From Candidatus Latescibacterota bacterium (GTDB taxonomy: Bacteria; Latescibacterota; UBA2968; GCA-2709665), in contig OZ241917.1 of NCBI GenBank assembly GCA_965203805.1, forward strand, positions 800,001 through 864,000: a stretch of DNA of 64,000 nucleotides. Direction: 5' to 3'. How positions within the stretch are numbered: position 1 is the stretch's first letter; each line of letters begins with the position of its first letter. Position numbers and translations under genes: made by a program. A model generated the notes under the pieces. The model made no database searches. It saw only the letters and a list, made by a program, of their open reading frames with translations, and had not been told where the DNA came from. This document shows, in pieces, positions 1 through 64,000 of the stretch.

Positions 1-84
1 TCTCCCGATATGTCCAGGCACTACGCGCTGGGGAGCGACTCCAGCCTGAAGCGCCACAATCGGGCGTTTATCGAAAAGCTTTGA
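1..84 (+). CDS. 3' end of an upstream gene (partial; product unknown)
   Basis: Frame 1 is open from the window edge to TGA at 82-84 (…SSLKRHNRAFIEKL*), in the same orientation as the next gene. Confidence 0.45.
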   Translation, partial: SPDMSRHYALGSDSSLKRHNRAFIEKL

Positions 85-161
85 GGCAACCCCGCGGCCG
101 CGCCTGATCGTCAATTGTACGTTCGACCGGAAGTTGCCAGTGCCACGGAGCGTTCAAGCCG

Positions 162-1766
162 ATGCCATCCTGTGCGGAGGCCATTGCCGAATCCCTGCAC
201 GAAGAAAAGGTCCGGTACGTTTTCGGTCATCCCGGCGGGGAGATCGTGGATCTGATCGACGCGCTGGAGAATGCCGGTATCCGATTCGTACTGACGGGGC
301 ACGAGGCAGCGGCCGCCTTCATGGCCAGCGCGACGGGGCGGCTTACGGGGACGCCGGGCGTGTGCCTGGCGACGCTTGGACCGGGCGCATGCAATCTGGT
401 GCTGGGCGTCGGCGCCGCCTATCTCGACCGGGATCCGATGCTGGCCGTTTCCGCGCGCAGCCCGGCATCGCGGGCCGGGGTCAGCCAGAAACAGAATCTG
501 TCTCTTCACGAGGTGTTCGATCCCGTCTGCAAATGGTCCGTAGCCCTTGAAGAGAGCGGCGTTGAAGCCACCGTGCGGTCCGCTATGGGGCTTGCTGCTG
601 CGGCGCCGGCCGGCCCGGTGTACCTCACGATTCCCAATGACGTCGCCGTGGCCGACGCGTCACCGGCCGGGGGGGTGCGTGCGCCCGAACGCCCGGAATG
701 CGCGCGCGCCGGTGATCCCGATACAATCTTAAAGGCGCTGAATCGGGCGAAACGCCCCGTCGGCGTTGTCGGCGTCGCGTTGAACGTCCGGCAGGATTCC
801 GCCGCAGTGCGTCGGTTTTTCGCAACGTCACGCATTCCGTATGTGGTCCTGCCGCAGGCCAAGGGCGTCGCGGACGAATTCAGCGCGGGATATCTGGGTA
901 CGGTGGCGTCGGCCGCGGGAGACGCCGCCCTTGTGAAGCTGATCCGGAGAAGCGATTGCCTGCTGGGCGTGGGCTTCGACCCCGTCGAGTCGGCCCAGGA
1001 ATGGCATCTGCGCCAACCGGTCTACTCCGTGGCCAACGCCCCGATTGCCTTCGGCGACTTCGCGCCGGAGCGCGAGTGCGTGGGCGACGTCACAACCCTG
1101 CTCAACCGGCTGCTGGAGGGGTATGACGGACGACCGACCTGGACGGCGGATGATATCCGCGAATCCCGGAACGCGGTCGCGCATGCGATCTGTCCCGGCG
1201 CGGGCGCCACACCCAGAGGCGCATCCCCTTACCATCTGCTGCGTGAACTGTACGAGACGATGCCCGGGGAGACGATTCTGTCGGTGGACGTCGGCGCTCA
1301 CAAGATGCTGATTTCGCAGGTGTGGCGGGCGCGTTCCCCGGGGACGTTTCTAACGTCAAACGGCCTGTCCGCGATGGGCTACGGACTGCCGTCGGCACTG
1401 GCGGCGGCGCTGATCCGGCCGGGCCGGCCGGTGGCGGGCGTGTTTGGCGACGCCGGATTCGCGATGATGGTCCAGGAGTTGGAAACGGCGCGCAGGCTGG
1501 ATGTGCGCCCGTTACTGGTGGTGCTGTGCGACCGGTCTCTGGCCATCGTCAAGGTCGCGCAGGCCATGCGCCGCATTCCCTTCAGGGGCGTCGACTTCCA
1601 ACCGGTGGACTGGGCGAGGGTCGCCGACGGCTTCGGCGCCAGAGGCGTAAACGTGACGAGCCCGGAGGAAATGCGAAGGGCGGGGGAGGAGTGGCTGGCA
1701 AAGCCGGAACTGACGGTTGTGGCCGCCCGCGTGGACGAGGGATTATACACCGCGATGGAATATTAA
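162..1766 (+). CDS. Thiamine pyrophosphate-dependent enzyme (acetolactate synthase large subunit-like family)
   Basis: N-terminal VFGHPGG and HEAAAAFMA, ATLGPGACN, SAMGYGLPSA, and the TPP-binding GDAGF motif; 534 aa. Confidence 0.9.
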   Translation: MPSCAEAIAESLHEEKVRYVFGHPGGEIVDLIDALENAGIRFVLTGHEAAAAFMASATGRLTGTPGVCLATLGPGACNLVLGVGAAYLDRDPMLAVSARSPASRAGVSQKQNLSLHEVFDPVCKWSVALEESGVEATVRSAMGLAAAAPAGPVYLTIPNDVAVADASPAGGVRAPERPECARAGDPDTILKALNRAKRPVGVVGVALNVRQDSAAVRRFFATSRIPYVVLPQAKGVADEFSAGYLGTVASAAGDAALVKLIRRSDCLLGVGFDPVESAQEWHLRQPVYSVANAPIAFGDFAPERECVGDVTTLLNRLLEGYDGRPTWTADDIRESRNAVAHAICPGAGATPRGASPYHLLRELYETMPGETILSVDVGAHKMLISQVWRARSPGTFLTSNGLSAMGYGLPSALAAALIRPGRPVAGVFGDAGFAMMVQELETARRLDVRPLLVVLCDRSLAIVKVAQAMRRIPFRGVDFQPVDWARVADGFGARGVNVTSPEEMRRAGEEWLAKPELTVVAARVDEGLYTAMEY

Positions 1767-2016
1767 TCGGGATACGTCGTTTTTCGGGAATGTTAAACCG
1801 AATATATGCAAGTTAATAGAGGCGATTTGACGTCGGATTTCCAGGAACCTTCAGGTCACTGGACGTGATCGGAAATGGTGTCCTTCCGGACGACCTTTTC
1901 GGCCCGTTTCGGAAGTTTTCGTCGCGGCGGCACGTTGCTGTTTCTGTGGAATTAAGGGCTACGTCAGGCGGCGTTTTCGGCCCCGGACGAACCAGGATGT
2001 GAACGGGAGGCAACCC

Positions 2017-3354
2017 ATGGGTGTACCCGAACACACGACATATCTCATTATAGGCGCGGGTGTGCACGGTTTGAGCACCGGCTATCACCTGGCGCGGGAA
2101 TTGAAAAGGCGGCGCAGAGGCGGCGGAGCCGAGGTGCTGATCGTAGACAAGACGGGGGTGGCCGCGGGCGCTTCCGGCATCGCCTGCGGCGTGATCCGCA
2201 ACAACTACTTCCAGCCGGCCATGCGCGAACTGATGGCGCACAGCGTCGATATATGGGAGTCCGATCCGGAAGCGTTCAGTTACCACCCGGTCGGCTACAT
2301 GCAGATCAGCCCCGAGTCCATGCACGAGGACGTCGCCGGCATCGCGCAGCAGCAGCGCGAGATCGGTTACGAATCGGAGTTTATAGAAGGCGGCGCAGAC
2401 TGTCAGAAATATATGAGGGGTCTCTTTCACGACTGGCAGGCGAAGGGCGTCACGTCCGTACTTCACGAGAAGAGAGGGGGTTACGCGAACAATCGTGCGT
2501 CGATGACGGGCCTGGCCGCAAAGGCCGAAACCGAAGGCGTCAGGATTCTGGAAGGCGTCCAGGTGACCGGATTCCGGTTCGGCGGAGGGACGATTTCCGC
2601 GGTGGAAACGGATTGCGGCGTGGTCCGGGCAGACGAGATCGTCATCGCCGTGGGGCCATGGACAAAACTGCTCTGGGACATGCTGGATCTGCCCGGATCG
2701 GTGAGCATCAAGGGCGCGGACGGGGCCCTTCACCACAAGATCCCGATGTGGAGCTACTGGTGTCTGCAGGAAGGCACATTGGGCGTAGACCCCCACTATC
2801 TCAAGACCAACGACGGGAGGATGCCGCCCGTAATCCATCTGGACACGGACGCGCCGCTGCATTCAGATGTCGACGGTTCGCTGATTACGGACCGCGAATG
2901 GGGCATCTACTACAAACCGGATTTCCATTTCGGGGGAGTACAGGGGGGGGCAATGCCCTACCGCGTTGAGAAACCGGCTGACGAGGTGGCGGTGGATCCC
3001 TACGGCCCGGAATCCCCCGATTTCATCGTAGGCGACCGGTTTGCGCATCAGTGGTGTTCCGCCCTGGCATTTTGCCATAAACGGTTTGAAGGAAAGTCCA
3101 CGCTCTTCAAGAAAGAACCATCCGGCGGCATCGGCGCGTTCACACCCGACAGTTTCCCGGTGTTCGACCGGTTTCACGGGAACGGCTATATAATCGCGGA
3201 TTCCAACCACGGGTACAAGATGATCGGCGTCGGCAGGCTGGTCGCCGAGGAACTCGTGGGCGGACGCTCCCGCCTCCTGGAGCCGTTCCGCTTCTCACGT
3301 TACGCCGAGGGCAGGCTGCATCCGGTTTCCAGCAGCCCGTTTCCCTGGAGCTGA
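2017..3354 (+). CDS. FAD-dependent amine oxidoreductase (DAO / sarcosine oxidase beta-like)
   Basis: Rossmann GAGVHG motif, GASGIACG, and C-terminal FTPDSFP…NHGYKM. ATG at 2017 has a GGGAGG RBS upstream. Confidence 0.85.
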   Translation: MGVPEHTTYLIIGAGVHGLSTGYHLARELKRRRRGGGAEVLIVDKTGVAAGASGIACGVIRNNYFQPAMRELMAHSVDIWESDPEAFSYHPVGYMQISPESMHEDVAGIAQQQREIGYESEFIEGGADCQKYMRGLFHDWQAKGVTSVLHEKRGGYANNRASMTGLAAKAETEGVRILEGVQVTGFRFGGGTISAVETDCGVVRADEIVIAVGPWTKLLWDMLDLPGSVSIKGADGALHHKIPMWSYWCLQEGTLGVDPHYLKTNDGRMPPVIHLDTDAPLHSDVDGSLITDREWGIYYKPDFHFGGVQGGAMPYRVEKPADEVAVDPYGPESPDFIVGDRFAHQWCSALAFCHKRFEGKSTLFKKEPSGGIGAFTPDSFPVFDRFHGNGYIIADSNHGYKMIGVGRLVAEELVGGRSRLLEPFRFSRYAEGRLHPVSSSPFPWS

Positions 3355-3424
3355 CCACCGACCGCGTGGGTGCCGGAAGGAAGTCCCGGGATACAGTCCG
3401 GGAACGCAGACGGAGCATGCACCG

Positions 3425-4672
3425 ATGGTAGAACCCGACGTCCGGCGGCACATGCGGGTCCGGCATACGGACTGGGGCGACGCTGTGCGCATCGATCTCA
3501 ACCAACTCGGCGCGCGGCTGCCCGCGCAGGGGGCGCCCGGCGCGACATGGTCGGAAGCAACCGGCGAGTCGTTGCTGGACGAATGGGCCGAAGCCCAGAA
3601 CGAAGCGCTGTGCGACACGATGGCGGACGTCGCCGCCTGCTCCGGAGGAGGCTTCGATTCGTTCGCTGAGTGGACGGTGCTGCACAACAGGCGGTACGAC
3701 GGCGCCCACATGCGCGAATTGCGGCGGAGACGGTTCCCCCAGGGCTACCGTGCCGCGATCACGACGCTCGGATGGGCGCATCCGGGAACCCCCCTTTCCA
3801 TGTCCATTCAGGCCGTGGCTTACGTGCCGAAAACCGGTGCTGGTTTCAAACAGGCCGTGTGGCGGCCTGAGTCGCTTTACGATACCGAATTCATGGCGCT
3901 CGCGCCCGCCGTGGTGACGGATTTCGGGGGAGGCCGGCAGATCCATCTGTCGGGCGTTGTCGCGTGGGACGAGCGGATTAATCCGCTCTTCGAAGGGCAG
4001 CCGGAGCGTCAGATCTCCCACGTATTCGACCTCATCCAGGACGTTTTCAGCGAATGCGGCGGATCCCTGGGGGACGTTGTGAGGCTGCGTCCATTCGCCC
4101 ACTCTTCGGAGATCGCGCGGATCATCCGGGCGGAAGTCAGCCGCCGGTGGGGGGGGCGTCCGAAGCCCGTGGTCATGATGTCGGACAGCCGGCATTTTGG
4201 CGACCCGCCCAGCCTGTATGCGGAAATACAGGTTCTGGGCGTGATGTCGGACGGCCAGTGTGGAGTACGACACCGGGAAGCGGAACTCCCCCGCGGGACG
4301 ATTGACGAAGACGCAACCCGCATCCGCTGCAGCCGCGCGCGTGAATGGGAAATGGTCCATGTGGGTGAATTACGCGGGCGCCCTGCCTCCGGTTGGAAGC
4401 GGGAGGCGGAGCAGGTCGCCGGGCAGATCAGCTCGGTTCTCGAACGGATGTCGCTCACACCGGACGACGTCTGTCTGACACTTGCCTATGTGAGTTCACC
4501 CGAAGCCGCCGCGGCCTTCCCGGAAACGGTGACCGGGGCGGTACCTGTAGAAACCGTGCACGTGCTGCCGTGTCCGGCAATGCCCGAATTGGACGGCCGC
4601 TGCATCAAGGTGGAGATGACGGCCCGAAGACGTCTGGATCCGGCCTCCCGGTCGCGCGCCGGGCCCGCCTGA
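3425..4672 (+). CDS. Protein with tandem Rid/YjgF-like domains
   Basis: The central domain QIHLSGVVA…QISHVFDLIQDVFSECGGSLGDVVRLRPF…AEIQVLG is Rid-like. The flanking segments end in similar motifs (MSIQAVAY, KVEMTAR). Confidence 0.6.
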   Translation: MVEPDVRRHMRVRHTDWGDAVRIDLNQLGARLPAQGAPGATWSEATGESLLDEWAEAQNEALCDTMADVAACSGGGFDSFAEWTVLHNRRYDGAHMRELRRRRFPQGYRAAITTLGWAHPGTPLSMSIQAVAYVPKTGAGFKQAVWRPESLYDTEFMALAPAVVTDFGGGRQIHLSGVVAWDERINPLFEGQPERQISHVFDLIQDVFSECGGSLGDVVRLRPFAHSSEIARIIRAEVSRRWGGRPKPVVMMSDSRHFGDPPSLYAEIQVLGVMSDGQCGVRHREAELPRGTIDEDATRIRCSRAREWEMVHVGELRGRPASGWKREAEQVAGQISSVLERMSLTPDDVCLTLAYVSSPEAAAAFPETVTGAVPVETVHVLPCPAMPELDGRCIKVEMTARRRLDPASRSRAGPA

Positions 4673-4788
4673 CGGGATGGCCGGTGAATGGTCGTTCTGC
4701 GCATGTTGCACGCGGGCCCTCGCGGGAACGATTCTCACCGCAGAAATGTCTAATGCATAGAGCGCAGTTTTTCATGATGGGGCTGGAA

Positions 4789-5679
4789 ATGCGTATATCG
4801 GCAACGGGATTGACAAAAGTCTATCCGAAGGGGACCGTACCCGCGCTGGACAACGTCGACCTGGAAGTCGGACGGGGGACGTTCGGTCTGTTGGGCCCGA
4901 ACGGTGCGGGAAAAACCACGCTGATCAAGGTTCTTTCAACACAGATGGCGCCAACGGCCGGTCACGTCAGGATCGGCGCCTGGGACCTGCAGAGAAACCG
5001 TTCCGAAGTGCGGCGGCGGCTGGGTTACCTTCCCCAGCACTTCGGAGCATATCCGCAACTGACGGCGTGGGAGTTTCTGGACTATATGGACCGGCTGGCA
5101 GCCGGGCGACGTCGGACCGGGCGGAGGGCGCGGGTGCGCGATGCGCTTGAAAACGTGGGGCTGTACGACGCGCGGGACCGACGGACCGGCGCCTTTTCCG
5201 GTGGAATGATGCGACGCCTCGGGATTGCTCAGGCCATTGTCGGCGATCCGGAAATCCTGATTGTGGACGAGCCCACCGTGGGTCTCGATCCGGAAGAACG
5301 CATCCGTTTTCGTGGGATTCTCGCGCGGCTGAGTCGGGACAGGACGATCCTGATTTCCACTCATATCGTAGGCGATATTTCGAGCACCTGCGATGACCTG
5401 GCGGTGCTGAATGAAGGGCGGATTATCTACAGGGGATCGCCCGATGCCCTGGTCGCTCGCGCGAATGACAAGACCTGGCGGGTACAGGCGGACGACGCGG
5501 AGTTCGACACGATATCCCGGCGATTTCTTGTTGTGACGGTCGCAGTGGACGGCGGACGAATGGACCTCCGGTTCGTGGGCGACGGCCAGCCGCCCGCCCA
5601 CGCCGAACCGGTACCGCCAAACCTCGAAGACGCATACGTGTATTTTATGGGCAGGGAGAGTCAGGAAAAGGCAGCCTAG
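4789..5679 (+). CDS. ABC transporter ATP-binding protein (ABC-2 / exporter type)
   Basis: Walker A GPNGAGKT, signature FSGGM, Walker B LIVDEPT and H-loop STH. The start was chosen at MRISATGLTKVY. Confidence 0.92.
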   Translation: MRISATGLTKVYPKGTVPALDNVDLEVGRGTFGLLGPNGAGKTTLIKVLSTQMAPTAGHVRIGAWDLQRNRSEVRRRLGYLPQHFGAYPQLTAWEFLDYMDRLAAGRRRTGRRARVRDALENVGLYDARDRRTGAFSGGMMRRLGIAQAIVGDPEILIVDEPTVGLDPEERIRFRGILARLSRDRTILISTHIVGDISSTCDDLAVLNEGRIIYRGSPDALVARANDKTWRVQADDAEFDTISRRFLVVTVAVDGGRMDLRFVGDGQPPAHAEPVPPNLEDAYVYFMGRESQEKAA

Positions 5680-5682
5680 GCC

Positions 5683-8600
5683 ATGGAAACGGTTTATACC
5701 GTATTGTCGGTCGCAAGATACGAGCGCAAGATGCTGATGCGGACGATCCGATTCCGGATCCTGGGCGGAATCGGCGTGCTCATTCCCGTTGCTCTGGGCG
5801 TCGGCCTGGCGATCGCGGAATCCAGAGGCATCGCATTCGAGTCTGTCAGCGGCATCGGCGCCTATATGCCCTTTTTCGTCTACAGTCTGCTGCAGACCGT
5901 CGTGATCGCGTTTATCGTTGGAGATTTCCGCGCCTCGGACGAGCGCGCCGGAATCTACGAAGTGGTTGCGGCCCGGCCGCTTTCTACGGCCGAACTGGTC
6001 ATGGGCAAATACCTGGGGGTCCTGGGGGCGCTGATTACGCTGAGCCTGGTCGTTCTGGTGCTCAGCCTGGCAGTGCAGGCGGCCAAGATCAGCGTTACCG
6101 GCGCGCCGTTTGCGATCCGACCTTATCTGACGTACCTGCTGCTGCTGAACCTCCCCGGGCTGGTCTATATGTCCGCTCTTACGTTTTTTTTCGGGGCGGT
6201 ATTTCGCCGGCAGGCCGCAGTGACCGTGCTGACCATCGCTTACGTCCTTATCGTTCTGCTGTTTCTTGGAAGGCGATACGGCGGTATCTACGATTTCGGC
6301 GCATTCTTCGCCCCGGTGTTCTACTCGGATATGCTCGGCCTCGGCGATATCCGGCGGGTGGTGGAGATCCGGGGCTTCTACACGTTTCTTGCCCTGTTTT
6401 TCTTTGGTTTGTCTATAGACCGGTATCCGCGGCTTCCTCAGTCCCGGGCCTGGCGCAGATTCGGTCGATGCCTGACCGCCGGCGGTTTCGTCGCCGCGGT
6501 GTGCCTGTACGCGTATATGGAAAGACGGGACTCGTCAGACCTCGCCTACCGGATGGCGCAACTGGAAGTCCAGGAAGGAATCGCCGGTCAGCCAATGTCG
6601 GCCGTTACGCATTATGCGCTCGACCTGGACCTCGCGAATGGCCGTACGCCACTGCGGGGCAGGGCGGTTCTCAGCGTTTCGAACCCTCACCCCGTAACGC
6701 TCGACACCCTCGTTTTCAGTCTCAACCCCGGGTTGGAATTGCAATCGGTGAATGCAGTTGCGGAGAAGGACGTCGATATCAGCTGGCAGCGTGAGTATTC
6801 TGTCGTGAGAATCGCGCGTCCGCTTAAGCCCGACAGTCTGGTGACGTTGGCGTTCGTTTACGACGGCTCGATCGACCTCAGCGGATTCGATCTGAGGCGA
6901 CATCCGGAAGCAAGACGCCTGCAGAAGCGGCGAACGGGGCCGGGAAGGAAAGGGGACCTGACCGCCTGGATCCGCCGGAACTCCGTATTCCTGCCGCCAC
7001 GCAGCAGGTGGTATCCCTCGCCGGGCGTGGACTACGGTCATCAGGATGGCCGCCCCCAGTCCTTCGCCACCGCAGATCTGGATATTGCGCTTCCCGCGGG
7101 ACTGGAAGTCGTGACCCAGGGTGTGCCGGTGGGCCGGAAGAAAGAGGGCGGCCGCGAGACTCATACTTGGAAAGTGGAACGCCCCGTACCCGTTCTTTCG
7201 CTCAACGCGGGCGTGTACCATGTCTTTCAGGCCGAAATCCACAATATCCAATGCGCCATATACGTACATCCGGCCCACGCCAGGCAGGTTACCTTCTTCC
7301 ACGACGCGAGGGACGACGCATTGAAAACGCTGGGCGAGATCCTGGATAGCGTTGAACAGGAAACCAGCCTGGCCTATCCGTACCAACGCCTGTCGGTTGT
7401 GGAGGTGCCATTCCAGGTACAGTGGTATTACGACGGATGGGAGGAGGCTGGCGGACTGGTGCAGCCCGGCGTGCTGATGCTGGAAGAGGACGTCCTGATG
7501 CGGCTGAATCTGCAACGCCGTCTGAAGTGGATGCAGCGGCGACAGCGGCGTAACGACGACCCTGCCAGAATCAAGCGGGACCTGCTGGTCAGGACGGTGC
7601 TGAACACGTTTCTCGCGCGGGAATCGACTCAAAGCGGCATCTACAGGAGTCCGGTGGCGCAACTCTGGTCGTTCAACCGGGGATTCGAAGGCGAACACTA
7701 TTCCCTGCTCAAACGCGGCATGCCAGTCTATATGCAGCAGAATCTCGGGACCACAATGCAACAGAGCTTCTACTCGAGGCGGGGACGGTTTCGAGGCCGG
7801 TTCCGGCGGAACAGGAGCGCGCGCGGCGTTTCCTGGGATACCGTAACGGCCAGGATGCGGCAGCGTTCTTTTGCGGAACTCGACCCGACTGCCGACGCGG
7901 AACTCTACCGGGCGGTCGTCGACGCCAAGGGCGCCTCCATGTTCGGAATGATGCAGGCCGTGGTGGGCGAAGATGCATTCAGAGACGTGGTCAGCGGATT
8001 CGAGGAGGCGAGCCGGCACGCGGGAGTCGACTTTGCGTCGTTTGAGCGCGCGGCTGTCGGCGATTCGTCGAGGCAGGCGGAACGGCCCAGCCTGAATCGA
8101 CTCGTCCGGGACTGGCTTCACGGCACCCAGGTTCCGGGCTACACCCTGACAAGGGCAAAAGCATATAAGGTGGACGACGGATGGGGCATGATGACGTATC
8201 AGGTCATCGTGCGTATCCGGAACGGCGAGCCGGGGCGCGGATTTGTCCAGATTCGAGCCATGGGGACCGAAGACGAGGCTGTCAAGGGCGTTGAGATCGA
8301 GGGCGGACAGGAGGTTGAGGTGGGACTGATCCTCTGGGAAAGGCCTTTGAGGATAAGCGTCGAGCCGTTCTTTGCTCGCAACCGCCGGGTCCTGATGGCG
8401 CCGTTACGCATACCCGAGCAACCAATGGAAGGATCGGCCGCGACCTATGTAAGGGAGGTCGCGCCGGACGAGACCGGATTGACCGAGATTATTGTGGACA
8501 ACGATGACGAAGGCTTCGAAATGCCGGTCCGCAGGGTGCGGCGCTATCTCCGTCCGCAGTTGAAAGGCGACAACTGGCAGGAACGCCAGATGCCGTTCTC

Positions 8601-9054
8601 TTTCGGCAGGTACGAAAACAACTACAGGTGGAAGAAACCGGGCGACGGCGCGCAACCGGCCGTCTGGACGGCCCGATTACCGCACAGCGGGGATTACGAC
8701 GTCTACTACTATTTCCTTCATCCCAGGTTCTCCAGGCGCATGCGTATGGCGTCGGAATTCAGTCTGGCCGTCTGTTACGGCGACGAGGTGGATACGCTGG
8801 CGGTCGAATCGAACAACCTGAAGGCCGGCTGGAACGTCTTGGGACGATACCGGTTCGAGGGCGGAGAACTGGCCCGGGTCGAGTTGTCCGACCGCGCCAA
8901 CGGCCGCCTTTACGCCGACGCGGTGCGCTGGCGATACGTGGATCCCGACCATCCGGAAGAGGTGTACGAAGAGGATCTGCCGACCTGGATTTTCGGTCAC
9001 GGCGGCCGGGGCGGTCGAGGCGGCGGCGGATCGCGGCGTGGGAGAAGCTGGTAA
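5683..9054 (+). CDS. ABC-2 permease fused to an M1-aminopeptidase-like fold (no HExxH) and a C-terminal golvesin/xanthan-lyase-CBM-like beta-sandwich
   Basis: About 7 N-terminal TM helices; M1-like segments (HYALDLDL, YPYQRLSVVEVP, KGASMFGMMQAVVGEDAF); C-terminal IIVDNDDEGF…GWNVLGRY…YADAVRW. Confidence 0.75.
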   Translation: METVYTVLSVARYERKMLMRTIRFRILGGIGVLIPVALGVGLAIAESRGIAFESVSGIGAYMPFFVYSLLQTVVIAFIVGDFRASDERAGIYEVVAARPLSTAELVMGKYLGVLGALITLSLVVLVLSLAVQAAKISVTGAPFAIRPYLTYLLLLNLPGLVYMSALTFFFGAVFRRQAAVTVLTIAYVLIVLLFLGRRYGGIYDFGAFFAPVFYSDMLGLGDIRRVVEIRGFYTFLALFFFGLSIDRYPRLPQSRAWRRFGRCLTAGGFVAAVCLYAYMERRDSSDLAYRMAQLEVQEGIAGQPMSAVTHYALDLDLANGRTPLRGRAVLSVSNPHPVTLDTLVFSLNPGLELQSVNAVAEKDVDISWQREYSVVRIARPLKPDSLVTLAFVYDGSIDLSGFDLRRHPEARRLQKRRTGPGRKGDLTAWIRRNSVFLPPRSRWYPSPGVDYGHQDGRPQSFATADLDIALPAGLEVVTQGVPVGRKKEGGRETHTWKVERPVPVLSLNAGVYHVFQAEIHNIQCAIYVHPAHARQVTFFHDARDDALKTLGEILDSVEQETSLAYPYQRLSVVEVPFQVQWYYDGWEEAGGLVQPGVLMLEEDVLMRLNLQRRLKWMQRRQRRNDDPARIKRDLLVRTVLNTFLARESTQSGIYRSPVAQLWSFNRGFEGEHYSLLKRGMPVYMQQNLGTTMQQSFYSRRGRFRGRFRRNRSARGVSWDTVTARMRQRSFAELDPTADAELYRAVVDAKGASMFGMMQAVVGEDAFRDVVSGFEEASRHAGVDFASFERAAVGDSSRQAERPSLNRLVRDWLHGTQVPGYTLTRAKAYKVDDGWGMMTYQVIVRIRNGEPGRGFVQIRAMGTEDEAVKGVEIEGGQEVEVGLILWERPLRISVEPFFARNRRVLMAPLRIPEQPMEGSAATYVREVAPDETGLTEIIVDNDDEGFEMPVRRVRRYLRPQLKGDNWQERQMPFSFGRYENNYRWKKPGDGAQPAVWTARLPHSGDYDVYYYFLHPRFSRRMRMASEFSLAVCYGDEVDTLAVESNNLKAGWNVLGRYRFEGGELARVELSDRANGRLYADAVRWRYVDPDHPEEVYEEDLPTWIFGHGGRGGRGGGGSRRGRSW

Positions 9055-9098
9055 ACCGTTGGACAACGTCAGACGATAACCCTTTTGCGAGGTGCAAT

Positions 9099-10175
9099 TT
9101 GAACAGGCGATTCCTGAGCGATTACTGCATTGCATTCACGGCTGTTGTCGTTGTAGCCGGCTGCGGCGGGCAAACCGAGCAGCGGTCCGTGGACCTGACC
9201 GTCCCGGTCACCGTCCAGGCCGTTCGCCTGGACACCATGGAGGCGACTGTGGCCGCCACCGGTACGCTCCGGCCCTCCCGGGAGGCCCGCATACAGACCG
9301 AGGTCGAAGGTATTCTTCAATATGTCGCCCGGGGCGTCGGAGGACGACCGAGCGAAGGAATGCGGGTCACCCGGAACCAGGAGATTGCCCGGCTGGTGAA
9401 CAAGGAGCTTGTCGTAAACGCACGCATGGAATCCCGGCAACTCGCACGCGCCACCGCGAAACGAACGCTGCGCGAGCAGGAGGTACTCGTTGAACGAAAG
9501 CTGGGCACGGAGAGAGACCTGGACGAAGCGCGCCGCGCCCTCGCCGAGGCCGAATCCAATTACGAAGACGCGCTCGTTCAGATCGCCAAGACGACAATCA
9601 GGACGCCAATCAGCGGTTTTCTGACGGGATTGGCCGACATTACAGAGGGTACGCTGGTGGAAGCCCGAACGACCATCGCTACCGTGATGGATTACAGACA
9701 GGTGCTCGTCGATCTGAAGATTCCAAACGCCTATATCGCATCCGTTTCACCCGGCCAGGTCGTGCGAGTGGAAAACTATGCATTGCCCGGAAGGCGGTTT
9801 CTGGGAACCATCAGGGTCGTGGACCCGGCCATCGATCCGGCCACGCGTACCTTCCGGGTCGTTGGGGCCGTGAAGAATCCGAACCTGATGTTGCGTCCCG
9901 GCATGTTTGTGAAAGCCGAGATTGTCACGGAGTCTCACGAAGACGCGGTGGTGATCCCTCGCCGCTTCGTCCTGACCCGCCGGAATCGCAAAGTGGTGTT
10001 CGTGGAAGCGGAGGGGAGGGCTCAGATGCGCGACGTGGAACTGGGTTTGGAGGGCCCCGAGCAGGTCGAGATTCTGGAAGGGCTTGAAGCGGGCGAGCGC
10101 CTCATTACCAGCAATTACGAGACGCTGCGCCCCCGTACCCGTGTGCGTGTAACCGGCGTGGGCGTGCAGCAATGA
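9099..10175 (+). CDS. RND efflux periplasmic adaptor (MFP), predicted lipoprotein
   Basis: TTG start after a GAGGT RBS; lipobox VAG-C; TIRTPISG, IDPATRTF and LRPGMFV motifs typical of MFPs. Confidence 0.88.
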   Translation: MNRRFLSDYCIAFTAVVVVAGCGGQTEQRSVDLTVPVTVQAVRLDTMEATVAATGTLRPSREARIQTEVEGILQYVARGVGGRPSEGMRVTRNQEIARLVNKELVVNARMESRQLARATAKRTLREQEVLVERKLGTERDLDEARRALAEAESNYEDALVQIAKTTIRTPISGFLTGLADITEGTLVEARTTIATVMDYRQVLVDLKIPNAYIASVSPGQVVRVENYALPGRRFLGTIRVVDPAIDPATRTFRVVGAVKNPNLMLRPGMFVKAEIVTESHEDAVVIPRRFVLTRRNRKVVFVEAEGRAQMRDVELGLEGPEQVEILEGLEAGERLITSNYETLRPRTRVRVTGVGVQQ

Positions 10176-10408
10176 ATGCGAATACCGTGCGCACGTCGCC
10201 GGGAGCGCCCGTCGCAATTTTCCGGTAACGGTTCGCCGCGGACGGAACATCATTCGAAATCATCGGGTAAGTTGTCGTTTGGACCCCTCTGGGGCCCAGG
10301 GACTGCGTGTGGGCCTTCCGGAGGGTTTTTTTTGATCTTGATCCGTCCCTTCTCGGGGACGTCAATTCGAGTATATGCAAGCGGATCTCATTACTAAGGG
10401 CCGATACC

Positions 10409-13400
10409 ATGCCATTGCCCGAATTTTCGACGAAATATCCGGTAACGGTTGCCATGGCAACGCTGGCCGTCGCGCTCCTGGGCTGGATTTCGCTGGAGCG
10501 GCTGGAAGTGGACCTGCTTCCCGACCTGCGTTCTCCCGTGATTACCGTGGACCTGCGATTTCCGGGCAAAACCCCCAGGGAGATGGAGGAACGATATGCG
10601 CGTCGTCTGGAAGGGGATATCGGCACGGTACGCCACGTCAAACGCGTTCACTCCGTGTCCCGTTCCGGGCAGGCCGTGGTGATCGCGGAATTTGAATGGG
10701 ATGCGGACATGGATTTCGCGCTGCTCGATGTGCAGAAGAAAGTGGCGCGGTACGCTTCGGATCCCGATATCACGAGTCTGGACGTCACACAGGAAGACCC
10801 CCAGGCGTTGCCGGTGATGCGTCTGGCCGTCTCGGGAGCGGACTGGCAGGATCCTGATGAACTGCTGGGCAACGCGGAAACCGTCATCCGGCCCAAACTC
10901 GAGGGGTTGTCCGGGGTGGCTTCGGTGGAAATCGAGGGGGGAGCCGAAAAAGAAATCCGGATCACACTGGATTCCTATCTCCTTCAAGCATTCGGAGTCA
11001 CTTCGGAGACGGTCGTCTCGCGGATACGTGAAGCCAATTCGGATGTCTCCGGCGGAACGTTGAAAGACGGACAACGTACCTATCTGGTCAAAGGCCTGGG
11101 ACGTCTGACCGACTTGGCAGACGTGAACAACCTGGTTGTCGGTGAGCGCCGCGGCGAATCTTCGAATGGCGGGGAAGACGCCTCGACCCAGCGCGTGCCC
11201 GTCACGGTAAGCGATGTGGGTACGGTAGGCCTGCTATATAAGGAGAGGGAAACCATCGTGCGCCTCGACGGCTTGGAGTGCGTCGGGCTTTCCGTTTACA
11301 AGGAAGCCGGCGCGAATACCTCGTCGGTGGTCAACGGGGTTCTCGGGGAACTGGAAAGACTCGAGGCCGATCTGACCGGCATCCGGTTTACGGTGGTGGA
11401 GAACCAGGCCCGCTTCGTCGAAAACGCGGTAAGTGAAGTGGAAGAGGCGGCCGTTCTTGGCGCCTTGCTTGCAGTGGGCGTGTTGCTGGCTGCGCTCCGG
11501 CAGTGGACCGCCACGCTGGTGATCGGACTCGCCATACCGATTTCCGTTCTGGCCACGTTCACGCTGATGTATTTCCAGGGGCTGACGCTGAACGTCATGA
11601 CCCTGGGCGGCCTGGCGCTGGGCGCCGGCATGCTGGTGGACAACGCCATTGTCGTGATTGAGAACATCTACCGGCACCTCGAGAGGGGAGAAACGGCCGC
11701 AGAGGCCTCCGTCAGAGGCGCCAGTGAGGTCGGGGTCGCGATTCTGGCGTCCACGTTGACCACGGTGTCCGTGTTTCTGCCCATTGTCTACCTCCACGGG
11801 TTGGCGGGCGAACTCTTCAAGGAACAGGCCTGGACGGTCGCGTTCTCGCTGGTTTCGTCTCTCGCGGTGGCGATGACCGTGGTGCCCATGCTGACCGCCC
11901 GGCTCTTCAGGCGGTATCCGCGACGGTCCGCAGGGATCGCGGGGGCGCGGTCCTTCAGGCGTTTTCTAAGCCGTTCACTCAACCATAAGGGACGTACGAT
12001 GGCGGTGCTCGCGGCCTGCCTGCTGGCCGCCTTCTATATGGCAAGGTCCATCCATACGTCTTTTATCCCCACGGAAGACGAGGGTGTGCTCCACGTGGAT
12101 CTCGCGCTGCCGGAGGGCACGCGACTCGAGTCGACAGACAGGGTGGCGAGGCGAGTTGCCGCCATTACCCAGGCGGTTGCCGGAGAGGAAGCGCGCCACA
12201 TCTACCTGCGGGTTGGAACCGATCCGAACCGGTTTACCGCGGTGGGAGAACCCACCGGCCCGAACAGAGCCGAACTGACGGTCGTGCTGGGCCGGCAGGC
12301 GGACCGTCGCAGCGTCTCCGAACTCACCACGGTTCTGGATACAGCCCTCCTCGAAGTCCCTGACATTAAGGTTAATTATCGGCTTCAAAAAGCTGCATTG
12401 GAAGGACTTATACGAGGTCACACTGCGCCGGTCCAGGTCGAGGTCAGCGGTGAGAACCTGGACCTGCTTCGGGAATTGACCACAGATCTGAAGCGGCGAA
12501 TGGACGCGTTGTCCACGGTGTATAACGTGCGGACCAGCTTTCAGGACGGTCAGCCCGAGGTAGACGTGGTACTGCGACCGGATATCACCGCCGCGTTCGG
12601 GCTTACCTCACAGAATCTCGTGCGCGAACTCGAGCGCAGGCTCGGCGGCGAGGAAGCCGGAGAACTCTCCAAGGACCAACGGGCGCGAACGATCCGGGTT
12701 GGGTTCGAGGACGTGGACCTTCGGGAACTGCAGCACGCGAGAATCGACGGTCCCGACGGGGCGATGCTCACGCTGGGAGATCTCGCCGACCTGCGGGTCG
12801 TGCAGGGTCCAAGGGAAATCCTGCGGGACGGTCAGCGCAGGGTGGGGCGGGTGTCCGCCTTCCTGACCGACGGTGTGGTCTTGAGCCAGGCGGCAACGCA
12901 AATCAGGCAGGCAGTGGGACAGATGGCCATCCCGCACGGATACCAGGTGACCGTAACCGGAGAGGAACGGGAGCGGGCCGAATCATTCGGCGGCCTGCAA
13001 TTCGCCCTTCTGCTTTCGGTGGTGCTCGTCTATATGGTCATGGCTTCGCTCTTCGAGTCTCTGCTTCATCCGTTTACCGTCATGCTGACGGTGCCGCTGG
13101 CGGGCATCGGCGTGGTATTCGCATTCTGGAGCCTGGGAGAAGCGTTCGGCGTGATGGCGTTCATCGGCGCGATCATGCTGGGCGGTATCGCCGTTAACGA
13201 CGCCATCATTCTGGTGGACCACATCAACCAGTTGCGGCGCGAGGCGGGCGACGTGCGACAGGCCGTACTCCAGGCCGCGCAGGATCGGCTGCGTCCGATC
13301 CTGATGACCAGCGCCACGACCATTCTGGCGCTGTTGCCCATGGCGGTGGGCGTCGGCGAAGGCGCGCGCCTGCGGGCCCCGATGGCGGTGGCCGTTATCG

Positions 13401-13492
13401 GCGGTCTGGTCACGTCCACATTGATGACCCTTGTGGTGATTCCCGTCGTTTACGAACTGATTGAAGGGCTCAGAAGGAGGAGGGCGGCGTGA
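10409..13492 (+). CDS. RND transporter permease subunit (AcrB/AcrD/AcrF family)
   Basis: GMLVDNAIVVIENI (TM4), RLRPILMT and PMAVAVIGGL motifs; about 1027 aa. Confidence 0.93.
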   Translation: MPLPEFSTKYPVTVAMATLAVALLGWISLERLEVDLLPDLRSPVITVDLRFPGKTPREMEERYARRLEGDIGTVRHVKRVHSVSRSGQAVVIAEFEWDADMDFALLDVQKKVARYASDPDITSLDVTQEDPQALPVMRLAVSGADWQDPDELLGNAETVIRPKLEGLSGVASVEIEGGAEKEIRITLDSYLLQAFGVTSETVVSRIREANSDVSGGTLKDGQRTYLVKGLGRLTDLADVNNLVVGERRGESSNGGEDASTQRVPVTVSDVGTVGLLYKERETIVRLDGLECVGLSVYKEAGANTSSVVNGVLGELERLEADLTGIRFTVVENQARFVENAVSEVEEAAVLGALLAVGVLLAALRQWTATLVIGLAIPISVLATFTLMYFQGLTLNVMTLGGLALGAGMLVDNAIVVIENIYRHLERGETAAEASVRGASEVGVAILASTLTTVSVFLPIVYLHGLAGELFKEQAWTVAFSLVSSLAVAMTVVPMLTARLFRRYPRRSAGIAGARSFRRFLSRSLNHKGRTMAVLAACLLAAFYMARSIHTSFIPTEDEGVLHVDLALPEGTRLESTDRVARRVAAITQAVAGEEARHIYLRVGTDPNRFTAVGEPTGPNRAELTVVLGRQADRRSVSELTTVLDTALLEVPDIKVNYRLQKAALEGLIRGHTAPVQVEVSGENLDLLRELTTDLKRRMDALSTVYNVRTSFQDGQPEVDVVLRPDITAAFGLTSQNLVRELERRLGGEEAGELSKDQRARTIRVGFEDVDLRELQHARIDGPDGAMLTLGDLADLRVVQGPREILRDGQRRVGRVSAFLTDGVVLSQAATQIRQAVGQMAIPHGYQVTVTGEERERAESFGGLQFALLLSVVLVYMVMASLFESLLHPFTVMLTVPLAGIGVVFAFWSLGEAFGVMAFIGAIMLGGIAVNDAIILVDHINQLRREAGDVRQAVLQAAQDRLRPILMTSATTILALLPMAVGVGEGARLRAPMAVAVIGGLVTSTLMTLVVIPVVYELIEGLRRRRAA

Positions 13493-16400
13493 TTCTCCCC
13501 GATCTTGCGGTCCGGCGGCCCGTAACGACGTCGATGTTCTTTGCCGCATTCGCCATATTGGGAGTCGTGTCGTGGACGAGGCTTCCGGTACAGCTTTTTC
13601 CGGAGTTGATCTTTCCGGAAGTGTTCGTCACGCTGTCGCTGCAGGGGGCATCTCCGGAACAGGTGGAACGAGATCTGCTGGTTCCCGCTGAAGGGGAGAT
13701 CGGCAAACTGGACGGCGTCCAGGAGATGGAGTCGTTCGCGATGGCCAACAGGGGAGGTATTCGCATATCCTACGCGCCCGACGTGGATATGAAGTTCGCC
13801 CTGCTTCAACTGCAGAGCAACCTGAACAGACTGCAGCCGACGCTGCCCGAGCGTACTCAGTCCGACGTCAGGAGGTTCGATTCGACGGATCTCAGCAGCA
13901 GCATTATGGAGCTTCACGTGCTCGCCGACTGGGACCTGAACCCGTTGCGGGAGTTCACGGAAGAAAAAATCCGGCCCGAACTGGAGTCAGTCGACGGTGT
14001 CGTCAATGTGTCCGTGTTGGGCGGACGGCGCAGCGCCGTTGAAATCGTCCTGGATCCGTTCCTGCTCGAGGCGCATGGCCTTTCGACGGGACAGGTTCGG
14101 GCACGCCTGAACAGCTATAACCGGCGGCGTGAGTACCTGGGGCGCGTATTCGACGGGAATCGGGCCTATTCGGTGAGCATTCAGGGGCAGTTTACGGACC
14201 TTCGTCAGATTCGCGATCTCGTCCTGAACGCGGACGGCACGCTCAGGCTGGGCGACGTTTCCCGGGTGGGATTCGGACTCCAGGAACAGGCCGATCGGCA
14301 CAGAGTCAATGGAAGACCGTCGGTGGGCGTCCGCATCCAGAAGGACGACGAAGCGAATCTGATCGAGGTTGCCGCGGCGGTCGAAGCCGCCATCGGCAGG
14401 CTGAATCGCGACTTCAAGAGCGCGGGTGTGGAACTGGGCGTGAGTTCCTCACAGGCGGATCTGATGACCGGAGCGCTTTCCACCCTGAAGCAGGCGGCCA
14501 TTGCCGGCGCCGTGCTCGGACTGATCGTGCTCTTTCTGTTTCTTCGGAACCTTCGTTTCGTTTCGGTCCTCCTGCTGGCCATACCGATTTCTCTCCTGAT
14601 GACCTTCAATCTGATGTACCTCGGCGGGCTGTCCGTCAACGTGCTGTCTCTGTGCGGTCTCGCCCTGGCGATGGGCATGCTTGCTGACAACGGCATCGTG
14701 GTGATGGAAAATATCTTCAAGCACTACGAGCGGGGAAAGTCGCCCGCCGACGCGGCACGGGACGGGGCGGCCGAGGTCGGGCGCGCCGTGGTTGCGGCAA
14801 CCGCAACAACCGTAACCGCATTCCTGCCGGTTCTGTTCATCGAGAGCGACGCGCGGGACCTGCTGCGGGAACTCGCGTTGTCCATGGCGTTTCCGCTGCT
14901 GGCGTCGTTGCTCGTGGCCCTGACGCTGGTTCCGGCCCTCGCCGTCCGGGCGTTGAGCCGCGGGGTCCGACAGCCTCCGGACGTTCGCGGGTTGCTCGAA
15001 CGGTATACGCTGCTGCTGAAGACTGCTCTGCGCCACCGCGCATCGGTGGTCCTGTCCGCAGGAGTGGCGCTCGCGTTGACACTCGTGTTGGCGTTCTTCT
15101 ACCTGCTGCAACAGCAGGTACGCAGGGAGGAGACACGTTTTACGGTCTACGTGAACCTTCCGGAAGGAGCCACGCTGGACGCGACGGACGAGGTCGTGAA
15201 ACAGGTGGAGGCATCCGTACGGGACGTGCCCGGTCTGGACCGGTTTACGACGTCGGTCCGTGAGGCGGAAGCCGACGTGAATGTATTGCTAGACAGACGT
15301 TCTGACCGGCCCGGCGGCATCTCGCTGGATGAAATCAAAGAGCAACTCGACGACAAACTGCAGAATGTACGGGGAGGGGTTGTCGGATACGAAGCCAGGC
15401 CCCGCGCGGGGAGGGGCGGGCGCGGGCAGGGGATCGGACAACGTCGGAGACGCAGTTCCGGAGGATTCGATCTGACCGGGGCCACGCCGAACGAACAGGT
15501 TGTGGTTCGAGGATACGACTTCACGATACTGACGATGATTGCCAATGACCTGGTTTACCGCCTCGAAGAACTGGAGGAGGTGGATGCCAACAGCGTACGC
15601 GCCGACGCCGAACGGAGTTCGCCCGAGGTGCAGGTGATACCCGATGCGGCCGCCCTGTTCGACCGGCGGCTCGGCGCACAGGAAGTGCTCGCCGCCATGG
15701 GTGACACCCGTTGGGACGGGTTTCGCACAACGGTCCCGTTCCTGCTGCCCGATGCAACCGAGGTACCCATCGAAGTGCGTACGATCGAAGAGGAGGACCG
15801 CGACCGCTACGGGCTGGCTGAATTCAGGGGTTCACGCATTCTGAACCGGGACGGGCATTACGTACCTCTGTCCGAAGTGGCGAGGGTCCGGACGGATGAG
15901 GGCCGGAGCAGCCTGTTGCGGACCGACCAGACCCGTCGGATTGTGGTTTCCTACCGGTATCCTTCGGAGATTCTGGATTCCCAGCCGCGGTTGGATCTTG
16001 CGAGACGGGTCGTGCGAACGACGCTGCAGGACATGGTTCTGCCGGAGGGGTATTCGATCGAAATCATCGAGGCGCACGAGGAGATGATCTACTATTGGAT
16101 GATGGCGGTCGCAGCTGTACTCATCTATATGATCCTGGCGTCGCTGTTTGAGTCTTTCGCCTCGCCGATCATCATTCTGTGTACGCTGCCGCCCGCGGCC
16201 ATCGGCTCCTGCTGGGCGCTGATGATGTCGGGCACGGGCCTGAGCCAGCAGGAGGGACCCATGGCGCTTCTGGGACTTATCGTCCTGCTGGGTATTGCGG
16301 TGAACAACGGCATCATCCTGATCGACGCGGTCGGCGTGCTCAGGACCCGATTCGGCTTTCGACGGGAACGCGCGGTGCTGACCGCGGCGCGGTCGCGTGT

Positions 16401-18201
16401 TCGACCCATCCTGATGACAACGGCCACGACGCTTCTGGGCGTTCTTCCACTGGCGCTCGAATACGGCGGCGATTTTGAAATCTGGCCGCCGTTCGCAATT
16501 ACCGTTCTGGGCGGGCTGTCGGTTTCCATGGTCTCCACGCTGATCCTGATTCCGGTGGTCTACATGGGACTGGATCAGATCGGCGCCTGGCTTGCCGACA
16601 TGGGGGTTATCGCCGTCACGCTGTCGCTGCTGGCGACCGCCGCGGCCGGGTATGGCGTTTATGTGCGGTACGAAAGCGTTTTCTGGGCAACGCTGTCGAT
16701 ATTGCCCATCTGGGGCGCGTGTCTGGCAGCGGTATGGACCGTCCTGAAAATACACCGCGCCCGGGTCGCGGCCCGGCGGGTATCCGGCGCCGTTCATTCC
16801 ATACAGCTGAGAAATCTTACCAAGGTCTACGGCGCGCCCGGGCGGTTTGTACGGGAGTGGGCGCGCAACGAGCGCCGGCGAGGGCGGATGATGGAAACCG
16901 GTCCGGAGCCACACGACCGCAGGGCGGTCCGTGACGCGCTCATCTGGAAGCTGCCGTTGCTCGCGCTGTTGTCGGTCTTCACGACCTATTTCGAGGACGA
17001 GATCTGGATCTATCTGCACGGGCTGGCGCTGGCATCCATGATTGCGCACGTGGGGAGATGCGTCGGAGACCTGAGAGAAAGGCAACTTCCGGCGCCGATC
17101 GCCCGCATTGGCGCCCTGCTGCTCAAAGCCGTGCTGCCATTGACGTTTGTCGGCTACGTGCACTTGCGGCTGAACCTGCTTTCTGTCACACTTGCCACGT
17201 TCGGGCTGTGGGTCGTCTATCGACTGGTGCGGTGGCTCGCCGACAGGGTACGTTCCGGGGAGATCGATCCCGATGCCTTGTCCGGACGTCTGGCGCGGCC
17301 GCGCATGTGGAGCTATCGAATGGCCTCGGCCATGCCGATCGTCGGCGTCCCCCGGCCGGAGTTTCGGGCGCTGGCGGGCGTCAACCTGGAAATCGGCAGG
17401 GGGATGTTCGGGCTACTGGGCCCCAACGGCGCCGGCAAGACCACATTGATGCGCATTCTCTGCAGGGTACTCGAACCCAGTTACGGCTCCATTCTGATCG
17501 ACGGTCGAAACGTCCTGAACAGGGGATCGATTCACGGTCTGATCGGCTACCTGCCGCAGCATTTCGGCAACTACGGACACCTTTCCGCATACGAGTATCT
17601 GGAATACCGTGCACTTCTGGAGGGTTACAAAGACCGGAAAATTCGGGACGCCCGGGTGATCGAATCCCTGGAACAGGTCAATCTGATCGAACGGAAAGAC
17701 GATCCCGTCGGCTCGTTTTCAGGCGGAATGAAGCAGCGCCTCGGCATTGCCCAGACCCTCCTGCACACCCCGCTGATCGTGGTGGTGGACGAGCCCACGG
17801 CGGGTCTCGATCCGCTGGAGCGCATCCGGTTCCGCAACCTGCTTGCCAGGTTGAGCCAGGATCGCATTGTCATTTTCTCCACGCACATCGTGGAAGATAT
17901 CTCCGGAAGCTGCAATCGTCTGGCAGTACTGGACCATGGGTGTCTTCTGTATACGGGAACACCGGAGGAAATGAGGAATCTGGCGACGGGACGGGTGTGG
18001 GACACGGTGGTATCGGAGCGGCGTTTTTCGGAGATGGAGGACAACCTTAAGCTCATTTCGCATCAGCGAACGCCCGGCGGGGTCCGGATGCGGTTCCTGT
18101 CGGAACACGCGCCGGTCGATATCGGCGCGCAGAGCGTGGACCCAACTCTGGAAGACGCGTACCTGTACCTGCTTGGCGGAGGGGAGGGACAGCCGTGCTG
18201 A
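13489..18201 (+). CDS. RND permease fused to a C-terminal ABC ATPase domain
   Basis: RND motifs (GMLADNGIVVMEN, RVRPILMT), then GPNGAGKT, FSGGMKQR, VVVDEPT and STH. The start overlaps the previous stop (GTGA); 1570 aa. Confidence 0.9.
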   Translation: MILPDLAVRRPVTTSMFFAAFAILGVVSWTRLPVQLFPELIFPEVFVTLSLQGASPEQVERDLLVPAEGEIGKLDGVQEMESFAMANRGGIRISYAPDVDMKFALLQLQSNLNRLQPTLPERTQSDVRRFDSTDLSSSIMELHVLADWDLNPLREFTEEKIRPELESVDGVVNVSVLGGRRSAVEIVLDPFLLEAHGLSTGQVRARLNSYNRRREYLGRVFDGNRAYSVSIQGQFTDLRQIRDLVLNADGTLRLGDVSRVGFGLQEQADRHRVNGRPSVGVRIQKDDEANLIEVAAAVEAAIGRLNRDFKSAGVELGVSSSQADLMTGALSTLKQAAIAGAVLGLIVLFLFLRNLRFVSVLLLAIPISLLMTFNLMYLGGLSVNVLSLCGLALAMGMLADNGIVVMENIFKHYERGKSPADAARDGAAEVGRAVVAATATTVTAFLPVLFIESDARDLLRELALSMAFPLLASLLVALTLVPALAVRALSRGVRQPPDVRGLLERYTLLLKTALRHRASVVLSAGVALALTLVLAFFYLLQQQVRREETRFTVYVNLPEGATLDATDEVVKQVEASVRDVPGLDRFTTSVREAEADVNVLLDRRSDRPGGISLDEIKEQLDDKLQNVRGGVVGYEARPRAGRGGRGQGIGQRRRRSSGGFDLTGATPNEQVVVRGYDFTILTMIANDLVYRLEELEEVDANSVRADAERSSPEVQVIPDAAALFDRRLGAQEVLAAMGDTRWDGFRTTVPFLLPDATEVPIEVRTIEEEDRDRYGLAEFRGSRILNRDGHYVPLSEVARVRTDEGRSSLLRTDQTRRIVVSYRYPSEILDSQPRLDLARRVVRTTLQDMVLPEGYSIEIIEAHEEMIYYWMMAVAAVLIYMILASLFESFASPIIILCTLPPAAIGSCWALMMSGTGLSQQEGPMALLGLIVLLGIAVNNGIILIDAVGVLRTRFGFRRERAVLTAARSRVRPILMTTATTLLGVLPLALEYGGDFEIWPPFAITVLGGLSVSMVSTLILIPVVYMGLDQIGAWLADMGVIAVTLSLLATAAAGYGVYVRYESVFWATLSILPIWGACLAAVWTVLKIHRARVAARRVSGAVHSIQLRNLTKVYGAPGRFVREWARNERRRGRMMETGPEPHDRRAVRDALIWKLPLLALLSVFTTYFEDEIWIYLHGLALASMIAHVGRCVGDLRERQLPAPIARIGALLLKAVLPLTFVGYVHLRLNLLSVTLATFGLWVVYRLVRWLADRVRSGEIDPDALSGRLARPRMWSYRMASAMPIVGVPRPEFRALAGVNLEIGRGMFGLLGPNGAGKTTLMRILCRVLEPSYGSILIDGRNVLNRGSIHGLIGYLPQHFGNYGHLSAYEYLEYRALLEGYKDRKIRDARVIESLEQVNLIERKDDPVGSFSGGMKQRLGIAQTLLHTPLIVVVDEPTAGLDPLERIRFRNLLARLSQDRIVIFSTHIVEDISGSCNRLAVLDHGCLLYTGTPEEMRNLATGRVWDTVVSERRFSEMEDNLKLISHQRTPGGVRMRFLSEHAPVDIGAQSVDPTLEDAYLYLLGGGEGQPC

Positions 18202-18917
18202 ACTGGCGGGAATTGCTGCTGACCACGTGGCGGCTTTATCGGCTGAGCTGCAGGATCATATTCCACAGGAAATTGATGTTCATGGGCATCGGCCTTCTCG
18301 TCTATTACGCCGCCATGTACGCGTTCGCGGTGTGGCGCCCCGACGAGGGGTTCGGCGTATCGCAGGCGCTCAACGTCCTGGTTGAAATCCCCGGTATTGC
18401 GCTTGCCATTTATCTGACGATGGATCTCGTTGCGGGCGAACGAGACCGGAATACACTTGAAACCCTGTTCAGCACAACCTCTACCCATTACAAGATCTGG
18501 ACGATCCGGATGGTGGGGGTGTATCTGGTTCTGGCGGGAACCCTCATGGGAATGACGGTGGTCGCGTATTTCGTCTTCGCCGAACTTCCGATTTTCCGGG
18601 GCGGGTTGAATGCTTTTCTGCCGGCATGTCTTGCCGCCGGACTCACGTTCTACTTCTCCGTTCTCTGCCGAAGCGGCAACGCGGCCGCAATGCTCGCGAC
18701 CGGGGTGATGGTCCTGGCTCTGGTCGTTTCGAAGTCCCTGCCCGATTCTCCCTTCGTGCTCTTTCTGGACACGTTCGATCCACCGGTGGGCATGGAAGAC
18801 ACGCTTTGGGGCGACCGGGTCCTGCTGAATCGTCTGGCCGTCGTGCTGCTGTCGGGCTTGCTGCTTTTTATCGGTCTACGCAGAATGGAAGCAAGGGAAC
18901 GGCTGGTATCTTCGTAG
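18195..18917 (+). CDS. ABC-2 type membrane permease
   Basis: About 6 TM helices and a GERDRNTLETLF motif; overlaps the upstream stop codon. Confidence 0.75.
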   Translation: MLNWRELLLTTWRLYRLSCRIIFHRKLMFMGIGLLVYYAAMYAFAVWRPDEGFGVSQALNVLVEIPGIALAIYLTMDLVAGERDRNTLETLFSTTSTHYKIWTIRMVGVYLVLAGTLMGMTVVAYFVFAELPIFRGGLNAFLPACLAAGLTFYFSVLCRSGNAAAMLATGVMVLALVVSKSLPDSPFVLFLDTFDPPVGMEDTLWGDRVLLNRLAVVLLSGLLLFIGLRRMEARERLVSS

Positions 18918-18964
18918 GGGCGGGTCTCCTATGCCGCAGTCGCGGCGGCCGTCGGGTGCCCATC

Positions 18965-20107
18965 CTATTCTTTTCTTACGTCCAGCCGGACTTTTCGGGG
19001 CGCTACGTTCACGACCGCCAGATCGGTCCCATGCCTGATCGACTCGACGCCGAACTCGAACGTCCTGCGCCCGATCCCGACGTAGCCGGCATCGATTACG
19101 AGCCGAAAGGCGTCTTTGGGCGCGAGCAGAAGGGCGCGTCGGGGACCCTTCACAGTGACGTCTACGGCGGCTGGTCTCACGCTCTCCAGTGCATATCCGC
19201 CCGGCAGATTCTCCACGCCGACCGCCACTTCATACGTCGCTTCCTGGACCGACGCGCCCGGCACCAGAAAGACCCATGCGCCGAACGCCAGCGCGAGGGA
19301 GAGCACGCCTTCCGAGAGATGCCGCGCCAGCCTGCCCCGACCGGTCTTGGGCGCACTGCGGACCGCATGCTGCGCGTGCTCCTGCAACCTGGAAAGCAGT
19401 TCGTCGGGGTCGTTAACGATTTCCAGTCGACCCCGACGCGCGACGGCGATGGTGCCGCGCTCCTCGGAAACGACCAGGCAGAGGGCGTCGCTGCGTTCTG
19501 TCAGCCCGAGCGCCGCGGCGTGGCGAGTTCCTCCCGGCCCGAGTTCGCTGCGGTTTTCCGACAGCGGCAGATGGACGGCAAAACGCTCCAGCCGGTCTTC
19601 CCTCATCACCAGCGCCCCGTCGTGACCGGCCGAAGTCGTGCCGAACAGGCTGTCGATGAGCTCCTCGCTGATCGTGGCATGCAGTACAATCCCGCCCTGC
19701 AGGAGCCGGTCGAGCGGTTCCCGTCCGGGCAGGACCACCAGGCCGCCCCGCCGATTCGCCGCCAGTTGATGCATTGCGCGAACCAGAACCGCCAGACTCC
19801 CGCCGTGGGGCCGAGATGCCCTTCTGCCCAGGCCCAGTGCGGCAATCTGCTCGAAGAGCCTCCGCAGGTCGTCCTGGAAGACAACAACCAGCAGCACGAC
19901 GAGGACGGCAAAGAACCCCTGGAATATCCACGCCGTCAGCTGCAGTTCGAACTGGCGCGCCAGGAGATAGAAAGCGCCCAGAAACGCAAGCCCGACCAGC
20001 GCCATGCGGGCGTGCATCCTCCGGGTCCAGGCCAACAGCCCCCAGAACAGCGCGCCCACCACCGCTATGTCCACGAAATCTGAAAATGTGACCTCAAGCA
20101 GCGTCAT
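18965..20107 (-). CDS. cdaA: Diadenylate cyclase CdaA fused to a YbbR-like domain
   Basis: Three N-terminal TM helices, VVFQDDLRR, catalytic HDGA and GTRHAAA motifs and VSEERG, then a TM helix and a YbbR-like beta domain. Confidence 0.85.
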   Translation of the reverse strand: MTLLEVTFSDFVDIAVVGALFWGLLAWTRRMHARMALVGLAFLGAFYLLARQFELQLTAWIFQGFFAVLVVLLVVVFQDDLRRLFEQIAALGLGRRASRPHGGSLAVLVRAMHQLAANRRGGLVVLPGREPLDRLLQGGIVLHATISEELIDSLFGTTSAGHDGALVMREDRLERFAVHLPLSENRSELGPGGTRHAAALGLTERSDALCLVVSEERGTIAVARRGRLEIVNDPDELLSRLQEHAQHAVRSAPKTGRGRLARHLSEGVLSLALAFGAWVFLVPGASVQEATYEVAVGVENLPGGYALESVRPAAVDVTVKGPRRALLLAPKDAFRLVIDAGYVGIGRRTFEFGVESIRHGTDLAVVNVAPRKVRLDVRKE

Positions 20108-20444
20108 ATTCTATGTTTTCCGCCAGCCGGATTCGGTCGATTGAGGGCGATAGGGCACCCGACGGCGTGTGCATACCCGCCAGCCCGAAATATGGGCAAT
20201 CTTCCTCGTTTCGTCAAGACCGCCGCTGCCGGTTTGCTTCGTGGCCGATCGACGTCTGCCGGATTCCGCAGCTGCAGGACCGCGGTCCGGTCCGGGTGGT
20301 ACAAGTTCCCCCGTTGAATCGATCCGTGGTTCTCGTCTTTCGTTTGGTCGGTCCCGGGAAAATACCTATATTTGGAGACGTTCAGGGACAACCGGAACGG
20401 GTCAACACCAAATTTCACGCGGTAATCGGACGGAGGCAAGCGAC

Positions 20445-21125
20445 ATGCAGGGACCTCGGGGGCGAATGACCAGGCGGGAACTCAGGCAGGACGAATTTGT
20501 CAACAGGATGTTGGCCGCATGGGCTTACGTGGAAGAGAACTATGTCCGCGTGCTCGCCGCTGGCGCGGGGGTGGTGGTCCTCATCCTGCTCGGCATTTTC
20601 ATAATGAACCGGATGGACGCCCAGGCAAGAGAGGCGGTGGATGCGGAGGGGCAGATCCGGATCCTGTTGCTCCAGGGTCGGGTCGACGATGCCATCCTGG
20701 AAGCCGAACGCGTCTCGGAAACATACAGCGGAGAAGCAGCAGCCGGACGGGCGCTGCATTTGGCCGGCGGCCTCTATTTCGAAACCGGGAGGCACGCGGA
20801 GGCACAGGCCGCATTTGAAAGATACCTCCAGGAGTTCGACGCGACGGGGCCCACGGGATACAGCGCATGGTCCGGTGTGGCCGCCGCACTGGAAGAACAG
20901 GGCGATTCCGCGGGCGCGGCGGCCAGATACGAGGCTTTCGCCGATGAGTTCGAAGACTCTCCGTTCGCGCCCAATGCGCTCAAGGAGGCGGCCCGCTGCT
21001 ATCGGATATCGGGCGATACCGGTCAGGCCAGGATTCTACTACAGCGCATTCTGGACCGGTATTCGAGGAGCCCCGTTGTCCGAAGCGCAGAGGAGGAGCT
21101 CAAGCAGATGGGTGGTATCCCATGA
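20445..21125 (+). CDS. Membrane-anchored TPR protein (YfgM/CpoB-like)
   Basis: GGAGG RBS; RRELRQDEF N-terminus, one TM helix, then TPR-like helices (…YSRSP, FEDSPFAPNA). Confidence 0.75.
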   Translation: MQGPRGRMTRRELRQDEFVNRMLAAWAYVEENYVRVLAAGAGVVVLILLGIFIMNRMDAQAREAVDAEGQIRILLLQGRVDDAILEAERVSETYSGEAAAGRALHLAGGLYFETGRHAEAQAAFERYLQEFDATGPTGYSAWSGVAAALEEQGDSAGAAARYEAFADEFEDSPFAPNALKEAARCYRISGDTGQARILLQRILDRYSRSPVVRSAEEELKQMGGIP

Positions 21126-24100
21126 CCGGACCGGAACTGAGTCTCACCCGTACGCGCGAATTTCACCCGACCGACCTGGCCGACGATGTCCTGCTGGTCG
21201 TACCGGACGACGTACAAGGGCATGCGGCCGTCGCCCGTGTTGTGGAAGCGGTGGGGGAGGCGGGACGCCTCCCCGAGACGATCCCTCAGAGCCGCTTTCG
21301 GCAGGCGCTGTTCCGGGAAAAACACGTTATTGCCTTCGGAAATCTGGCAAATAACCGGGCGATTCAGCGTCTTTATACCGCCCGGTGTTGTTTTGTGGAC
21401 ACCTTTTTTCCCGGCGCACATGGATATCTTGTCAAGTCGATCTCAGATCCGTTCGGATACGCCCGAAATTGCATTGTCGCGGGCGCCAGCACGGACGAAG
21501 GGCTGGAGGCTGCTCTGAACGTCTTCACGGACATCGTCACCGCCGGTAATGGCCGGTTGAAGCGCGTCCACGCCGCGTCTTTCGACCACGATCTTCCCCG
21601 TTTGCCGGATGATTCCGAGATGGAACGCATGGTTCGGGACGATTTGAAGATCTGGGGGACGGGGTGGTCGGCTTCGCCGTTCCGGGGCGGCGGGCTGTTG
21701 TCCTATCTCTGGCAGCATTATCTGACGGATCACCCGGTATGGGCGAGGGCGGCGGCGGAAATTCTGAAGGGTTCGATTGAACCGTGGCGTGCGGAATGTC
21801 GTGCGCATCCGGAGGCCTACCATTGTTTCTTCAACCTCCACCTCTACGTCCATCTGTGGGACCTGGTGGAAGACAACCCGCTTTTTACCCCGGAAGACCG
21901 TCGGGCGGCCGTCACGATGTTCGGCGAGTTATTGAGACATCTCATGACGCTCTCTTACGTCTCGGAGGAAGTGAATCCTCCAGGCGAAATCCGACAGAAC
22001 CACACGACGTTCATCGGATTAAACCTGGCGGTGGGCGGCGACTACATGACCCGGCGCCACGGTGTTCGGGAGTTTCGACGGGCGAATGAAATCGCACGGC
22101 GCATATTCGAAGGTCAGATGGACAGTTATAAGCCGGATGACGACGGGGGAGTGGGGTACGTCTGGCACGTGCCCCAGGAAACGCTGAGCTATTTTCTGTA
22201 CCGCGGCGACGACCGTTACATCACCGGGGGCCACGTGGCGGACCTGTGCAAGCTGGCGGTCGTGACAACCGACAATATGCGCAGCGAGTGCGGCTACGGC
22301 GATACCTCGGGGTATGCCGGTTTTTCTTCAAACGGATGGGATGCCCGGCTCTGGCCGCTGATGGTCTCTCTCTGGCATCATCCGGATGCCGCGCACCTTT
22401 GGACGTTGAACTGGCTTGGAGAAGGGAAACGACCTTCGCCGGAACGGACGCTGCACGGTCTCTATTCGGCCGTGGACTACGTGGACGGCGGATTCGCCAT
22501 GGCGGCGTGTAAGCCGGTCGTACCCCGCGAACTGCTCGGCATCTGTGTGATGGATATGCCCGAGCCAGTGCTCGACTGGGTACGACGTTACTCGCCGCAG
22601 GCCCATCATCCGCGTCCGGGGAGAAGGTATTTCGACAAATTGTCCCTGCGGCGCAATTTCGAGCCCGGGGGGGAATACCTGCTGCTGGAAGGACTGGGAA
22701 CGACCTGCCACGGACACGAAGATACCAATGCGATCGTCCGGCTGACCTGGAACGAGAGGGCGTGGCTGGCAGACGGGGATTACATCCGGGCGGCGCCCGC
22801 GTTTCACAATTCCGTCGTGGTCATGCGAGACGGCGAGGGAGTTCTCGAATCGCCCGGAGACGGCGTGGTGATCCCGCCTTTGGCGTCCTTAAACGTCTGT
22901 AGCGACGGCGCGGAACTCGCGATGTTTCGCTCGGAAGCCGCGGGTTACAACGGTGTGGACTGGCAGCGGGAGATTTTCTGGCGCAAGGGTCGATATATGG
23001 TCGTCATGGACCGGCTTCGCTGTTGCGAACCGGGAGACTATCATCTCCAGTGTCTCTGGCGAATGGTGGGGGATCCGGCCCGGGAGACGGACGGCGTTCG
23101 CATCCGGCAGGCGGGGGAGCACTTTCATATTCGTAACGCGGACGGTTCCGCGCAGGAAATCGTTCCGGACATGCACGTCAAGAGCCGCTGGGGAAGCTAT
23201 CCGCATTCGAACGGAACCATTTCCGTGTTGCATCAGCGAACGGGGTGCAGCCTCGAAGCCGGCACGTCGTTTACCTTTATGAATCTGCTCACCCCGGACC
23301 CTCAGATTCGACTGGAACGGGTCGGCCCAGGCGCGGTCAGGGTAACGGACGGGGATGAAGTCACGTTGTTGGGTGGGGGAACCCTGGAACAGGACGATCT
23401 GGATCTTTCGGGGAGCGTGTTCGCGTGCCTGGCCCGCGGTAACGGGGTGCGCTTACAGGGCGTCGAACGCCTGGCCGGACGGGAGGTCGAACCATCGGAA
23501 CAGGTTCTGGACCGACCCGAACTGGCGGCGGCGGTCCGGTCCGTACGGGCCGTCCCGGCCGTGACGCCCGCGGCGCGACGTCCGTCGGTTTCGGGCGGGT
23601 TGGCGCATCGGTGGCGCCGGGCTTTCCCGGCCGATATCCGGGATATCTCCGTCTCGGACGACGGCGAACTGCTGCTGGCCAGCGGCCGTGACGTCGTGCG
23701 GCTGAACGCGGAAACGGGGGAGTCGGTCTGGTCCCGGCCGGTTGACGCGGAAGGCGGTGCCAGCCGGGTCCTTGGATCGGATATCGACGGAGACGGAAAA
23801 CCGGAAGTGATGCTGGGAACTGAAGACTCACAACTGGTTGTTCTGGAAGGGGATACCGGTGAAGAACGCTGGCGGCGCGGGCTGGTGAATATGTGGAATC
23901 GCGGCACGAGGGTTTCTGCGGTTGCCGTGGCCGATCTGGAGGGCAATGGAGAGCTGAACGTGCTTGCCGGTACCGAAGGATGGTTTGTGAACGCGTTCGC
24001 GGCCGACGGCGCGCCCAAATGGGCCGAATGGTTTCGATATCACGCGACCACCGCGCTTCAAGCCGCGGACGCGGATGGAGACGGGAAGGCCGAGATTCTG

Positions 24101-24664
24101 GTCGGTACCGAATATTATACGCCGCTTACCGTGCACAATTTCGACGGATCGTTCCGCTGGTCCACGTTCGAGCAGGTCGGATCGCACGGGAACGCAACAA
24201 CGCCCAGACGCGGCATCTGTCTGAAACAGATGGTGCTGTGCGACCTGGACGGCGACGGCGTTATGGAAGTCATTTACGGAACGGAAGACGGCTGGATCTA
24301 CGCCGTCAAACCTCAGGACGGCGCCGAACTCTGGCATGTCAATCTTGTGGGGGAAATTACGGGGCTCGTCGTTCTCGATGGCGTTCTGATCGCGGCGTGC
24401 GAGTTCGGCGCGCTGTATGGAATCGATTTTGCCGGCAATCTGACGTGGCGCCGCCACGAAGCGCAATGGATCCATGCCGTCGCGGAGTCCCGCGGCATGA
24501 TCGCCGTTGCCGCCGACCGGCGGGAAATCCGAACGGTCGACAGTGAGGGGCGCTGCCAGGGTCTGATTGAAATGCCGGCGAACGTCACGTCGCTCGCCGC
24601 AACGGACGGCGGTTTCATCTGTGTCTACGGACAGGGGATTGCCAGCCTGGATCTGATTTCCTGA
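21122..24664 (+). CDS. Large protein with a heparinase II/III-like domain and a C-terminal PQQ/FG-GAP beta-propeller
   Basis: HGHEDTN…WLADGDY…FHNSVVV motifs of the Hep II/III-like family; repeated DxDGDG motifs and W-containing propeller blades. ATGA overlap with the TPR gene. Confidence 0.65.
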   Translation: MTGPELSLTRTREFHPTDLADDVLLVVPDDVQGHAAVARVVEAVGEAGRLPETIPQSRFRQALFREKHVIAFGNLANNRAIQRLYTARCCFVDTFFPGAHGYLVKSISDPFGYARNCIVAGASTDEGLEAALNVFTDIVTAGNGRLKRVHAASFDHDLPRLPDDSEMERMVRDDLKIWGTGWSASPFRGGGLLSYLWQHYLTDHPVWARAAAEILKGSIEPWRAECRAHPEAYHCFFNLHLYVHLWDLVEDNPLFTPEDRRAAVTMFGELLRHLMTLSYVSEEVNPPGEIRQNHTTFIGLNLAVGGDYMTRRHGVREFRRANEIARRIFEGQMDSYKPDDDGGVGYVWHVPQETLSYFLYRGDDRYITGGHVADLCKLAVVTTDNMRSECGYGDTSGYAGFSSNGWDARLWPLMVSLWHHPDAAHLWTLNWLGEGKRPSPERTLHGLYSAVDYVDGGFAMAACKPVVPRELLGICVMDMPEPVLDWVRRYSPQAHHPRPGRRYFDKLSLRRNFEPGGEYLLLEGLGTTCHGHEDTNAIVRLTWNERAWLADGDYIRAAPAFHNSVVVMRDGEGVLESPGDGVVIPPLASLNVCSDGAELAMFRSEAAGYNGVDWQREIFWRKGRYMVVMDRLRCCEPGDYHLQCLWRMVGDPARETDGVRIRQAGEHFHIRNADGSAQEIVPDMHVKSRWGSYPHSNGTISVLHQRTGCSLEAGTSFTFMNLLTPDPQIRLERVGPGAVRVTDGDEVTLLGGGTLEQDDLDLSGSVFACLARGNGVRLQGVERLAGREVEPSEQVLDRPELAAAVRSVRAVPAVTPAARRPSVSGGLAHRWRRAFPADIRDISVSDDGELLLASGRDVVRLNAETGESVWSRPVDAEGGASRVLGSDIDGDGKPEVMLGTEDSQLVVLEGDTGEERWRRGLVNMWNRGTRVSAVAVADLEGNGELNVLAGTEGWFVNAFAADGAPKWAEWFRYHATTALQAADADGDGKAEILVGTEYYTPLTVHNFDGSFRWSTFEQVGSHGNATTPRRGICLKQMVLCDLDGDGVMEVIYGTEDGWIYAVKPQDGAELWHVNLVGEITGLVVLDGVLIAACEFGALYGIDFAGNLTWRRHEAQWIHAVAESRGMIAVAADRREIRTVDSEGRCQGLIEMPANVTSLAATDGGFICVYGQGIASLDLIS

Positions 24665-24716
24665 AAAAACCGCATTTGGCAGTCACGGTAAACAGTTCAA
24701 CGATAACCCCGCACAA

Positions 24717-24744
24717 AACCGGTATAAGATGTATTATGTAAACT
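24717..24744 (+). other. dif: dif-like XerC/XerD recombination site
   Basis: AACCGGTATAA-GATGTA-TTATGTAAACT has the 11-6-11 layout with the ATAA-N6-TTAT core and a XerD-like arm (E. coli TTATGTTAAAT). It is intergenic and lies where gene orientation converges. Confidence 0.75.
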
Positions 24745-24792
24745 TGCGGTTGTTTCAAGTGGGCTGTTTCGCAGAAATTTCCATTCATTCGA

Positions 24793-25470
24793 TTAATGGG
24801 CCACCTCCTGCCCTGTCTTGTCCCGCAGAGCGGACAACTCGGTTTTCAAGCGTCCGATTTCGCGATTCTTCGCCGCCAGGTCCTCTTTAAATGCCTCGCA
24901 GCTGTTTTCGAGCGTCCTGTTTTGATCCGCCAACCGGCTTTGTTCTTTTCCGAGGCGGTTCAGTTCTTTTCTGAGCCAATGCGCCGTTAATGTCGCTTCC
25001 TCTCGGGCTTTATCCGCAGCGCGGAGGTTTTCGCGCAACCCTTGGACGTCGTCCTTATATCTTCTCGCTTCGGTCCATCCGGATGCGGACGAGGCCTCCA
25101 GTTCGGTCCGACGTTCGCTCAGTGCCCGAAGTTCGGCCGTTCGTTCAGCCAGCGCCCGCTCAATGGCGTCCAGTTTGCCGACACGCCGTTGCAACAGGTC
25201 GTAATCGTCCCGCTGGAGTTGCACGAGGGATTGGCTCTGGAGTCCTTCGAGCCTTTCCGGTTCCATTTTTTTTCCATATTTCTTCCTGTAAATTTCCAAC
25301 AAATCTTCTTTGGGAATTCTCCACGCGCCATTCCACTTCCGGGCGTTCAGATAATCCCGCTCGATGTAGTTTCGGACCGTTTTCGTGGTCACTTTGAGCA
25401 GATTTGCGGCCTGATCGATGGTAAGATGCTCAGTCCGGACGTCGCTGGAATCGGTCATTGATTGCTCCAT
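24793..25470 (-). CDS. Excisionase-type (HTH_17/MerR-like) DNA-binding protein with a long coiled coil
   Basis: LTIDQAANLLKVTTKTVRNYIERDYLNARKWNGAWRIP, followed by heptad-rich helical sequence. The exact start codon is uncertain. Confidence 0.7.
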   Translation of the reverse strand: MEQSMTDSSDVRTEHLTIDQAANLLKVTTKTVRNYIERDYLNARKWNGAWRIPKEDLLEIYRKKYGKKMEPERLEGLQSQSLVQLQRDDYDLLQRRVGKLDAIERALAERTAELRALSERRTELEASSASGWTEARRYKDDVQGLRENLRAADKAREEATLTAHWLRKELNRLGKEQSRLADQNRTLENSCEAFKEDLAAKNREIGRLKTELSALRDKTGQEVAH

Positions 25471-25573
25471 TGCTTGAATATTTTTACTTTTTTCCATAAT
25501 TATTATAGGAAATTTCACCCCCGAATTCAAGGACGATTCACGACACAACATTGTATCGAGAAGGAAAACTCAG

Positions 25574-26683
25574 ATGGAAAGCGAAGCCCTGAAACGCACC
25601 CCACTCTACCGGCAGCATGTCGAATTAAACGCGAAAATGGTGGAATTCGGAGGATGGGAGATGCCCGTCCAGTATACCGGAATCGTTGCGGAACACCGTG
25701 CCGTGCGAACATTCGCAGGACTGTTCGACGTCAGCCACATGGGCCAGATCCAGGTCTCGGGCCCCGGGGCGAGGGATTTCCTGCAATATCTGGCGGCCAA
25801 CGACATCAGGAAACTGCAGAACGGCAGATGCCAGTATTCCTTTCTTCTGAACGAGCGGGGCGGCACGATTGACGACATGATGGTCTACCGGACCGGTCCG
25901 GACGCGTTCACGCTTGTTGTGAACGCGTCCAACGCGGAAAAGGACTGGGCTCACGTGGTGGGGGTGGGCGCCGGGCGGAAGGACGTCCACCTGGAAAACA
26001 GAAGCGGTGACCGTGCCCTGCTGGCATTCCAGGGGCCCGCCGCCGGCGCTATTCTGTCTAAGCTGACGCCGGACAACGTCGAGGCGATTCGATTCCACGA
26101 TGTCCGGCCGTGTACCGTTGCCGGCCTGCCGGTATGGCTCGCCGCGTCCGGTTATACCGGCGAAAACGGATTTGAGGTCTTCGTGGATTCGAACGAGGTT
26201 GAACAGCTGTGGCGCGCGCTGCTGGACGCGGGAAGAGACGCCGGGGCGGTGCCGGTCGGCCTGGGAGCCCGCGATACGCTTCGCCTGGAGGCGTCGCTCG
26301 CCCTCTACGGGCACGAACTGGACGCAAATACGTCCCCGCTGGAGGCAAATCTCGGTTTCGCCGTGGCAAAGACCGGTACCTATATCGGTTGCGAAGCGAT
26401 CCGGGAACAGCGGGCACGAGGCGTAGGCAGGAAACTGGTGATGCTGGAAATGGTCGACAGAGGCATTCCACGCCAAGGTTACGAGATTCACGCGACAGGC
26501 GGCGAGGCCGCCGGCGAGGTCACCAGCGGGTCGGTCTCGCCCTGGACCGGAAGGATTATTGCTATGGGTTATGTTGACGCCAATCTGGCAAAACCGGGCC
26601 AGGTATTATCTGTTTCCGTCCGGAACCGGCGGCTCCGGGCGAAGGTGGTTCGCAGACCGTATTACCGTCGGCCGGGCAGCTAG
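25574..26683 (+). CDS. gcvT: Glycine cleavage system aminomethyltransferase T
   Basis: KRTPLY, FGGWEMPVQY, LFDVSHMG, GYTGENGFE and GLGARDTLRLEA motifs. Confidence 0.95.
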   Translation: MESEALKRTPLYRQHVELNAKMVEFGGWEMPVQYTGIVAEHRAVRTFAGLFDVSHMGQIQVSGPGARDFLQYLAANDIRKLQNGRCQYSFLLNERGGTIDDMMVYRTGPDAFTLVVNASNAEKDWAHVVGVGAGRKDVHLENRSGDRALLAFQGPAAGAILSKLTPDNVEAIRFHDVRPCTVAGLPVWLAASGYTGENGFEVFVDSNEVEQLWRALLDAGRDAGAVPVGLGARDTLRLEASLALYGHELDANTSPLEANLGFAVAKTGTYIGCEAIREQRARGVGRKLVMLEMVDRGIPRQGYEIHATGGEAAGEVTSGSVSPWTGRIIAMGYVDANLAKPGQVLSVSVRNRRLRAKVVRRPYYRRPGS

Positions 26684-26739
26684 CGTTCTACCCCTCCCCT
26701 GCTCTCCACAACCACCCGAAATTGCAGGGAATACCGCAG

Positions 26740-26777
26740 AAAAGAACCCGGAATCGATTAACGACGCCGGGTTTTTT
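26740..26777. terminator. Probable bidirectional intrinsic terminator between convergent gcvT and leuS
   Basis: AAAAGAACCCGG…CCGGGTTTTTT inverted repeat with A and T tails. Confidence 0.65.
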
Positions 26778-26779
26778 GC

Positions 26780-29233
26780 CTACGCCACGATGTTTACGAG
26801 GCGATTGGGAACGACAATCACCTTTCTGGGTACTTTGCCCGCCAGATGGTTCCTCACATTCGGCTGCTCCAGTGCCAGCGTCGTGACGTCGTCGTCTTCC
26901 GCGTCCACCTCCACCTGGAACCGGGCGCGGACCTTCCCGTTGACCTGCACCGGCATCTGGATGGTGGCTGGACGCGCAAGCTCCTCGTCCCATTCGGGCC
27001 ACGCCTGCTCGTGAACGCTGTAGCGTTCGCCGATACGTTCCCACAACTCTTCCGACAGATGCGGCGCAAAGGGCGCCAGCAGCAGGCACAGCGACCGGAT
27101 GGCGTCTTTCCACGCGTCCGATTCGGCGACCGCCGCGGATCTTGCCTTGCCGAGCCGGTTGACGAAGGTCATCAGCGCCGCGACTGCCGTGTTGAAGTCG
27201 AACGACTCCAGGTCCGCCGAGACCTTCTTGATCGCCTGGTGGGTCATCCTGCGTAACTCGGTTGTCTCCGCTTTACCCGGTGGTTTGCCCGGCGACGACG
27301 CGGGCTCGACGACAAGCGCCCACACCCGGTTCAGAAATCGCGGAACGCCTTCCACGCCGGCCGAGTTCCAGGGGCCGCCCTGGTCCCAGCGGCTGATAAA
27401 CATGAGATACACCCGCACGCTGTCAATGCCGTGCGAATCGATGAGTTCGTCCGGGTTTACCACGTTTCCCCGGGACTTGCTCATTCTTTCGGAATCCTCG
27501 CCGAGAATGATGCCCTGGTTGAACAGCCGGACCATGGGCTCGGCCTGGTCGGTGGCGATCAACCTCATGTCCCGCATCGCCCGCGTAAAGAAACGGGTAT
27601 AGAGCAGGTGCATGGTGGCGTGTTCGATGCCGCCCGTATACTGATCCACCGGCAGCCAGTACGCCCCCTCTTCCGGATCGAACGGGCCGGCGGCGAAATG
27701 CGGACTGAGGTACCGGTACTGATACCATGATGAACACATGAACGTGTCCATCGTATCGGTTTCTCTTTGCGCGTCCCCGAGACATTCCGGGCATGTCGTA
27801 TGCAGGAACCCCTCGTGATGTTGCAGCGGAGATTCGCCGGTTGGAAGGAATTCCGCATCGTCGGGCAGCCTCACGGGCAGGTCCCGTTCCGGGACCGGCA
27901 CCACGCCGCATTCGGCGCAGTAGATGATCGGTATGGGGCAACCCCAGTACCGCTGACGGGAAATCAGCCAGTCGTGCAGCCGGTAGTTTACCTTCCGCTC
28001 CCCGATTCCCCGATCCTCCAGGTCCTGTGATACCGCGTGCTTCGCGGCGTCGGACGGCATTCCGTTGAACCGGCCGGAATTGACCAGCGTGCCCTTTCCC
28101 TCGTAGGGACGCTGCAACGGGCGGCCGTCCCAATCCGGCGGCGCGATGACCGTGGGAACGGGCAATCCGTACCGTTTCGCGAAGCCGAAGTCCCGTTCGT
28201 CGTGTCCGGGCACGGCCATGATCGCGCCGGTCCCGTACGTTGTGAGCACGTAGTCGGCGATAAAGATCGGCACCTCGGCTTCGTTCATCGGGTTGATCGC
28301 ATACGCGCCCGTAAAGACACCGTCCCGGTCTTTGTCCAGCGACAGCCGGTCGATTTCGGACTGCCGGCCGGCCTTTTCGCGGTACGACGCGACGTCGGCC
28401 GCCTGAGCCCGGGTTGTAATCGCATCGACAAGCGGGTGTTCCGGCGCCAATACCGCGAACGTTACGCCGAAGATCGTATCCGCGCGCGTGGTGAACACCC
28501 GAAACGACGCCCCGGAACCCTTCACGTTCATTTCAAATTCCACCCCTTCGCTGCGGCCGATCCAGTTGGTCTGCATCGTCTCGACCCGGTCGGGCCAGTC
28601 CAGGCCTGAAAAATCCAGCAGCGAATCCGCGTATTTCGTGATCCGGAACAACCACTGATCCAGGTCTTTCTTCACGACGGGCGTATCGCAGCGTTCGCAG
28701 TGGCGGTCGTCGCCCCACACCTGCTCCCTTGCAAGCGTGGTATTACAGCGCGGGCACCAGTCTACCGGGGCCTTCTTACGATAGGCCAGCCCGTGGCGAT
28801 AGAATTGGAGGAAGAGCCACTGCGTCCACTTGTAGTATTCGGGTTCGCACGTAACGATCTCCCTGTCCCAGTCGAACATCGCGCCCATTCTCTTCAGTTG
28901 CCGCCGCATTCTATCCACGTTGTCCAAGGTCCACTTTGCCGGGTGGATCCCCCGCTCGATGGCGGCATTCTCCGCCGGCAGCCCGAAAGCGTCAAAGCCG
29001 ATCGGGAACAGCACGTTGTACCCTTTCATCCGCATCCATCTGGCGCGCGCATCGGAGGGCGCCATCGTATACCAGTGTCCGATATGCAGGTCTCCGGATG
29101 TATACGGCAGCATGGTCAGCGCGTAGTGCTTGGGTTTGCCTTTCTTGACGGCGCTCTTGTAGATTCCGGTCTCTTCCCAGCGCGCCCGCCACCTGGACTC
29201 GATCGAAACAAAATCATACACACTTTCAGCCAT
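26780..29233 (-). CDS. leuS: Leucine--tRNA ligase
   Basis: HIGH and RMSKS class I motifs; DWLISRQRYWG; ETDTMDTF. Confidence 0.97.
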   Translation of the reverse strand: MAESVYDFVSIESRWRARWEETGIYKSAVKKGKPKHYALTMLPYTSGDLHIGHWYTMAPSDARARWMRMKGYNVLFPIGFDAFGLPAENAAIERGIHPAKWTLDNVDRMRRQLKRMGAMFDWDREIVTCEPEYYKWTQWLFLQFYRHGLAYRKKAPVDWCPRCNTTLAREQVWGDDRHCERCDTPVVKKDLDQWLFRITKYADSLLDFSGLDWPDRVETMQTNWIGRSEGVEFEMNVKGSGASFRVFTTRADTIFGVTFAVLAPEHPLVDAITTRAQAADVASYREKAGRQSEIDRLSLDKDRDGVFTGAYAINPMNEAEVPIFIADYVLTTYGTGAIMAVPGHDERDFGFAKRYGLPVPTVIAPPDWDGRPLQRPYEGKGTLVNSGRFNGMPSDAAKHAVSQDLEDRGIGERKVNYRLHDWLISRQRYWGCPIPIIYCAECGVVPVPERDLPVRLPDDAEFLPTGESPLQHHEGFLHTTCPECLGDAQRETDTMDTFMCSSWYQYRYLSPHFAAGPFDPEEGAYWLPVDQYTGGIEHATMHLLYTRFFTRAMRDMRLIATDQAEPMVRLFNQGIILGEDSERMSKSRGNVVNPDELIDSHGIDSVRVYLMFISRWDQGGPWNSAGVEGVPRFLNRVWALVVEPASSPGKPPGKAETTELRRMTHQAIKKVSADLESFDFNTAVAALMTFVNRLGKARSAAVAESDAWKDAIRSLCLLLAPFAPHLSEELWERIGERYSVHEQAWPEWDEELARPATIQMPVQVNGKVRARFQVEVDAEDDDVTTLALEQPNVRNHLAGKVPRKVIVVPNRLVNIVA

Positions 29234-29257
29234 CTGACGACTCCCTCATCTCATGTT

Positions 29258-30553
29258 TTATGGGTAAAGCCGCTGCAGCATCCGGGGAAACGGAATGGTC
29301 TCCCGCACATGCCGCAACCCGCAGATCCAGGCCACGGTTCGTTCGATGCCCAAGCCGAAACCGGCGTGAGGCACCGATCCGTAGCGTCTCAGGTCCAGAT
29401 ACCACTGGAAAGGGGTCTCGTCAAGTCTGTGTTGGGCGATCTTCCGCCGCAATTCCTCCAGGTTGTCCTCCCGCTGCCCGCCACCGATGATTTCTCCGTA
29501 TCCTTCGGGCGCCAGCATATCCATGCAAAGCGCCAGCCGGCCGTCGTCCGGGTCGCCCTTCATATAAAAGGCCTTGCACGAGGCCGGATACCTGTGCACC
29601 AGGACCGGTCGATCGAACTGTTCGGCAAGAACGGTTTCCTCGTCACCGCCGAAATCGTCGCCCCACGTATGCGACACGCCCTGCCGGTTCAGGATGTCAA
29701 CCGCTTCCGTATAGGAGATCCTCGGGAAGGGTTTTTTCACGCGTTCGAGCGGGGCGATATCCCGTTGCAGCAGCGCAAGTTCCTCCTGGCGCCTTTCCAG
29801 AACCTGCTGAACGACGATGGAGACAAAATCCTCCGCCAGATCCATGTCGCCATTCAGATCCAGATAGGCCACTTCCGGCTCGACCATCCAGAATTCGGTA
29901 AGGTGCCGCCGGGTCTTGGACTTCTCCGCTCTGAACGTCGGCCCGAAGCAGTATACTTTTCCGAAGGCCATGGCACTGGCCTCCAGATACAACTGACCGC
30001 TCTGGGTCAGATAGGCCTGGTCGTCGAAGTAGTCGGTCTGGAAAAGCGTTGTCGTACCCTCGCAGGCCGAAGGTGTAAAGATCGGCGAGTCCGTGAGCAC
30101 GAACTCTCTTTCGTCGAAATAGGTCCTGCACGCCCGGATGACATCGCTTCGTACGCGCAAAATAGCGTGCTGGCGCGAGGAACGCAGCCAGAGATGGCGA
30201 TGGTCCATCAGGAAGGCGGTCCCGTGTGCTTTAGGCGTTATGGGATAGGGCTCCGAGGCATGGACGACCTCAATATCGGAAACGCCGACCTCGAAACCCA
30301 GGGGCGAGCGTTTGTCCTCGCGAACGATCCCGATTACCCGGAGCGACGACTCCTGGGTCAGGCCGCTCGAACGCTCGAACACATCGGCCGACACGTCGCC
30401 CTTGAACACCACGCATTGCACCACGCCGGTTCCGTCTCTCAGCTGGAGAAAATGCAGCTTTCCACTGGCGCGCTTGTTGTGCAGCCATCCCTGAAGCAGG
30501 ACGTCGCGCCCTTCGTACTCGCCGATTCTTGAAATTGAAATGGGTACGGCCAT
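29258..30553 (-). CDS. asnS: Asparagine--tRNA ligase
   Basis: OB-fold N-terminus, [21 protein letters not shown] and [11 protein letters not shown] motifs. The start at MAVPIS follows a GGAGG RBS. Confidence 0.93.
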
Positions 30554-30690
30554 CGTGTTCCTCCCCGGACGCGCGGTCGATACATCCGGTTTCTCCTCAT
30601 GTTTCAACACCTGCGAACCCAATCCGCAGAGCCCAGGGCAAGGACGCCGTGATTCGCAATGACGGGTTCTCAGCGCAACGTCACAAAACC

Positions 30691-30724
30691 AAAAAAGACG
30701 ACCGGAAGTTGCCGATCGCCTTTT
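30691..30724 (-). terminator. Intrinsic terminator after pnp
   Basis: Minus strand GGCGATCGG-CAACTT-CCGGTCGTC followed by a T run. Confidence 0.65.
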
Positions 30725-30749
30725 GCCGACCACTTTCTTACCTGGCGGG

Positions 30750-32888
30750 TCAGCGCCGGTTTGGCCTTCTCGGGCCCCGGGATTGGCGCGGCGGGGGCTC
30801 AACGTATCCGGGCGGAGGCTCGAACGTCGCCTTGCGACTAAGTCGAACCTTGCCCTGGTCGTCGATGGAAATCACTTTGACGTCCAGCGTGTCCCCTTCG
30901 GACAGCACGTCTTCGACCTTGTTCACCCGGCGGTAATCCAATTCGGAAATGTGGCAGAGCCCCTCTTTCCCCGGCAGAATCTCGATAAAGGCGCCGAAGT
31001 CCAGAGTTCGCTTTACGGTGCCGTTGTAGACGCGGCCCACCTCCGGGTCTTCCACGAGCGCCTTGATCATCTCCATGGCTTCTTCGCCGGCCCTGGCGTC
31101 GACCGAACTGACGGTTATCAGCCCGTCGTCTTCCACCGCAACGGTGGCGCCCGTCTCTTCGATGCTGCGTATGGTCTTCCCGCCGGGGCCGATCACCGTG
31201 CCGATTTTTGCGGGATCGATATACAGGGACAGGATACGCGGCGCGTAGGGCGACAGTTCCGGGCGCGGACGGCCGATCGCTTCGTTCATGATACCCAGAA
31301 TGTGGTCAAGCGCACCCCGGGCGCGTCCAAACGCCTCCTGCATGATTTCGAAACTGATTCCCTTGATTTTAATGTCCAGCTGAATCGACGTCAGTCCCTC
31401 GGCCGTCCCCGCGATCTTCAGGTCCATATCGCCAAGATGGTCTTCCGCGCCGAGAATGTCGGTCAGCAGTTCCCAGCCGGAACCGTCGTCTCCCATCACC
31501 AGACCGACACCCGCGCCGGCAACCGCGGTCTTGATGGGTACTCCCGCGTCCATGAGTGCGAGCGATCCGCCGCACACCGTGGCCATGGACGACGAACTGT
31601 TCGATTCCAGGATTTCGGAAACGACCCGAATAGTATAGGGAAAGTGCTTCTCATTGGGCACGACCGGAACCAGCGCCTTTTCCGCGAGGACGCCGTGTCC
31701 GATCTCGCGCCGTCCGGGTGCGCCGATCCGGCGGGTCTCCCCCACGCTGTACGACGGGAAGTTGTAGTCCAGCATGAAACTCTTGTACGACATTCCCTCC
31801 AGATCGTCCACCATCCGGGTATCCAGCTTGCTTCCCAGCGTGGCCACGCACAGCGCCTGGGTCTGGCCCCTCGTAAACACGGCCGACCCGTGCGCGCGCG
31901 GCAATACCCCGAGTTCAATCTGAACCGGCCGAACTTCGTCCAGGGCGCGTCCGTCGATCCGGCGTCCCTCCTCCAGGATCATCCGACGCATCTCCCCCTT
32001 TACGATGGCGGCGATTTCCGCGGCGATTTCCTCGCGCGAATCCGGATACTCTGCTTCCAGGGCCTCCTGCGTATCCGCTTCGATCTCCGCGATGACGTTC
32101 GACCTGTCTTCTTTCTCGGACAGCCGGTTCGCCTCTCTGATGCGCTCCGCCGCATGCGACCTCACCGCGTCTTCAAGCGCTTCATCAGGTTCGGGCGCCA
32201 CGACCTCCCGCTTCGGTCTTCCGCATCTGGCGACCAGGTCTTCCTGCAGTTCGACCAGCCTCGCAATGGCTTCCTGTCCTGCCCGCAACGCGCCCAGCAC
32301 GTCGGCGTCCGGCGCCTCGTGGCATTCGCCTTCAACGGAAATGATCGATTCCTTATTTCCCGATACGATGATGTTGATGTCGCTCTCGTCCAGTTGTTCG
32401 TAGGTCGGATTGATCACGTACTCGCCGTTTATTCGTCCCACCTTCACGGCGCCGATCGGTCCTTCGAACGGAATGTCGGAGATACAGACCGCCGCGGACG
32501 CGCCGGTCATCGCCAGCACGGCAGGGTCGTTTTCTTCATCGAACGACAGTACGGTGACCAGCACCTGCGTTTCCACGTCCCGCTTCAGAAACAGGGGCCG
32601 AATCTGGTGGTCGATCAGCCTGGCGCTCAACTTTTCCGTTGTGGAAGGCGCGCCTTCCCGCTTGAAGAAATTTCCGGGTATCCTGCCGCTTGCGTAAAAT
32701 TTCTCCCTATAGTCCACCGTTAACGGGAAGAAGTCCATATCGGACTCTCGGGTATCCGCCACTGTCGCCACGAGCACGACGGTTTCGCCATATTGCATCC
32801 ACACGGCGCCATGGGCCTGTTTGGCCACGCGACCGGTTTCGATGGATAATGTCCTTCCTTCCAGTTCCAGTTCTATTTTTTCTGCCAT
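30750..32888 (-). CDS. pnp: Polyribonucleotide nucleotidyltransferase
   Basis: [27 protein letters not shown] and DHLGDMDLK motifs; KH and S1 domains. Confidence 0.97.
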
Positions 32889-32965
32889 CCACTCCTTCTC
32901 CTCAACAAGATTGAAAGTTCCTCAGCCTGCTGCAGTGGCCGGTTCTCGTTTCTCGCCGCAGGCAT

Positions 32966-33235
32966 TCAGCCACGTATTTCGAGTTTGCCGATAAGAGCGC
33001 GATATCCGGCCAGATCCCGGCGCTGCATATACCTCAGAAAACGCCGGCGCTGGCCAACCAGTTTGAGCAGCCCGCGGCGGGAATGGTGATCTTTTCTGTG
33101 CCGGCGGGCGTGATCGGTCAACATTCTGATCCGTTCCGTCAAGAGCGCGATCTGCACTTCGACGGACCCGGTATCCCTGGCGGATTGACCGAAGGACTCC
33201 ACCAATTCGCCCTTCTTTTCCTTTTCTAAACCCAA
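32966..33235 (-). CDS. rpsO: 30S ribosomal protein S15
   Basis: [13 protein letters not shown]…[13 protein letters not shown] start overlaps the ribF stop. Confidence 0.97.
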
Positions 33236-34182
33236 TGCTCTTCCTCCGTGTGATGATCCAGCTCCTTTACCAGTATGTCACGGGCGCGCTGCCCGTCCGC
33301 GTGAATTTGTGAAATCAGCGCTTCCGGATTCCCAAACCGGCGTTCGCCGCGCAGCCGACCCACCAGGTCAAGGGTTATCCGGCGTCCGTAAAGATCCCCG
33401 TCGAAATCCAGGAGGTGGGCCTCCAGCTGTCTGCTCTTCCCATTGAATGTAGGACGTACGCCGAGGTTTACAACGGACGCGTACCGATCGGGGACCCACG
33501 CCATTGCCGCGTAGACGCCATCCGGCGGCAGGAGCTTCCCGGGTTCGTCAAGCGCAATATTCGCGGTCGGATAACCCAGTTGACGCCCGCGGCCGTCACC
33601 GGGCACCACGTTGCCTGAAACGGGATATCCGCCTCCCAGCATCTCACGGGCCTTGTCGATTTCCCCTCTTCCGACCAGATCACGAATCCGGCTGCTGCTG
33701 ACCGGGCGGTCACCAACGATCACCGGCGGCACGACGGAAACCTCGAAACCGAACCGGCCGCCAAGCGCACGCATGGTCTCGGGATCGCCGCTACGGCCCT
33801 TGCCGAAACCATGATCGTAGCCCAGCACGACGACCCTCGCTGCCAGATAATTCGCCAGATAGGTCGATACGAATGCATCCGGACTCAGGTTCTGTACCTG
33901 CGGCGTAAAGGGAATGACCGCCAGCACGTCGATTCCGGCATCCCCCAACCGTCGGCGTTTTTCATCCAGGGACGTCAGAACGCCCGGCGGATCCGCGGGA
34001 TGGATGACGGCCCGCGGATGTGGATCGAAGGTGACGGCAACAGCGGCGCCCGACCTCTCCCGCGCCGTGGCGACAACGGCTTCGATCACGACCCGATGAC
34101 CGCGGTGAACACCGTCGAATGTGCCAACCGTAACCACCGCGTTGTCGATTGCCAACGTCTGATCTAACGTCCGCGTCTGCAT
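33226..34182 (-). CDS. ribF: Bifunctional riboflavin kinase / FAD synthetase
   Basis: [27 protein letters not shown] and EAHLLDF motifs. Confidence 0.95.
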
Positions 34183-34187
34183 CCGGT

Positions 34188-35123
34188 TCAACCTTTTGGC
34201 CGGCAAAGCACCCGCACGGGTTTCAGTATCCCGTCGTCGGCCTTCCAACGCCCGATGCCGAGCAACACCCCCTCGGGATGCAGCGCCCGTGCGAGCTGAC
34301 CGGACTCGAGGGCGGTTCCGTCCTTTACATTGGCGACTGCGTTGCCGTGAATGAAACAACCGGCCTGAGCCGCGTTCAGATCGAGACGCGGCAGGTCGCG
34401 CAATAACCGGTTTGGATCCAACAGATACGGCCGAAGTTCCTCCCTCGACGCGACCGAATCGAGGCGTGGAAGGGTGACGCACTCGTCGAGACGAACAGGA
34501 CCGGCGGACGTGCGTCTCAACCCGGCCAGATACGCCCCGCAGCCCAGTTCACTGCCGATGTCGTCGGCCAGTGTGCGGATGTAGGTGCCTTTTGAACAGG
34601 AGACCGTCAGGTGTAACTCGGGAGGACTGAAATCTTCAATATCGATTCTGAAAATGCGAACGCGGGACGGTCGTCGGGCGACGTCCGCACCCGCCCGCGC
34701 CAATTGGTACAACCGCCTTCCGTCCACCTTACGGGCCGAGAACATCGGCGGAATCTGCTCAATGTCTCCAACGAAAGAACCCACCGCGCTCCGAACGACC
34801 GATACGTCGGTGGGAACCCGGTCGCACCGCGCCACGACTTCGCCTTCCGCGTCTAGGGTACTTGTGCGGATTCCGAGCCGGATATGAGCGGAATAGGTCT
34901 TGTCGTGACTCGCGAGATAGGAACTGAGCCGGGTGGCGCGGCCGAGGCACAACACCAGAACTCCGGTTGCCAGCGGGTCCAGAGTGCCCGTGTGCCCCAC
35001 TTTCCGGATGTTCAGACGTCGTCGAACGCGAGCGACCACGTCGTGAGACGTCAGATCCGGAGGCTTGTCAATGGGCAACACGCCTGTGACGTCGATTCCG
35101 GCCTCCACTTCCGGTGCGACCAT
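34188..35123 (-). CDS. truB: tRNA pseudouridine(55) synthase
   Basis: KVGHTGTLDPLATG, PPMFSA and CSKGTYIRTL motifs. Confidence 0.96.
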   Translation of the reverse strand: MVAPEVEAGIDVTGVLPIDKPPDLTSHDVVARVRRRLNIRKVGHTGTLDPLATGVLVLCLGRATRLSSYLASHDKTYSAHIRLGIRTSTLDAEGEVVARCDRVPTDVSVVRSAVGSFVGDIEQIPPMFSARKVDGRRLYQLARAGADVARRPSRVRIFRIDIEDFSPPELHLTVSCSKGTYIRTLADDIGSELGCGAYLAGLRRTSAGPVRLDECVTLPRLDSVASREELRPYLLDPNRLLRDLPRLDLNAAQAGCFIHGNAVANVKDGTALESGQLARALHPEGVLLGIGRWKADDGILKPVRVLCRPKG

Positions 35124-35163
35124 CGTGCACTGCAAACAGGTTACCTGAATCCGGGACAGAGCA

Positions 35164-35502
35164 TTACGTCTTCAAATCATCCAGCAGCCTGTCGATTCTG
35201 CTTGCGCGCTCCAGCGTGTGATCCAGCTCGAATTCCAGCTCCGGCACGTGTCTGAGCCGTATCCTCCCGCCCAGTTCTCTGCGCAGAAACGACATTGCGC
35301 GCTGGAGGATTTTCAGGGTCGTGTCGCGCGTCTCGCCCTCCCCCATCACACTGATATAAACCCGCGCGAACTTCAGGTCCCGTGTCACCCTGACGCCGGT
35401 GACGGTAACGTAGCCCAGGCGAGGATCCTTGATATGCCGGTGGATCAGGTCACTCAGTTCTTCCTGTATCTGCCGACCTACGCTCTCGGCGCGCCACATC
35501 AC
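35164..35502 (-). CDS. rbfA: 30S ribosome-binding factor A
   Basis: KDPRL…TRDLKFARVY…LRHVPEL; syntenic with infB and truB. Confidence 0.95.
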   Translation of the reverse strand: MMWRAESVGRQIQEELSDLIHRHIKDPRLGYVTVTGVRVTRDLKFARVYISVMGEGETRDTTLKILQRAMSFLRRELGGRIRLRHVPELEFELDHTLERASRIDRLLDDLKT

Positions 35503-35780
35503 ATCAATTCCAGTGAATAGTCGATGAGCTCCACCCGATGGTCACGCTGTACCTGGTCCACGACCTTCGAAAGCACGCGATTGACGTAACGGGACTCGTT
35601 CGCTACCATAACGACGCCAACCTCCGCCTTCTGCCAGAATTCGTTATGGCCGACCTCCGAAACGGATACGTTGTATTTCGCCCGAATCCGTTGCCGAAGG
35701 CTCTCCAGAACCCGGCGCTTTCCCTTCAACGAACCACTCTCAGGCAGATATAGATCCAGACGACAAAGCCCGACGGTCAT
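35499..35780 (-). CDS. DUF503 (YlxP-like) protein
   Basis: SLKGKRRVL…YNVSVSEV motif; conserved position between infB and rbfA. Confidence 0.88.
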   Translation of the reverse strand: MTVGLCRLDLYLPESGSLKGKRRVLESLRQRIRAKYNVSVSEVGHNEFWQKAEVGVVMVANESRYVNRVLSKVVDQVQRDHRVELIDYSLELM

Positions 35781-35788
35781 AGCTTCAG

Positions 35789-38257
35789 TTAAAGCGTGCG
35801 TGCGGTTTCTACGTGTTCGTAGGCCTCGATCACGTCGCCGAGTTTGGTGTCGTTGAAATTCTCCAGGCCGATACCGCATTCAAACCCGGACTGGACCTCC
35901 CTGACGTCATCCTTGAATCTGCGCAGGGACCCGATCCGGCCCTCGTAGACCACGACATTGTCCCGCAGCACCCGCACCATGGCGCTTCGGGTCATTGTGC
36001 CGTTGGAGATATAACACCCGGCGATGATTCCGACCCGGGGCACCTGGAATGTCTCACGTACCTCCGCCGACCCCACAATCTGTTCATCGATGTCCGGGGT
36101 GAGCAGCCCGGAAAGCGCCGCCTTGATGTCTTCAACGGCTTCGTAAATGACACGGTAGGAGCGAACATCGACCCGTTCCTGCGCAACCACCTCGCGTGCG
36201 CGGATATCCGGGCGCACATTAAAGCCAATGATGATCGCATCCGAAGCGGAGGCGAGCAGGACGTCGGATTCGGAAACCGCACCCACCCCGCGATGGATCA
36301 CGTTGATCCGCACCTCGTCGCTGGGTATCTGCATCAGGGAATCGTGAAGCGCTTCCACCGAACCGTCGACGTCGCCCTTGAGAATGAGGCGCAATTCCTG
36401 GACCTGTCCGGCCTTGATCTGATCGTGAATGTCGACCAGGCTTACCCTGCGTATCCGGTGGGCCTCCCGTTCGCGGCGCAACTGCTGTCTTTTCTGGCTG
36501 ATTTCCCTGGCGGTCCGTTCGTTTTCCACCGAGTAGAAGGAATCTCCAGCCTGGGGAAGTCCGGACAGGCCGAGCACCTGAACCGGCACCGACGGGCCCG
36601 CTTCGGAAACCCGGTGTCCGCGTTCGTCGAGAAGCGCCCTCGCCCTGCCGCTGTAGAGCCCGGTGACGAAGGTATCGCCCACGTTGAGCGTCCCCTCCTG
36701 CACCAGCACGGTTGCCACATTGCCGCGGCCACGGTCCAGGCGCGCCTCCACAATGGCGCCCTTGGCGCGTTTGTCGGGGTTGGCCTTGAGTTCCAGCAGA
36801 TCCGTTTCCAGAGCCAGCAACTCGAGCAGATCCTTTACGTTCTCGCCGGTCTTTGCGGATATTTCACAGGACTGAACCTTGCCCCCGTATGCTTCGAGGA
36901 TGACGTTCTGTTCCGTCAGTTGCCGCTTGATTCGATCCACGTCCGCGCCAGGAAGGTCTATTTTGTTGATGGCAAGCACAATGGGTACGTCCGCTGCGCG
37001 CGCGTGGTCGATGGCTTCCACGGTCTGCGGCATGACGTTGTCGTCGGCCGCCACGATCAGAACAACCACGTCCGTCACCTGGGCTCCCCTGGCGCGCATC
37101 GCGGTAAAGGCCTCGTGACCGGGTGTATCCAGAAACGTCACCATCCGGTCGTTGTCCAGCTTGACGTGATAGGCGCCGATGTGCTGGGTGATTCCTCCTG
37201 CCTCGCCCGCGACCACGTTGGTATCGCGGACATAGTCCAGCAGGGATGTCTTTCCGTGGTCTACATGACCCATTATGGTCACCACCGGCGGTCGCGGCTT
37301 GAGATCGTCCACCTCGTCGTCTTCGTCCTGCTCGAGCACGTCTTCCGCGAATTCCTGGAGCTCTTCGACCCCGATACCGAACTCGTCGGCAACCAGAATA
37401 ATGGTGTCCATATCCAGCCGCTGGTTGATGGTGACCATGAGCCCCAGCGTGAGACACTGTTTGATCACATCGGTCAGCGGAATGTCCATCAACGTGGACA
37501 GTTCGCCGACGGTGGTAAACTCGTTGACCTTGATGACGCGGTCGACCTCCACCTCTTCGTCGATCTCGCCGTCGTCTCTGCGGCGACGCCGACGCGACCG
37601 GGCCGTGCCGGTCTCCATCTGAGCCATCGTGCGACGCACGCTGGCCTCGATCTCCGTCTGGTCGGGAGCGGGTCTGCCGCGGCGGCGGCGGCGGCGCCTG
37701 CCGTCACTACGTTCGGGGGCGGGCTTCCCTCCCTTCTGCGATGTCTCGGGCTGCCTGTCCGGCCCTGCCGTGCTTGCAGTGTCCGCCGACGGCTCTCTTC
37801 GCGCCGTATCGCGTCTCCGCCTGCGGCTTGCCTCGTCATCGCGGATTTCACGAATCTCGACAGCCTCGCGGACGGGCGTGGCAGGTCTGGGCTTGTCCGC
37901 GGCTTTGGATGCAGGCTTTTTCGCGCTTCGCGCTCTGGCTGGCGCCGGTGTCTTCCGTTCGTCTTTTTCGGGTTCCCGACGCTGTCTCTTCTGCGCGGAT
38001 TTGCGTTTGATTTCCTGGCGGGAGGCGTTTCGCTCCTCTTCGAACTTGCCCCGGATACGATCGAACATTTCCTTCGTACACACAGCCATGTGGTTCTTGA
38101 CATCGAACCCCAGGCCTCTGACCACGTCCACCATCGCGACGCTGGAGAGGTTGAACTCCCGCGCGACCTCGTAGATTCGGCGTTTCTTGTCATCGGCGGC
38201 TTCGGGTGACCCCTTAACCGTCTTTGGAGGCACTTTTCTGATCATCGGACCGGTCAC
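35789..38257 (-). CDS. infB: Translation initiation factor IF-2
   Basis: GHVDHGKT, GITQHIGA, DTPGHEAF and NKID motifs. Confidence 0.97.
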   Translation of the reverse strand: MTGPMIRKVPPKTVKGSPEAADDKKRRIYEVAREFNLSSVAMVDVVRGLGFDVKNHMAVCTKEMFDRIRGKFEEERNASRQEIKRKSAQKRQRREPEKDERKTPAPARARSAKKPASKAADKPRPATPVREAVEIREIRDDEASRRRRRDTARREPSADTASTAGPDRQPETSQKGGKPAPERSDGRRRRRRRGRPAPDQTEIEASVRRTMAQMETGTARSRRRRRRDDGEIDEEVEVDRVIKVNEFTTVGELSTLMDIPLTDVIKQCLTLGLMVTINQRLDMDTIILVADEFGIGVEELQEFAEDVLEQDEDDEVDDLKPRPPVVTIMGHVDHGKTSLLDYVRDTNVVAGEAGGITQHIGAYHVKLDNDRMVTFLDTPGHEAFTAMRARGAQVTDVVVLIVAADDNVMPQTVEAIDHARAADVPIVLAINKIDLPGADVDRIKRQLTEQNVILEAYGGKVQSCEISAKTGENVKDLLELLALETDLLELKANPDKRAKGAIVEARLDRGRGNVATVLVQEGTLNVGDTFVTGLYSGRARALLDERGHRVSEAGPSVPVQVLGLSGLPQAGDSFYSVENERTAREISQKRQQLRREREAHRIRRVSLVDIHDQIKAGQVQELRLILKGDVDGSVEALHDSLMQIPSDEVRINVIHRGVGAVSESDVLLASASDAIIIGFNVRPDIRAREVVAQERVDVRSYRVIYEAVEDIKAALSGLLTPDIDEQIVGSAEVRETFQVPRVGIIAGCYISNGTMTRSAMVRVLRDNVVVYEGRIGSLRRFKDDVREVQSGFECGIGLENFNDTKLGDVIEAYEHVETARTL

Positions 38258-39741
38258 CTCCCCTCAATCCCGGATGCGTCGCCGACCTGATCCTCTTCCG
38301 GTGCCGCCGCGTCCTCGTCCGAATGTTCGACGACCTCGTCCACGACCGGCTCGTCGCCTGCTTCTTCCTCTGCTGCAGCGGCCGCCGCGGCTTCTTCGGC
38401 TGCGAGTCGCGCCGCTTCGGCTTCTTCTTCGGCGAGCCGCGCCGCTTCCTCGGCCCGCTGCCGTTCCAGTTCCTCGCGGTAAGCCTGGACCTTGACCGAG
38501 ACGACTTCGTCTGCCGCGCTCTGGATTTTTGCGCCGGTGGACTCCCCGATACCGGGCACGTCGAGCAACCGGACGAGCGAGACTTCCACAAGGTCGTTGG
38601 CAGACTGTATTCCCGCAGCTTCGAGACGTTCGAGCATCACTTTGCCCACGCCGGCGACTTCCGTTAACGGAACAAATGTCGCCGCGCGTTCGTCCTGCAG
38701 TTCCTGGAACCGGGTCTCGGTGATAATGTCTACCTTCCATCCAGTCAGTTGCGCGGCCAGTCGGGCATTCTGCCCCGATTTGCCAATGGCAAGCGACAAC
38801 TGGTCGTCGTCGACGATTGCCGTCATCGTTGTCTTGTTTCGATCGACCACCACACGTTTGACCGTGGCGGGGCTGAGCCCACGGGAAAGAAAGATGGCTT
38901 CGTCTTCGCTCCAGGGCACGATGTCGATCCGCTCGTTGCTCAATTCCCGAACGACCGCCTGGACCCTGGAACCTTTCATCCCCACGCAGGCGCCGACCGG
39001 ATCGATGCGGGCGTCGTTAGAATACACTGCGATTTTTGCTCGCTCTCCAGGTTCGCGGGCGACGGCCCTGATTTCAATGATACCCTCGTAGATTTCAGGG
39101 ACCTCGAACTGAAACAGCTTCACCAGAAACTGCGGATGCGTTCGGGAGAGGACGACCTGCGGCCCCTTCGACGTGCGGAGAACGTTGACCAGATAGGCGC
39201 GGATAGGGTCTCCCTGGCGGTACCGCTCCTTGCGAATCTGCTCCTTGAGCGGAATGACCGCCTCCGTGCGCCCCAGGTTTATCAGAATATCGCCGTGGCT
39301 GATCTGCTGGACGGTGCCGCTGATGATTTCGCCGATACGATTCTGATAGTCCTCGTAGATCTTCTCGCGCTCGGCTTCCCGCACCCGCTGGATAAGGATC
39401 TGCTTGGTGGACTGAATGGCATTACGGCCGAAATCGGCAAACCTGAGCAACTCCCTGATTTCCCCGTTGACTTTGACGCCGGGTTCGATCTCGCGGGCTG
39501 CCGTAAGTCCGATCTGCAGGGCAGGATCCTCGATCTCCTCGTCCCTGACGACAGACTTTGTGGCAACGACCTCGATATTGCCGGAGTTGACATCGATATT
39601 CACCTCGACGTTGTCCGACGTGCCGAACCGCCTCTTGGTTGCGGAGAGCAGCCCGATTTCCAGGGTTTCGATCACGAGCGCCCTGTCAACGTTTTTTTCC
39701 TGGGCAATCTGGCCCAGCGCCTCAAGGACTTCGTAGTTCAA
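38254..39741 (-). CDS. nusA: Transcription termination/antitermination factor NusA
   Basis: AREPGERAK, DPVGACVG and AIGKSGQNARLA motifs; C-terminal HhH repeats and an acidic tail. Confidence 0.96.
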   Translation of the reverse strand: MNYEVLEALGQIAQEKNVDRALVIETLEIGLLSATKRRFGTSDNVEVNIDVNSGNIEVVATKSVVRDEEIEDPALQIGLTAAREIEPGVKVNGEIRELLRFADFGRNAIQSTKQILIQRVREAEREKIYEDYQNRIGEIISGTVQQISHGDILINLGRTEAVIPLKEQIRKERYRQGDPIRAYLVNVLRTSKGPQVVLSRTHPQFLVKLFQFEVPEIYEGIIEIRAVAREPGERAKIAVYSNDARIDPVGACVGMKGSRVQAVVRELSNERIDIVPWSEDEAIFLSRGLSPATVKRVVVDRNKTTMTAIVDDDQLSLAIGKSGQNARLAAQLTGWKVDIITETRFQELQDERAATFVPLTEVAGVGKVMLERLEAAGIQSANDLVEVSLVRLLDVPGIGESTGAKIQSAADEVVSVKVQAYREELERQRAEEAARLAEEEAEAARLAAEEAAAAAAAEEEAGDEPVVDEVVEHSDEDAAAPEEDQVGDASGIEGR

Positions 39742-39753
39742 AAGGACATCTCC

Positions 39754-40218
39754 TCAAAATTCGAAATGGAGGTTGGCTTTTCTTACGTCGGCGGCCGGGA
39801 CGACCTGAATCCGGCCGTCGATATTGAATACCAGTTCGGCCCCGTCGTATCGCGTGAGGTGACCAATCAGCACGCGTCCGCCATCCAGTATGACCTTAAC
39901 GGCCCGGCCGACGGCTCGCCTGTAGTCCCGATCGGACTTGAGCGGCCGGTCGAGTCCGGGCGAAGAAACCTCAAGGACATAGCGCCCGCTGATCGGATCG
40001 TGAGTATCCAGAACATCAGCGATCCCGCGGCTGAGGCGCGCGCATTCATCAACGGTAATGCCGTCTGCTCGATCCACGTCGATGCGCAGCGTCCTGTTCC
40101 GGGGACTGCCCGAGAGCTGCAGATCGACCAGGTCCGCACCCTGGTACTTCAGATAGGTCGCGATGAGCTCTTCGATTGCTTCCTGAATCGCCGGATCGTT
40201 CATAAACCGGAAATGCAA
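39754..40218 (-). CDS. rimP: Ribosome maturation factor RimP
   Basis: LEVSSPGLDRPL motif; first gene of the nusA-infB operon. The start may instead be ATG at 40203. Confidence 0.93.
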   Translation of the reverse strand: MHFRFMNDPAIQEAIEELIATYLKYQGADLVDLQLSGSPRNRTLRIDVDRADGITVDECARLSRGIADVLDTHDPISGRYVLEVSSPGLDRPLKSDRDYRRAVGRAVKVILDGGRVLIGHLTRYDGAELVFNIDGRIQVVPAADVRKANLHFEF

Positions 40219-40236
40219 CTTTAGGTCCAGATATTC

Positions 40237-40262
40237 AAAAGAGCGGGCACCCGCCCACTCTC
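40237..40262 (-). promoter_or_regulatory. rimP-leader hairpin (attenuator-like)
   Basis: Minus strand GAGTGGGC-GGGT-GCCCGCTC-TTTT just upstream of rimP matches the described GGGc…gCCC rimP-leader terminator motif. Confidence 0.7.
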
Positions 40263-40278
40263 GCTGTTCAGAAAAATA

Positions 40279-40307
40279 AATATATGGTATTTCACACTAT
40301 AGCGCAA
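40279..40307 (-). promoter_or_regulatory. Sigma70-like promoter of the rimP-nusA-infB operon
   Basis: Minus strand TTGCGC-17 nt-TATATT in an AT-rich intergenic region, just upstream of the leader hairpin. Confidence 0.55.
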
Positions 40308-40333
40308 GCATTAAATTCCAGACAGGGCCCCGC

Positions 40334-40696
40334 TCATCGCCCTCCCTCGACCAGGCTCTTGAGTTGCCCGAGCATTTCACGCAACTCGTTCACGATCTCT
40401 TCCAGTTCCTTCGGCGGACCCGGCGCCGCCGCGGCCTCGTCGACCGCCGAATCTCTCCACAAAGAGGGGTCTTCCCTGAGCCGCTCACGGGCGCCCTTCA
40501 GCGTGTACTTTTCATCCTGTCTCAGACGTTTGATGGCCAGTACGATTCTGAGGTCCCGCTCCCGGTACAGCCGGTTTCCGGAACGTCCCCGCCGGGGCCG
40601 GAGCATGGGAAATTCCTTCTCCCAATAGCGCAGAACCTGCGGCTCGATACCGGTTTCGTCCGCCACTTCACGGATGGAATAGTAGATCTTCTTCAT
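40334..40696 (-). CDS. MerR-family transcriptional regulator
   Basis: YYSIREVA…VLRYWEKEF…GNRLY winged-HTH pattern. Confidence 0.9.
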   Translation of the reverse strand: MKKIYYSIREVADETGIEPQVLRYWEKEFPMLRPRRGRSGNRLYRERDLRIVLAIKRLRQDEKYTLKGARERLREDPSLWRDSAVDEAAAAPGPPKELEEIVNELREMLGQLKSLVEGGR

Positions 40697-40702
40697 TGCA
40701 TA

Positions 40703-42022
40703 TCATCGCTTTTTCTTGAATAAGATACGTACCGGTGTTCCCTTCAGATCGAAACGTTCCCGCAAGCGGCGTTCGAGAAAACGCCGATAGTGTTCCGGCA
40801 CGTCCCCCGGTCTGGTGGTAAAGAAAATCACCGTGGGCGGTTCTATTGCGGGTTGAACGCAATAGTACATCTTCGACGCCCGACCCCTGCGGGTGGGTGG
40901 CGGATGCGTGGCGTTGACTTCCTCGAGAAACCGGTTCAAGGCGGAAGTGGCAATTCGAAGACGCCGTTTGTCGTAAATCTCGAGCGCCATTTCCAGAATC
41001 TTCCAGGCGCGCTGGCCGGATAGCGCGGAAACGAAAAAGATCGGAAAGTCTCTCAGTGAGGGAAACCGGCCGATTATGTCCCGCGCATACACGATTGCCG
41101 TCTTGTCGTCTTTGTCGATCAGATCCCACTTGTTCATCGCCAGCAGCGCGCCTTTGCCCATTTCGGCCGCGTCGCCGAGTATCTTCACATCCTGAAGTGT
41201 GATCCCCTCATCCGCATCGGCGATGACCACGGCGACGTCGCACCGCTCCAGGCTCGTTCTGGTGCGAACCGTACTGTAATACTCGACCTGCTCCCTCACC
41301 TTCGTGCGCCTCCGAAGTCCCGCGGTATCGATCAGCAGAAAATCGCGGCCGTTCCGCTTCATCGGCAGATCGATCGAATCACGTGTCGTGCCGGGAATCG
41401 GACTCACCACCATCCGGTCTTCACCTGCCAGACGATTGATGAAGGTGGACTTGCCCACATTGGGTCGGCCGACCACCGCAATGCGCGGCTCGCCGGCGTC
41501 TTCTTCGTGATCAGGATCGGTTTCCGGAATGAGCGCGACCACCTCATCCAGAAGGTCGCCCGATTTGCGCCCGCTCAGCGCCGATACGGGCACGGGCTCG
41601 CCAAGGGCCAGGCCGTAGAAGCCGGTAACGTCCGGTTCATCGCGTTCCGAATCCACTTTGTTCACAACCGGCAGGCAGGGTGTTCCGTTCACGCGTACCA
41701 GACGGGCGATGGCGGCGTCATCGTCGGTGGGGCCTGTCCTGGCGTCCATGACCAGAATGATCACATCCGCTTCGGCCACGGCCACCTCTACCTGATCCCC
41801 CACGGACTGCGCGATACCCGCATCAGGATTGAGCGTATAACCGCCGGTATCCACCAGCGTGAACACCCGGCGGTTCCAGGCGACCTCCGCGTAGTTTCGG
41901 TCCCGCGTCACGCCGGGAAAATCGTCGACCACGGCCCGCCGGTGGCCCAGAAACCGATTAAAGAGTGTGGACTTTCCCACGTTGGGTCGTCCAACGATCG
42001 CAACAACACGTCGCTTCGGCAA
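40703..42022 (-). CDS. der: Ribosome biogenesis GTPase Der (EngA)
   Basis: Two GRPNVGKS G1 motifs, DTGG/DTAG and NKVD/NKWD motifs, and a KH-like C-terminus. Confidence 0.97.
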   Translation of the reverse strand: MPKRRVVAIVGRPNVGKSTLFNRFLGHRRAVVDDFPGVTRDRNYAEVAWNRRVFTLVDTGGYTLNPDAGIAQSVGDQVEVAVAEADVIILVMDARTGPTDDDAAIARLVRVNGTPCLPVVNKVDSERDEPDVTGFYGLALGEPVPVSALSGRKSGDLLDEVVALIPETDPDHEEDAGEPRIAVVGRPNVGKSTFINRLAGEDRMVVSPIPGTTRDSIDLPMKRNGRDFLLIDTAGLRRRTKVREQVEYYSTVRTRTSLERCDVAVVIADADEGITLQDVKILGDAAEMGKGALLAMNKWDLIDKDDKTAIVYARDIIGRFPSLRDFPIFFVSALSGQRAWKILEMALEIYDKRRLRIATSALNRFLEEVNATHPPPTRRGRASKMYYCVQPAIEPPTVIFFTTRPGDVPEHYRRFLERRLRERFDLKGTPVRILFKKKR

Positions 42023-42047
42023 ATCGTCACCTCCCGTGCGTGCCGCG

Positions 42048-43463
42048 TCAGGCCAACTGATGCGGCAGAATATACGGGTGCGGCGAACCCATCAGGTCGT
42101 CGACGGAACCTGCGGGTGCATCCCCCCGTGCGGCTCGCGCCGCCGTGTCCGCAAGATCGTAGGTGCCAATCAGAACCCGGCGCTTCAGGGCGCTCTCCAG
42201 GTCGGCTGGGGTCAGGTCGTCGAGAAACAGGCCGTGATGGCTCACACAGTTGGGAGGCAGGATCACCAGATCGGTTTCACGCCACTGCGACTTCAGCGCG
42301 TCCAGCATGTCTTGTCCGGTCAACAGTCCCGATACCGTGATGCCTTCGCCCAGAAAGCGGTTTTTCACCTCCACGACGCGCACCGACATCCAGGGGATAC
42401 GGTTCAGGCGCTTCGCCATCGGCCGGATAAAACCCGCGCCCAGAACACTTGTGACCAGCGTTATCGAGATCGGTCCGGACCTCAGCGATTCCAGCGCGGG
42501 CGCCCCCTCTACGAAGCGGTCCGTGAACCGCCTCACCATCCCCACGCCGTTCTCTACGAGCGGAAAGCCGTCGTAGTGTGCGGCCCCGGGGACTTCCCGG
42601 CGCGCCATCAGATAGAATTCGTCTCCGAAGTAGACAAAGTTGACGCCAAACTTTCTGCGAAGCTGCCGCTGCCATGCCGACGCCTGATTCAGGCACTCCA
42701 CGGCAACTTCCGGCGTTACCGGGTCCAGGCGGGGCAGGTTCTGACGGTATCGGGTCAGTCCGAGGGGAACGATGCCCACGGACGCCACGGCGGGGTACCA
42801 TCGGGCCAGGTCGTACACCGTCCGTTTGAGGTGCTGACCGTCGTTCAGCCCCGGGCACAGAACGACCTGCGCGTGCATCTGGATGCCGTGACTCGCCAGG
42901 AAATCGATGCGTTCCATCACGTCCACCGGCTCCGTGCGTCCCAGAAGCGTCGCCCTGAGATCCGGATCGGTCGCGTGGACGGAGATGTACATGGGGCTCA
43001 GTCGCTGTTCGACGATCCTGCCGAATTCCTCTTCCGAAAGGTTCGTGAGGGTGACGTAAGCGCCATGGAGAAAGGACAGCCTGTAATCGTCGTCCTGGTA
43101 GTAGAGGGTCTTGCGCATCCTTTTGGGCATCTGGTGGAGAAAACAGAATACGCATTTGTTGTTGCACTTGATGATGGGCATTTCCGACAATGTCACGCCC
43201 AGGTCGTCGTCCGGATCCTTTTCGACGTCCACCACAACGACGTCGTCCCCCCGCCGGAGAACCACCTCCACCGTCTCTTCCGCGACGTGGAAGCGGTAGT
43301 CGATCGGATCGCGCACGGGTTCGCCGTTGATGGATTCGATGACGTCTCCGGGCCGGATACCAACGGCCGCTCCAATCCCTCCGGAGGCGACCGCTTCCAC
43401 GCCGAGCCCTGCGACTGCTTCGTCGACCTGAGGCCGACCCTCCACATGACTTGATTTCTTCAT
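42048..43463 (-). CDS. DUF512 protein (PDZ + radical-SAM-like Fe-S domain)
   Basis: N-terminal PDZ-like region, CNNKCVFCF, DDDYRLSFLHG, ENGVG and VSGLLTGQD motifs. Confidence 0.88.
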   Translation of the reverse strand: MKKSSHVEGRPQVDEAVAGLGVEAVASGGIGAAVGIRPGDVIESINGEPVRDPIDYRFHVAEETVEVVLRRGDDVVVVDVEKDPDDDLGVTLSEMPIIKCNNKCVFCFLHQMPKRMRKTLYYQDDDYRLSFLHGAYVTLTNLSEEEFGRIVEQRLSPMYISVHATDPDLRATLLGRTEPVDVMERIDFLASHGIQMHAQVVLCPGLNDGQHLKRTVYDLARWYPAVASVGIVPLGLTRYRQNLPRLDPVTPEVAVECLNQASAWQRQLRRKFGVNFVYFGDEFYLMARREVPGAAHYDGFPLVENGVGMVRRFTDRFVEGAPALESLRSGPISITLVTSVLGAGFIRPMAKRLNRIPWMSVRVVEVKNRFLGEGITVSGLLTGQDMLDALKSQWRETDLVILPPNCVSHHGLFLDDLTPADLESALKRRVLIGTYDLADTAARAARGDAPAGSVDDLMGSPHPYILPHQLA

Positions 43464-43656
43464 TTGAATTTATATATACCTGTTAGAGAATAAGGTGCAC
43501 GAAATACTTAATCCATCACTTTGAAGTTAATACAATTGGTGAAAACGTCAAGAAAAATGTGTCGATCCGCCAGCGATGTCCGATCCCCCGGGGGTCGACA
43601 GACTCGGGTCGCCATCATGAAACCCTTCGTTCGCCCGTATGAACCCGGTCCCGCAT

Positions 43657-44199
43657 TTAACGATCCGGCAGGGACAACAGCCCGGGCATGGCTTCGCCGA
43701 CTTCGTTCAGGATCTGAGGGTCCAGGTCGATAACGCGATGGAGGGTCTTTGCGCGAAGAAGCTGTCGGGCCGTGAGACCCTCGGCTCCGGTAAACGTGGT
43801 ACTGCGCAGGTCCGTGTTGCAAAACACGGCGTTTTCGAGATCCGCTTCCTTAAGCGAACCCTCGCTGAGATCGCAATCCGTGAAATCGGCGCCGGCAAGT
43901 ACCGCCCCATAGAGATTCACGCAGTTCAGATTCGCCCGGCGGAAGGTGGCGCTCCTCAGATAGCCGTCGCTCAGGTCCGTATGGTCCAGTACGGTGCGGT
44001 CGAAGTTGGCGCCGACGAGCGTGGCCGAACTGAGATTCTCGTAACTCAGGTCCATGCCGCTGAAATCCACGCCGCTGAGGTCTTCGTAGCTGAAATCGGC
44101 GCCGGACAGATCGGGCGTGAGGCCCGGATTCCTGGCCCGCCAGCCGTTCCATGTCCGGACGCTTTTCCTGATGATGTTCAGTTGATTCGGTTCGGCCAT
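43657..44199 (-). CDS. Pentapeptide repeat protein
   Basis: A(D/N)LSGA-type 5-residue repeats after a WNGWR…PDLSGA N-terminus. Confidence 0.9.
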   Translation of the reverse strand: MAEPNQLNIIRKSVRTWNGWRARNPGLTPDLSGADFSYEDLSGVDFSGMDLSYENLSSATLVGANFDRTVLDHTDLSDGYLRSATFRRANLNCVNLYGAVLAGADFTDCDLSEGSLKEADLENAVFCNTDLRSTTFTGAEGLTARQLLRAKTLHRVIDLDPQILNEVGEAMPGLLSLPDR

Positions 44200-44232
44200 T
44201 CAAGCACCTGCGACAGCGCATCTTCCGGGCGT

Positions 44233-45132
44233 TTACGTTGTGAGCGTGTTGACGAAATGCCTCACAAAGCGCTCCGATTCCACGTCCACGCATACCTCGG
44301 CGTTGGACTCAATCGCATCCGAACGGATCGTAACCGTTGCGCCGTTGAGCCGATCGGAGCGCGTTTCCACGTGGATGGCGCGGGACCGCATTTCGCAGAT
44401 CGTGGGGTCGAACACCATTGCCACGGCCAGCGGATCGTGCAGAATGGGATGCTCCCTTCCGGAATCCTCCCGCCACAGTCGGATTAGATCGAAGCAGAGG
44501 CGGTTGATGGTCCGGTCCACCGATCCGATTGCGTCTACCTGCGCGGTGCTCAGGCGGCACGCTTCGGTGACGTCGAGGCCCACCATCGTAATCCGGGCGC
44601 CGGCGCCGAAGACGACATGCGCGGCTTGGGGGTCGCAGTGGATGTTCCACTCCGCCGTCAACCGTCCCACGCATCCTCCCATCAGGCAAATTGTCGTCTT
44701 CTCCGCCAGGCGAGGCTCCAGGGTGAAGGCGGCCGCGACATTCGTCAGCGGGCCTATGGGTACGAGCGTAATGTCGCCATCGCCGCTCATAATCGTATCG
44801 ACAATGAACTCCACGGCGCGGCCGGGGGCGGGCCGGGAGCGTCCGGTATACCGCTGGATGGCCTCCATCTGACGCGGCCGATGCGATTCGATTGCCGCCC
44901 GGCTCCTGGCGTGCGAATCGAACAGCGGCTTTCCGAGACCCGCGAACACGGGTACGTCTCCCCTGCCGAGCGCGTCAAGGACGCAACATGCCAGTTCGGC
45001 CCGCCGCGCGGTATCCCGGAAGACCGTGGTGACGCCAACAAGCTCGATCTCCCCGCAAAGCAGCGCGAACGTCAGCGCGAGCGCGTCGTCAACGTCGTCT
45101 CCGATATCCGTATCGAGGATGATCTTTTTCAT
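44233..45132 (-). CDS. Nucleoside hydrolase (IU-NH family)
   Basis: DTDIGDDVDD, IGPLTN, EWNIHCDP and LHDPLA motifs. Confidence 0.92.
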   Translation of the reverse strand: MKKIILDTDIGDDVDDALALTFALLCGEIELVGVTTVFRDTARRAELACCVLDALGRGDVPVFAGLGKPLFDSHARSRAAIESHRPRQMEAIQRYTGRSRPAPGRAVEFIVDTIMSGDGDITLVPIGPLTNVAAAFTLEPRLAEKTTICLMGGCVGRLTAEWNIHCDPQAAHVVFGAGARITMVGLDVTEACRLSTAQVDAIGSVDRTINRLCFDLIRLWREDSGREHPILHDPLAVAMVFDPTICEMRSRAIHVETRSDRLNGATVTIRSDAIESNAEVCVDVESERFVRHFVNTLTT

Positions 45133-45190
45133 GCGTTTAACTCTCCTTCACGTCGTGCTGCTGGATCCAACAGCGCCCAACCTGCCAAAA

Positions 45191-45316
45191 CGTGGTCATT
45201 GGGCATGCCTGCATTGAGCTTGTCGAAACGGCTTGTCGAAGTGCCCACATCGTCCCTGTCTAAATGCGTTTGTCAATGCGTGGTCATTGAGCATGCCTGC
45301 ATTGAGCTTGTCGAAA
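45191..45316. repeat. Two 38-bp direct repeats (45191-45228 and 45279-45316), REP-like, with a TGAGCTTGTCGAA core
   Basis: CGTGGTCATTG(G/A)GCATGCCTGCATTGAGCTTGTCGAAA occurs twice with one mismatch, plus extra TGTCGAA sub-repeats. Confidence 0.85.
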
Positions 45317-45337
45317 TGTCGAAATGCCCGCGTTTCG

Positions 45338-46024
45338 CTATCCCTTCGCCTTCCCATTGGCGCCCGCTACCATTCGCGACGGAACTCCTATCAGGTCAAC
45401 TGGATTATCCGCCTCCACCGGCCGCGCGCCGATTTCAAACAGGTGCGCATTATCCTTCGACGCCAGCGCGAACACCGGTTTCCCGTCTCTAATTGCCCGG
45501 CGGCACAGCGCCTCGATCTTTCCGCCTGCTTCCGCGTGGGCAATCAGAATGGTATCCGCAAGCGCGGCAATGCGTGCGTTTCGTTCAGTCGCGGCAGCTA
45601 CCGTGGGACGATGTACTTGATCATCGAAAAAAGACAGAATCGCGAGGCGGCCATCATTGAGTGCAGGATTCCATATCTTTAATACCCGCATCCTGCCAAG
45701 TCCTCGGGCCGGACAGACGACCAAACGCGCAGGTCCTGGCAACAGGAGGTATAGAAGCTCCTTTTCCATAGGAGACTGATACCCGCCCACGATCGTCACG
45801 TAGGTATCCCGTAGCGCCCGCGCGAGATCGTACGTCTTCAGGATCGGATCGCCCGGGCACCGAATCGAACAGAAGAAACCGATCAACCGTCCCCGTAGAA
45901 TCCGTGGATCCCCCAAGAACGCGACCGGCGTCTCTCCCCCGGCGCTGATGGCTCGCCTCAACGCCGCCGGCATATCCGGCGTGTCTTTCGTGTAGCGTCT
46001 GATCTTCGTCTCGGAAAATCCCAA
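45338..46024 (-). CDS. Short DprA/Smf-like (SLOG-fold) protein
   Basis: GFFCSIRCPG…GGYQSPMEKE…ERNARIAALAD…GGK pattern of the short DprA-like family. The start codon is uncertain. Confidence 0.75.
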   Translation of the reverse strand: MGFSETKIRRYTKDTPDMPAALRRAISAGGETPVAFLGDPRILRGRLIGFFCSIRCPGDPILKTYDLARALRDTYVTIVGGYQSPMEKELLYLLLPGPARLVVCPARGLGRMRVLKIWNPALNDGRLAILSFFDDQVHRPTVAAATERNARIAALADTILIAHAEAGGKIEALCRRAIRDGKPVFALASKDNAHLFEIGARPVEADNPVDLIGVPSRMVAGANGKAKG

Positions 46025-46174
46025 TTGCCCCCCTGGGCCGATTATCTATTGGCAACGAAAGGCCACCAACTCGGTGAACTGACCCTGTCGAATATCCTAT
46101 ACGATAGCGCCAGGCCTTTCATCCCAACGACACGCAACGACACGCCATCACTCCCCCTTGAGGGGGGTCAACGG

Positions 46175-46227
46175 CACCCTCACCCGGCGCTGCGCGCCAC
46201 CCTCTCCCACAGGGAGAGGGTCTGATT
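46175..46227. repeat. REP/BoxC-like palindromic repeat, copy 1
   Basis: CACCCTCACCCGGCGCTGCGCGCCACCCTCTCCCACAGGGAGAGGGTCTGATT; contains a CCCTCTCCC/GGGAGAGGG hairpin. Confidence 0.85.
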
Positions 46228-46292
46228 TCCAGACCTTCGATCAGCCTCTATATTATGTACGCTGAGCATAGTTCGAGTAATTTCGCAGTCGT

Positions 46293-46586
46293 TCATACGT
46301 AAAGTACCTCTTTTTCGACGCGCTGTATAAACCCGGTTCGGAGATTCTTACTCAACCGCCGGATATCCACCCTGCATCCAAGGGCTTGCTCCACAAAGAT
46401 GTGAAGCCCGGCCAGATCGTCGAACTTCGGCTCCCGGAGTTCAACAACGAGGTCGACGTCACTCTCATCCCGCTGCGTTCCCGAAGCGTATGACCCGTAC
46501 AGACCGATCCGTCGGACGCCAAATCGACGCTCCATTTCACCTTTATTCTCGGCAAGAAACCTGAGAATGTCTTGTGCTGATCTCAT
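46293..46586 (-). CDS. Minimal nucleotidyltransferase (MNT/MntA-type antitoxin)
   Basis: LYGSYASG…SDVDLVVE motif; about 97 aa. Confidence 0.85.
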   Translation of the reverse strand: MRSAQDILRFLAENKGEMERRFGVRRIGLYGSYASGTQRDESDVDLVVELREPKFDDLAGLHIFVEQALGCRVDIRRLSKNLRTGFIQRVEKEVLYV

Positions 46587-47084
46587 AATTGGTTCCTTAA
46601 TTCGCGCTGGGCAGGTTCTACTTAGAAACACACCTGTCCAAAATCGGTTTCTGTCTTGGACAGCATCTGGTTCACTTCCGCGAAGCAGCGCTTCGACCAA
46701 GGTAGCGTGAGTTTCAAAAAGTGCCTATTTCACGGGCTTAATGGGACGGGAACAGCACAATTATGGCCACTGGATGAGTCACTTTGTTCTTGGACAGCAT
46801 TGCGAAGACGATCGCAACCTGGTTTTCATTATCCGGGTCAAACCCGTCCAAAATCGCCAATTGAAGCCATATTTCGAACCTTATCTCTGAGAATCCGACG
46901 GTTCTTGGACAGCAGTGACTTAGAAAATAACATCAGAAACTACGAAACACGCGAAAAAAACGAAAAATCCGTGACTGAATTCAATTACGACCAGGGGCCT
47001 TCGTGGAGCGCATGGCACTGCGCAGGTAGGCGCGTGATTTCCTCTCCATCACTCCCTCTCAATGGGAAGTCGACAAGCCAAGGT

Positions 47085-47137
47085 CACCCTCACCCGGCGC
47101 TGCGCGCCACCCTCTCCCATAGGGAGAGGGTCTGATT
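47085..47137. repeat. REP/BoxC-like palindromic repeat, copy 2
   Basis: Matches 46175-46227 at 52 of 53 positions, same orientation. Both copies are preceded by CCATCACTCCC. Confidence 0.85.
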
Positions 47138-47193
47138 GCCAGCCCGAAGGCGCGGCGTTGGAGGCTTTTATGGTCATCACCTACCGCAAGAAT

Positions 47194-47397
47194 TCAACGA
47201 TTCCGTATCCCGCCGGAATGTTCCTCCGGTACTGACAGACCATCTTCTTCGAGCGCGATGATGTATCCAGCGATCGCCTCCCTGATATTGGCAATCGCGT
47301 CCTGTCTCGTGGCCCCCTGACTGACACAGCCGATCAGACTGGGGCACTCAGCCACCCAGTAGCCGTCTTGACCGGGATACAAAACAACCAGTCTCAT
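47194..47397 (-). CDS. hicB: HicB-family antitoxin (short; possibly with an altered 3' end)
   Basis: DGYWVAECPSLIGCVSQGATRQDAIANIREAI motif. Confidence 0.8.
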   Translation of the reverse strand: MRLVVLYPGQDGYWVAECPSLIGCVSQGATRQDAIANIREAIAGYIIALEEDGLSVPEEHSGGIRNR

Positions 47398-47685
47398 CCT
47401 GTCCTTAATTCGCTTTATTGTTCTCGTTCTCTGCGAGTCACTTCGTGCCGACATTCCCGATTTTCTACAGCCGGCGTGAAAGCCAACACAGATGTTCGGA
47501 TGGGCATCCGAGTCTGGTTGAGCGTTTCGAGAACAAATGCAATAATCTTGCCAATACGCGTTCCGATTCGTTGCCGTGGACTGCCTGGCCATTGTGAGCA
47601 ATTTCCACCTGACGACGTCAGAATCGTCGACGCGCATTTGGAGCGCCCGGCCTTGCTGCTGTAACATCACGCAGCAACCCGCATC

Positions 47686-47910
47686 TCACGCGAATTCGTA
47701 GAGAGGCACTGTCGCTGAGGGACGGCGCTCTCCCTCGAGCAGGCTTTCAATCCTTCGGACCGTGTCGAGATTCAGCAGCACATCACCGCAAAAGGAACAG
47801 ATCTCAGCAGGAACATGGTCGATCACGATCACCTCGCCCTTGTGCCGTACGGTGTGGGTGATGTTTTTTGCTTCGTATTCGCCTGGACATCCGTCAATGC
47901 TGCATTTCAT
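47686..47910 (-). CDS. YgiT-type zinc-finger protein (MqsA-like antitoxin N-domain)
   Basis: MKCSIDGC…VPAEICSFCGD; AGGAG RBS upstream. Confidence 0.85.
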   Translation of the reverse strand: MKCSIDGCPGEYEAKNITHTVRHKGEVIVIDHVPAEICSFCGDVLLNLDTVRRIESLLEGERRPSATVPLYEFA

Positions 47911-47969
47911 TGCGATCGTCTCCTTTGGGTCGGAGTAACCCATTTGAGCAGTTTGGGTTCATAGACCAC
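47907..47969 (-). pseudogene. C-terminal remnant of a DUF4258-type toxin
   Basis: Reads VVYEPKLLKWVTPTQRRRSQ*, resembling the VYEP…W…RR tail of DUF4258 proteins. Its stop overlaps the zinc-finger ATG (ATGA). Confidence 0.55.
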
Positions 47970-47988
47970 ATCTGTACCGGCCAATACC

Positions 47989-50900
47989 TCAAGCCCATGG
48001 ACCGATGCCTTCGACGATTTTGCGATACAGGAAATTTCGATCTAACTCCTTCTCGCGTTCCTTGCAGGCTCGTTTCAGTTCATCCCTGTTTAGACGAACA
48101 TGTGCCATCTTCTGTTTATAAACATCGTCCTTCTCCGAGACGGCATCGATCTTTTTTTGAATCCAGGTCCAACTTCGGCGATCCGTTGCACGTAGAAACA
48201 AGACCCAGGCAGCGTACGCGGTTGACGGATCGGCAGCGTCGAGATAGGCGTTCCACCAATGGCGGGCACAAGCCTCAATCCACCTCGAGCGAGCCGACAT
48301 ACAGGTAACGCGGGCATTGGTTGTCTCGAGTTCGCCTTCGGGCCAAGCCTCAGCAATAGGTAGTGAGTTGTTCACGCGGAAACCCTCCAGGACCATGGCA
48401 CGCGCACGCCTCCACGCATAGGGTGACACCCGGTCTTTTTCGATAACCTGGTTGAGCCATTCCAACTTATCGTTGAAAACGGCAGCAATCGCGAGGTCGA
48501 AAAGCGCACGGTCGTCAGTTTGGTCAAACTTCAGTTCCGCGACCTCAACCCTTAGTTCCAGTACCTCTGGAGATTCAGGCACCCGAAAAGCCATATGCAG
48601 AAGGTCATCGACGCCGGCAGCGCCTACGTAACGCGTTCTCAGGGTTTCACTCAGGACACGCCACAACCGTACGCCCCGACCGGGATCGAGAATCAGAAGA
48701 GCCTCACAGAGAGCCAGGTATGCTCCCTCGGCCCGATGCACGCGGTTTTCAAACTCCGCTGTTGGTTCTGAGTAACCATCCAGCCAACGGTCGACATAAT
48801 CTGGTGCAAATTCAATAACGGGCTTGAAGTCCAAATAATCAAAGATTGCTTGAAAGAGTGTAACTCCGTTCCGTCGCGCTTCGTCTATTCGAGTGGCAGC
48901 AGTATCGATTGCACGTCGATGGGCCTGTAAATTCGCGTCCGGATCGAATGCGAGTTGCATTGCCTCCACTTCGTTCTCGCTCCGGCGGGGTGACACTGAA
49001 TATGAAAATGGAAGGAAATCGACCCGCGTCAGATCGACTGATATGTCGGATCCCAAGTCCAAATCGATTAGAGCATTGTCGGTCAAAGCGTTACCAAAAA
49101 TCGCCGCCGCCACTTTTATCTCTGCCGGATCTGCTCCCCGCCTGCGTACAGCCTCGAGCAAACGCCAAGGTGCGACTCTCGGCGCCAACTCTTTGAAGGA
49201 TACGGAAGACGACGCCTCGATCAGAGAATCTGTACCGTAATGGTTGACATAAATGTGTTTGTTGAAACACCACGACCAACCACCATCCAAGAGTTCGCGG
49301 CCAAAACGATTCGTGTCTGCCTGGTTCAAGATGATAAACGCAAGCTTCGTATAATTATCGTCCTCATGCACTGCAAACTTCCGAATCCACGACCACGAGT
49401 ATTCGTCGAGTAAGACAGGTTGGATCGCCAACAGTTTGAGTAAATCACGCCGCTGTTTCCCTAAGGCCGAGTCATACTTTCTGATGAGTGCGGTCGCTTC
49501 CTCGGATGTGAGCGGACGCAAGACATTAGAAAAATCCAGCATAATGTCCGGGAGATTGGCTTGGATCAAAGTTTCGACCTGTTCCCTGCCAGTTAGATTC
49601 CGTATCTCTATCGTCAGGAGCCGGTTGGCGGCAATCAGTTCATTTGCATCGTCAATATCCCGTCCTTTATGGCGAAGGGTATTTGCTGCTTGGGCTTCAG
49701 CTTCTCCTGAAAGGAGAAAATGAGACTTCGCCGAGACCGCACTCCAGTGACGGGAATCGAGCGGGCATGTTTTAAGGAATTTCAGTTTGCGCCGGTCAAG
49801 TTCCGCGAGCAGGTCTGGTGCACATCGAGCGAGAGCCGGCACAAGTTCATCAAAGTTTAGATCATCTTTGGTCCGACTTCGGGATCGGTTCAGTTTCTCT
49901 ACGTTAATTGTCCTCGCCAAGTCGCGAAGTTCGGTAACGAAGTTGCACGACGGACGAAAGTTCGGATCAAGCCACAAATCCCGGATTCTCTCTACACGTG
50001 ATTGTACTGCAAGATCACAGTCCTTAAGCACATCGTGAGCGTGTCGCCTCTCCAGCGGCAAAAAGCTTCGACCAGGATTTGCCGCATAGTCTCGCACATA
50101 GTCGTAGCTACGACCGGTGCTTGGATTCAAATGTGTGGCTGCTTTGTCGTCCGATTCTAAGCCCGTTAACCATAGCAGAAGCGCAGCGACACGCTTGGGT
50201 AGATCCAGTTGGATGCCGGGTTCCGGAATGCGACGACGCATATTGTCTGATAAGTCACGCAACCCTATAGCAGTTTCCTTGGGATCGACTTCATTTAACA
50301 GGCAGAGCCATCTTAGTGCTTCCCAGCATCCACTATTATCTCCGGCGGCAAGGGCAGTGACCGCGGCTTCAAGTGTACCCGTCGCCTTAGACAATGGAAA
50401 GCCCTCAAGAATCAAAGGAACCGTTGATTTAATCTGACCTGGGTGCCTATCGACAAGGTTGAGTTTGACGCCGACAACTGAAATGGTACCGGCAGAGTGA
50501 GTTCCGATCAGTTTCGAGAGATGATCTTCCCTCCACTTTCTTTGTTCATCACTCCGTTTGCGCCGGGTATCAATGTCAAGGTAAACGGTCCCCATCCATC
50601 GTCTTGTACGTTCGACAATTACTTTAAGGGCGGCATCGTCGGTCCGCGGAATTACACGCAGTGCTTTCACGGCCCAATGACGGGCCGACTCCTGAATCTC
50701 TGAGTCCGAATATTCAACAACGTCAAGAAGGGCTCCTGGAAGGCTAGACGCAAGTGCGACGATTTCCTGCCGATGCTTATCGGTTACGTTCTGAGCTTGT
50801 AGCCAAGCTGTAAGTAGTACTCCGGCTTTTGGCAACGCTCCATCGCCAATCTCAACCTGTATTGACACTGCCGCACGAAGAATTTCCGCCGTCTGATCGA

Positions 50901-52632
50901 AGCCCGTGATTGGATCGAGCCATTGCTTAAGTGCGACATCAAGGGATTCGTAGGATTTAGAAGTAGGTTGATCAAGATGATTTAGCAGCGCAAGACCGAG
51001 TGCGTGCGCAATGACCGCTGGAGTAAGTTCAAGGTCACCCATGGCGTTACGAATTGCGAATTTGCCGTCGATTATCTCGCTCAAACGTGCATCGACCGCG
51101 CCTGGAGTTAGGTCAGGGCGACTTACTGTTTCTACCAGCGTACGCAAAGAATAGGTCTGGCTGCCCTCTCGATGTTGATTTGCGATATGCTTCAGCCAAT
51201 CGATCCACTCGTACTCACTAAAAGACCTACCGGCCCGTACGCCAAGGGTGTCACGACCGTATTCCCATAGCAATCGATGCAGGGTTATTTGTCCGGCCTC
51301 GACCAACTGGTCACTAAATTCCACAACAAGATCAAAAAGGCGAGGTGTTCGTGTCAGTTCAAGCACATCCTGATGCATGTCGTCGCGAGTTAAACCCTCG
51401 TATGCGAGCATCTGGTCAAGTTCGCCGCCAGGAGTCATATCGTAGCTCCCCACGGCTATCGGTGAGGAAGAGTCGATCAAGCCCTTAAGCATGGACAGTT
51501 TGTTTCTGTAGTGGTGCTCTCGCGTAGTCACGATCACGCGCGCGCGTCGGGAGAATGACACGCCCTGGAGGACCTTCAGCAGGTTTAACCACGAAACGGA
51601 AGGCTCCTGATTAATTCCATCGAAAAAAACAGTAAGAACGGGACCTTCGTCCAGTGGGCGCTTGAGAAGGCGGGCGAGCCGCCGTTCCCAGTGTCTCGAA
51701 TCTCGAACACCTGTCAACTCATAAAGTCGTCTGGCAAGTAGGCGAATCACGTTGGTTTCGGATACATCAGATACCATTGACACCGCCACTGACGACGGCA
51801 CGACCAATACTATAGGCTGGTCGCCGATGCGGTCTATTAGCCAGTGAAGCGTCGCCCAAGTCTTGCCAACACCTTCGCGTCCAAGGACGACCGCGGGAGC
51901 GTCATCGCTTGCGGATGCACGCCACCAACTGTCTAGGCCATCATGCACTGCCTTGCGCTTTACCTTTTTACTTTTTGAACCTCCTGCGGCGTTCTGTCCA
52001 AGAGCTGCATTCGATTCCTTAGGACAATTCCAGATCTTGGAGAGTTTGTTGTGGGAATCTTTTCGCAATGAATCGAACCCCAGACACCAGGATTCCAGAT
52101 CGCGTCTCAAACTCTCGATCACATTGCCTGATTCCTGCCGCACGGCGCGAGCAGCATCTCTTGCGGCAGTGGTTACGTACTCGCCCACCAATTCAGGAGA
52201 CGACGCACACAATGCAGCAATTGTCGGAATTCCTACTTCAGTCCAATCGATGATCAAAACGGGAACGCCATTTTTTCCGCCATGTTGATCGAGTGATTGA
52301 CGGATCTGTTCGTTTACAGTCCGAGTAGTGCACAAGACCCAAGCTTCCAAGGCCTCATCGCGTTCCAGCGCCTCGTCGATCTCGCCACGCAATTCACGTG
52401 GGGTCAAGCGCGTCGTTTCGCTGTATCTCTTGCATTCAAGGCGAAACCGCCTGCCCCGCTGTCCAGCAGGCCCGGCATCAGCCCCGTGTTGAAAGCCCGA
52501 ACTGGCGACTGCAATAGGCACATCGAGAAGGCGACTGATCAAAGCCGCTACAAGCTTCTCAAACCTGGACGAATCCTGTTCGTTCTGAAGCTCGTGCTTA
52601 AGGTGTCTCAAGGCTGCTGAAACCGCATACAT
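47989..52632 (-). CDS. Avs-like antiviral STAND protein: Mrr-like PD-(D/E)XK nuclease + P-loop NTPase + long helical C-terminus
   Basis: FEKLVAAL…QHGADAG…LECKRY nuclease motif; Walker A GREGVGKT; Walker B VFFDGINQ; VIVTTR; TPRL; 1547 aa. Confidence 0.75.
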   Translation of the reverse strand: MYAVSAALRHLKHELQNEQDSSRFEKLVAALISRLLDVPIAVASSGFQHGADAGPAGQRGRRFRLECKRYSETTRLTPRELRGEIDEALERDEALEAWVLCTTRTVNEQIRQSLDQHGGKNGVPVLIIDWTEVGIPTIAALCASSPELVGEYVTTAARDAARAVRQESGNVIESLRRDLESWCLGFDSLRKDSHNKLSKIWNCPKESNAALGQNAAGGSKSKKVKRKAVHDGLDSWWRASASDDAPAVVLGREGVGKTWATLHWLIDRIGDQPIVLVVPSSVAVSMVSDVSETNVIRLLARRLYELTGVRDSRHWERRLARLLKRPLDEGPVLTVFFDGINQEPSVSWLNLLKVLQGVSFSRRARVIVTTREHHYRNKLSMLKGLIDSSSPIAVGSYDMTPGGELDQMLAYEGLTRDDMHQDVLELTRTPRLFDLVVEFSDQLVEAGQITLHRLLWEYGRDTLGVRAGRSFSEYEWIDWLKHIANQHREGSQTYSLRTLVETVSRPDLTPGAVDARLSEIIDGKFAIRNAMGDLELTPAVIAHALGLALLNHLDQPTSKSYESLDVALKQWLDPITGFDQTAEILRAAVSIQVEIGDGALPKAGVLLTAWLQAQNVTDKHRQEIVALASSLPGALLDVVEYSDSEIQESARHWAVKALRVIPRTDDAALKVIVERTRRWMGTVYLDIDTRRKRSDEQRKWREDHLSKLIGTHSAGTISVVGVKLNLVDRHPGQIKSTVPLILEGFPLSKATGTLEAAVTALAAGDNSGCWEALRWLCLLNEVDPKETAIGLRDLSDNMRRRIPEPGIQLDLPKRVAALLLWLTGLESDDKAATHLNPSTGRSYDYVRDYAANPGRSFLPLERRHAHDVLKDCDLAVQSRVERIRDLWLDPNFRPSCNFVTELRDLARTINVEKLNRSRSRTKDDLNFDELVPALARCAPDLLAELDRRKLKFLKTCPLDSRHWSAVSAKSHFLLSGEAEAQAANTLRHKGRDIDDANELIAANRLLTIEIRNLTGREQVETLIQANLPDIMLDFSNVLRPLTSEEATALIRKYDSALGKQRRDLLKLLAIQPVLLDEYSWSWIRKFAVHEDDNYTKLAFIILNQADTNRFGRELLDGGWSWCFNKHIYVNHYGTDSLIEASSSVSFKELAPRVAPWRLLEAVRRRGADPAEIKVAAAIFGNALTDNALIDLDLGSDISVDLTRVDFLPFSYSVSPRRSENEVEAMQLAFDPDANLQAHRRAIDTAATRIDEARRNGVTLFQAIFDYLDFKPVIEFAPDYVDRWLDGYSEPTAEFENRVHRAEGAYLALCEALLILDPGRGVRLWRVLSETLRTRYVGAAGVDDLLHMAFRVPESPEVLELRVEVAELKFDQTDDRALFDLAIAAVFNDKLEWLNQVIEKDRVSPYAWRRARAMVLEGFRVNNSLPIAEAWPEGELETTNARVTCMSARSRWIEACARHWWNAYLDAADPSTAYAAWVLFLRATDRRSWTWIQKKIDAVSEKDDVYKQKMAHVRLNRDELKRACKEREKELDRNFLYRKIVEGIGPWA

Positions 52633-52930
52633 AATGCTGGACTCTCAATCGGCGCTCGGTTCACGCTGCTGGTTCTGCAGTACTCAACATTTCCGAGTGA
52701 CTCCCAACTGCATTCATCCAATACGGCATCGACTATTGATTTATCGCGATTGTATAGGTACTTGTGCTGCCGGGCACTGTATTTGACGCCGATGTACAGC
52801 CTCAAATGGACTCGTTCCGTAGACGACTTGTACCTTTGGTACCGGAGTGCCCTTCAGATTCTTAGCGACGACGTACCGCATCGCGAATGCACCATTCGAG
52901 CTTGCCCGCTTGCATCTTCACTGACCTGGC

Positions 52931-55900
52931 TCAGTCAGTATGCCTAAGTATCCCGCGGCTAAAGAGGTTTTCCTTGGCGCGTTCGGCGTTTTTTTGGACG
53001 GTATCGTCGCAATGTTCGAGACCGGCTTTCAGGATGGCTTTTGCATCGTCGGTATGAATGTAGAATCTACCACTCTTAGGCGCGGCATTGGTAAGCTTGG
53101 CGAAGCATTTGACCACCAAAGGAGTATGCATCGGGAGCAGTGCAGGCATTGACCGCGTCACCTCAAGAGGGAGCCATGTCCTTGGGTGTTCCGCGCGACC
53201 CTCCTCAAGTGAACCTGTTGCATCAAGGATTCCGTCAACGTCCAAAACCTTCGACAAAGCATTTAAACGCCATTCTGGATCAAGACACTCGGCTTTCAGC
53301 CACGCGGGGATTTCTCGGAGTTCCAAGGGTTCACGGGCATCTAATCGCCACTCGAAAAAGCCAATGATTCTGTCCGTCAGGCCTTTTTCAAGGTGCTTGC
53401 CAGTATTCTGTAACGAATGCCCGACATAGTTAAACAATGTCGCCCAATGCTTTCGTTCACCGTCGGTCTTCAGGTAATAGCGTTCCAGCAGGCTTGGGTC
53501 TCCCGTAAGCGGATATACGTCCCACAAATAGTAGGTAAACAGATGTTGACCTAGCTTTCGGGTCAACTCCCGTACGATTTCCTTTTGCTCTCCCTGGGAT
53601 CCCAGATGATCCAGTGCGAATTCGAAATCGCCGCGGAGTTCATCGAATATTTGCCTGTTAGGGCGTCCACGGCGGAGATAATTGCCAAATGCCTCTCGCC
53701 ACGCCGGAAGGTCATTCCGGGGAAACAACTGGGACTTTTGGGATACCGCCAATTCTTCATACAGATGGAACAAAGGCCCAAATCGCATTCCCAAGACTGC
53801 GTACTCAGGAAGCGTAAGTGGATAACTGACTTCCGTGTTGAATCGCTTTTCTAGAATCTCCCTCAATTCAGGGATCGAGGCTTTGTCGTCCTGCCTCCGC
53901 ATCCAGTATCCAAATTTCACCAGATTATCTAATGCTCTCCCACGGGTCGTATTGATCGCTTCGGTTAGCTGGTCGTCCCGGTTCAAGAGTACCGGCCTGT
54001 CTTGATCCAGGCGCCAATCGTATTGCGTGCAGAGCATTCCCAGGAGGTCGACCAGGTTTTCGCGAGCGGATAGCGGCACCTCCACATCCTCTTCGATACA
54101 GGTTTCGACAAAGTCACAGACCGCTCTCCGCGACGTATGCCAACGAGGCTGTTCGCGTGACCCATCTCCGAGGCGTCCGATCCCATCAAGTTCTTCGTTT
54201 TGCGGATCTGGATGGGTAAGCGCCCACTTGCAAAACACGAACCACTGTTCGAGCTTATCAAAGTTCCCGGCCTTTACATGATCCTTCATTGCATCAACAA
54301 TCGTGCGTACGTAAATGGGCCGGAGTATGTTATCTCGATTCTTAATCCAAAAACTCAGTCTGGCAGCGTTCGGAATAACGGAATCCTCAAAAACCTTTCG
54401 AAATGCTGCGGCCAACGCTTCAATACTAATCTCTGTGACGCCATTACTAGTGTCCCAATGTTCGTCTTCCCACTCGTTTATATAGGCAAGCAGGTTTTTA
54501 TCAGAAAGACTCACGAGATCTTCAGTTGATCTTGGGCTGCGGCGCTTAGTCCGTCCTCCTTTGGATCCTTTATGGGGCGCGTAGCTCGCGTCCGTGATTT
54601 TTTCTGCAGTCTTATCGGCTTCAAGTTGCCGGAAATAGCGCGCGTACTTCCCGAAGAGTACTAGTGCAAACGGCCTGAGTTGGCGACGATGGAAATTCCT
54701 TCTTTCATTTTCGAATGCAGAACTTGAGAACTGCTCACCCATCCATTCCCTGAATTCTTCCTCTGGAGGTCCACTGAGGATAGTATCGAAGATGTGAATT
54801 CTTTCGTCTCTTGTCAGTAATTCCTCTCCGAGATGCTCGAAGGCAATTCTTAACATCCGTTGAAACTCAAAGTGGTATTCCCATCGCCCGTAGTCGCCAT
54901 GTCGGAGGATCAACTCGCGAGTCCGCTCCATAGTTTGCTCGCTTGGGTATTTGGCGCAAAGATGCTGTCGGAGGCGGGTGAAGAGATACCAGCGCTGGTT
55001 GCGTAACGCTTCGTCAAGAGTTCCAACCGACTCTCTCGCTTGTTCATATACCATTTCACAGGCGTGGGTAAGCGCATGGACGAGCGACTTTCCATGCTCC
55101 GGATCACTGTTATCGGATTTGTCGAGTTGCGGACACCAAGTTCTAGTATAGTCATATGTTTCACTGCTCTCACTGTCGAGCTGATGTAACTCGTGGTGAA
55201 GCATGTTTTTTGTCGCGTCAACAAGCATACGCGCCACCTTGTAAGGTTCCTTTTCCGCCAACGGACGAATGCCTTCGGCCAAAATCTGATCGTAAATCTC
55301 GCTAAACCGAGGCATCGGCCTGAGAGTGGTCATCATTAGAGAAAACTGGTTTCTGGTTGAGTCATCATGATCGTCGTTGAGTTTTCGTCTTCTTCTTCGC
55401 TTTTCTTCGGCGTTTGGATCAGGGACAAATTGAACGAGGATTCTTGCAAGTTCTAATGCGGCTATCGTTTGGCCCTCGGACGTCCAATGTGCTAACAGTT
55501 CGGGAAACTGAAACGGAAGGTATGGGGTATCTAGTTTGGCAAACTCAAGCATCTTTGACTTGAGTTTCCCGGATCGCTCGCCGTCTAGTTTTAATGCGAT
55601 GTCTAAGATATTCGCATAGACGTTTGGATTGTCAACGGTCGGAATCTGCAACACCAGTTCAAGAACATCCTCCTGAGCCTGCGTGCATACCCTTTCGAGA
55701 TATCGAAGTTCCGGCCAGAAAGGAAATCGGACGTATCCATCTAACAGATTCTCTGTTTTGGGAGGATTCTTGAAGAAACCCTTCTCCTTCAAGAAAGGAA
55801 TCCAAACCGGATCCGCTACGTTTGTAAAGAAGAAGACGTAATTGGCGCCTCTTCGGGAAATCAGCTGATAAAGAGTTTCTGCGTCCGTATCGGAGTGGTC

Positions 55901-57028
55901 GGATTTATCCATGATAGACTGGATCTCCTGCTGGTCGTGTGCCGTGATTGGCGCAAGAAGATCATAGACTAACTGTTCGAGCGTCGCAACATACCTCCTG
56001 TACTTACCCTCATCTGTCGCTCTCAATGACCGATGATGCGTGAAATCTTCCAGCTGACTCCACAACTTGTGAAACTCATCTCGTTTCCGATTCTGGATTT
56101 CAATTCCCATCTGATTTGCCATTGGATCGATGTTTCTTATCGCTATCTGTATCTGTTCTCGTCGCGTCGGCTGCTGGTTCAATTCCAAATATCGATCGAT
56201 TTCATTGAGTGTTTCATCAAGCTTAACGTCGATTCTCTTGTCTTTCCACCCGTCTTTGTATCTATTCTTATCTTTGATGAATCGCTCATGTATCTTCTGC
56301 CTCAAAGTCTTGGGATTCTTGTAGCTCTGTACATCCCGTTCCCGCACGACACGAGGGAGTTTTTCCATAAGTTCTCGCAACGAATTCGCCGCCTGGGAGA
56401 TGCGATCGGGATTATAGGTGTTCTCGATGGCATAGAGCGCCCCCAGGTACCAATCACCCAAAGGGTATTTCTCCGTTTCAACCCGTCTGAGCGCATCCAA
56501 CACGTGCTGCTGAATGCCAGTGAGTGCCACGGTGCCGTGCTGTCCGAGAGCTACATTTACATCGCTTGCATTGGCGCCCACATCAGACCGAAGAATCGCC
56601 TGATCATCCAACCGCTTCCCTGCGTCGAGTATTTCGACACCCGCAATTTGCCCCTTTTCATCGTAGTCCAACGCGATTCCTTCTGCAACTAGGTCCGTCG
56701 TCACCGATGTTTGCTTTAGGCGGATGTATAAAGCATCCACCTCGCGATCGTAAGTGATCTTGGCCATCTTTTCCTCAAAAAAAAATGTATATACTGTTAC
56801 GACAACGACTTCATTCGGCTTGTCCACCAAAATCGGTCGGACTTTCTTAATCCTGTAAAACTTGCCATTCCAGTCGTCTTGGTACGGGTATTCCTTGAAA
56901 CATTCAAATCTATTCTGACGCACAGGTTTCCAGGCAGATGAGCGTATCGCCTCAACGACTTCCTGCTCCGTGGCGCCACGGCGGCGGATTTGTTCGCGTG
57001 CATGATTGGAGATACGAATTGATTTCAA
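52931..57028 (-). CDS. In-frame fusion: DUF4258-like toxin + DUF2283 + HEPN-like domain + large helical domain (probable internal start at 56767)
   Basis: SNHAREQIRRRG…VVVTVY (DUF4258); YDREVDALYI…GVEILDA (DUF2283); NPDRISQAANSLRELM…FTH. The rest is colinear with 57343-60342. Confidence 0.7.
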   Translation of the reverse strand: MKSIRISNHAREQIRRRGATEQEVVEAIRSSAWKPVRQNRFECFKEYPYQDDWNGKFYRIKKVRPILVDKPNEVVVVTVYTFFFEEKMAKITYDREVDALYIRLKQTSVTTDLVAEGIALDYDEKGQIAGVEILDAGKRLDDQAILRSDVGANASDVNVALGQHGTVALTGIQQHVLDALRRVETEKYPLGDWYLGALYAIENTYNPDRISQAANSLRELMEKLPRVVRERDVQSYKNPKTLRQKIHERFIKDKNRYKDGWKDKRIDVKLDETLNEIDRYLELNQQPTRREQIQIAIRNIDPMANQMGIEIQNRKRDEFHKLWSQLEDFTHHRSLRATDEGKYRRYVATLEQLVYDLLAPITAHDQQEIQSIMDKSDHSDTDAETLYQLISRRGANYVFFFTNVADPVWIPFLKEKGFFKNPPKTENLLDGYVRFPFWPELRYLERVCTQAQEDVLELVLQIPTVDNPNVYANILDIALKLDGERSGKLKSKMLEFAKLDTPYLPFQFPELLAHWTSEGQTIAALELARILVQFVPDPNAEEKRRRRRKLNDDHDDSTRNQFSLMMTTLRPMPRFSEIYDQILAEGIRPLAEKEPYKVARMLVDATKNMLHHELHQLDSESSETYDYTRTWCPQLDKSDNSDPEHGKSLVHALTHACEMVYEQARESVGTLDEALRNQRWYLFTRLRQHLCAKYPSEQTMERTRELILRHGDYGRWEYHFEFQRMLRIAFEHLGEELLTRDERIHIFDTILSGPPEEEFREWMGEQFSSSAFENERRNFHRRQLRPFALVLFGKYARYFRQLEADKTAEKITDASYAPHKGSKGGRTKRRSPRSTEDLVSLSDKNLLAYINEWEDEHWDTSNGVTEISIEALAAAFRKVFEDSVIPNAARLSFWIKNRDNILRPIYVRTIVDAMKDHVKAGNFDKLEQWFVFCKWALTHPDPQNEELDGIGRLGDGSREQPRWHTSRRAVCDFVETCIEEDVEVPLSARENLVDLLGMLCTQYDWRLDQDRPVLLNRDDQLTEAINTTRGRALDNLVKFGYWMRRQDDKASIPELREILEKRFNTEVSYPLTLPEYAVLGMRFGPLFHLYEELAVSQKSQLFPRNDLPAWREAFGNYLRRGRPNRQIFDELRGDFEFALDHLGSQGEQKEIVRELTRKLGQHLFTYYLWDVYPLTGDPSLLERYYLKTDGERKHWATLFNYVGHSLQNTGKHLEKGLTDRIIGFFEWRLDAREPLELREIPAWLKAECLDPEWRLNALSKVLDVDGILDATGSLEEGRAEHPRTWLPLEVTRSMPALLPMHTPLVVKCFAKLTNAAPKSGRFYIHTDDAKAILKAGLEHCDDTVQKNAERAKENLFSRGILRHTD

Positions 57029-57342
57029 GTTTTCTCTACGGCTTCATTGGCACGATCATCGATGCACAACCCACTGCGAGTGTTGATTACGGATCTGACG
57101 ACGATCAGTATGAGTCTTTTGGTTCCATAAACAACCGAGGTTACTGTGCGGTCCTCTGTATCAGATCTAGCCCAGCGCAATTCTAGTCCAAGCCGACCGT
57201 TTTCAACAACATTAGCACAAATCAAGACAAATTTCTTGCCACTGTTCCAAGTGCGTTAGCGCCGTTTACCGTAACTCACTTCAGGCTGTTTTCTGTGAAT
57301 GTTTCGTTCTGGAACGCTAACTCGCATGCTCACAGAGACCGC

Positions 57343-60342
57343 TCAGTCCAAGATGCTGAAATATCCCCTACGCAACAGGTTCTCACGGGCTTGTCGAGCG
57401 TTTTCACGTACGCTTTCGTCGTCATGATCAAGACCGGCAGTCAGGATGGACCTTGCATCGTTGGTTGGAATGTAGATCACACTGCTCCCAGGTGCAACTT
57501 CTGTAAGTTTGGCGAAACACCTGACCACGTGTGGTGTGTAATCTGGAAGCATAGTTCGCAACGCTTGGGTTGTGTCATGTGGAAGCCAAATGGCAGCAGA
57601 ATCTCCGCTATTGTACATCGGAGTATCAGTCTCGTGCAGAATATCATCTACATGCAGAACCCTTAGATACGCACTCAATCGCCGTTCTGGATGCAGGCAG
57701 TCGGCTTCAAGCCAATTCGAAAACTCCCTCAGTTCCAATGGTTCACCCGTCTGCAGACGCCACTCAAGATAGTCATGTATCCTACACGCAATCATCGTAT
57801 CAAGCGGTTTCTTGGTGTTTTTTAACCTTCGGCCTACATAGCCGAACAGTGCAGCCCAATGCTGTCGGTTACTAACGGTCGCCTTGAAGAATCCGTCCAG
57901 CAGACTGCCGGCGCCTTCCAGCGGTAAAACTCCCCATATGTAGTATTTGAAAAGGTGCTGCCCAAGAATTTCCTTCAACCCATCTTCGAGTGGCTCTCGG
58001 AGTTCCAGGCGTCGCATATTGTCCAGGGCAAATTGATACTCATCGCGAACCCGGTCAAATATCTGTTTTTCAGGATGGCTGTATCGAAGGAAACCTGCAA
58101 ACGCTTGAAGCCACGCCGGAAAGTCGTGTTGAGGAAATACCAAAGACTTGCTAGCAGCCGCCCATCGGCTATCGAGATCGAAAATTGACTGGTAGAGCCT
58201 CCCCAGGATTGCGTATTCCGTAGGCTTCAGTGGACAATCAGATTCAGAATCGAACCTTTTATTCAGAATCGCTTTCATTTCAGTGATTTCCGCATTGTCA
58301 TCGCGTCTGCGCAACCAGAATCCCATTCTGACGAGGTTTTCCAGCGCACGACCTCTAGTCGTATCAATTGTTTCAATCAGCCGGTCATCGCCGTTCGGCG
58401 GTGTCTGTACTTTCTGTTCAAGTAACCAGTCATATTGCGTACAGAGCATGCCCAGGAGGCGCCCCAATTGTCCTCGATTGGAAATCGACACTTCCGAATC
58501 CCGCTCAAAACACGTTTCAATGAAGTCACAGACTGCACGACGCGCCGTATGCCACCTCGGCGTCTCACTAGATCTATCCCAAAGTTGCGCGGTTCCGTAT
58601 GGATGCTCGTCTTGAGGATCTGGATGCGAAATCACCCATTCGCAAAATGGTAACCACTTATCCAGCTTATCGTGATTCTTTCCCTTCACGATGTCCTGCA
58701 TTGCATTAATCATCGCCCGTACGTATATAGGCCGGTGTATGTTATGTCGACTCCCGATCCAAAAATTCAGTCTGGTATCGCTTGGGATGATGCAGTCCTT
58801 GAAGACACTCTGAAATGCTCCAGCCAGGGCTTCCATGGTAATCTCGATGAGCCAGTCGTCCTTATCCCGGTGTTCGTTGTTCCATCTGTTGATGTAGTCG
58901 AGCAGTTTGTGGTCGGTTAAGTTTGCAAGTTCTTGGGGTGATTTCGGACTGCGAGACCTGACAGTTCCCCCTTCGGATTCACTGACACGCGAGTAATTCT
59001 CATCAGTGATCTCATCTGCCGATCTGCTTGATTCAAGTTCTTCGAAATAGTCAGAGTATCTGCCAAATAGTAAGGGTTCGAACGGCCGGAGTTGCCGGTG
59101 ATGGAAATCTCTCTTCTGTTGTGCAAATTCCGATTCGGTAAAGTGCTCGCCCATCCATTCAAGGTAGAATTCCCTTGGAGGACCCTTAAGAATCGCATCG
59201 AAAATCTCGGTGCACTCCTCTTCTGTGAGCAAATCGGATCCGAAATGCTTACACGCCAACCGGACCATTTGTTGAAATTCGTAGCCGTATTGCAATTGGC
59301 TATAGTCGTCGTGCGCTAATATGAGCTCTCTAATAAAAGGACGGGTGTGTTGGCTTAGGTGTAACCCATACAGATGTTGTCTTATACGCTTGAATACATC
59401 CCACCTTTGACCCCTTAAGGCGATGTCAAGGTCTCCGATAAGATCGCTCGATCGTTTCCATACACTTTCGCAGGCGTAGGTCAGCGTATGCACGAGGGAC
59501 TCTCGCAAATCTGGACATTCCCGTCTCGGCTTGGTTAGGCGTGGGCACCATAATTCCAAATAATCCGTGCTCTTTCCACTGGCAAGATCGTCATTGTGCT
59601 TGCCGAGTCGTATCATGTTGTCTGTCGCATTGACTAAGATTAGAGCAACCTTGTACGGTTCCTTTTTCACGAGCGGACGAACTCCCTCGTTAAGGACGTC
59701 CAGGTAAATGGAGTTGAATGGCGGAACAGGCTCAAGTTTGGTCGTCATCATCAAGGTCAAATATTCCTCGTCCCTTGCAGACAGATGCTTGCTGATCTCG
59801 ATATATTTCCTCTTCTTTTCTTGAGCATTCGGGTCCGGCGCAAACTGAACTAGGACGTCTGCAAGTTCCAAGGCAGCATTTGTCTGTTCTTTTGACGTCC
59901 ACTGTGCAAGTATCCTTGCTAACTTGGATGGAACCAACCGGCGCTCAAGCTTTGCATACTCGAGGACTTTCGGTTTGAGTCTTGTAGAATTCGCACCGCT
60001 CAGTTGTAAGACCAGGTCAATCATCTCTTCGTAGACCCTAGGGTTATCTGTCGGCGGGATTTCCAACACAATCTGGATTACGGCGTCAACTATATCGCTT
60101 GGTGCATCTTTACAGATCTCCTTGAGGAATTCAAGCTCAGGCCAGAAAGGACATTGAAGATATCCGCCAGGCAGATGGCTTATTTCCGGTGGGCACGCAA
60201 AACACCCACGATCAGCTAACGGCTGAATCCACAGTGGATTTTTCAAACGTGAAAAGAAGTACTGTCGGTCAGTTTCCTTCTCAAACGACGACAATACCCT
60301 CTCTACTATTTCAGGTGTTGGTTTCTTCCAAGATCGCATCAA
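57343..60342 (-). CDS. Large alpha-helical protein of unknown function (paralog of the C-terminal part of 52931-57028)
   Basis: 999-aa ORF sharing blocks with the paralog: FWPEL, PDPNA, RQLRPF, PRWHT.RRAVCDF and LGMLCTQYDW. Confidence 0.8.
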   Translation of the reverse strand: MMRSWKKPTPEIVERVLSSFEKETDRQYFFSRLKNPLWIQPLADRGCFACPPEISHLPGGYLQCPFWPELEFLKEICKDAPSDIVDAVIQIVLEIPPTDNPRVYEEMIDLVLQLSGANSTRLKPKVLEYAKLERRLVPSKLARILAQWTSKEQTNAALELADVLVQFAPDPNAQEKKRKYIEISKHLSARDEEYLTLMMTTKLEPVPPFNSIYLDVLNEGVRPLVKKEPYKVALILVNATDNMIRLGKHNDDLASGKSTDYLELWCPRLTKPRRECPDLRESLVHTLTYACESVWKRSSDLIGDLDIALRGQRWDVFKRIRQHLYGLHLSQHTRPFIRELILAHDDYSQLQYGYEFQQMVRLACKHFGSDLLTEEECTEIFDAILKGPPREFYLEWMGEHFTESEFAQQKRDFHHRQLRPFEPLLFGRYSDYFEELESSRSADEITDENYSRVSESEGGTVRSRSPKSPQELANLTDHKLLDYINRWNNEHRDKDDWLIEITMEALAGAFQSVFKDCIIPSDTRLNFWIGSRHNIHRPIYVRAMINAMQDIVKGKNHDKLDKWLPFCEWVISHPDPQDEHPYGTAQLWDRSSETPRWHTARRAVCDFIETCFERDSEVSISNRGQLGRLLGMLCTQYDWLLEQKVQTPPNGDDRLIETIDTTRGRALENLVRMGFWLRRRDDNAEITEMKAILNKRFDSESDCPLKPTEYAILGRLYQSIFDLDSRWAAASKSLVFPQHDFPAWLQAFAGFLRYSHPEKQIFDRVRDEYQFALDNMRRLELREPLEDGLKEILGQHLFKYYIWGVLPLEGAGSLLDGFFKATVSNRQHWAALFGYVGRRLKNTKKPLDTMIACRIHDYLEWRLQTGEPLELREFSNWLEADCLHPERRLSAYLRVLHVDDILHETDTPMYNSGDSAAIWLPHDTTQALRTMLPDYTPHVVRCFAKLTEVAPGSSVIYIPTNDARSILTAGLDHDDESVRENARQARENLLRRGYFSILD

Positions 60343-60946
60343 GAGTACCTATTCGGCTATATTCGCTTGTTGCGGCGACAAATAAGAAATCCTCGAGAAT
60401 TTTAAAATTCTCCGCCACATTGATATGCACGTTTTCGGAAAAGGCTGGTTCCCGCAGGTGAGTGTTTGCCCTGAAAAACACCTTTGTTTCTTTCCATTTC
60501 TTCATACTGGGAATCCTGTCCTTATCAGAATATCCAAGAAATGTATTGAAAAAGAAATCATCCGCCTGTTGATTTCTGAGACTACCTTCCTTGTGCTTAT
60601 TTATCAGATTCGCAATCATCTCGCATACATTATACGGAATCAGATGTCCCTCTCCCCTCTGTTCCGCCGTGAATAATCCTTGCCCTCCCCATTCATTTCT
60701 CCACTTCTGTTGTAGTTTTCCTACAAGATGACGGTAATCAACTTGAGATGACCGAATACCGGCGACGGTTCGAGCGAGAAAATTCATTAGGTCCCTTGCC
60801 ACATGCGATACGAACGTAATGTATCCCGGTGACCTATCTTTTAGCGAAAGCGCGGCTCCTCTGTATGCGTCGGCGTACACGGGCAGCTCGAGTCTATTAT
60901 CGAGCCAGTCGAATATCTGTTGCTGTGTTTCCGAAAGCACTGTCAT
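60311..60946 (-). CDS. Small HEPN-like helical protein (paralog of the middle domain of 52931-57028)
   Basis: YRGAALSLK…SHVARDLMN…FFRANTH aligns with YLGALYAIE…ANSLRELME…LEDFTH. Overlaps the start of the 999-aa gene by 32 nt. Confidence 0.65.
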   Translation of the reverse strand: MTVLSETQQQIFDWLDNRLELPVYADAYRGAALSLKDRSPGYITFVSHVARDLMNFLARTVAGIRSSQVDYRHLVGKLQQKWRNEWGGQGLFTAEQRGEGHLIPYNVCEMIANLINKHKEGSLRNQQADDFFFNTFLGYSDKDRIPSMKKWKETKVFFRANTHLREPAFSENVHINVAENFKILEDFLFVAATSEYSRIGTLDAILEETNT

Positions 60947-60952
60947 GGTAAC

Positions 60953-63900
60953 TTACAATCCCATCCGGTATTTGATGTCATAGTTGATGATGAAATCCAG
61001 TTCATCCGCAGTAAAATCGTAGTGGTTCGCCAATGTTTGGTCGATATCGTCAATTGTCGGTTTGCAGGGAGCTACGTTGTATTGATCGACTTCCGCTTTC
61101 CCGTAGACGATGCGTTGTGAGTTCATCTTTAATCCTGCCATCAACTCTTCAACTATACACGATAGCTGTTTTGATAGCTGGCGAAGGCCATCTAATTTTA
61201 TCGGAAATAGTGCAATGTCGGAGGGATAAACATGCCGCGCGTCGGTTAGACTCTTCCAAAGGAAGTAAAAAAGGTTGCTATTTAATATCGAGCAATACAG
61301 CACTGCCAATTCGGAAGATGGCAACCTGAGCTCCGAAATTGTCGTATGGGTCTTGTTGGGTTCCTTTAGGGACCTATAATAAGGGGCAAATGTAAACGTC
61401 TTTATCCAATAACCACCGGCATTGTGGTAATGAACTACGTGAGCGCCACGAAATTGCCGATACGACGCCCAGGGACTTTGATGCGATAACGCCTTGAGTA
61501 ATGCAGAATGCCCAATCGGGTCGTTAACCTTTGGGATACTATAAGCTTGCCTCGATTCCCCCAATTCAAGATATCGCATGTTATAAAAAAGAACCGGGCG
61601 TTCTTCGGAGTACCATGTAATGTAATCGGTCGTATAACCTTTCGCGTTCGTTCCTTTTTTAGATATGCATATTGTATTCCTCTGCATTACGCCGGGAAAT
61701 AAAGCGGCGGGCCTGAGGGCGAAATTGCTTAACCAGATTACGGAGTTTTGGTCGAACAACAATCCTTGGAGCGCTGCCATACGCTGGGCTGCGGTGAGCG
61801 ATATTGGATTGATAAAGCCAAACCTGCCACTCTCGCAAAGGAGCAGATTCGATCGCTCGATCGTAAACGCGTATAGGTTTCCACAATGCTCCGTCGAAAA
61901 GTCGTTTATTGTATATATCGTGCGAACCTTTTTGTATTCGACATACGGTGGATTCCCGATCACCACGTCAAACCCACCCCTTTGCACGATACCATAGAAT
62001 TCCACGAACCAGTGGAATGGCTGGTGGCTTGCACACCATTGCTCGTAGGCAGTTGCGTCGTTTTCTTGGACACCGTATTCACCAGCCAGATATCGGTCCA
62101 ATTGGTCCCGAAGGTCATCGAGCCGTCCACGCAGATTAACCTTTGCTTGAGCGAATACTTGCGCATCCATCTCTTGTTCGGTCTGCATTTTCTGGAACAT
62201 ACGAAAAGCGCGATCAGCGACGTCGGCGCGTTCTTCGATGTCGGGAAGCGATTGTTCCTTGAATAAGTCGCCCCTTACAGCCCGTCTCACATCGTCAAGA
62301 GAGGTAAAGCCAACCAATGTGTTGCCAGCGCGTATGTTGAAGTCGATGTCGGGCAAAGGCTCGATCTGTTCGACGCTTTCCAGTTGCGCAACGAGCTTCA
62401 GGAAGAGGCGCAGTTTGCAGATTTCGACAGCCTCTTCCATTATGTCCACACCATAGAGATTGTTGATAATGATGGACTTGAGAATGAAATATCGCTCGCT
62501 GGGATGAGACTCGACCTGTTTGAGTATCTGCCGGAAGTCGTTCATCTTTTCGGGGCGATGTTTGCGCTTCGATCGCTCTAAATCATCCAGAAGACCGCGC
62601 ATCGCCTCCAGGCACGCGGTGTAGATGGGTTCCAGGATGTTGAGTGCCGCAAACAGGAAGGCGCCGGATCCGCAGGTGGGATCCAGAATCGACACCCCGG
62701 AAATTGCCTTCCAAAAGGCGCGGACCAGTTCAGGTCCCTCGCTCCCCGAAATGACGTCTTGCGCGAATTTCTCAATATCCAGGTTGTACGTAATCAGGTC
62801 GTTGATTTCTATGACCTTACCCGCGGTAAGTTTGGCGTATACTTCCTCGTAGTGGCGCCGACGTGCTACATGCTCGCGCCAGGTTTCGGTTGGCAGTGCA
62901 TAGTCGCCGGTCGCGGGTTCATTCCAGTTGTCGCGTTTTGCGACGTCTTCCAGTCCTGCTGCGATTTCCGAAGGCAGGTCGCGCTTCCGCACAAGGTCTT
63001 CCTTCTTGTGGATATCGTTCGTGATCCCGTGACGGACCGCTTCGTAGAAGTACCGATCCGGCTCCTCCTGCAACAGAGACCACACCCCTCCGCCGGGCCT
63101 GAACGCAATTGGACACGCCTTCTTTGCCTGGTCGAACAGAAACGGAATGATCGTATTGCGGCTGATGTATCCGGTGATGTCCTCTTTGGTGTAGTAGGCC
63201 CCCATCTGCTTCTGGTTGATGTACTTCTCGAAGATGTAGCCGAGCACGTCGGGGTTGATCTCATTGTCATTGCGTAACGGCCGGTCGTCCAGGTGCCACT
63301 GATAGGCGTCGAAAAAATCGAAGATTCGCTCGAACGCTTCATCGGGGATCCGAATTTCCGGATTGTCGTGCTCCAGATCGTGGACGTCGAAAAGGCCGCC
63401 GTTGAGGAATGGCACCTTGCCAAGCAGGCTCACAATCTCCGGGGTGCGGTCGGCCTCCGGTCGCCCCAGCCCGTCATGAAACAGCCTAAGAAGGAATACC
63501 CGATAGAACCTGTTGAAACGCCCGTTTCCATATTGCTGCCGAACCTTTTCGAGACGGTCGCGGAGGTATTCGGTGTTGTTGTCGAGGAATCCGCGTTTCT
63601 GGATGAAGTAGATGAACATCATGCGGTTCAGCATCAGCGAGGCGTACCATTCTTTCTCGGCCAGGTCTCCGATCCCCTCGATGAACCCCAGAAAGGCCTC
63701 GTGTTCCTTCTTGAAGCGGTCGTAGAACCGTTTTGTGACCTTTTCGACGTCAAAGGCTGCCCGAACCCGACCAGATACGTCAACGATAGTCAGGTCGTCT
63801 TCTTCGTCGAGTGTGAAGGCGATGTTTTCGAGCTTCTGAATGAGCCGTTCGCCGGTATCCCCTCGGCGGAACGATTCCGAACGTTGCCGGTCCGGACGGC

Positions 63901-64000
63901 TCGGCTCGCGTTTTACCCACTGCCAGGACTGCTCGCTCTTGTCACGGGTGGTGTAGACGATGATGTGTTCGCGGACCTGTTTGGCGACGGCTTTTTCGAT
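60953..64000 (-). CDS. Eco57I-like (Type IIG-like) N6-adenine DNA methyltransferase / RM enzyme, 5' end outside the window
   Basis: PFLNGGLF, GAYYT, motif I DPTCGSGAF and motif IV NPPY. The frame appears to continue upstream of 63634 (…EWYASLMLNR) towards the window edge. Confidence 0.9.
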   Translation of the reverse strand: MEKAVAKQVREHIIVYTTRDKSEQSWQWVKREPSRPDRQRSESFRRGDTGERLIQKLENIAFTLDEEDDLTIVDVSGRVRAAFDVEKVTKRFYDRFKKEHEAFLGFIEGIGDLAEKEWYASLMLNRMMFIYFIQKRGFLDNNTEYLRDRLEKVRQQYGNGRFNRFYRVFLLRLFHDGLGRPEADRTPEIVSLLGKVPFLNGGLFDVHDLEHDNPEIRIPDEAFERIFDFFDAYQWHLDDRPLRNDNEINPDVLGYIFEKYINQKQMGAYYTKEDITGYISRNTIIPFLFDQAKKACPIAFRPGGGVWSLLQEEPDRYFYEAVRHGITNDIHKKEDLVRKRDLPSEIAAGLEDVAKRDNWNEPATGDYALPTETWREHVARRRHYEEVYAKLTAGKVIEINDLITYNLDIEKFAQDVISGSEGPELVRAFWKAISGVSILDPTCGSGAFLFAALNILEPIYTACLEAMRGLLDDLERSKRKHRPEKMNDFRQILKQVESHPSERYFILKSIIINNLYGVDIMEEAVEICKLRLFLKLVAQLESVEQIEPLPDIDFNIRAGNTLVGFTSLDDVRRAVRGDLFKEQSLPDIEERADVADRAFRMFQKMQTEQEMDAQVFAQAKVNLRGRLDDLRDQLDRYLAGEYGVQENDATAYEQWCASHQPFHWFVEFYGIVQRGGFDVVIGNPPYVEYKKVRTIYTINDFSTEHCGNLYAFTIERSNLLLCESGRFGFINPISLTAAQRMAALQGLLFDQNSVIWLSNFALRPAALFPGVMQRNTICISKKGTNAKGYTTDYITWYSEERPVLFYNMRYLELGESRQAYSIPKVNDPIGHSALLKALSHQSPWASYRQFRGAHVVHYHNAGGYWIKTFTFAPYYRSLKEPNKTHTTISELRLPSSELAVLYCSILNSNLFYFLWKSLTDARHVYPSDIALFPIKLDGLRQLSKQLSCIVEELMAGLKMNSQRIVYGKAEVDQYNVAPCKPTIDDIDQTLANHYDFTADELDFIINYDIKYRMGL

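Follow-up and report, generated by a model that had tools for sequence, protein, structure and literature searches.

Organization of the locus

Within the window, the 64-kb stretch of DNA analyzed here (800001-864000), an operon of six genes occupies positions 4789-18917 of the plus strand and combines components of ABC and RND transporters that include a fusion of the two (Table 1). The inventory drawn up in the earlier note, six genes in one direction, proves correct by open reading frames and by Pfam and NCBIfam searches. Its description of them as mostly tightly coupled is also fair, because only 3 nt separate g1 from g2, 44 nt separate g2 from g3, and 131-233 nt separate g3 from g4, while g4 and g5 overlap (GTGA) and g5 and g6 share 7 nt. 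Contigs from RNA libraries (at least 99% identity) span the g2/g3, g4/g5, and g5/g6 boundaries as well as the joint between RND body and linker in g5, and by this transcript-library cover the operon is expressed as well as conserved, with the qualification that such libraries can contain DNA. The locus has no neighboring biosynthetic genes that hint at a substrate. A literature search found no description of an RND-ABC fusion of this kind, and the arrangement appears never to have been studied before.

Table 1. Genes and protein regions of the operon (window coordinates)
Feature	Position	Strand	Remarks
g1, ABC ATPase	4789-5679	+	296 aa; ATG 4789 start
g2, ABC-2 permease + periplasmic pseudo-peptidase	5683-9054	+	1123 aa
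g2, M1-aminopeptidase-like periplasmic region, zinc site absent	6538-8571	+	Profile homology
g2, C-terminal Golvesin_C / carbohydrate-binding-type beta-sandwich	8572-8928	+	Followed by Gly/Arg-rich tail
g3, RND-type lipoprotein adaptor (membrane fusion protein)	9099-10175	+	TTG start
g4, unfused RND permease	10307-13492	+	Start more likely ATG 10409
g5, RND-ABC ATPase fusion	13489-18201	+	1570 aa
g5, complete RND body, residues 1-1029	13489-16575	+	ACR_tran
g5 tail, two extra membrane helices past RND TM12	16606-16779	+	Tail-model helices 11-31, 35-68; hydropathy
g5, split-off first beta-strand of ATPase, A-loop tyrosine Y1114	16798-16830	+	Model strand E75-85
g5, insert between ATPase strands 1 and 2	16843-17331	+	Amphipathic helix, four long hydrophobic helices, short helix
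g5, remaining ABC ATPase, Walker A to C-terminal domain and stop codon	17362-18201	+	ABC_tran
g6, small ABC-2 permease	18195-18917	+	240 aa

The fusion protein

The RND part of g5 is complete, with an ACR_tran match of 598.8 bits over residues 5-1027 that covers profile positions 3-1019 of 1021. Its nearest solved relative is MdtB (E 6.5e-84), it is 34% identical to the RND protein g4, and 20 fusions share residues D400, N401, N939, N940, and R972 without exception. The ATPase that follows is interrupted in an unusual way. Behind two extra tail helices, conserved in 33 aligned tails, comes the first strand of the ATPase, separated from the rest of the domain and carrying K1112 and Y1114, both invariant in 33/33 tails. 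Structural alignments of the ATPase model to canonical ATPases begin at model residues 73-75 (best example 1vpl_A, Z 27.6, rmsd 1.6 Å, 234/238 residues aligned), and in the model the split strand is predicted to dock at its canonical place.

The insert that separates this strand from the second is modeled as helices at residues 90-108, 112-137, 142-167, 173-199, 202-226, and 240-252, with block pLDDT values of 60-87 over model residues 91-260. It has Arg/Lys-rich cytoplasmic loops and short outer loops, and the resulting topology of 12+2+4 helices, with its positive-inside pattern, fits a cytoplasmic ATPase. A search with the linker by itself found the insert only behind RND bodies. The regulatory insertion of CFTR NBD1 occupies the same place, between strands 1 and 2 of the ABC ATPase, but is a short, disordered, soluble loop, whereas the g5 insert comprises about 160 residues and four membrane-length helices.

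The remainder of the ATPase (ABC_tran 93.3 bits, residues 1297-1438) has as its nearest folds TM_1403 (4yer), NosF, and the ABCA nucleotide-binding domains (NBDs). Walker A (G1311-T1319), Q1357, the signature (S1411-Q1416), D1434-E1435, and H1466 are invariant, and the motifs are intact in 33/33 fused copies. On the RND side, the TM4 aspartate and the RxRPILMT motif of TM11 are retained in g4 and g5 alike. By their motifs, then, both energy modules look functional. The classical proton relay of AcrB includes a lysine in TM10, which is absent here, so that proton coupling is an assumption.

The partner proteins

The separate ATPase, g1, scores 108.2 bits with ABC_tran (cut-off 25) and belongs to the ABC-2/DrrA-GldA-like class; its Walker A, Q-loop, signature, Walker B, and H-loop are intact in 15/15 operon orthologues. 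Among the paralogues in the genome it is the closest to the g5 ATPase, at 45% identity as compared with 39% for the next. In a tree, the fused and the free ATPases group as sisters, with clade support of 99 and 97, and track the same lineages. Where g1 has become separated from the operon by 0.4-1.35 Mb, it still retains 65-67% identity.

The permease g2 has, by hydropathy and the positive-inside pattern, six TM helices and a seventh, followed by about 840 periplasmic residues. Its match to ABC2_membrane_3 (28.1 bits) is under the cut-off of 31.6, and its coupling motif reads DERAGIYEVVAARP. The Peptidase_M1 match is likewise weak in g2 (17.9 bits, cut-off 27.7), but the cut-off is exceeded by relatives from L098, L104, and L059, and the A5 profile run against PDB sequences recovers the M1 proteins 6a8z/6iff (E 3.8e-7), tricorn factor F3 (E 1.2e-6), and APN/ERAP1 (up to 1e-4). 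Searches of the g2 sequence for HExxH and GxMEN found neither, nor does either occur in any of the 22 family members (g2 and 21 operon-type relatives), so that the designation of g2 as a pseudo-peptidase in the earlier note is borne out. The C-terminal region matches Golvesin_C with 57.6 bits (cut-off 31.6) and, by profile, the C-terminal module of a Paenibacillus xanthan lyase (6f2p, E 2.7e-11).

The second permease, g6, has six hydrophobic segments and falls short of the ABC2_membrane_2 cut-off (19.9 versus 27.2 bits), but it carries the ABC-2 coupling motif ERDRNTLETLF, with D84, E89, F92, Y99, K100, and R105 invariant across 26 orthologues. Its reading frame overlaps that of g5, to which it is translationally coupled. 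Alignment of g2 with g6 (hhalign, E 4.4e-4, 216 collinear columns) points to distant collinear paralogues.

The adaptor g3 is a clear member of RND_mfp (TIGR01730, 188.8 bits, cut-off 94.9), matches HlyD_D23 with 88.2 bits, and has the lipobox VVAGC and a GAGGTG upstream of its start codon. The unfused RND protein g4 (ACR_tran, 752.3 bits) has E. coli MdtB (9lyq_B, E 6.9e-99) as its nearest solved relative and shows V-D-N in TM4, V-N-D in TM10, and RLRPILMT in TM11. The later of its two candidate starts is probably the true one, because a strain variant carries a 1-nt deletion at 10326.

Conservation across lineages

Homologs of a fusion protein might have exposed it as an assembly artefact, as the earlier note had cautioned; instead they show it to be real and conserved. 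Among the 120 best protein clusters, 108 combine PF00873 and PF00005 in 1486-1646 residues, down to 39% identity. Of 168 genomes of the phylum, 82 carry a single copy of the fusion as an open frame of approximately 1570-1600 aa, and independent assemblies with the same open frame number well over a hundred. Contigs from short-read runs do end in the Walker A region (17403-17460), a sequence that recurs in many ABC genes, but independent DNA contigs from two studies cross the joint between RND body and linker without an indel. The many assemblies and the contigs across the joint refute the idea that two genes were mis-joined in assembly or annotation, which is now hardly credible.

The co-occurrence of the ABC and RND genes is upheld by both synteny and presence/absence. 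At 37 loci, where the order of the genes is maintained, g2, g3, and g4 accompany the fusion in every case and g1 in 35. Where there is room for g6, tblastn finds it in 30/34 loci, and at the remaining four an ORF of 233-241 aa can be aligned in its place. Across the 168 genomes, the g2 domain occurs in 76/82 with the fusion as compared with 4/86 without it (76 with both, 82 with neither, 10 discordant). By source names the gene set spans at least five phyla, and the fusion has a single origin and has been kept across them. Variants of the arrangement are also found. In the short form of L059, the ATPase is joined to the RND body without the extra helices and g6 does not follow, so that neither the six helices nor g6 is universal. 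In L098, a g1-g2-OEP module stands by itself without RND, and several genomes carry extra g2-like copies.

That the cluster has no TolC-like gene, as stated in the earlier note, is true here: a search for the OEP domain found no TolC-family gene in it, and none of the 14 OEP-domain matches of the genome (in 7 genes) falls inside the window, the closest being located at about 1.34 Mb. This is a trait of the lineage, however, and not of the system. At 22/22 distant metagenome loci, and in L107 and L108, g2 and g3 flank an OEP gene, which argues for a tripartite envelope pump whose channel gene was lost or moved in the window lineage.

Comparison with known transport systems

The closest likeness is to MdtABC-TolC, where one adaptor gene is likewise followed by a pair of neighboring genes for RND paralogues. 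Both RND bodies have E. coli MdtB as their best solved relative by sequence, and the two systems have a tripartite build in common, most lineages of the present one supplying a TolC-family channel. PMC8277102 describes MdtBC as the rare RND heterotrimer, made from two RND genes with one adaptor. By analogy, g4 and g5 may form a heterotrimer as well. The present system differs in that an ABC ATPase and six additional helices extend one RND paralogue, g5, and in that three further ABC genes belong to the operon. In addition, the NCBIfam equivalog cut-offs for MdtB and MdtC are far from reached (375.6/1584 and 402.8/1774), TM4 here reads D-N, and TM10 is without lysine.

The ABC half resembles ABC-2 (type V) systems such as NosDFY in the folds nearest to the fused ATPase, TM_1403, NosF, and ABCA NBDs with C-terminal domain, in permeases of six TM helices with an E-R-x-x-G/N-T-x-E coupling motif, and in the large periplasmic module that goes with a permease. 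Unlike in NosDFY, the periplasmic module forms one polypeptide with the permease and is M1-like instead of being a beta-helix as in NosD. The system further includes an ATPase joined to RND, an adaptor, and a TolC-type channel. ATPase, periplasmic adaptor, and TolC-family channel are united in a single system in MacAB-TolC as well, but the adaptor here is of the RND type and is accompanied by two RND proteins. MacB is a type VII ABC protein with an FtsX-type four-helix domain and its own periplasmic domain; Pfam searches reported no such FtsX domain in g2 or g6. The two-gene architecture of g1-g2 recurs in uncharacterized pairs of an ATPase with a permease/M1 aminopeptidase. In the example of L104 (1216 aa, Peptidase_M1 53.3 bits), HEMAH is kept and the ATPase groups with g1 in the tree, whereas g2 and its 21 operon-type relatives are without HExxH, end in Golvesin_C, and are encoded in an RND operon.

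Models for the function of the operon

Tentatively, we read the operon as encoding one composite, envelope-spanning exporter that operates as a relay, in which an ABC feeder is tethered to an MdtBC-like RND pump. Its core would be an MdtABC-like tripartite pump of the adaptor g3 and the RND paralogues g4 and g5, the gene for the outer-membrane channel, which most lineages keep in the operon, being located outside it in the window lineage. The permease g6 would be made together with g5, and the sister ATPase g1 and the long permease g2 would fill out the set. Powered by ATP, the tethered ABC-2 unit or units may carry a substrate, possibly a peptide, glycan, or lipid as the earlier note suggests, out of the cytoplasm or inner leaflet and deliver it at the outer face of the inner membrane. 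There the adjacent proton-driven RND trimer would pick it up for expulsion by way of the adaptor and the TolC-type channel, with the g2 ectodomain as a binding or docking module. Assembly, stoichiometry (one heterodimeric or two homodimeric ABC units), direction of transfer, coupling of energy, and the identity of the substrate are all matters of inference. Counted against this relay are the existence of g1-g2 pairs without RND, as in the L098 modules and the extra g2-like copies, the short form of L059, and the TM10 without lysine.

A possible but doubtful special case of the relay posits a single heterodimeric ABC unit, as the earlier note does, g1 with the g5 ATPase and g2 with g6, tethered to a trimer of two g4 and one g5. 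Because threefold RND and twofold ABC symmetry do not match and an unfused RND paralogue is present in every operon (37/37), a trimer in which just one subunit is fused would have to pair its ATPase with g1. Such a pairing is consistent with the two ATPases being mutually closest paralogues, with the distant collinear kinship of g2 and g6, and with the retention of g1 even where it is unlinked from the operon. Against it, both ATPases have full consensus sites, neither being degenerate, g1-g2(-OEP) modules are found alone, and g6 is absent in L059. Given the lone L098 module and the extra g2-like copies, two separate homodimeric units are equally possible.

Two further readings part with the relay. 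It is distinctly unlikely that the six extra helices transmit the ATP cycle of the fused ATPase to the RND transmembrane domain and thereby drive or gate its pumping, in place of protons or alongside them. The covalent link straight off TM12, the maintenance across phyla of a fusion with a single origin, the A-loop strand wired between membrane segments, and the missing TM10 lysine would suit such a mechanism, as would L059, where ATPase and RND are linked without extra helices or an adjoining g6. But the D-N / N-N pattern of g5 is identical in 5/11 other, unfused RND paralogues of the same genome and is thus no special loss, and the ATPase is translationally coupled to an ABC-2 permease with coupling motif, the ordinary partner of such an ATPase. 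Moreover, ABC ATPases act as dimers and RND pumps as trimers. It is also unlikely that the operon merely co-encodes functionally separate machines, fused for co-localization or equal dosage, in which g1-g2 would be a NosDFY-like mechanotransducing ABC system working the periplasmic pseudo-peptidase for another task, the g5 ATPase with g6 a small exporter, and the RND pump independent. Gene fusions can be neutral, NosF of NosDFY is among the nearest ATPase folds, and lone modules of the g1-g2 type occur, one in L104 whose M1 site is active (HEMAH) and one in L098 that has no such site. Weighing against separate machines are the fixed gene set at 37 loci in several phyla, the strong agreement in presence and absence across the 168 genomes, and the one adaptor and one OEP gene common to the operon.

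Organization of the operon and reality of the fusion

The operon is real and conserved, and it combines a tripartite RND pump with the parts of an ABC-2 transporter in a composite that has apparently gone undescribed. Open reading frames and domain matches bear out the six co-oriented genes (4789-18917, forward strand) read by the earlier note, in a genome assembled as a single contig of 5.87 Mb. The genes g4 and g5 overlap (GTGA), as do g5 and g6 (by 7 nt), with spacings of only 3 nt between g1 and g2 and 44 nt between g2 and g3. The sole sizeable gap, between g3 and g4 (window 10176-10408), measures 131-233 nt depending on the start assigned to g4, for which ATG 10409 is favored because a strain variant in run X5 carries a 1-nt deletion at 10326. 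Within this gap, neither Rfam nor the promoter scan gave a hit; the Rfam search of the whole window gave zero matches, and the promoter and terminator scan gave fewer sites than in shuffled sequences. In an RNA library from the same sample as one of the DNA runs, contigs of at least 99% identity bridge g2/g3 (8897-9358), g4/g5 (13259-13649), the joint between RND body and linker within g5 (16212-16785), and g5/g6 (18141-18602), while in a second RNA library g1, g1/g2, g2, and g6 are represented by a relative of 93-95%. These junction-spanning contigs fit co-transcription, with the proviso that RNA libraries can contain DNA.

Genes of the operon and their occurrence at loci with a complete fusion gene
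Gene	Window coordinates	Strand	Product and domain matches	Loci with the gene (tblastn)
g1	4789-5679	+	ABC ATPase; ABC_tran 108.2 bits	35/37 (L042 without room; g1 moved in L017)
g2	5683-9054	+	1123 aa; N-terminal ABC-2-type membrane domain, C-terminal Golvesin_C 57.6 bits	37/37
g3	TTG start 9099	+	RND-type adaptor; GAGGTG box upstream of start, lipobox VVAGC	37/37
g4	10307-13492	+	full RND; ACR_tran 752.3 bits	37/37
g5	13489-18201	+	1570 aa, one open frame; RND + ABC_tran	
g6	18195-18917	+	240 aa, small six-helix protein	30/34 with room

The fusion of an RND body to an ATPase in g5 might, as the earlier note allowed, have been an artefact of assembly. This is ruled out by the lengths of protein clusters, by open frames throughout the phylum, and by contigs that span the joint, the same long form recurring in many clusters, genomes, and DNA contigs. 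With the linker and ATPase of g5 (residues 1030-1570) as query, both PF00873 and PF00005 are present in all 120 of the best protein clusters, 108 of which have lengths of 1486-1646 aa, and identity over linker and ATPase ranges from 99% down to 39%. Among the source names of these clusters are Latescibacterota, Gemmatimonadota, Acidobacteriota, KSB1, and Calditrichota; those of partial proteins include Bacteroidales, Spirochaetales, Aminicenantes, and Zixibacteria. Within Latescibacterota the fusion is found in 82 of 168 genomes, with one match each (E up to 1e-90), and in 34 of the 52 of good quality; across the phylum the matches are open frames of ~1570-1600 aa. DNA contigs from two runs of different studies cover 4600-17441 and 4600-17058, crossing the joint between RND and linker, and differ from the window by 75 and 63 letters, without an indel in g5. 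The only breaks in the short-read contigs fall at 17403-17460, where the sequence encodes Walker A, a region common to many ABC genes.

A free-standing module of six transmembrane helices and ATPase was also sought, with no clear independent case among the short hits or linker matches. The search for shorter forms returned mainly contig-end fragments. Ten short hits lie on long contigs: seven are collinear with the C-terminal part of g5, starting at residues 766-1264, P0138 has a late start, and the proteins P0133 and P0134 are internal-deletion forms. In these last two, RND residues ~600 to 753 are joined straight to fusion residue 1079 onwards, and they look like internal-deletion derivatives or mis-assemblies. 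The linker by itself (265 aa), searched against 1.84 billion representatives, matched 48 proteins at E up to 0.001, and in the full-length matches (1559-1590 aa) it always occupies approximately residues 1020-1296, after the RND body. A Protein Atlas search with the linker was uninformative (best score 0.80).

Anatomy of the joint and of the fused ATPase

Past the last helix (TM12) of its RND body, g5 continues with two hydrophobic helices and then an Arg/Lys-rich stretch in which IQLRNLTKVYG forms strand 1 of an ABC ATPase, including the A-loop tyrosine. Next comes an insert of ~160 residues, containing four long hydrophobic helices whose connecting loops are short on the outer side and Arg-rich on the inner side, before strand 2 and Walker A resume the ATPase. 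As the helix count (12 + 2 + 4) is even at every step, the ATPase should remain cytoplasmic. Two residues of the split strand, Lys-1112 and Tyr-1114, are invariant in all 33 aligned tails from near and distant loci, as are Walker A (Gly-1311 to Thr-1319), Gln-1357, the signature (Ser-1411 to Gln-1416), Asp-1434-Glu-1435, and His-1466. The ABC_tran match of g5 (93.3 bits) covers residues 1297-1438, and Walker A, Q-loop, signature, the catalytic Glu of Walker B, H-loop, and the A-loop aromatic residue are all found in both g1 and g5.

An AlphaFold2 model of the g5 tail (mean pLDDT 79.3, pTM 0.61) begins with helices at model residues 11-31 and 35-68 and a strand at 75-85, followed by the insert helices (90-108, 112-137, 142-167, 173-199, 202-226, and 240-252) and then the ATPase. 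Structural alignments with solved ATPases begin at model residues 73-75 and pick up again past the insert; TM0544 (1vpl_A) aligns over 234 of 238 residues with Z 27.6 and an rmsd of 1.6 Å, and TM_1403 (4yer_B) with Z 28.7. The detached strand is thus modeled in its canonical place within the ATPase. The nearest solved chains by Foldseek, namely TM_1403, NosF of NosDFY, and ABCA proteins, belong to the ABC-2/type V class. A comparison of the tail helices with g6 by hhalign, in search of a hidden ABC-2 domain, found nothing (E 0.42), and the structural alignments with solved chains, dominated by the ATPase, barely probe these helices.

The RND bodies and the adaptor

Both RND bodies are complete. 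The 12-TM ACR_tran profile (PF00873; 1021 positions) is matched by g4 from 3 to 1020 and by g5 (598.8 bits, residues 5-1027) from 3 to 1019; the two bodies share 34% identity, and the best solved relative of each is Escherichia coli MdtB (E 6.9e-99 for g4 and 6.5e-84 for g5). Neither reaches the NCBIfam RND_permease_2 cut-off of 1250 bits (g4 627.4, g5 515.9). In AcrB, the proton relay consists of two aspartates in TM4 (Asp-407 and Asp-408), Lys-940 in TM10, and Arg-971 in TM11. In both g4 and g5, one of the TM4 aspartates (V/A-D-N) is retained along with the TM11 motif RxRPILMT, and the corresponding TM10 positions are N-D in g4 and N-N in g5, so that the relay lysine is missing from both. 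Residues Asp-400, Asn-401, Asn-939, Asn-940, and Arg-972 are invariant in 20 fusions. A special loss of the proton relay in the fused RND was considered and rejected, as the D-N/N-N pattern of g5 is common to 5 of the 11 other RND-type open frames in the genome; being a common variant, it gives no sign that the fused copy gave up proton coupling.

The adaptor g3 scores 188.8 bits against TIGR01730 (cut-off 94.9). The order g3-g4-g5, one adaptor gene and two RND paralogues, is that of MdtABC, and a review passage (PMC8277102) describes MdtBC as a rare RND heterotrimer from two genes. The window proteins nevertheless score far below the equivalogs of that system, with 375.6 (g4) and 332.5 (g5) against an MdtB cut-off of 1584, and 402.8 and 363.2 against an MdtC cut-off of 1774. 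In the porter region of g5, at residues 636-660 (window 15394-15468), there is a Gly/Arg-rich stretch, RPRAGRGGRGQG..., and the consensus of 20 fusions has a Gly-rich insert at this position. The C-terminal tail of g2 (window 8995-9051) carries another such stretch, GHGGRGGRGGGGSRRGR; both lie on the periplasmic side.

The candidate ABC-2 permeases

The Pfam cut-offs for ABC-2 membrane domains are reached neither by g6 (19.9 against 27.2 bits) nor by g2 (28.1 against 31.6 bits). Both proteins still point to this class because of their six predicted helices, a coupling motif, and a collinear similarity to each other. Past TM2, 26 aligned orthologues of g6 have an ABC-2 coupling motif, ERDRNTLETLF in the window, with Asp-84, Glu-89, Phe-92, Tyr-99, Lys-100, and Arg-105 invariant, and the related motif of g2 is DERAGIYEVVAARP. 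The membrane-domain profiles of g6 and g2 are collinear over 216 columns, in a match that is itself weak (E 4.4e-4, probability 34%).

In the membrane part of g2, six helices are followed by an Arg-rich loop and then one more helix, a layout from which, with the positive-inside rule, the final ~840 residues should be periplasmic. This ectodomain matches Peptidase_M1 weakly in the window protein (17.9 bits, cut-off 27.7), and its relatives exceed the cut-off. As a profile it matches solved M1 proteins, including the Deinococcus M1 structures 6a8z/6iff (E 3.8e-7), tricorn factor F3 (1.2e-6), and aminopeptidase N and ERAP1 (up to ~1e-4), and its end matches the C-terminal module of xanthan lyase (E 2.7e-11). 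Neither the zinc site HExxH-(x18)-E nor the exopeptidase motif GxMEN occurs in any of 22 operon-type g2 sequences, and because both are missing, g2 is probably not a peptidase; the name permease-pseudopeptidase, given to it in the earlier note, therefore seems fair on the evidence of its sequence. A stand-alone relative of g2, at locus L104, retains HEMAH.

Conservation of the gene set and the outer-membrane channel

Conservation was surveyed by tblastn with the window proteins at 37 loci (15 from genomes and 22 from metagenomes) where the fusion gene is complete and preceded by 9.5 kb or more of sequence. The co-occurrence of ABC and RND genes, on which the composite proposed in the earlier note depended, was found throughout, with g2, g3, and g4 at every locus and g1 at nearly all of them (see the table). 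The four loci negative for g6 have an open frame of 233-241 aa in its place that can be aligned with the g6 family. In the phylum as a whole, 76 of 168 genomes have both the fusion and the g2 ectodomain, 6 only the fusion, 4 only the ectodomain, and 82 neither, counts that are a description and not a test because related genomes are non-independent; the ten discordant genomes are 58-97% complete.

The cluster has no TolC-like gene, as had been noted before, and the 7 genes of the TolC family (OEP) in the genome all lie outside the window. This six-gene form is shared by the window with loci L001-L015, L017, L109, and L110. In a distant form, with an RND part 31-34% and an ATPase 52-58% identical to those of the window, a gene of ~500 aa between g2 and g3 belongs to the OEP family at all 22 metagenome loci, and two distant Latescibacterota genomes (L107 and L108) also have an OEP gene there. 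In G146, a relative with the six-gene form, an OEP gene (215 bits; L111:1443-2927) lies directly past g6 and overlaps it. Its product is 49% identical to a window-genome OEP at 5,556,982-5,558,289 that adjoins another RND, while the OEP of the seven-gene type has a best match of only 28% in the window genome. Because OEP genes accompany the operon at the distant loci, in L107 and L108, and in G146, the system is, as judged from gene content, probably tripartite, and the lack of a channel gene in the window's cluster probably a feature of the lineage.

Origin of the two ATPases

The free ATPase g1 and the fused ATPase are 45% identical, each other's best paralogue in a genome where the next reaches 39%. 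A quick maximum-likelihood tree, built from all 60 ATPase cores that had been selected, places the 33 fused copies in a single clade (SH-aLRT 99), and fused and free operon-type copies group together (97) apart from five other paralogues of the window genome. These groupings indicate an old duplication and, within this sample, a single fusion. The motifs of g1 are kept in all 15 operon orthologues. Neither ATPase reaches the NCBIfam cut-off for the GldA equivalog (402.6 bits; g1 174.4, g5 160.1). In three genomes of one genus (G084, to which L017 belongs, G081, and G091), g2 opens the operon and an orthologue of g1 persists elsewhere, 0.4-1.35 Mb away and with 65-67% identity.

How the two engines may work together

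The periplasm or outer leaflet is where RND pumps pick up their substrates, and it is to this side that ABC-2 exporters bring substrates from within the cell. The reading preferred here, tentatively, is that an ordinary ABC-2 unit is tethered beside an RND pump. The unit would move a substrate from inside and the adjacent pump would then carry it on, a two-step relay across the whole envelope in which the g2 ectodomain would be a binding or docking module. A tethered unit is preferred to an ATPase that works directly on the RND because both engines look intact and because the fused ATPase has a natural partner in g6, a translationally coupled ABC-2 permease with a coupling motif. On those same grounds direct action of the ATPase on the RND seems unlikely, but it is kept alive by a short fusion (1426 aa) at locus L059:2394-6674, where the ATPase follows the RND without extra membrane helices, the only insert between its strands 1 and 2 is soluble (~60 residues), and the flanks hold a g2-like gene before and an OEP gene after, with no g6. 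It is similarly improbable that the system is a dual-energy pump, using ATP and the proton gradient, in which the split ATPase, tied to the RND transmembrane domain by the six helices and paired with g1, couples ATP hydrolysis mechanically to the RND cycle; a large peptide- or glycan-bearing substrate, for example, would be held by the dead-peptidase ectodomain while crossing the whole envelope.

For the tethered ABC-2 unit, two stoichiometries are possible. In the one proposed in the earlier note, the two ATPases and two permeases make a single heterodimeric unit, in keeping with the mismatch between a threefold RND and a twofold ABC transporter and with the unfused second RND paralogue that is always present, which would leave a lone fused ATPase in need of g1. 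Two homodimeric units are suggested instead by the full consensus sites in both ATPases, by extra g2-like copies in other genomes, and by locus L098:9965-16147, where three genes, for an ATPase resembling g1, a g2-like permease with Golvesin_C but no zinc site, and an OEP, form a module on their own; tblastn over 10 kb on either side found no RND or adaptor.

Significance

RND pumps, driven by the proton gradient, and ABC transporters, driven by ATP, are taught as alternative ways to power tripartite efflux. Here both belong to one fixed gene set and are covalently joined in one protein, an arrangement present in about half of the 168 Latescibacterota genomes surveyed and, by source names, in Gemmatimonadota, Acidobacteriota, KSB1, Calditrichota, and Bacteroidales. 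Cooperation between separate transporters by hand-over has already been proposed; if the parts assemble, the composite would be direct evidence for hand-over of a substrate from a cytoplasm-facing to a periplasm-facing pump or, alternatively, a new way to energize an RND, and its mode of energy coupling is potentially new. The operon also shows, in a natural setting, an ABC ATPase with strand 1 cut off from the remainder by membrane helices, and it offers a large family in which dead M1 peptidases serve as transporter ectodomains. Full-text literature searches, within papers not restricted to subscribers, turned up nothing published on either an RND-ABC fusion or permease-M1 proteins, and passages of PMC10434189 and PMC3764172 name only ordinary Bacteroidetes efflux genes.

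Habitat and genomic neighborhood

Metagenome runs from seven studies, of sponge, coral, and marine origin, contain DNA nearly identical to window 13000-18950, which suggests a member of the Latescibacterota that lives in association with marine invertebrates. For life in a sponge or coral microbiome, export of a symbiosis-related product is conceivable as speculation.

Upstream of the operon lies a 415-aa open frame (window 3425-4672) with only a partial RidA/L-PSP match, and downstream the convergent cdaA, for a diadenylate cyclase (window 18965-20107); both are kept adjacent only in close relatives. Further along, on the reverse strand at window 47989-63634, very large open frames follow in series, including two of 1547 and 999 aa without a Pfam match, one of 1365 aa with only DUF2283, and an 893-aa methylase of the Eco57I/MmeI type. 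This region may be a defence island.

What the first reader, a model, noticed from the sequence alone, without database searches (positions are those of the whole stretch)
52931..60946. Candidate new defence system: HEPN-like effector + large helical sensor, present as split and fused paralogs in tandem
Seen: module 1 is two overlapping genes (211 aa + 999 aa). Module 2 has both parts in one ORF. Shared blocks run end to end (W…L…G.F..PP, FWPEL, PDPNA, EPYKVA, RQLRPF, PRWHT.RRAVCDF, LGMLCTQYDW, C-terminal ENL..RG). No Walker motif is visible in either. Both sit between an RM gene and an Avs-like gene. Inference: the natural fusion shows the two parts work together. The small domain (S/A-R-D/E-L-M…F..TH) resembles HEPN-type nucleases, and the large one resembles the helical sensor regions of Dsr/Avs-type proteins. 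This suggests an NTPase-free sensor-effector system duplicated to broaden specificity.
Basis: partly seen in the sequence, partly recalled or inferred. Interest (0 to 1): 0.85.

Follow-up and report, generated by a model that had tools for sequence, protein, structure and literature searches.

The report
Dsr1-type phage sensors with swapped nucleases
Two neighbouring gene modules behind a restriction enzyme gene each pair a large helical-repeat protein, related to the sensor part of the known anti-phage protein Dsr1, with a small nuclease-like domain in place of Dsr1's sirtuin, so they are a new variant of a recently described class of defence proteins and not a wholly new system.

Summary
A 211-aa gene overlaps a 998/999-aa gene, and next to them lies a long ORF whose last 966 residues are 49% identical to the large protein. 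The large protein is an all-alpha solenoid. It is homologous over about 730 columns to the region of Dsr1 that follows the SIR2 domain, and it has no P-loop.

The two small parts share about 15% identity but are homologous (hhalign E 5e-9). Both lie near Pfam pP_pnuc_1. The fold resembles HEPN only weakly, and no Rx4-6H motif is conserved.

In the wider family, three N-terminal modules (two pP_pnuc_1-like and PIN_12) occur fused or as a separate upstream gene, and they swap often on the sensor tree. The 1365-aa ORF is a DUF4258 ORF joined through a T9 run to a conserved 1278-aa gene (DUF2283 + effector + sensor).

In 44 of 68 related loci the module lies within 10 kb of restriction-modification genes of type I, IIG or III. 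In 29 of these 68 loci it lies directly behind them.

A January 2026 preprint already describes NTPase-free Dsr1/Avs7-sensor proteins with nuclease and HEPN-like effectors that sense phage capsid protein. Verdict: a new variant of a known kind, of moderate interest.

The parts
60953..64000 (-). Type IIG restriction endonuclease-methyltransferase gene. Its 5' end lies beyond the window. It ends 6 nt before the 211-aa gene.
   Evidence: PADLOC REase_MTase_IIG, E 0, profile positions 78-1095 of 1100. Pfam Eco57I and MmeI_Mtase.
60311..60946 (-). Module 1 effector gene (211 aa, 'type A'). All-alpha, distantly pP_pnuc_1-like, predicted nuclease.
   Evidence: 209 representatives at E<=1e-3. AF2 pLDDT 84.3, pTM 0.70. 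Conserved H48, R51, D52, N55, H101, H118, R124, H163, R165. Atlas features: 21 of 30 hits are PF18165 clusters. Pfam gives no hit above cut-off.
57343..60339 (-). Module 1 sensor gene (998 aa from ATG 60339; the ORF as listed runs from TTG 60342). HEAT-like alpha-solenoid homologous to the post-SIR2 region of Dsr1.
   Evidence: AF2 pLDDT 84.1, all helices. PADLOC Dsr1 E 1.1e-16. Dsr1 profile positions 305-504 and 732-1018 matched. hhalign against SIR2-bearing Dsr1-like proteins: E 8.2e-8, 728 columns.
60311..60339 (-). 29-nt overlap of the effector gene's end with the sensor gene's start (translational coupling inferred).
   Evidence: The same 29-nt overlap occurs in most split loci (upstream ORF ends at 10029, core starts at 10001).
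56780..57028 (-). DUF4258 ORF (83 codons). In this genome it is read in frame into the next gene.
   Evidence: Pfam DUF4258, 25.8 bits against cut-off 25. It is a separate gene ending in TGA 7 nt before the ATG in L056.
56777..56785 (-). T9 homopolymer (A9 on the + strand) that joins the DUF4258 frame to the 1278-aa gene. One more T would create a TGA stop in front of the GGAAAAG-ATG start region.
   Evidence: Contigs of runs X1, X3 and X4 agree with the window. The X5 contig has one extra base here plus a substitution, which restores the TGA.
52931..56767 (-). Module 2 gene (1278 aa from ATG 56767): DUF2283 + type B1 effector + sensor in one chain.
   Evidence: Relatives of 1268-1282 aa carry PF10049, with or without PF18165. 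GAGGA lies 6 nt upstream of the ATG.
56621..56761 (-). DUF2283 domain (ORF residues 90-136).
   Evidence: Pfam PF10049, E 4.2e-16, 59.3 bits.
55904..56527 (-). Type B1 effector domain (ORF residues 168-375). pP_pnuc_1-like and homologous to the 211-aa protein.
   Evidence: Pfam pP_pnuc_1, 22.3 bits, below the cut-off of 26.3. hhalign of the A profile against the B1 profile: Prob 95.9, E 5.3e-9, 197 columns.
52931..55834 (-). Sensor region of module 2 (ORF residues 399-1365).
   Evidence: 49% identical to P0002. PADLOC Dsr1 E 9.6e-16.

Best explanation
The region holds two co-resident members of one widespread family of NTPase-free 'sensor + effector' anti-phage modules. Each module has a sensor of about 970 residues. 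The sensor is an alpha-solenoid homologous to the region of Dsr1 that follows its SIR2 domain.

In place of SIR2, each module carries a small all-alpha domain distantly related to Pfam pP_pnuc_1, a family Pfam names as a predicted nuclease. In module 1 this domain is a separate, translationally coupled gene. In module 2 it is fused to the sensor.

The proposed mechanism is inferred by homology with EcDsr1 and SeAvs7. The solenoid would bind a phage protein made during infection, most likely a structural protein such as the major capsid protein. Binding would release or assemble the effector, which would then cleave nucleic acid and abort the infection.

The modules are transcribed behind a type IIG restriction-modification gene, inside a low-GC defence island of about 25 kb. 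They would act as a second line of defence for phages that escape restriction.

Module 2 also has an N-terminal DUF2283 domain with a DUF4258 ORF in front of it. This is a toxin-antitoxin-like pair of unknown role here.

Shown here: homology, architecture, effector swapping and linkage to restriction-modification genes. Inferred: the defence function, nuclease activity, the trigger and abortive infection.
For: **Sensor homology to Dsr1**
- PADLOC Dsr1 (PDLC04166) matches P0002 with E 1.1e-16 and P0001 with E 9.6e-16.
- It matches the relative P0181 colinearly, residues 249-945 to profile positions 306-1015.
- P0002 also matches profile positions 305-504.
- A profile of 40 cores against a profile of 8 SIR2-bearing Dsr1-like proteins gives Prob 94.5, E 8.2e-8 over 728 columns. 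P0002 residues 12-878 align to residues 293-1086 of the genome's own SIR2_2+DUF4020 protein.
- Intermediates L090 and L091 match both P0002 (BLASTP 1.5e-29 and 6.9e-36) and the Dsr1 model (9.9e-50 and 5.7e-34).

**Fold and NTPase**
- The sensor model is an all-alpha solenoid with pLDDT 84. Its best structural matches are HEAT/importin-like proteins.
- No Walker A motif is present.

**Effector modularity**
- Of 126 database proteins with the core, 68 are standalone, 30 are fused to B1, 11 to A, 9 to PIN_12, and 8 are partial.
- PIN_12 is confirmed in P0008 (E 1.3e-21).
- Each of the three effector types occurs both fused and split.
- The architecture label needs at least 30 changes on a tree of 119 cores, where the minimum possible is 3.
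- A and B1 are homologous (E 5.3e-9).
- The canonical Dsr1 also occurs split, as a 318-aa SIR2 protein plus a 945-aa sensor in G023.

**Physical link between the two module 1 proteins**
- Natural fusions exist in relatives, and the genes overlap by 29 nt.
- Complex prediction gives weak support: ipSAE 0.48 against a best control of 0.00. That mark was reached by 58 of 80 solved complexes and 2 of 110 mismatched pairs, but scores of 0.60 or less were reached by only 7 of the 80. Partner pLDDT is at least 66 and contacts agree in at least 79%.

**Defence context**
- GC falls from 0.61 to 0.46-0.57 between about 46 kb and 71.5 kb.
- The island holds a PsyrA-like protein, an MNT, a HicB-like protein, a STAND-like NTPase, a type IIG restriction-modification enzyme, an HKD-SNF2 helicase and a PIN protein.
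- In 44 of 68 related loci a restriction-modification gene cluster lies within 10 kb. In 29 of the 68 the nearest upstream gene is co-oriented, less than 600 bp away, and belongs to a restriction-modification or accessory cluster.

**Function of homologous sensors**
- PMC12803255 (section 5 and search passages read) reports that EcDsr1 and SeAvs7 are triggered by a phage major capsid protein.
- It also reports that NTPase-less proteins with this sensor carry NADase, nuclease, kinase and HEPN-like effectors.
Against: - No experiment bears on this family.
- The sensor is only about 16-21% identical to Dsr1-like proteins. Its trigger may therefore differ.
- A profile against the single own-genome Dsr1-like sequence gave only E 0.052 over 111 columns.
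- Pfam DUF4020 and NCBIfam give no hit for P0001 or P0002.
- The effector has no hit above any curated cut-off. pP_pnuc_1 scores 22.3 bits against a cut-off of 26.3, only 2 of 42 type A members reach E 0.0016, and P0003 itself has none.
- The effector has no relative among solved structures by sequence or by Foldseek.
- No canonical nuclease motif is conserved. An R.{4,6}H shares a column in at most 10 of 42, 33 of 98 and 10 of 42 rows.
- The first narrow profile comparison of A against B1 gave only E 0.049.
- The restriction-modification linkage counts are not corrected for relatedness of the genomes and have no random-locus control.
Confidence: 0.65

Rival explanations
1. Restriction-modification guard. 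The solenoid does not sense a capsid protein. Instead it monitors the neighbouring restriction-modification enzyme, or a phage anti-restriction protein, and fires its nuclease when restriction is blocked. This would work like the anticodon nuclease PrrC inside a type I restriction-modification operon (PrrC is recalled, not checked here).
For: The module lies directly behind, and co-oriented with, restriction-modification or accessory genes in 29 of 68 loci. Restriction-modification clusters lie within 10 kb in 44 of 68 loci. In the window the gap to the type IIG gene is 6 nt. The genome's own SIR2-type Dsr1-like gene also abuts a type ISP enzyme.
Against: The neighbours are of three unrelated restriction-modification types (I in 21 loci, IIG in 10, III in 13). 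This argues against one specific protein partner. 24 of 68 loci show no restriction-modification cluster. The homologous EcDsr1 and SeAvs7 sensors are reported to be triggered by capsid protein (PMC12803255, section 5).
Confidence: 0.13
2. The small domain is not a nuclease. It is an adaptor, or has another activity, and the toxic output in module 2 comes from the DUF4258 protein held by the fused DUF2283 domain.
For: No curated nuclease family is matched above its cut-off, and no Rx4-6H motif is conserved. All 3 genome loci whose fused gene starts with DUF2283 have a DUF4258 ORF directly upstream.
Against: Most family members lack DUF2283 and DUF4258 (3 of 17 B1 loci have them). The same position is taken by a bona fide PIN_12 nuclease domain in 9 of 126 proteins. 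Histidines and arginines are invariant or nearly so in type A.
Confidence: 0.15
3. The family is not an immune system. It is a housekeeping HEAT-repeat scaffold with an accessory subunit that merely sits in variable islands.
For: The best structural matches are generic transport and scaffold solenoids. No function has been tested.
Against: Distribution is patchy: the Dsr1-model scan hits 35 of 168 genomes of the phylum, and there are two copies in this genome, both in the island. The island is low in GC. The sensor is homologous to a proven defence protein. Effector swapping is rampant. The family is linked to restriction-modification genes.
Confidence: 0.05

Closest known systems
Dsr1 (defence-associated sirtuin 1; PADLOC PDLC04166; Pfam SIR2_2 + DUF4020)
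   Same: The sensor is homologous over about 730-800 positions that follow the effector. Neither has an NTPase. Both have the order N-terminal effector then C-terminal solenoid. Both occur fused and split (G023).
   Different: There is no SIR2 domain. The effector is pP_pnuc_1-like or PIN_12. Identity to Dsr1-like sensors is only about 16-21%. There is no DUF4020 or NCBIfam hit. Most members are two-gene modules.
NTPase-less Avs7/Dsr1-sensor proteins with non-SIR2 effectors, including a Streptomyces HEPN-like RNase protein (PMC12803255, bioRxiv, January 2026)
   Same: The concept is the same: a shared solenoid/TPR sensor without a STAND NTPase, variable N-terminal effectors including nucleases, and effector exchange on the sensor tree.
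   Different: I could not check whether this clade is in their set of 9,097 proteins, because the supplements are closed. Features described here and not seen in the parts of the paper I read: the split two-gene form with a 29-nt overlap, the pP_pnuc_1-like effectors without Rx4-6H, the DUF2283/DUF4258 add-on, and the operonic linkage to restriction-modification genes.
Pfam PF18165 pP_pnuc_1 (predicted pPIWI-associating nuclease)
   Same: It is the nearest named family for both small domains. There are sub-threshold HMM hits and precomputed hits on several fused relatives. 21 of 30 language-model neighbours of P0003 are PF18165 clusters.
   Different: The hits are below the curated cut-off for the window's proteins. 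No Argonaute partner was noticed. I found no paper holding the family name, so its activity is untested as far as these searches show.
HEPN ribonuclease domains
   Same: The fold is a helical bundle. At least 15 HEPN chains are in the top 50 of 48,161 (for example 8oz7 Z 7.3, rmsd 3.5, 115 aligned; 7ae2 Z 7.2, rmsd 3.1, 107 aligned).
   Different: Z is under the tool's noise bar for helical bundles. No Rx4-6H motif is conserved. The conserved Arg and His are about 110 residues apart.
DSR2 (SIR2 + alpha-solenoid that senses the phage tail tube)
   Same: The logic is the same: an effector plus a large helical sensor, with no NTPase (abstracts of PMC10981675 and PMC11850899, seen in the listing).
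   Different: No PADLOC Dsr2 hit, and DSR2 is not among the listed structural matches.
DUF4258/DUF2283 gene pairs (regarded as toxin-antitoxin-like; this is recalled, not checked)
   Same: A DUF4258 ORF lies directly upstream of a DUF2283 domain.
   Different: Here DUF2283 is the N-terminal domain of a 1278-aa sensor-effector protein. In this genome the two frames are joined by a T9 run.

Membership tests
Dsr1 | N-terminal SIR2 NADase domain | tested here: not met
   There is no SIR2_2 hit in P0001, P0002 or P0003 at E<=0.1. The same scan finds SIR2_2 (E 4.4e-20) in the genome's own Dsr1-like protein.
Dsr1 | C-terminal sensor region homologous to that of Dsr1 | tested here: met
   PADLOC PDLC04166, E 1e-16. 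Colinear match to profile positions 306-1015 in relative P0181. hhalign E 8.2e-8 over 728 columns.
Dsr1 | Match to curated whole-family models (Pfam DUF4020, NCBIfam) | tested here: not met
   No DUF4020 hit and no NCBIfam hit other than a chance-level one.
Dsr1 | Protects against phage by NAD+ depletion | not testable with these tools
   This needs an experiment. It is unlikely here because there is no SIR2 domain.
NTPase-less Avs7/Dsr1-sensor defence proteins (PMC12803255) | Sensor homologous to Avs7/Dsr1 sensors | tested here: met
   Shown through Dsr1 only. No Avs7 model was at hand.
NTPase-less Avs7/Dsr1-sensor defence proteins (PMC12803255) | No STAND NTPase domain | tested here: met
   No Walker A motif. 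No P-loop family in Pfam.
NTPase-less Avs7/Dsr1-sensor defence proteins (PMC12803255) | Variable N-terminal effector domain | tested here: met
   Three effector families are found, and at least 30 architecture changes are needed on the core tree.
NTPase-less Avs7/Dsr1-sensor defence proteins (PMC12803255) | Bilobed, sharply bent TPR sensor architecture | tested here: inconclusive
   The AF2 model is an all-alpha solenoid with pTM 0.53. No Dsr1 or Avs7 structure was available for comparison. The Avs4 sensor (8dgf) gives Z 9.2, rmsd 10.1, 644 aligned, which is within helical-repeat noise.
NTPase-less Avs7/Dsr1-sensor defence proteins (PMC12803255) | Triggered by phage major capsid protein | not testable with these tools
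   This needs co-expression or binding experiments.
HEPN | Conserved Rx4-6H catalytic motif | tested here: not met
   The commonest column with an R.{4,6}H is shared by 10 of 42 (A2), 33 of 98 (broad A) and 10 of 42 (B1) rows.
HEPN | HEPN four-helix fold | tested here: inconclusive
   VIA-align gives Z 5.1-7.3 to at least 15 HEPN chains in the top 50. This is under the bar of about 13 for helical bundles. Foldseek finds nothing at E<=0.001.
pP_pnuc_1 (PF18165) | Score at or above Pfam's gathering cut-off (26.3 bits) | tested here: not met
   P0001 scores 22.3 bits and P0003 has no hit. 2 of 42 type A members hit, with best E 0.0016. Several fused relatives carry a precomputed PF18165 hit.
pP_pnuc_1 (PF18165) | Gene neighbourhood with a prokaryotic PIWI/Argonaute | not tested
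   No search for PIWI was run. None of the annotated recurrent neighbours was a PIWI.
DUF4258/DUF2283 pair | Both Pfam domains present and adjacent | tested here: met
   DUF2283 scores 59.3 bits. DUF4258 scores 25.8 bits against a cut-off of 25.
DUF4258/DUF2283 pair | Two separate small genes | tested here: not met
   DUF2283 is the N-terminus of a 1278-aa protein. In this genome DUF4258 has no stop before it. A stop is present in L056 and in the X5 contig.

The most novel reading that the evidence does not exclude
These Dsr1-type sensors may be wired into restriction-modification operons as a dedicated second layer, and are not free-standing capsid sensors. They would be co-transcribed with type I, IIG or III enzymes and fire when a phage escapes or disables restriction. 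In the DUF2283-bearing branch, the sensor would also hold a DUF4258 toxin through a fused antitoxin-like domain. One phage-sensing event would then release two different effectors. This would be a toxin-antitoxin pair captured by an immune receptor.
Probability: 0.12. Interest if true: 0.75.

Novelty: new variant of a known kind. Interest (0 to 1): 0.45.

Why it matters
**What it adds**
- It extends the recently recognised Dsr1/Avs7 sensor class to a large clade found mostly in uncultured bacteria. There are 575 proteins at E<=1e-3 among the 8,000 scored candidates. Relatives occur in Latescibacterota, Poribacteria, Gemmatimonadota, Nitrospirota, Chloroflexota, Nitrosomonas and a cyanobacterium.
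- It shows that the sensor works with separable effector subunits. This gives a natural two-protein system for studying how a solenoid sensor switches on its effector.
- It gives the uncharacterised pP_pnuc_1-like domain a testable role as an immune effector.
- It documents a strong operonic link between such sensors and three types of restriction-modification systems. This bears on how first-line and abortive defences are co-regulated.

**What it does not do**
- It does not open a categorically new kind of system.

Tried and rejected
- **PDB sequence searches.** P0002, the N-terminal part of P0001, P0003, and profiles A1 and A2 gave only chance-level rows.
- **Foldseek against the PDB.** The 211-aa model gave nothing at E<=0.001. 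The 999-aa model gave only generic HEAT/importin solenoids with TM<=0.27. VIA-align on it gave generic solenoids too (top Z 12.5).
- **BLASTP of P0003 against P0001** gave nothing.
- **Narrow hhalign of A against B1** gave E 0.049. It was superseded by the broad profiles.
- **hhalign of A1 against one Dsr1-like sequence** gave E 0.052. It was superseded by a profile of 8.
- **A word-indexed search with the distant relative P0181** returned only 8 proteins, none with SIR2.
- **No paper in the library holds 'pP_pnuc_1'**. The search for DUF4020/DUF4935/PIN_12 gave nothing on this family.
- **The passages read in PMC11162769 and PMC3702460** did not describe pP_pnuc_1.
- **No tRNA lies in 40-64 kb**.
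- **The idea that the T9 fusion is an assembly error was rejected.** A contig of a second study (X4) has the same T9. Contigs cannot show minority variants.
- **The idea that P0004 belongs to the module was rejected.** It has a homologue next to the module in only 1 of 78 loci (L056).
- **Earlier-findings look-ups by place and by sequence** gave nothing.

**Rows dropped before counts**
- In one search, pieces whose match to P0002 began after residue 40 were left out (among them L053, L054, L061, L065, L069, L070, L071).
- In one search, 10 of 78 loci with less than 3 kb of upstream flank were left out.
- In one search, cores shorter than 900 aa or truncated at the N-terminus were left out (119 rows kept).


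Full report
**1. What is in the sequence**

On the minus strand lie, in order of transcription:
- a type IIG restriction-methylase gene (60953 to beyond 64000; PADLOC REase_MTase_IIG, E 0);
- a 211-aa gene (60311..60946, P0003);
- a 999-aa ORF (57343..60342, P0002);
- after 314 nt, a 1365-aa ORF (52931..57028, P0001);
- a 1547-aa gene (47989..52632, P0004).

P0001 residues 399-1359 and P0002 residues 28-993 are 49% identical over 966 columns. None of P0001, P0002 or P0003 has a Walker A motif. The family consensus begins at the ATG at 60339. The sensor gene therefore overlaps the end of the 211-aa gene by 29 nt. The same overlap is seen in most split loci elsewhere.

**2. The long ORF is composite**

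Pfam finds DUF4258 at residues 6-80 (25.8 bits on the 83-aa piece, cut-off 25). It finds DUF2283 at residues 90-136 (59.3 bits) and a sub-threshold pP_pnuc_1 match at residues 192-223 (22.3 bits against 26.3).

Relatives of 1268-1282 aa start with DUF2283, which matches a start at ATG 56767 (1278 aa). The DNA there reads ACA-T9-GAGGAAAAG-ATG. In the closest related locus, L056, the DUF4258 gene ends in TGA 7 nt before the ATG. One more T in the window would give exactly that arrangement.

Contigs of runs X1 and X3 (one study, possibly the source) and of X4 (another study) have T9. A contig about 95% alike in X5 has one extra base and a substitution in the run, which restores the TGA. The in-frame join is therefore real in this lineage but not general. 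All 3 genome loci whose fused gene begins with DUF2283 (the window, L006 and L056) have a DUF4258 ORF directly upstream.

**3. The large protein**

It belongs to a big family. There are 575 proteins at E<=1e-3 among the 8,000 scored candidates. In one-genome-per-species contigs there are 96 relatives, of which 78 loci were kept. Only the two window copies occur in this genome.

AlphaFold2 with 40 sequences gives an all-helical solenoid (pLDDT 84.1, pTM 0.53). Structural searches return only generic HEAT/importin-type solenoids.

The informative link is to Dsr1:
- PADLOC PDLC04166 matches both window proteins (E about 1e-16, profile positions 731-1021).
- It matches the N-terminal part of P0002 (profile positions 305-504).
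- It matches a distant relative colinearly over profile positions 306-1015.
- The same genome encodes a true SIR2_2+DUF4020 protein of 1181 aa.
- A profile of 8 such proteins aligns with the core profile over 728 columns (Prob 94.5, E 8.2e-8). P0002 residues 12-878 align to residues 293-1086, which is everything after SIR2.
- Two intermediates match both sides strongly.

The sensor is therefore a distant homologue (about 16-21% identity) of the Dsr1 sensor. Pfam DUF4020 and NCBIfam do not see it.

**4. The small parts**

Among 45 standalone cores in genome loci, 42 have an ORF of about 200-350 aa directly upstream. 40 of these are P0003-like ('type A') and 2 are of the other types.

N-terminal extensions of fused forms fall into three kinds:
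- type A;
- 'type B1', as in P0001;
- PIN_12, confirmed in P0008 at E 1.3e-21.

Of 126 database proteins, 68 are standalone, 30 are fused to B1, 11 to A and 9 to PIN_12, and 8 are partial. Each type occurs both fused and split.

On a FastTree of 119 cores the architecture label needs at least 30 changes. The minimum possible is 3 and the shuffled mean is 46.1. PIN-, B1- and A-fused proteins appear as sisters on short branches.

The window's two cores lie in different starred subclades. Their nearest relatives are 79% identical (P0007, standalone) and 74% identical (P0050, B1). They are therefore two lineages brought together and not a recent duplication.

**5. Are the two small parts related, and what are they?**

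BLASTP sees nothing, and narrow profiles gave E 0.049. Broad profiles (98 type A and 42 type B1 sequences) give Prob 95.9 and E 5.3e-9 over 197 columns, aligning P0003 residues 3-208 with P0001 residues 168-375. They are homologous but only about 15% identical.

Both touch Pfam pP_pnuc_1 below its cut-off. 21 of the 30 language-model neighbours of P0003 are PF18165 clusters.

The AF2 model of P0003 (pLDDT 84.3, pTM 0.70) has no Foldseek match. VIA-align puts at least 15 HEPN chains among its top 50 (Z 5.1-7.3), but the tool's own note places such values within noise for helical bundles.

No Rx4-6H motif is conserved. The conserved polar residues of type A are H48, R51, D52, N55, H101, H118, R124, H163 and R165. 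'Nuclease' is thus an inference from three things: the family name, these residues, and the fact that a PIN nuclease occupies the same slot.

**6. Do the two module 1 proteins bind?**

Natural fusions and the conserved 29-nt overlap make binding likely beforehand. Complex prediction with P0003 and P0002 residues 1-780 gave weak support. The ipSAE scores were 0.53, 0.48 and 0.48, against 0.00 for three controls. Partner pLDDT was at least 66 and contacts agreed in at least 79% of cases. The tool reports that this mark was reached by 58 of 80 solved complexes and 2 of 110 mismatched pairs, but that scores of 0.60 or less are weak.

**7. Context**

GC drops from about 0.61 to 0.46-0.57 between about 46 kb of the window and about 7.5 kb beyond its end. 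This island of about 25 kb holds:
- a PsyrA-like ORF;
- an MNT-type nucleotidyltransferase;
- a HicB-like ORF;
- P0004, which has Walker A GREGVGKT and features near NACHT/nSTAND3 clusters;
- the two modules;
- the type IIG enzyme;
- an HKD-SNF2 helicase;
- a PIN protein.

Across the 78 related loci, recurrent neighbours were clustered and representatives were annotated:
- type I hsdR, hsdM and hsdS, often with YhcG or an AAA_15/21 ATPase;
- type III mod and res;
- type IIG with HKD-SNF2, PDDEXK_3 and MTaX1-HNH.

Of the 68 loci with at least 3 kb of upstream flank, 44 hold such a restriction-modification cluster (type I in 21, IIG in 10, III in 13). In 29 of the 68 the nearest upstream gene is co-oriented, less than 600 bp away, and belongs to one of these clusters. 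These are lower bounds. They are not corrected for relatedness and have no random control.

**8. Comparison with what is known**

A bioRxiv preprint of January 2026 (PMC12803255; I read section 5 and the passages found for 'DSR1', not the supplements) reports the following:
- The Avs7 sensor is shared with Dsr1 and with other proteins that lack the STAND NTPase.
- Those proteins carry NADase, nuclease, kinase and HEPN-like RNase effectors.
- Effector exchange is visible on the sensor tree.
- A phage major capsid protein triggers both SeAvs7 and EcDsr1.

This family is a distant branch of it. The particulars found here are:
- mostly split two-gene modules;
- pP_pnuc_1-like and PIN_12 effectors;
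- an optional DUF2283 domain with DUF4258 upstream;
- tight linkage to restriction-modification operons.

Three earlier notes of this scan, from other genomes, describe similar restriction-modification-linked solenoid-plus-effector modules. I treat them as leads that agree with this reading, not as independent evidence.

**9. Verdict**

- The finding is a new variant of a known kind.
- The mechanism (phage protein bound by the solenoid, the nuclease-like effector released or assembled, infection aborted) is inferred from homology and architecture, at confidence about 0.65.
- The main open points are the effector's chemistry, the trigger, whether the restriction-modification linkage is functional, and what DUF4258 and DUF2283 do.

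Noticed in passing
window 56777-56785 (with 56780-57028): A T9 homopolymer removes the stop of a DUF4258 ORF and puts it in frame with the 1278-aa sensor-effector gene. A related strain's contig (X5) and locus L056 keep a TGA stop 7 nt before the ATG.
   Followed up: yes
window 47989-52632 (-): A 1547-aa protein with Walker A GREGVGKT at residue 251. By eye, it has a PD-ExK-like 'ECK' motif near residue 66. Its language-model neighbours include NACHT/nSTAND3 clusters. It has no PADLOC hit. Among the 78 loci a homologue (62% identity) occurs only in L056.
   Followed up: partly
L088 6002-9547 (-) and 2524-5910 (-) (own genome, G000:C1 about 4.92 Mb): The same genome has a true Dsr1-like protein (SIR2_2 + DUF4020, 1181 aa). 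It lies directly upstream of a type ISP restriction-methylase (N6_Mtase + Type_ISP_C), which is another pairing of a sensor with a restriction-modification enzyme.
   Followed up: partly
G023:C7:36032-39746 (L089): A canonical Dsr1 split into two adjacent genes: a 318-aa SIR2 protein (profile positions 5-302) and a 945-aa sensor (profile positions 308-1220, E 6.4e-143).
   Followed up: no
L025 6302-12886: This is the only other tandem pair among the 78 loci. A B1-fused 1192-aa gene is followed at once by a 961-aa core that has no effector gene of its own.
   Followed up: no
window 45338-47670 and L080 2098-7492: The rest of the low-GC island holds a PsyrA-like ORF, an MNT nucleotidyltransferase (PDC-S09 models), a HicB-like ORF, an HKD-SNF2 helicase (PADLOC C3a139, E 3e-49) and a PIN protein.
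   Followed up: partly
L033, L037, L047, L049, L056, L068, L072, L073, L074, L077: In 10 of 78 loci the core is broken into two to four ORFs. These may be frameshifts, decay or assembly errors. In L053, L054, L069 and L071 the split point lies about 130-160 residues inside the core, with an upstream gene of 280-359 aa.
   Followed up: no
L001, L002, L004-L007, L047 (downstream of the module): A 208-238-aa DprA-like (DNA_processg_A) gene recurs just downstream of the module in loci with the type IIG/HKD-SNF2 arrangement. A PDDEXK_3 gene (128 aa) and an MTaX1+HNH gene recur upstream.
   Followed up: no
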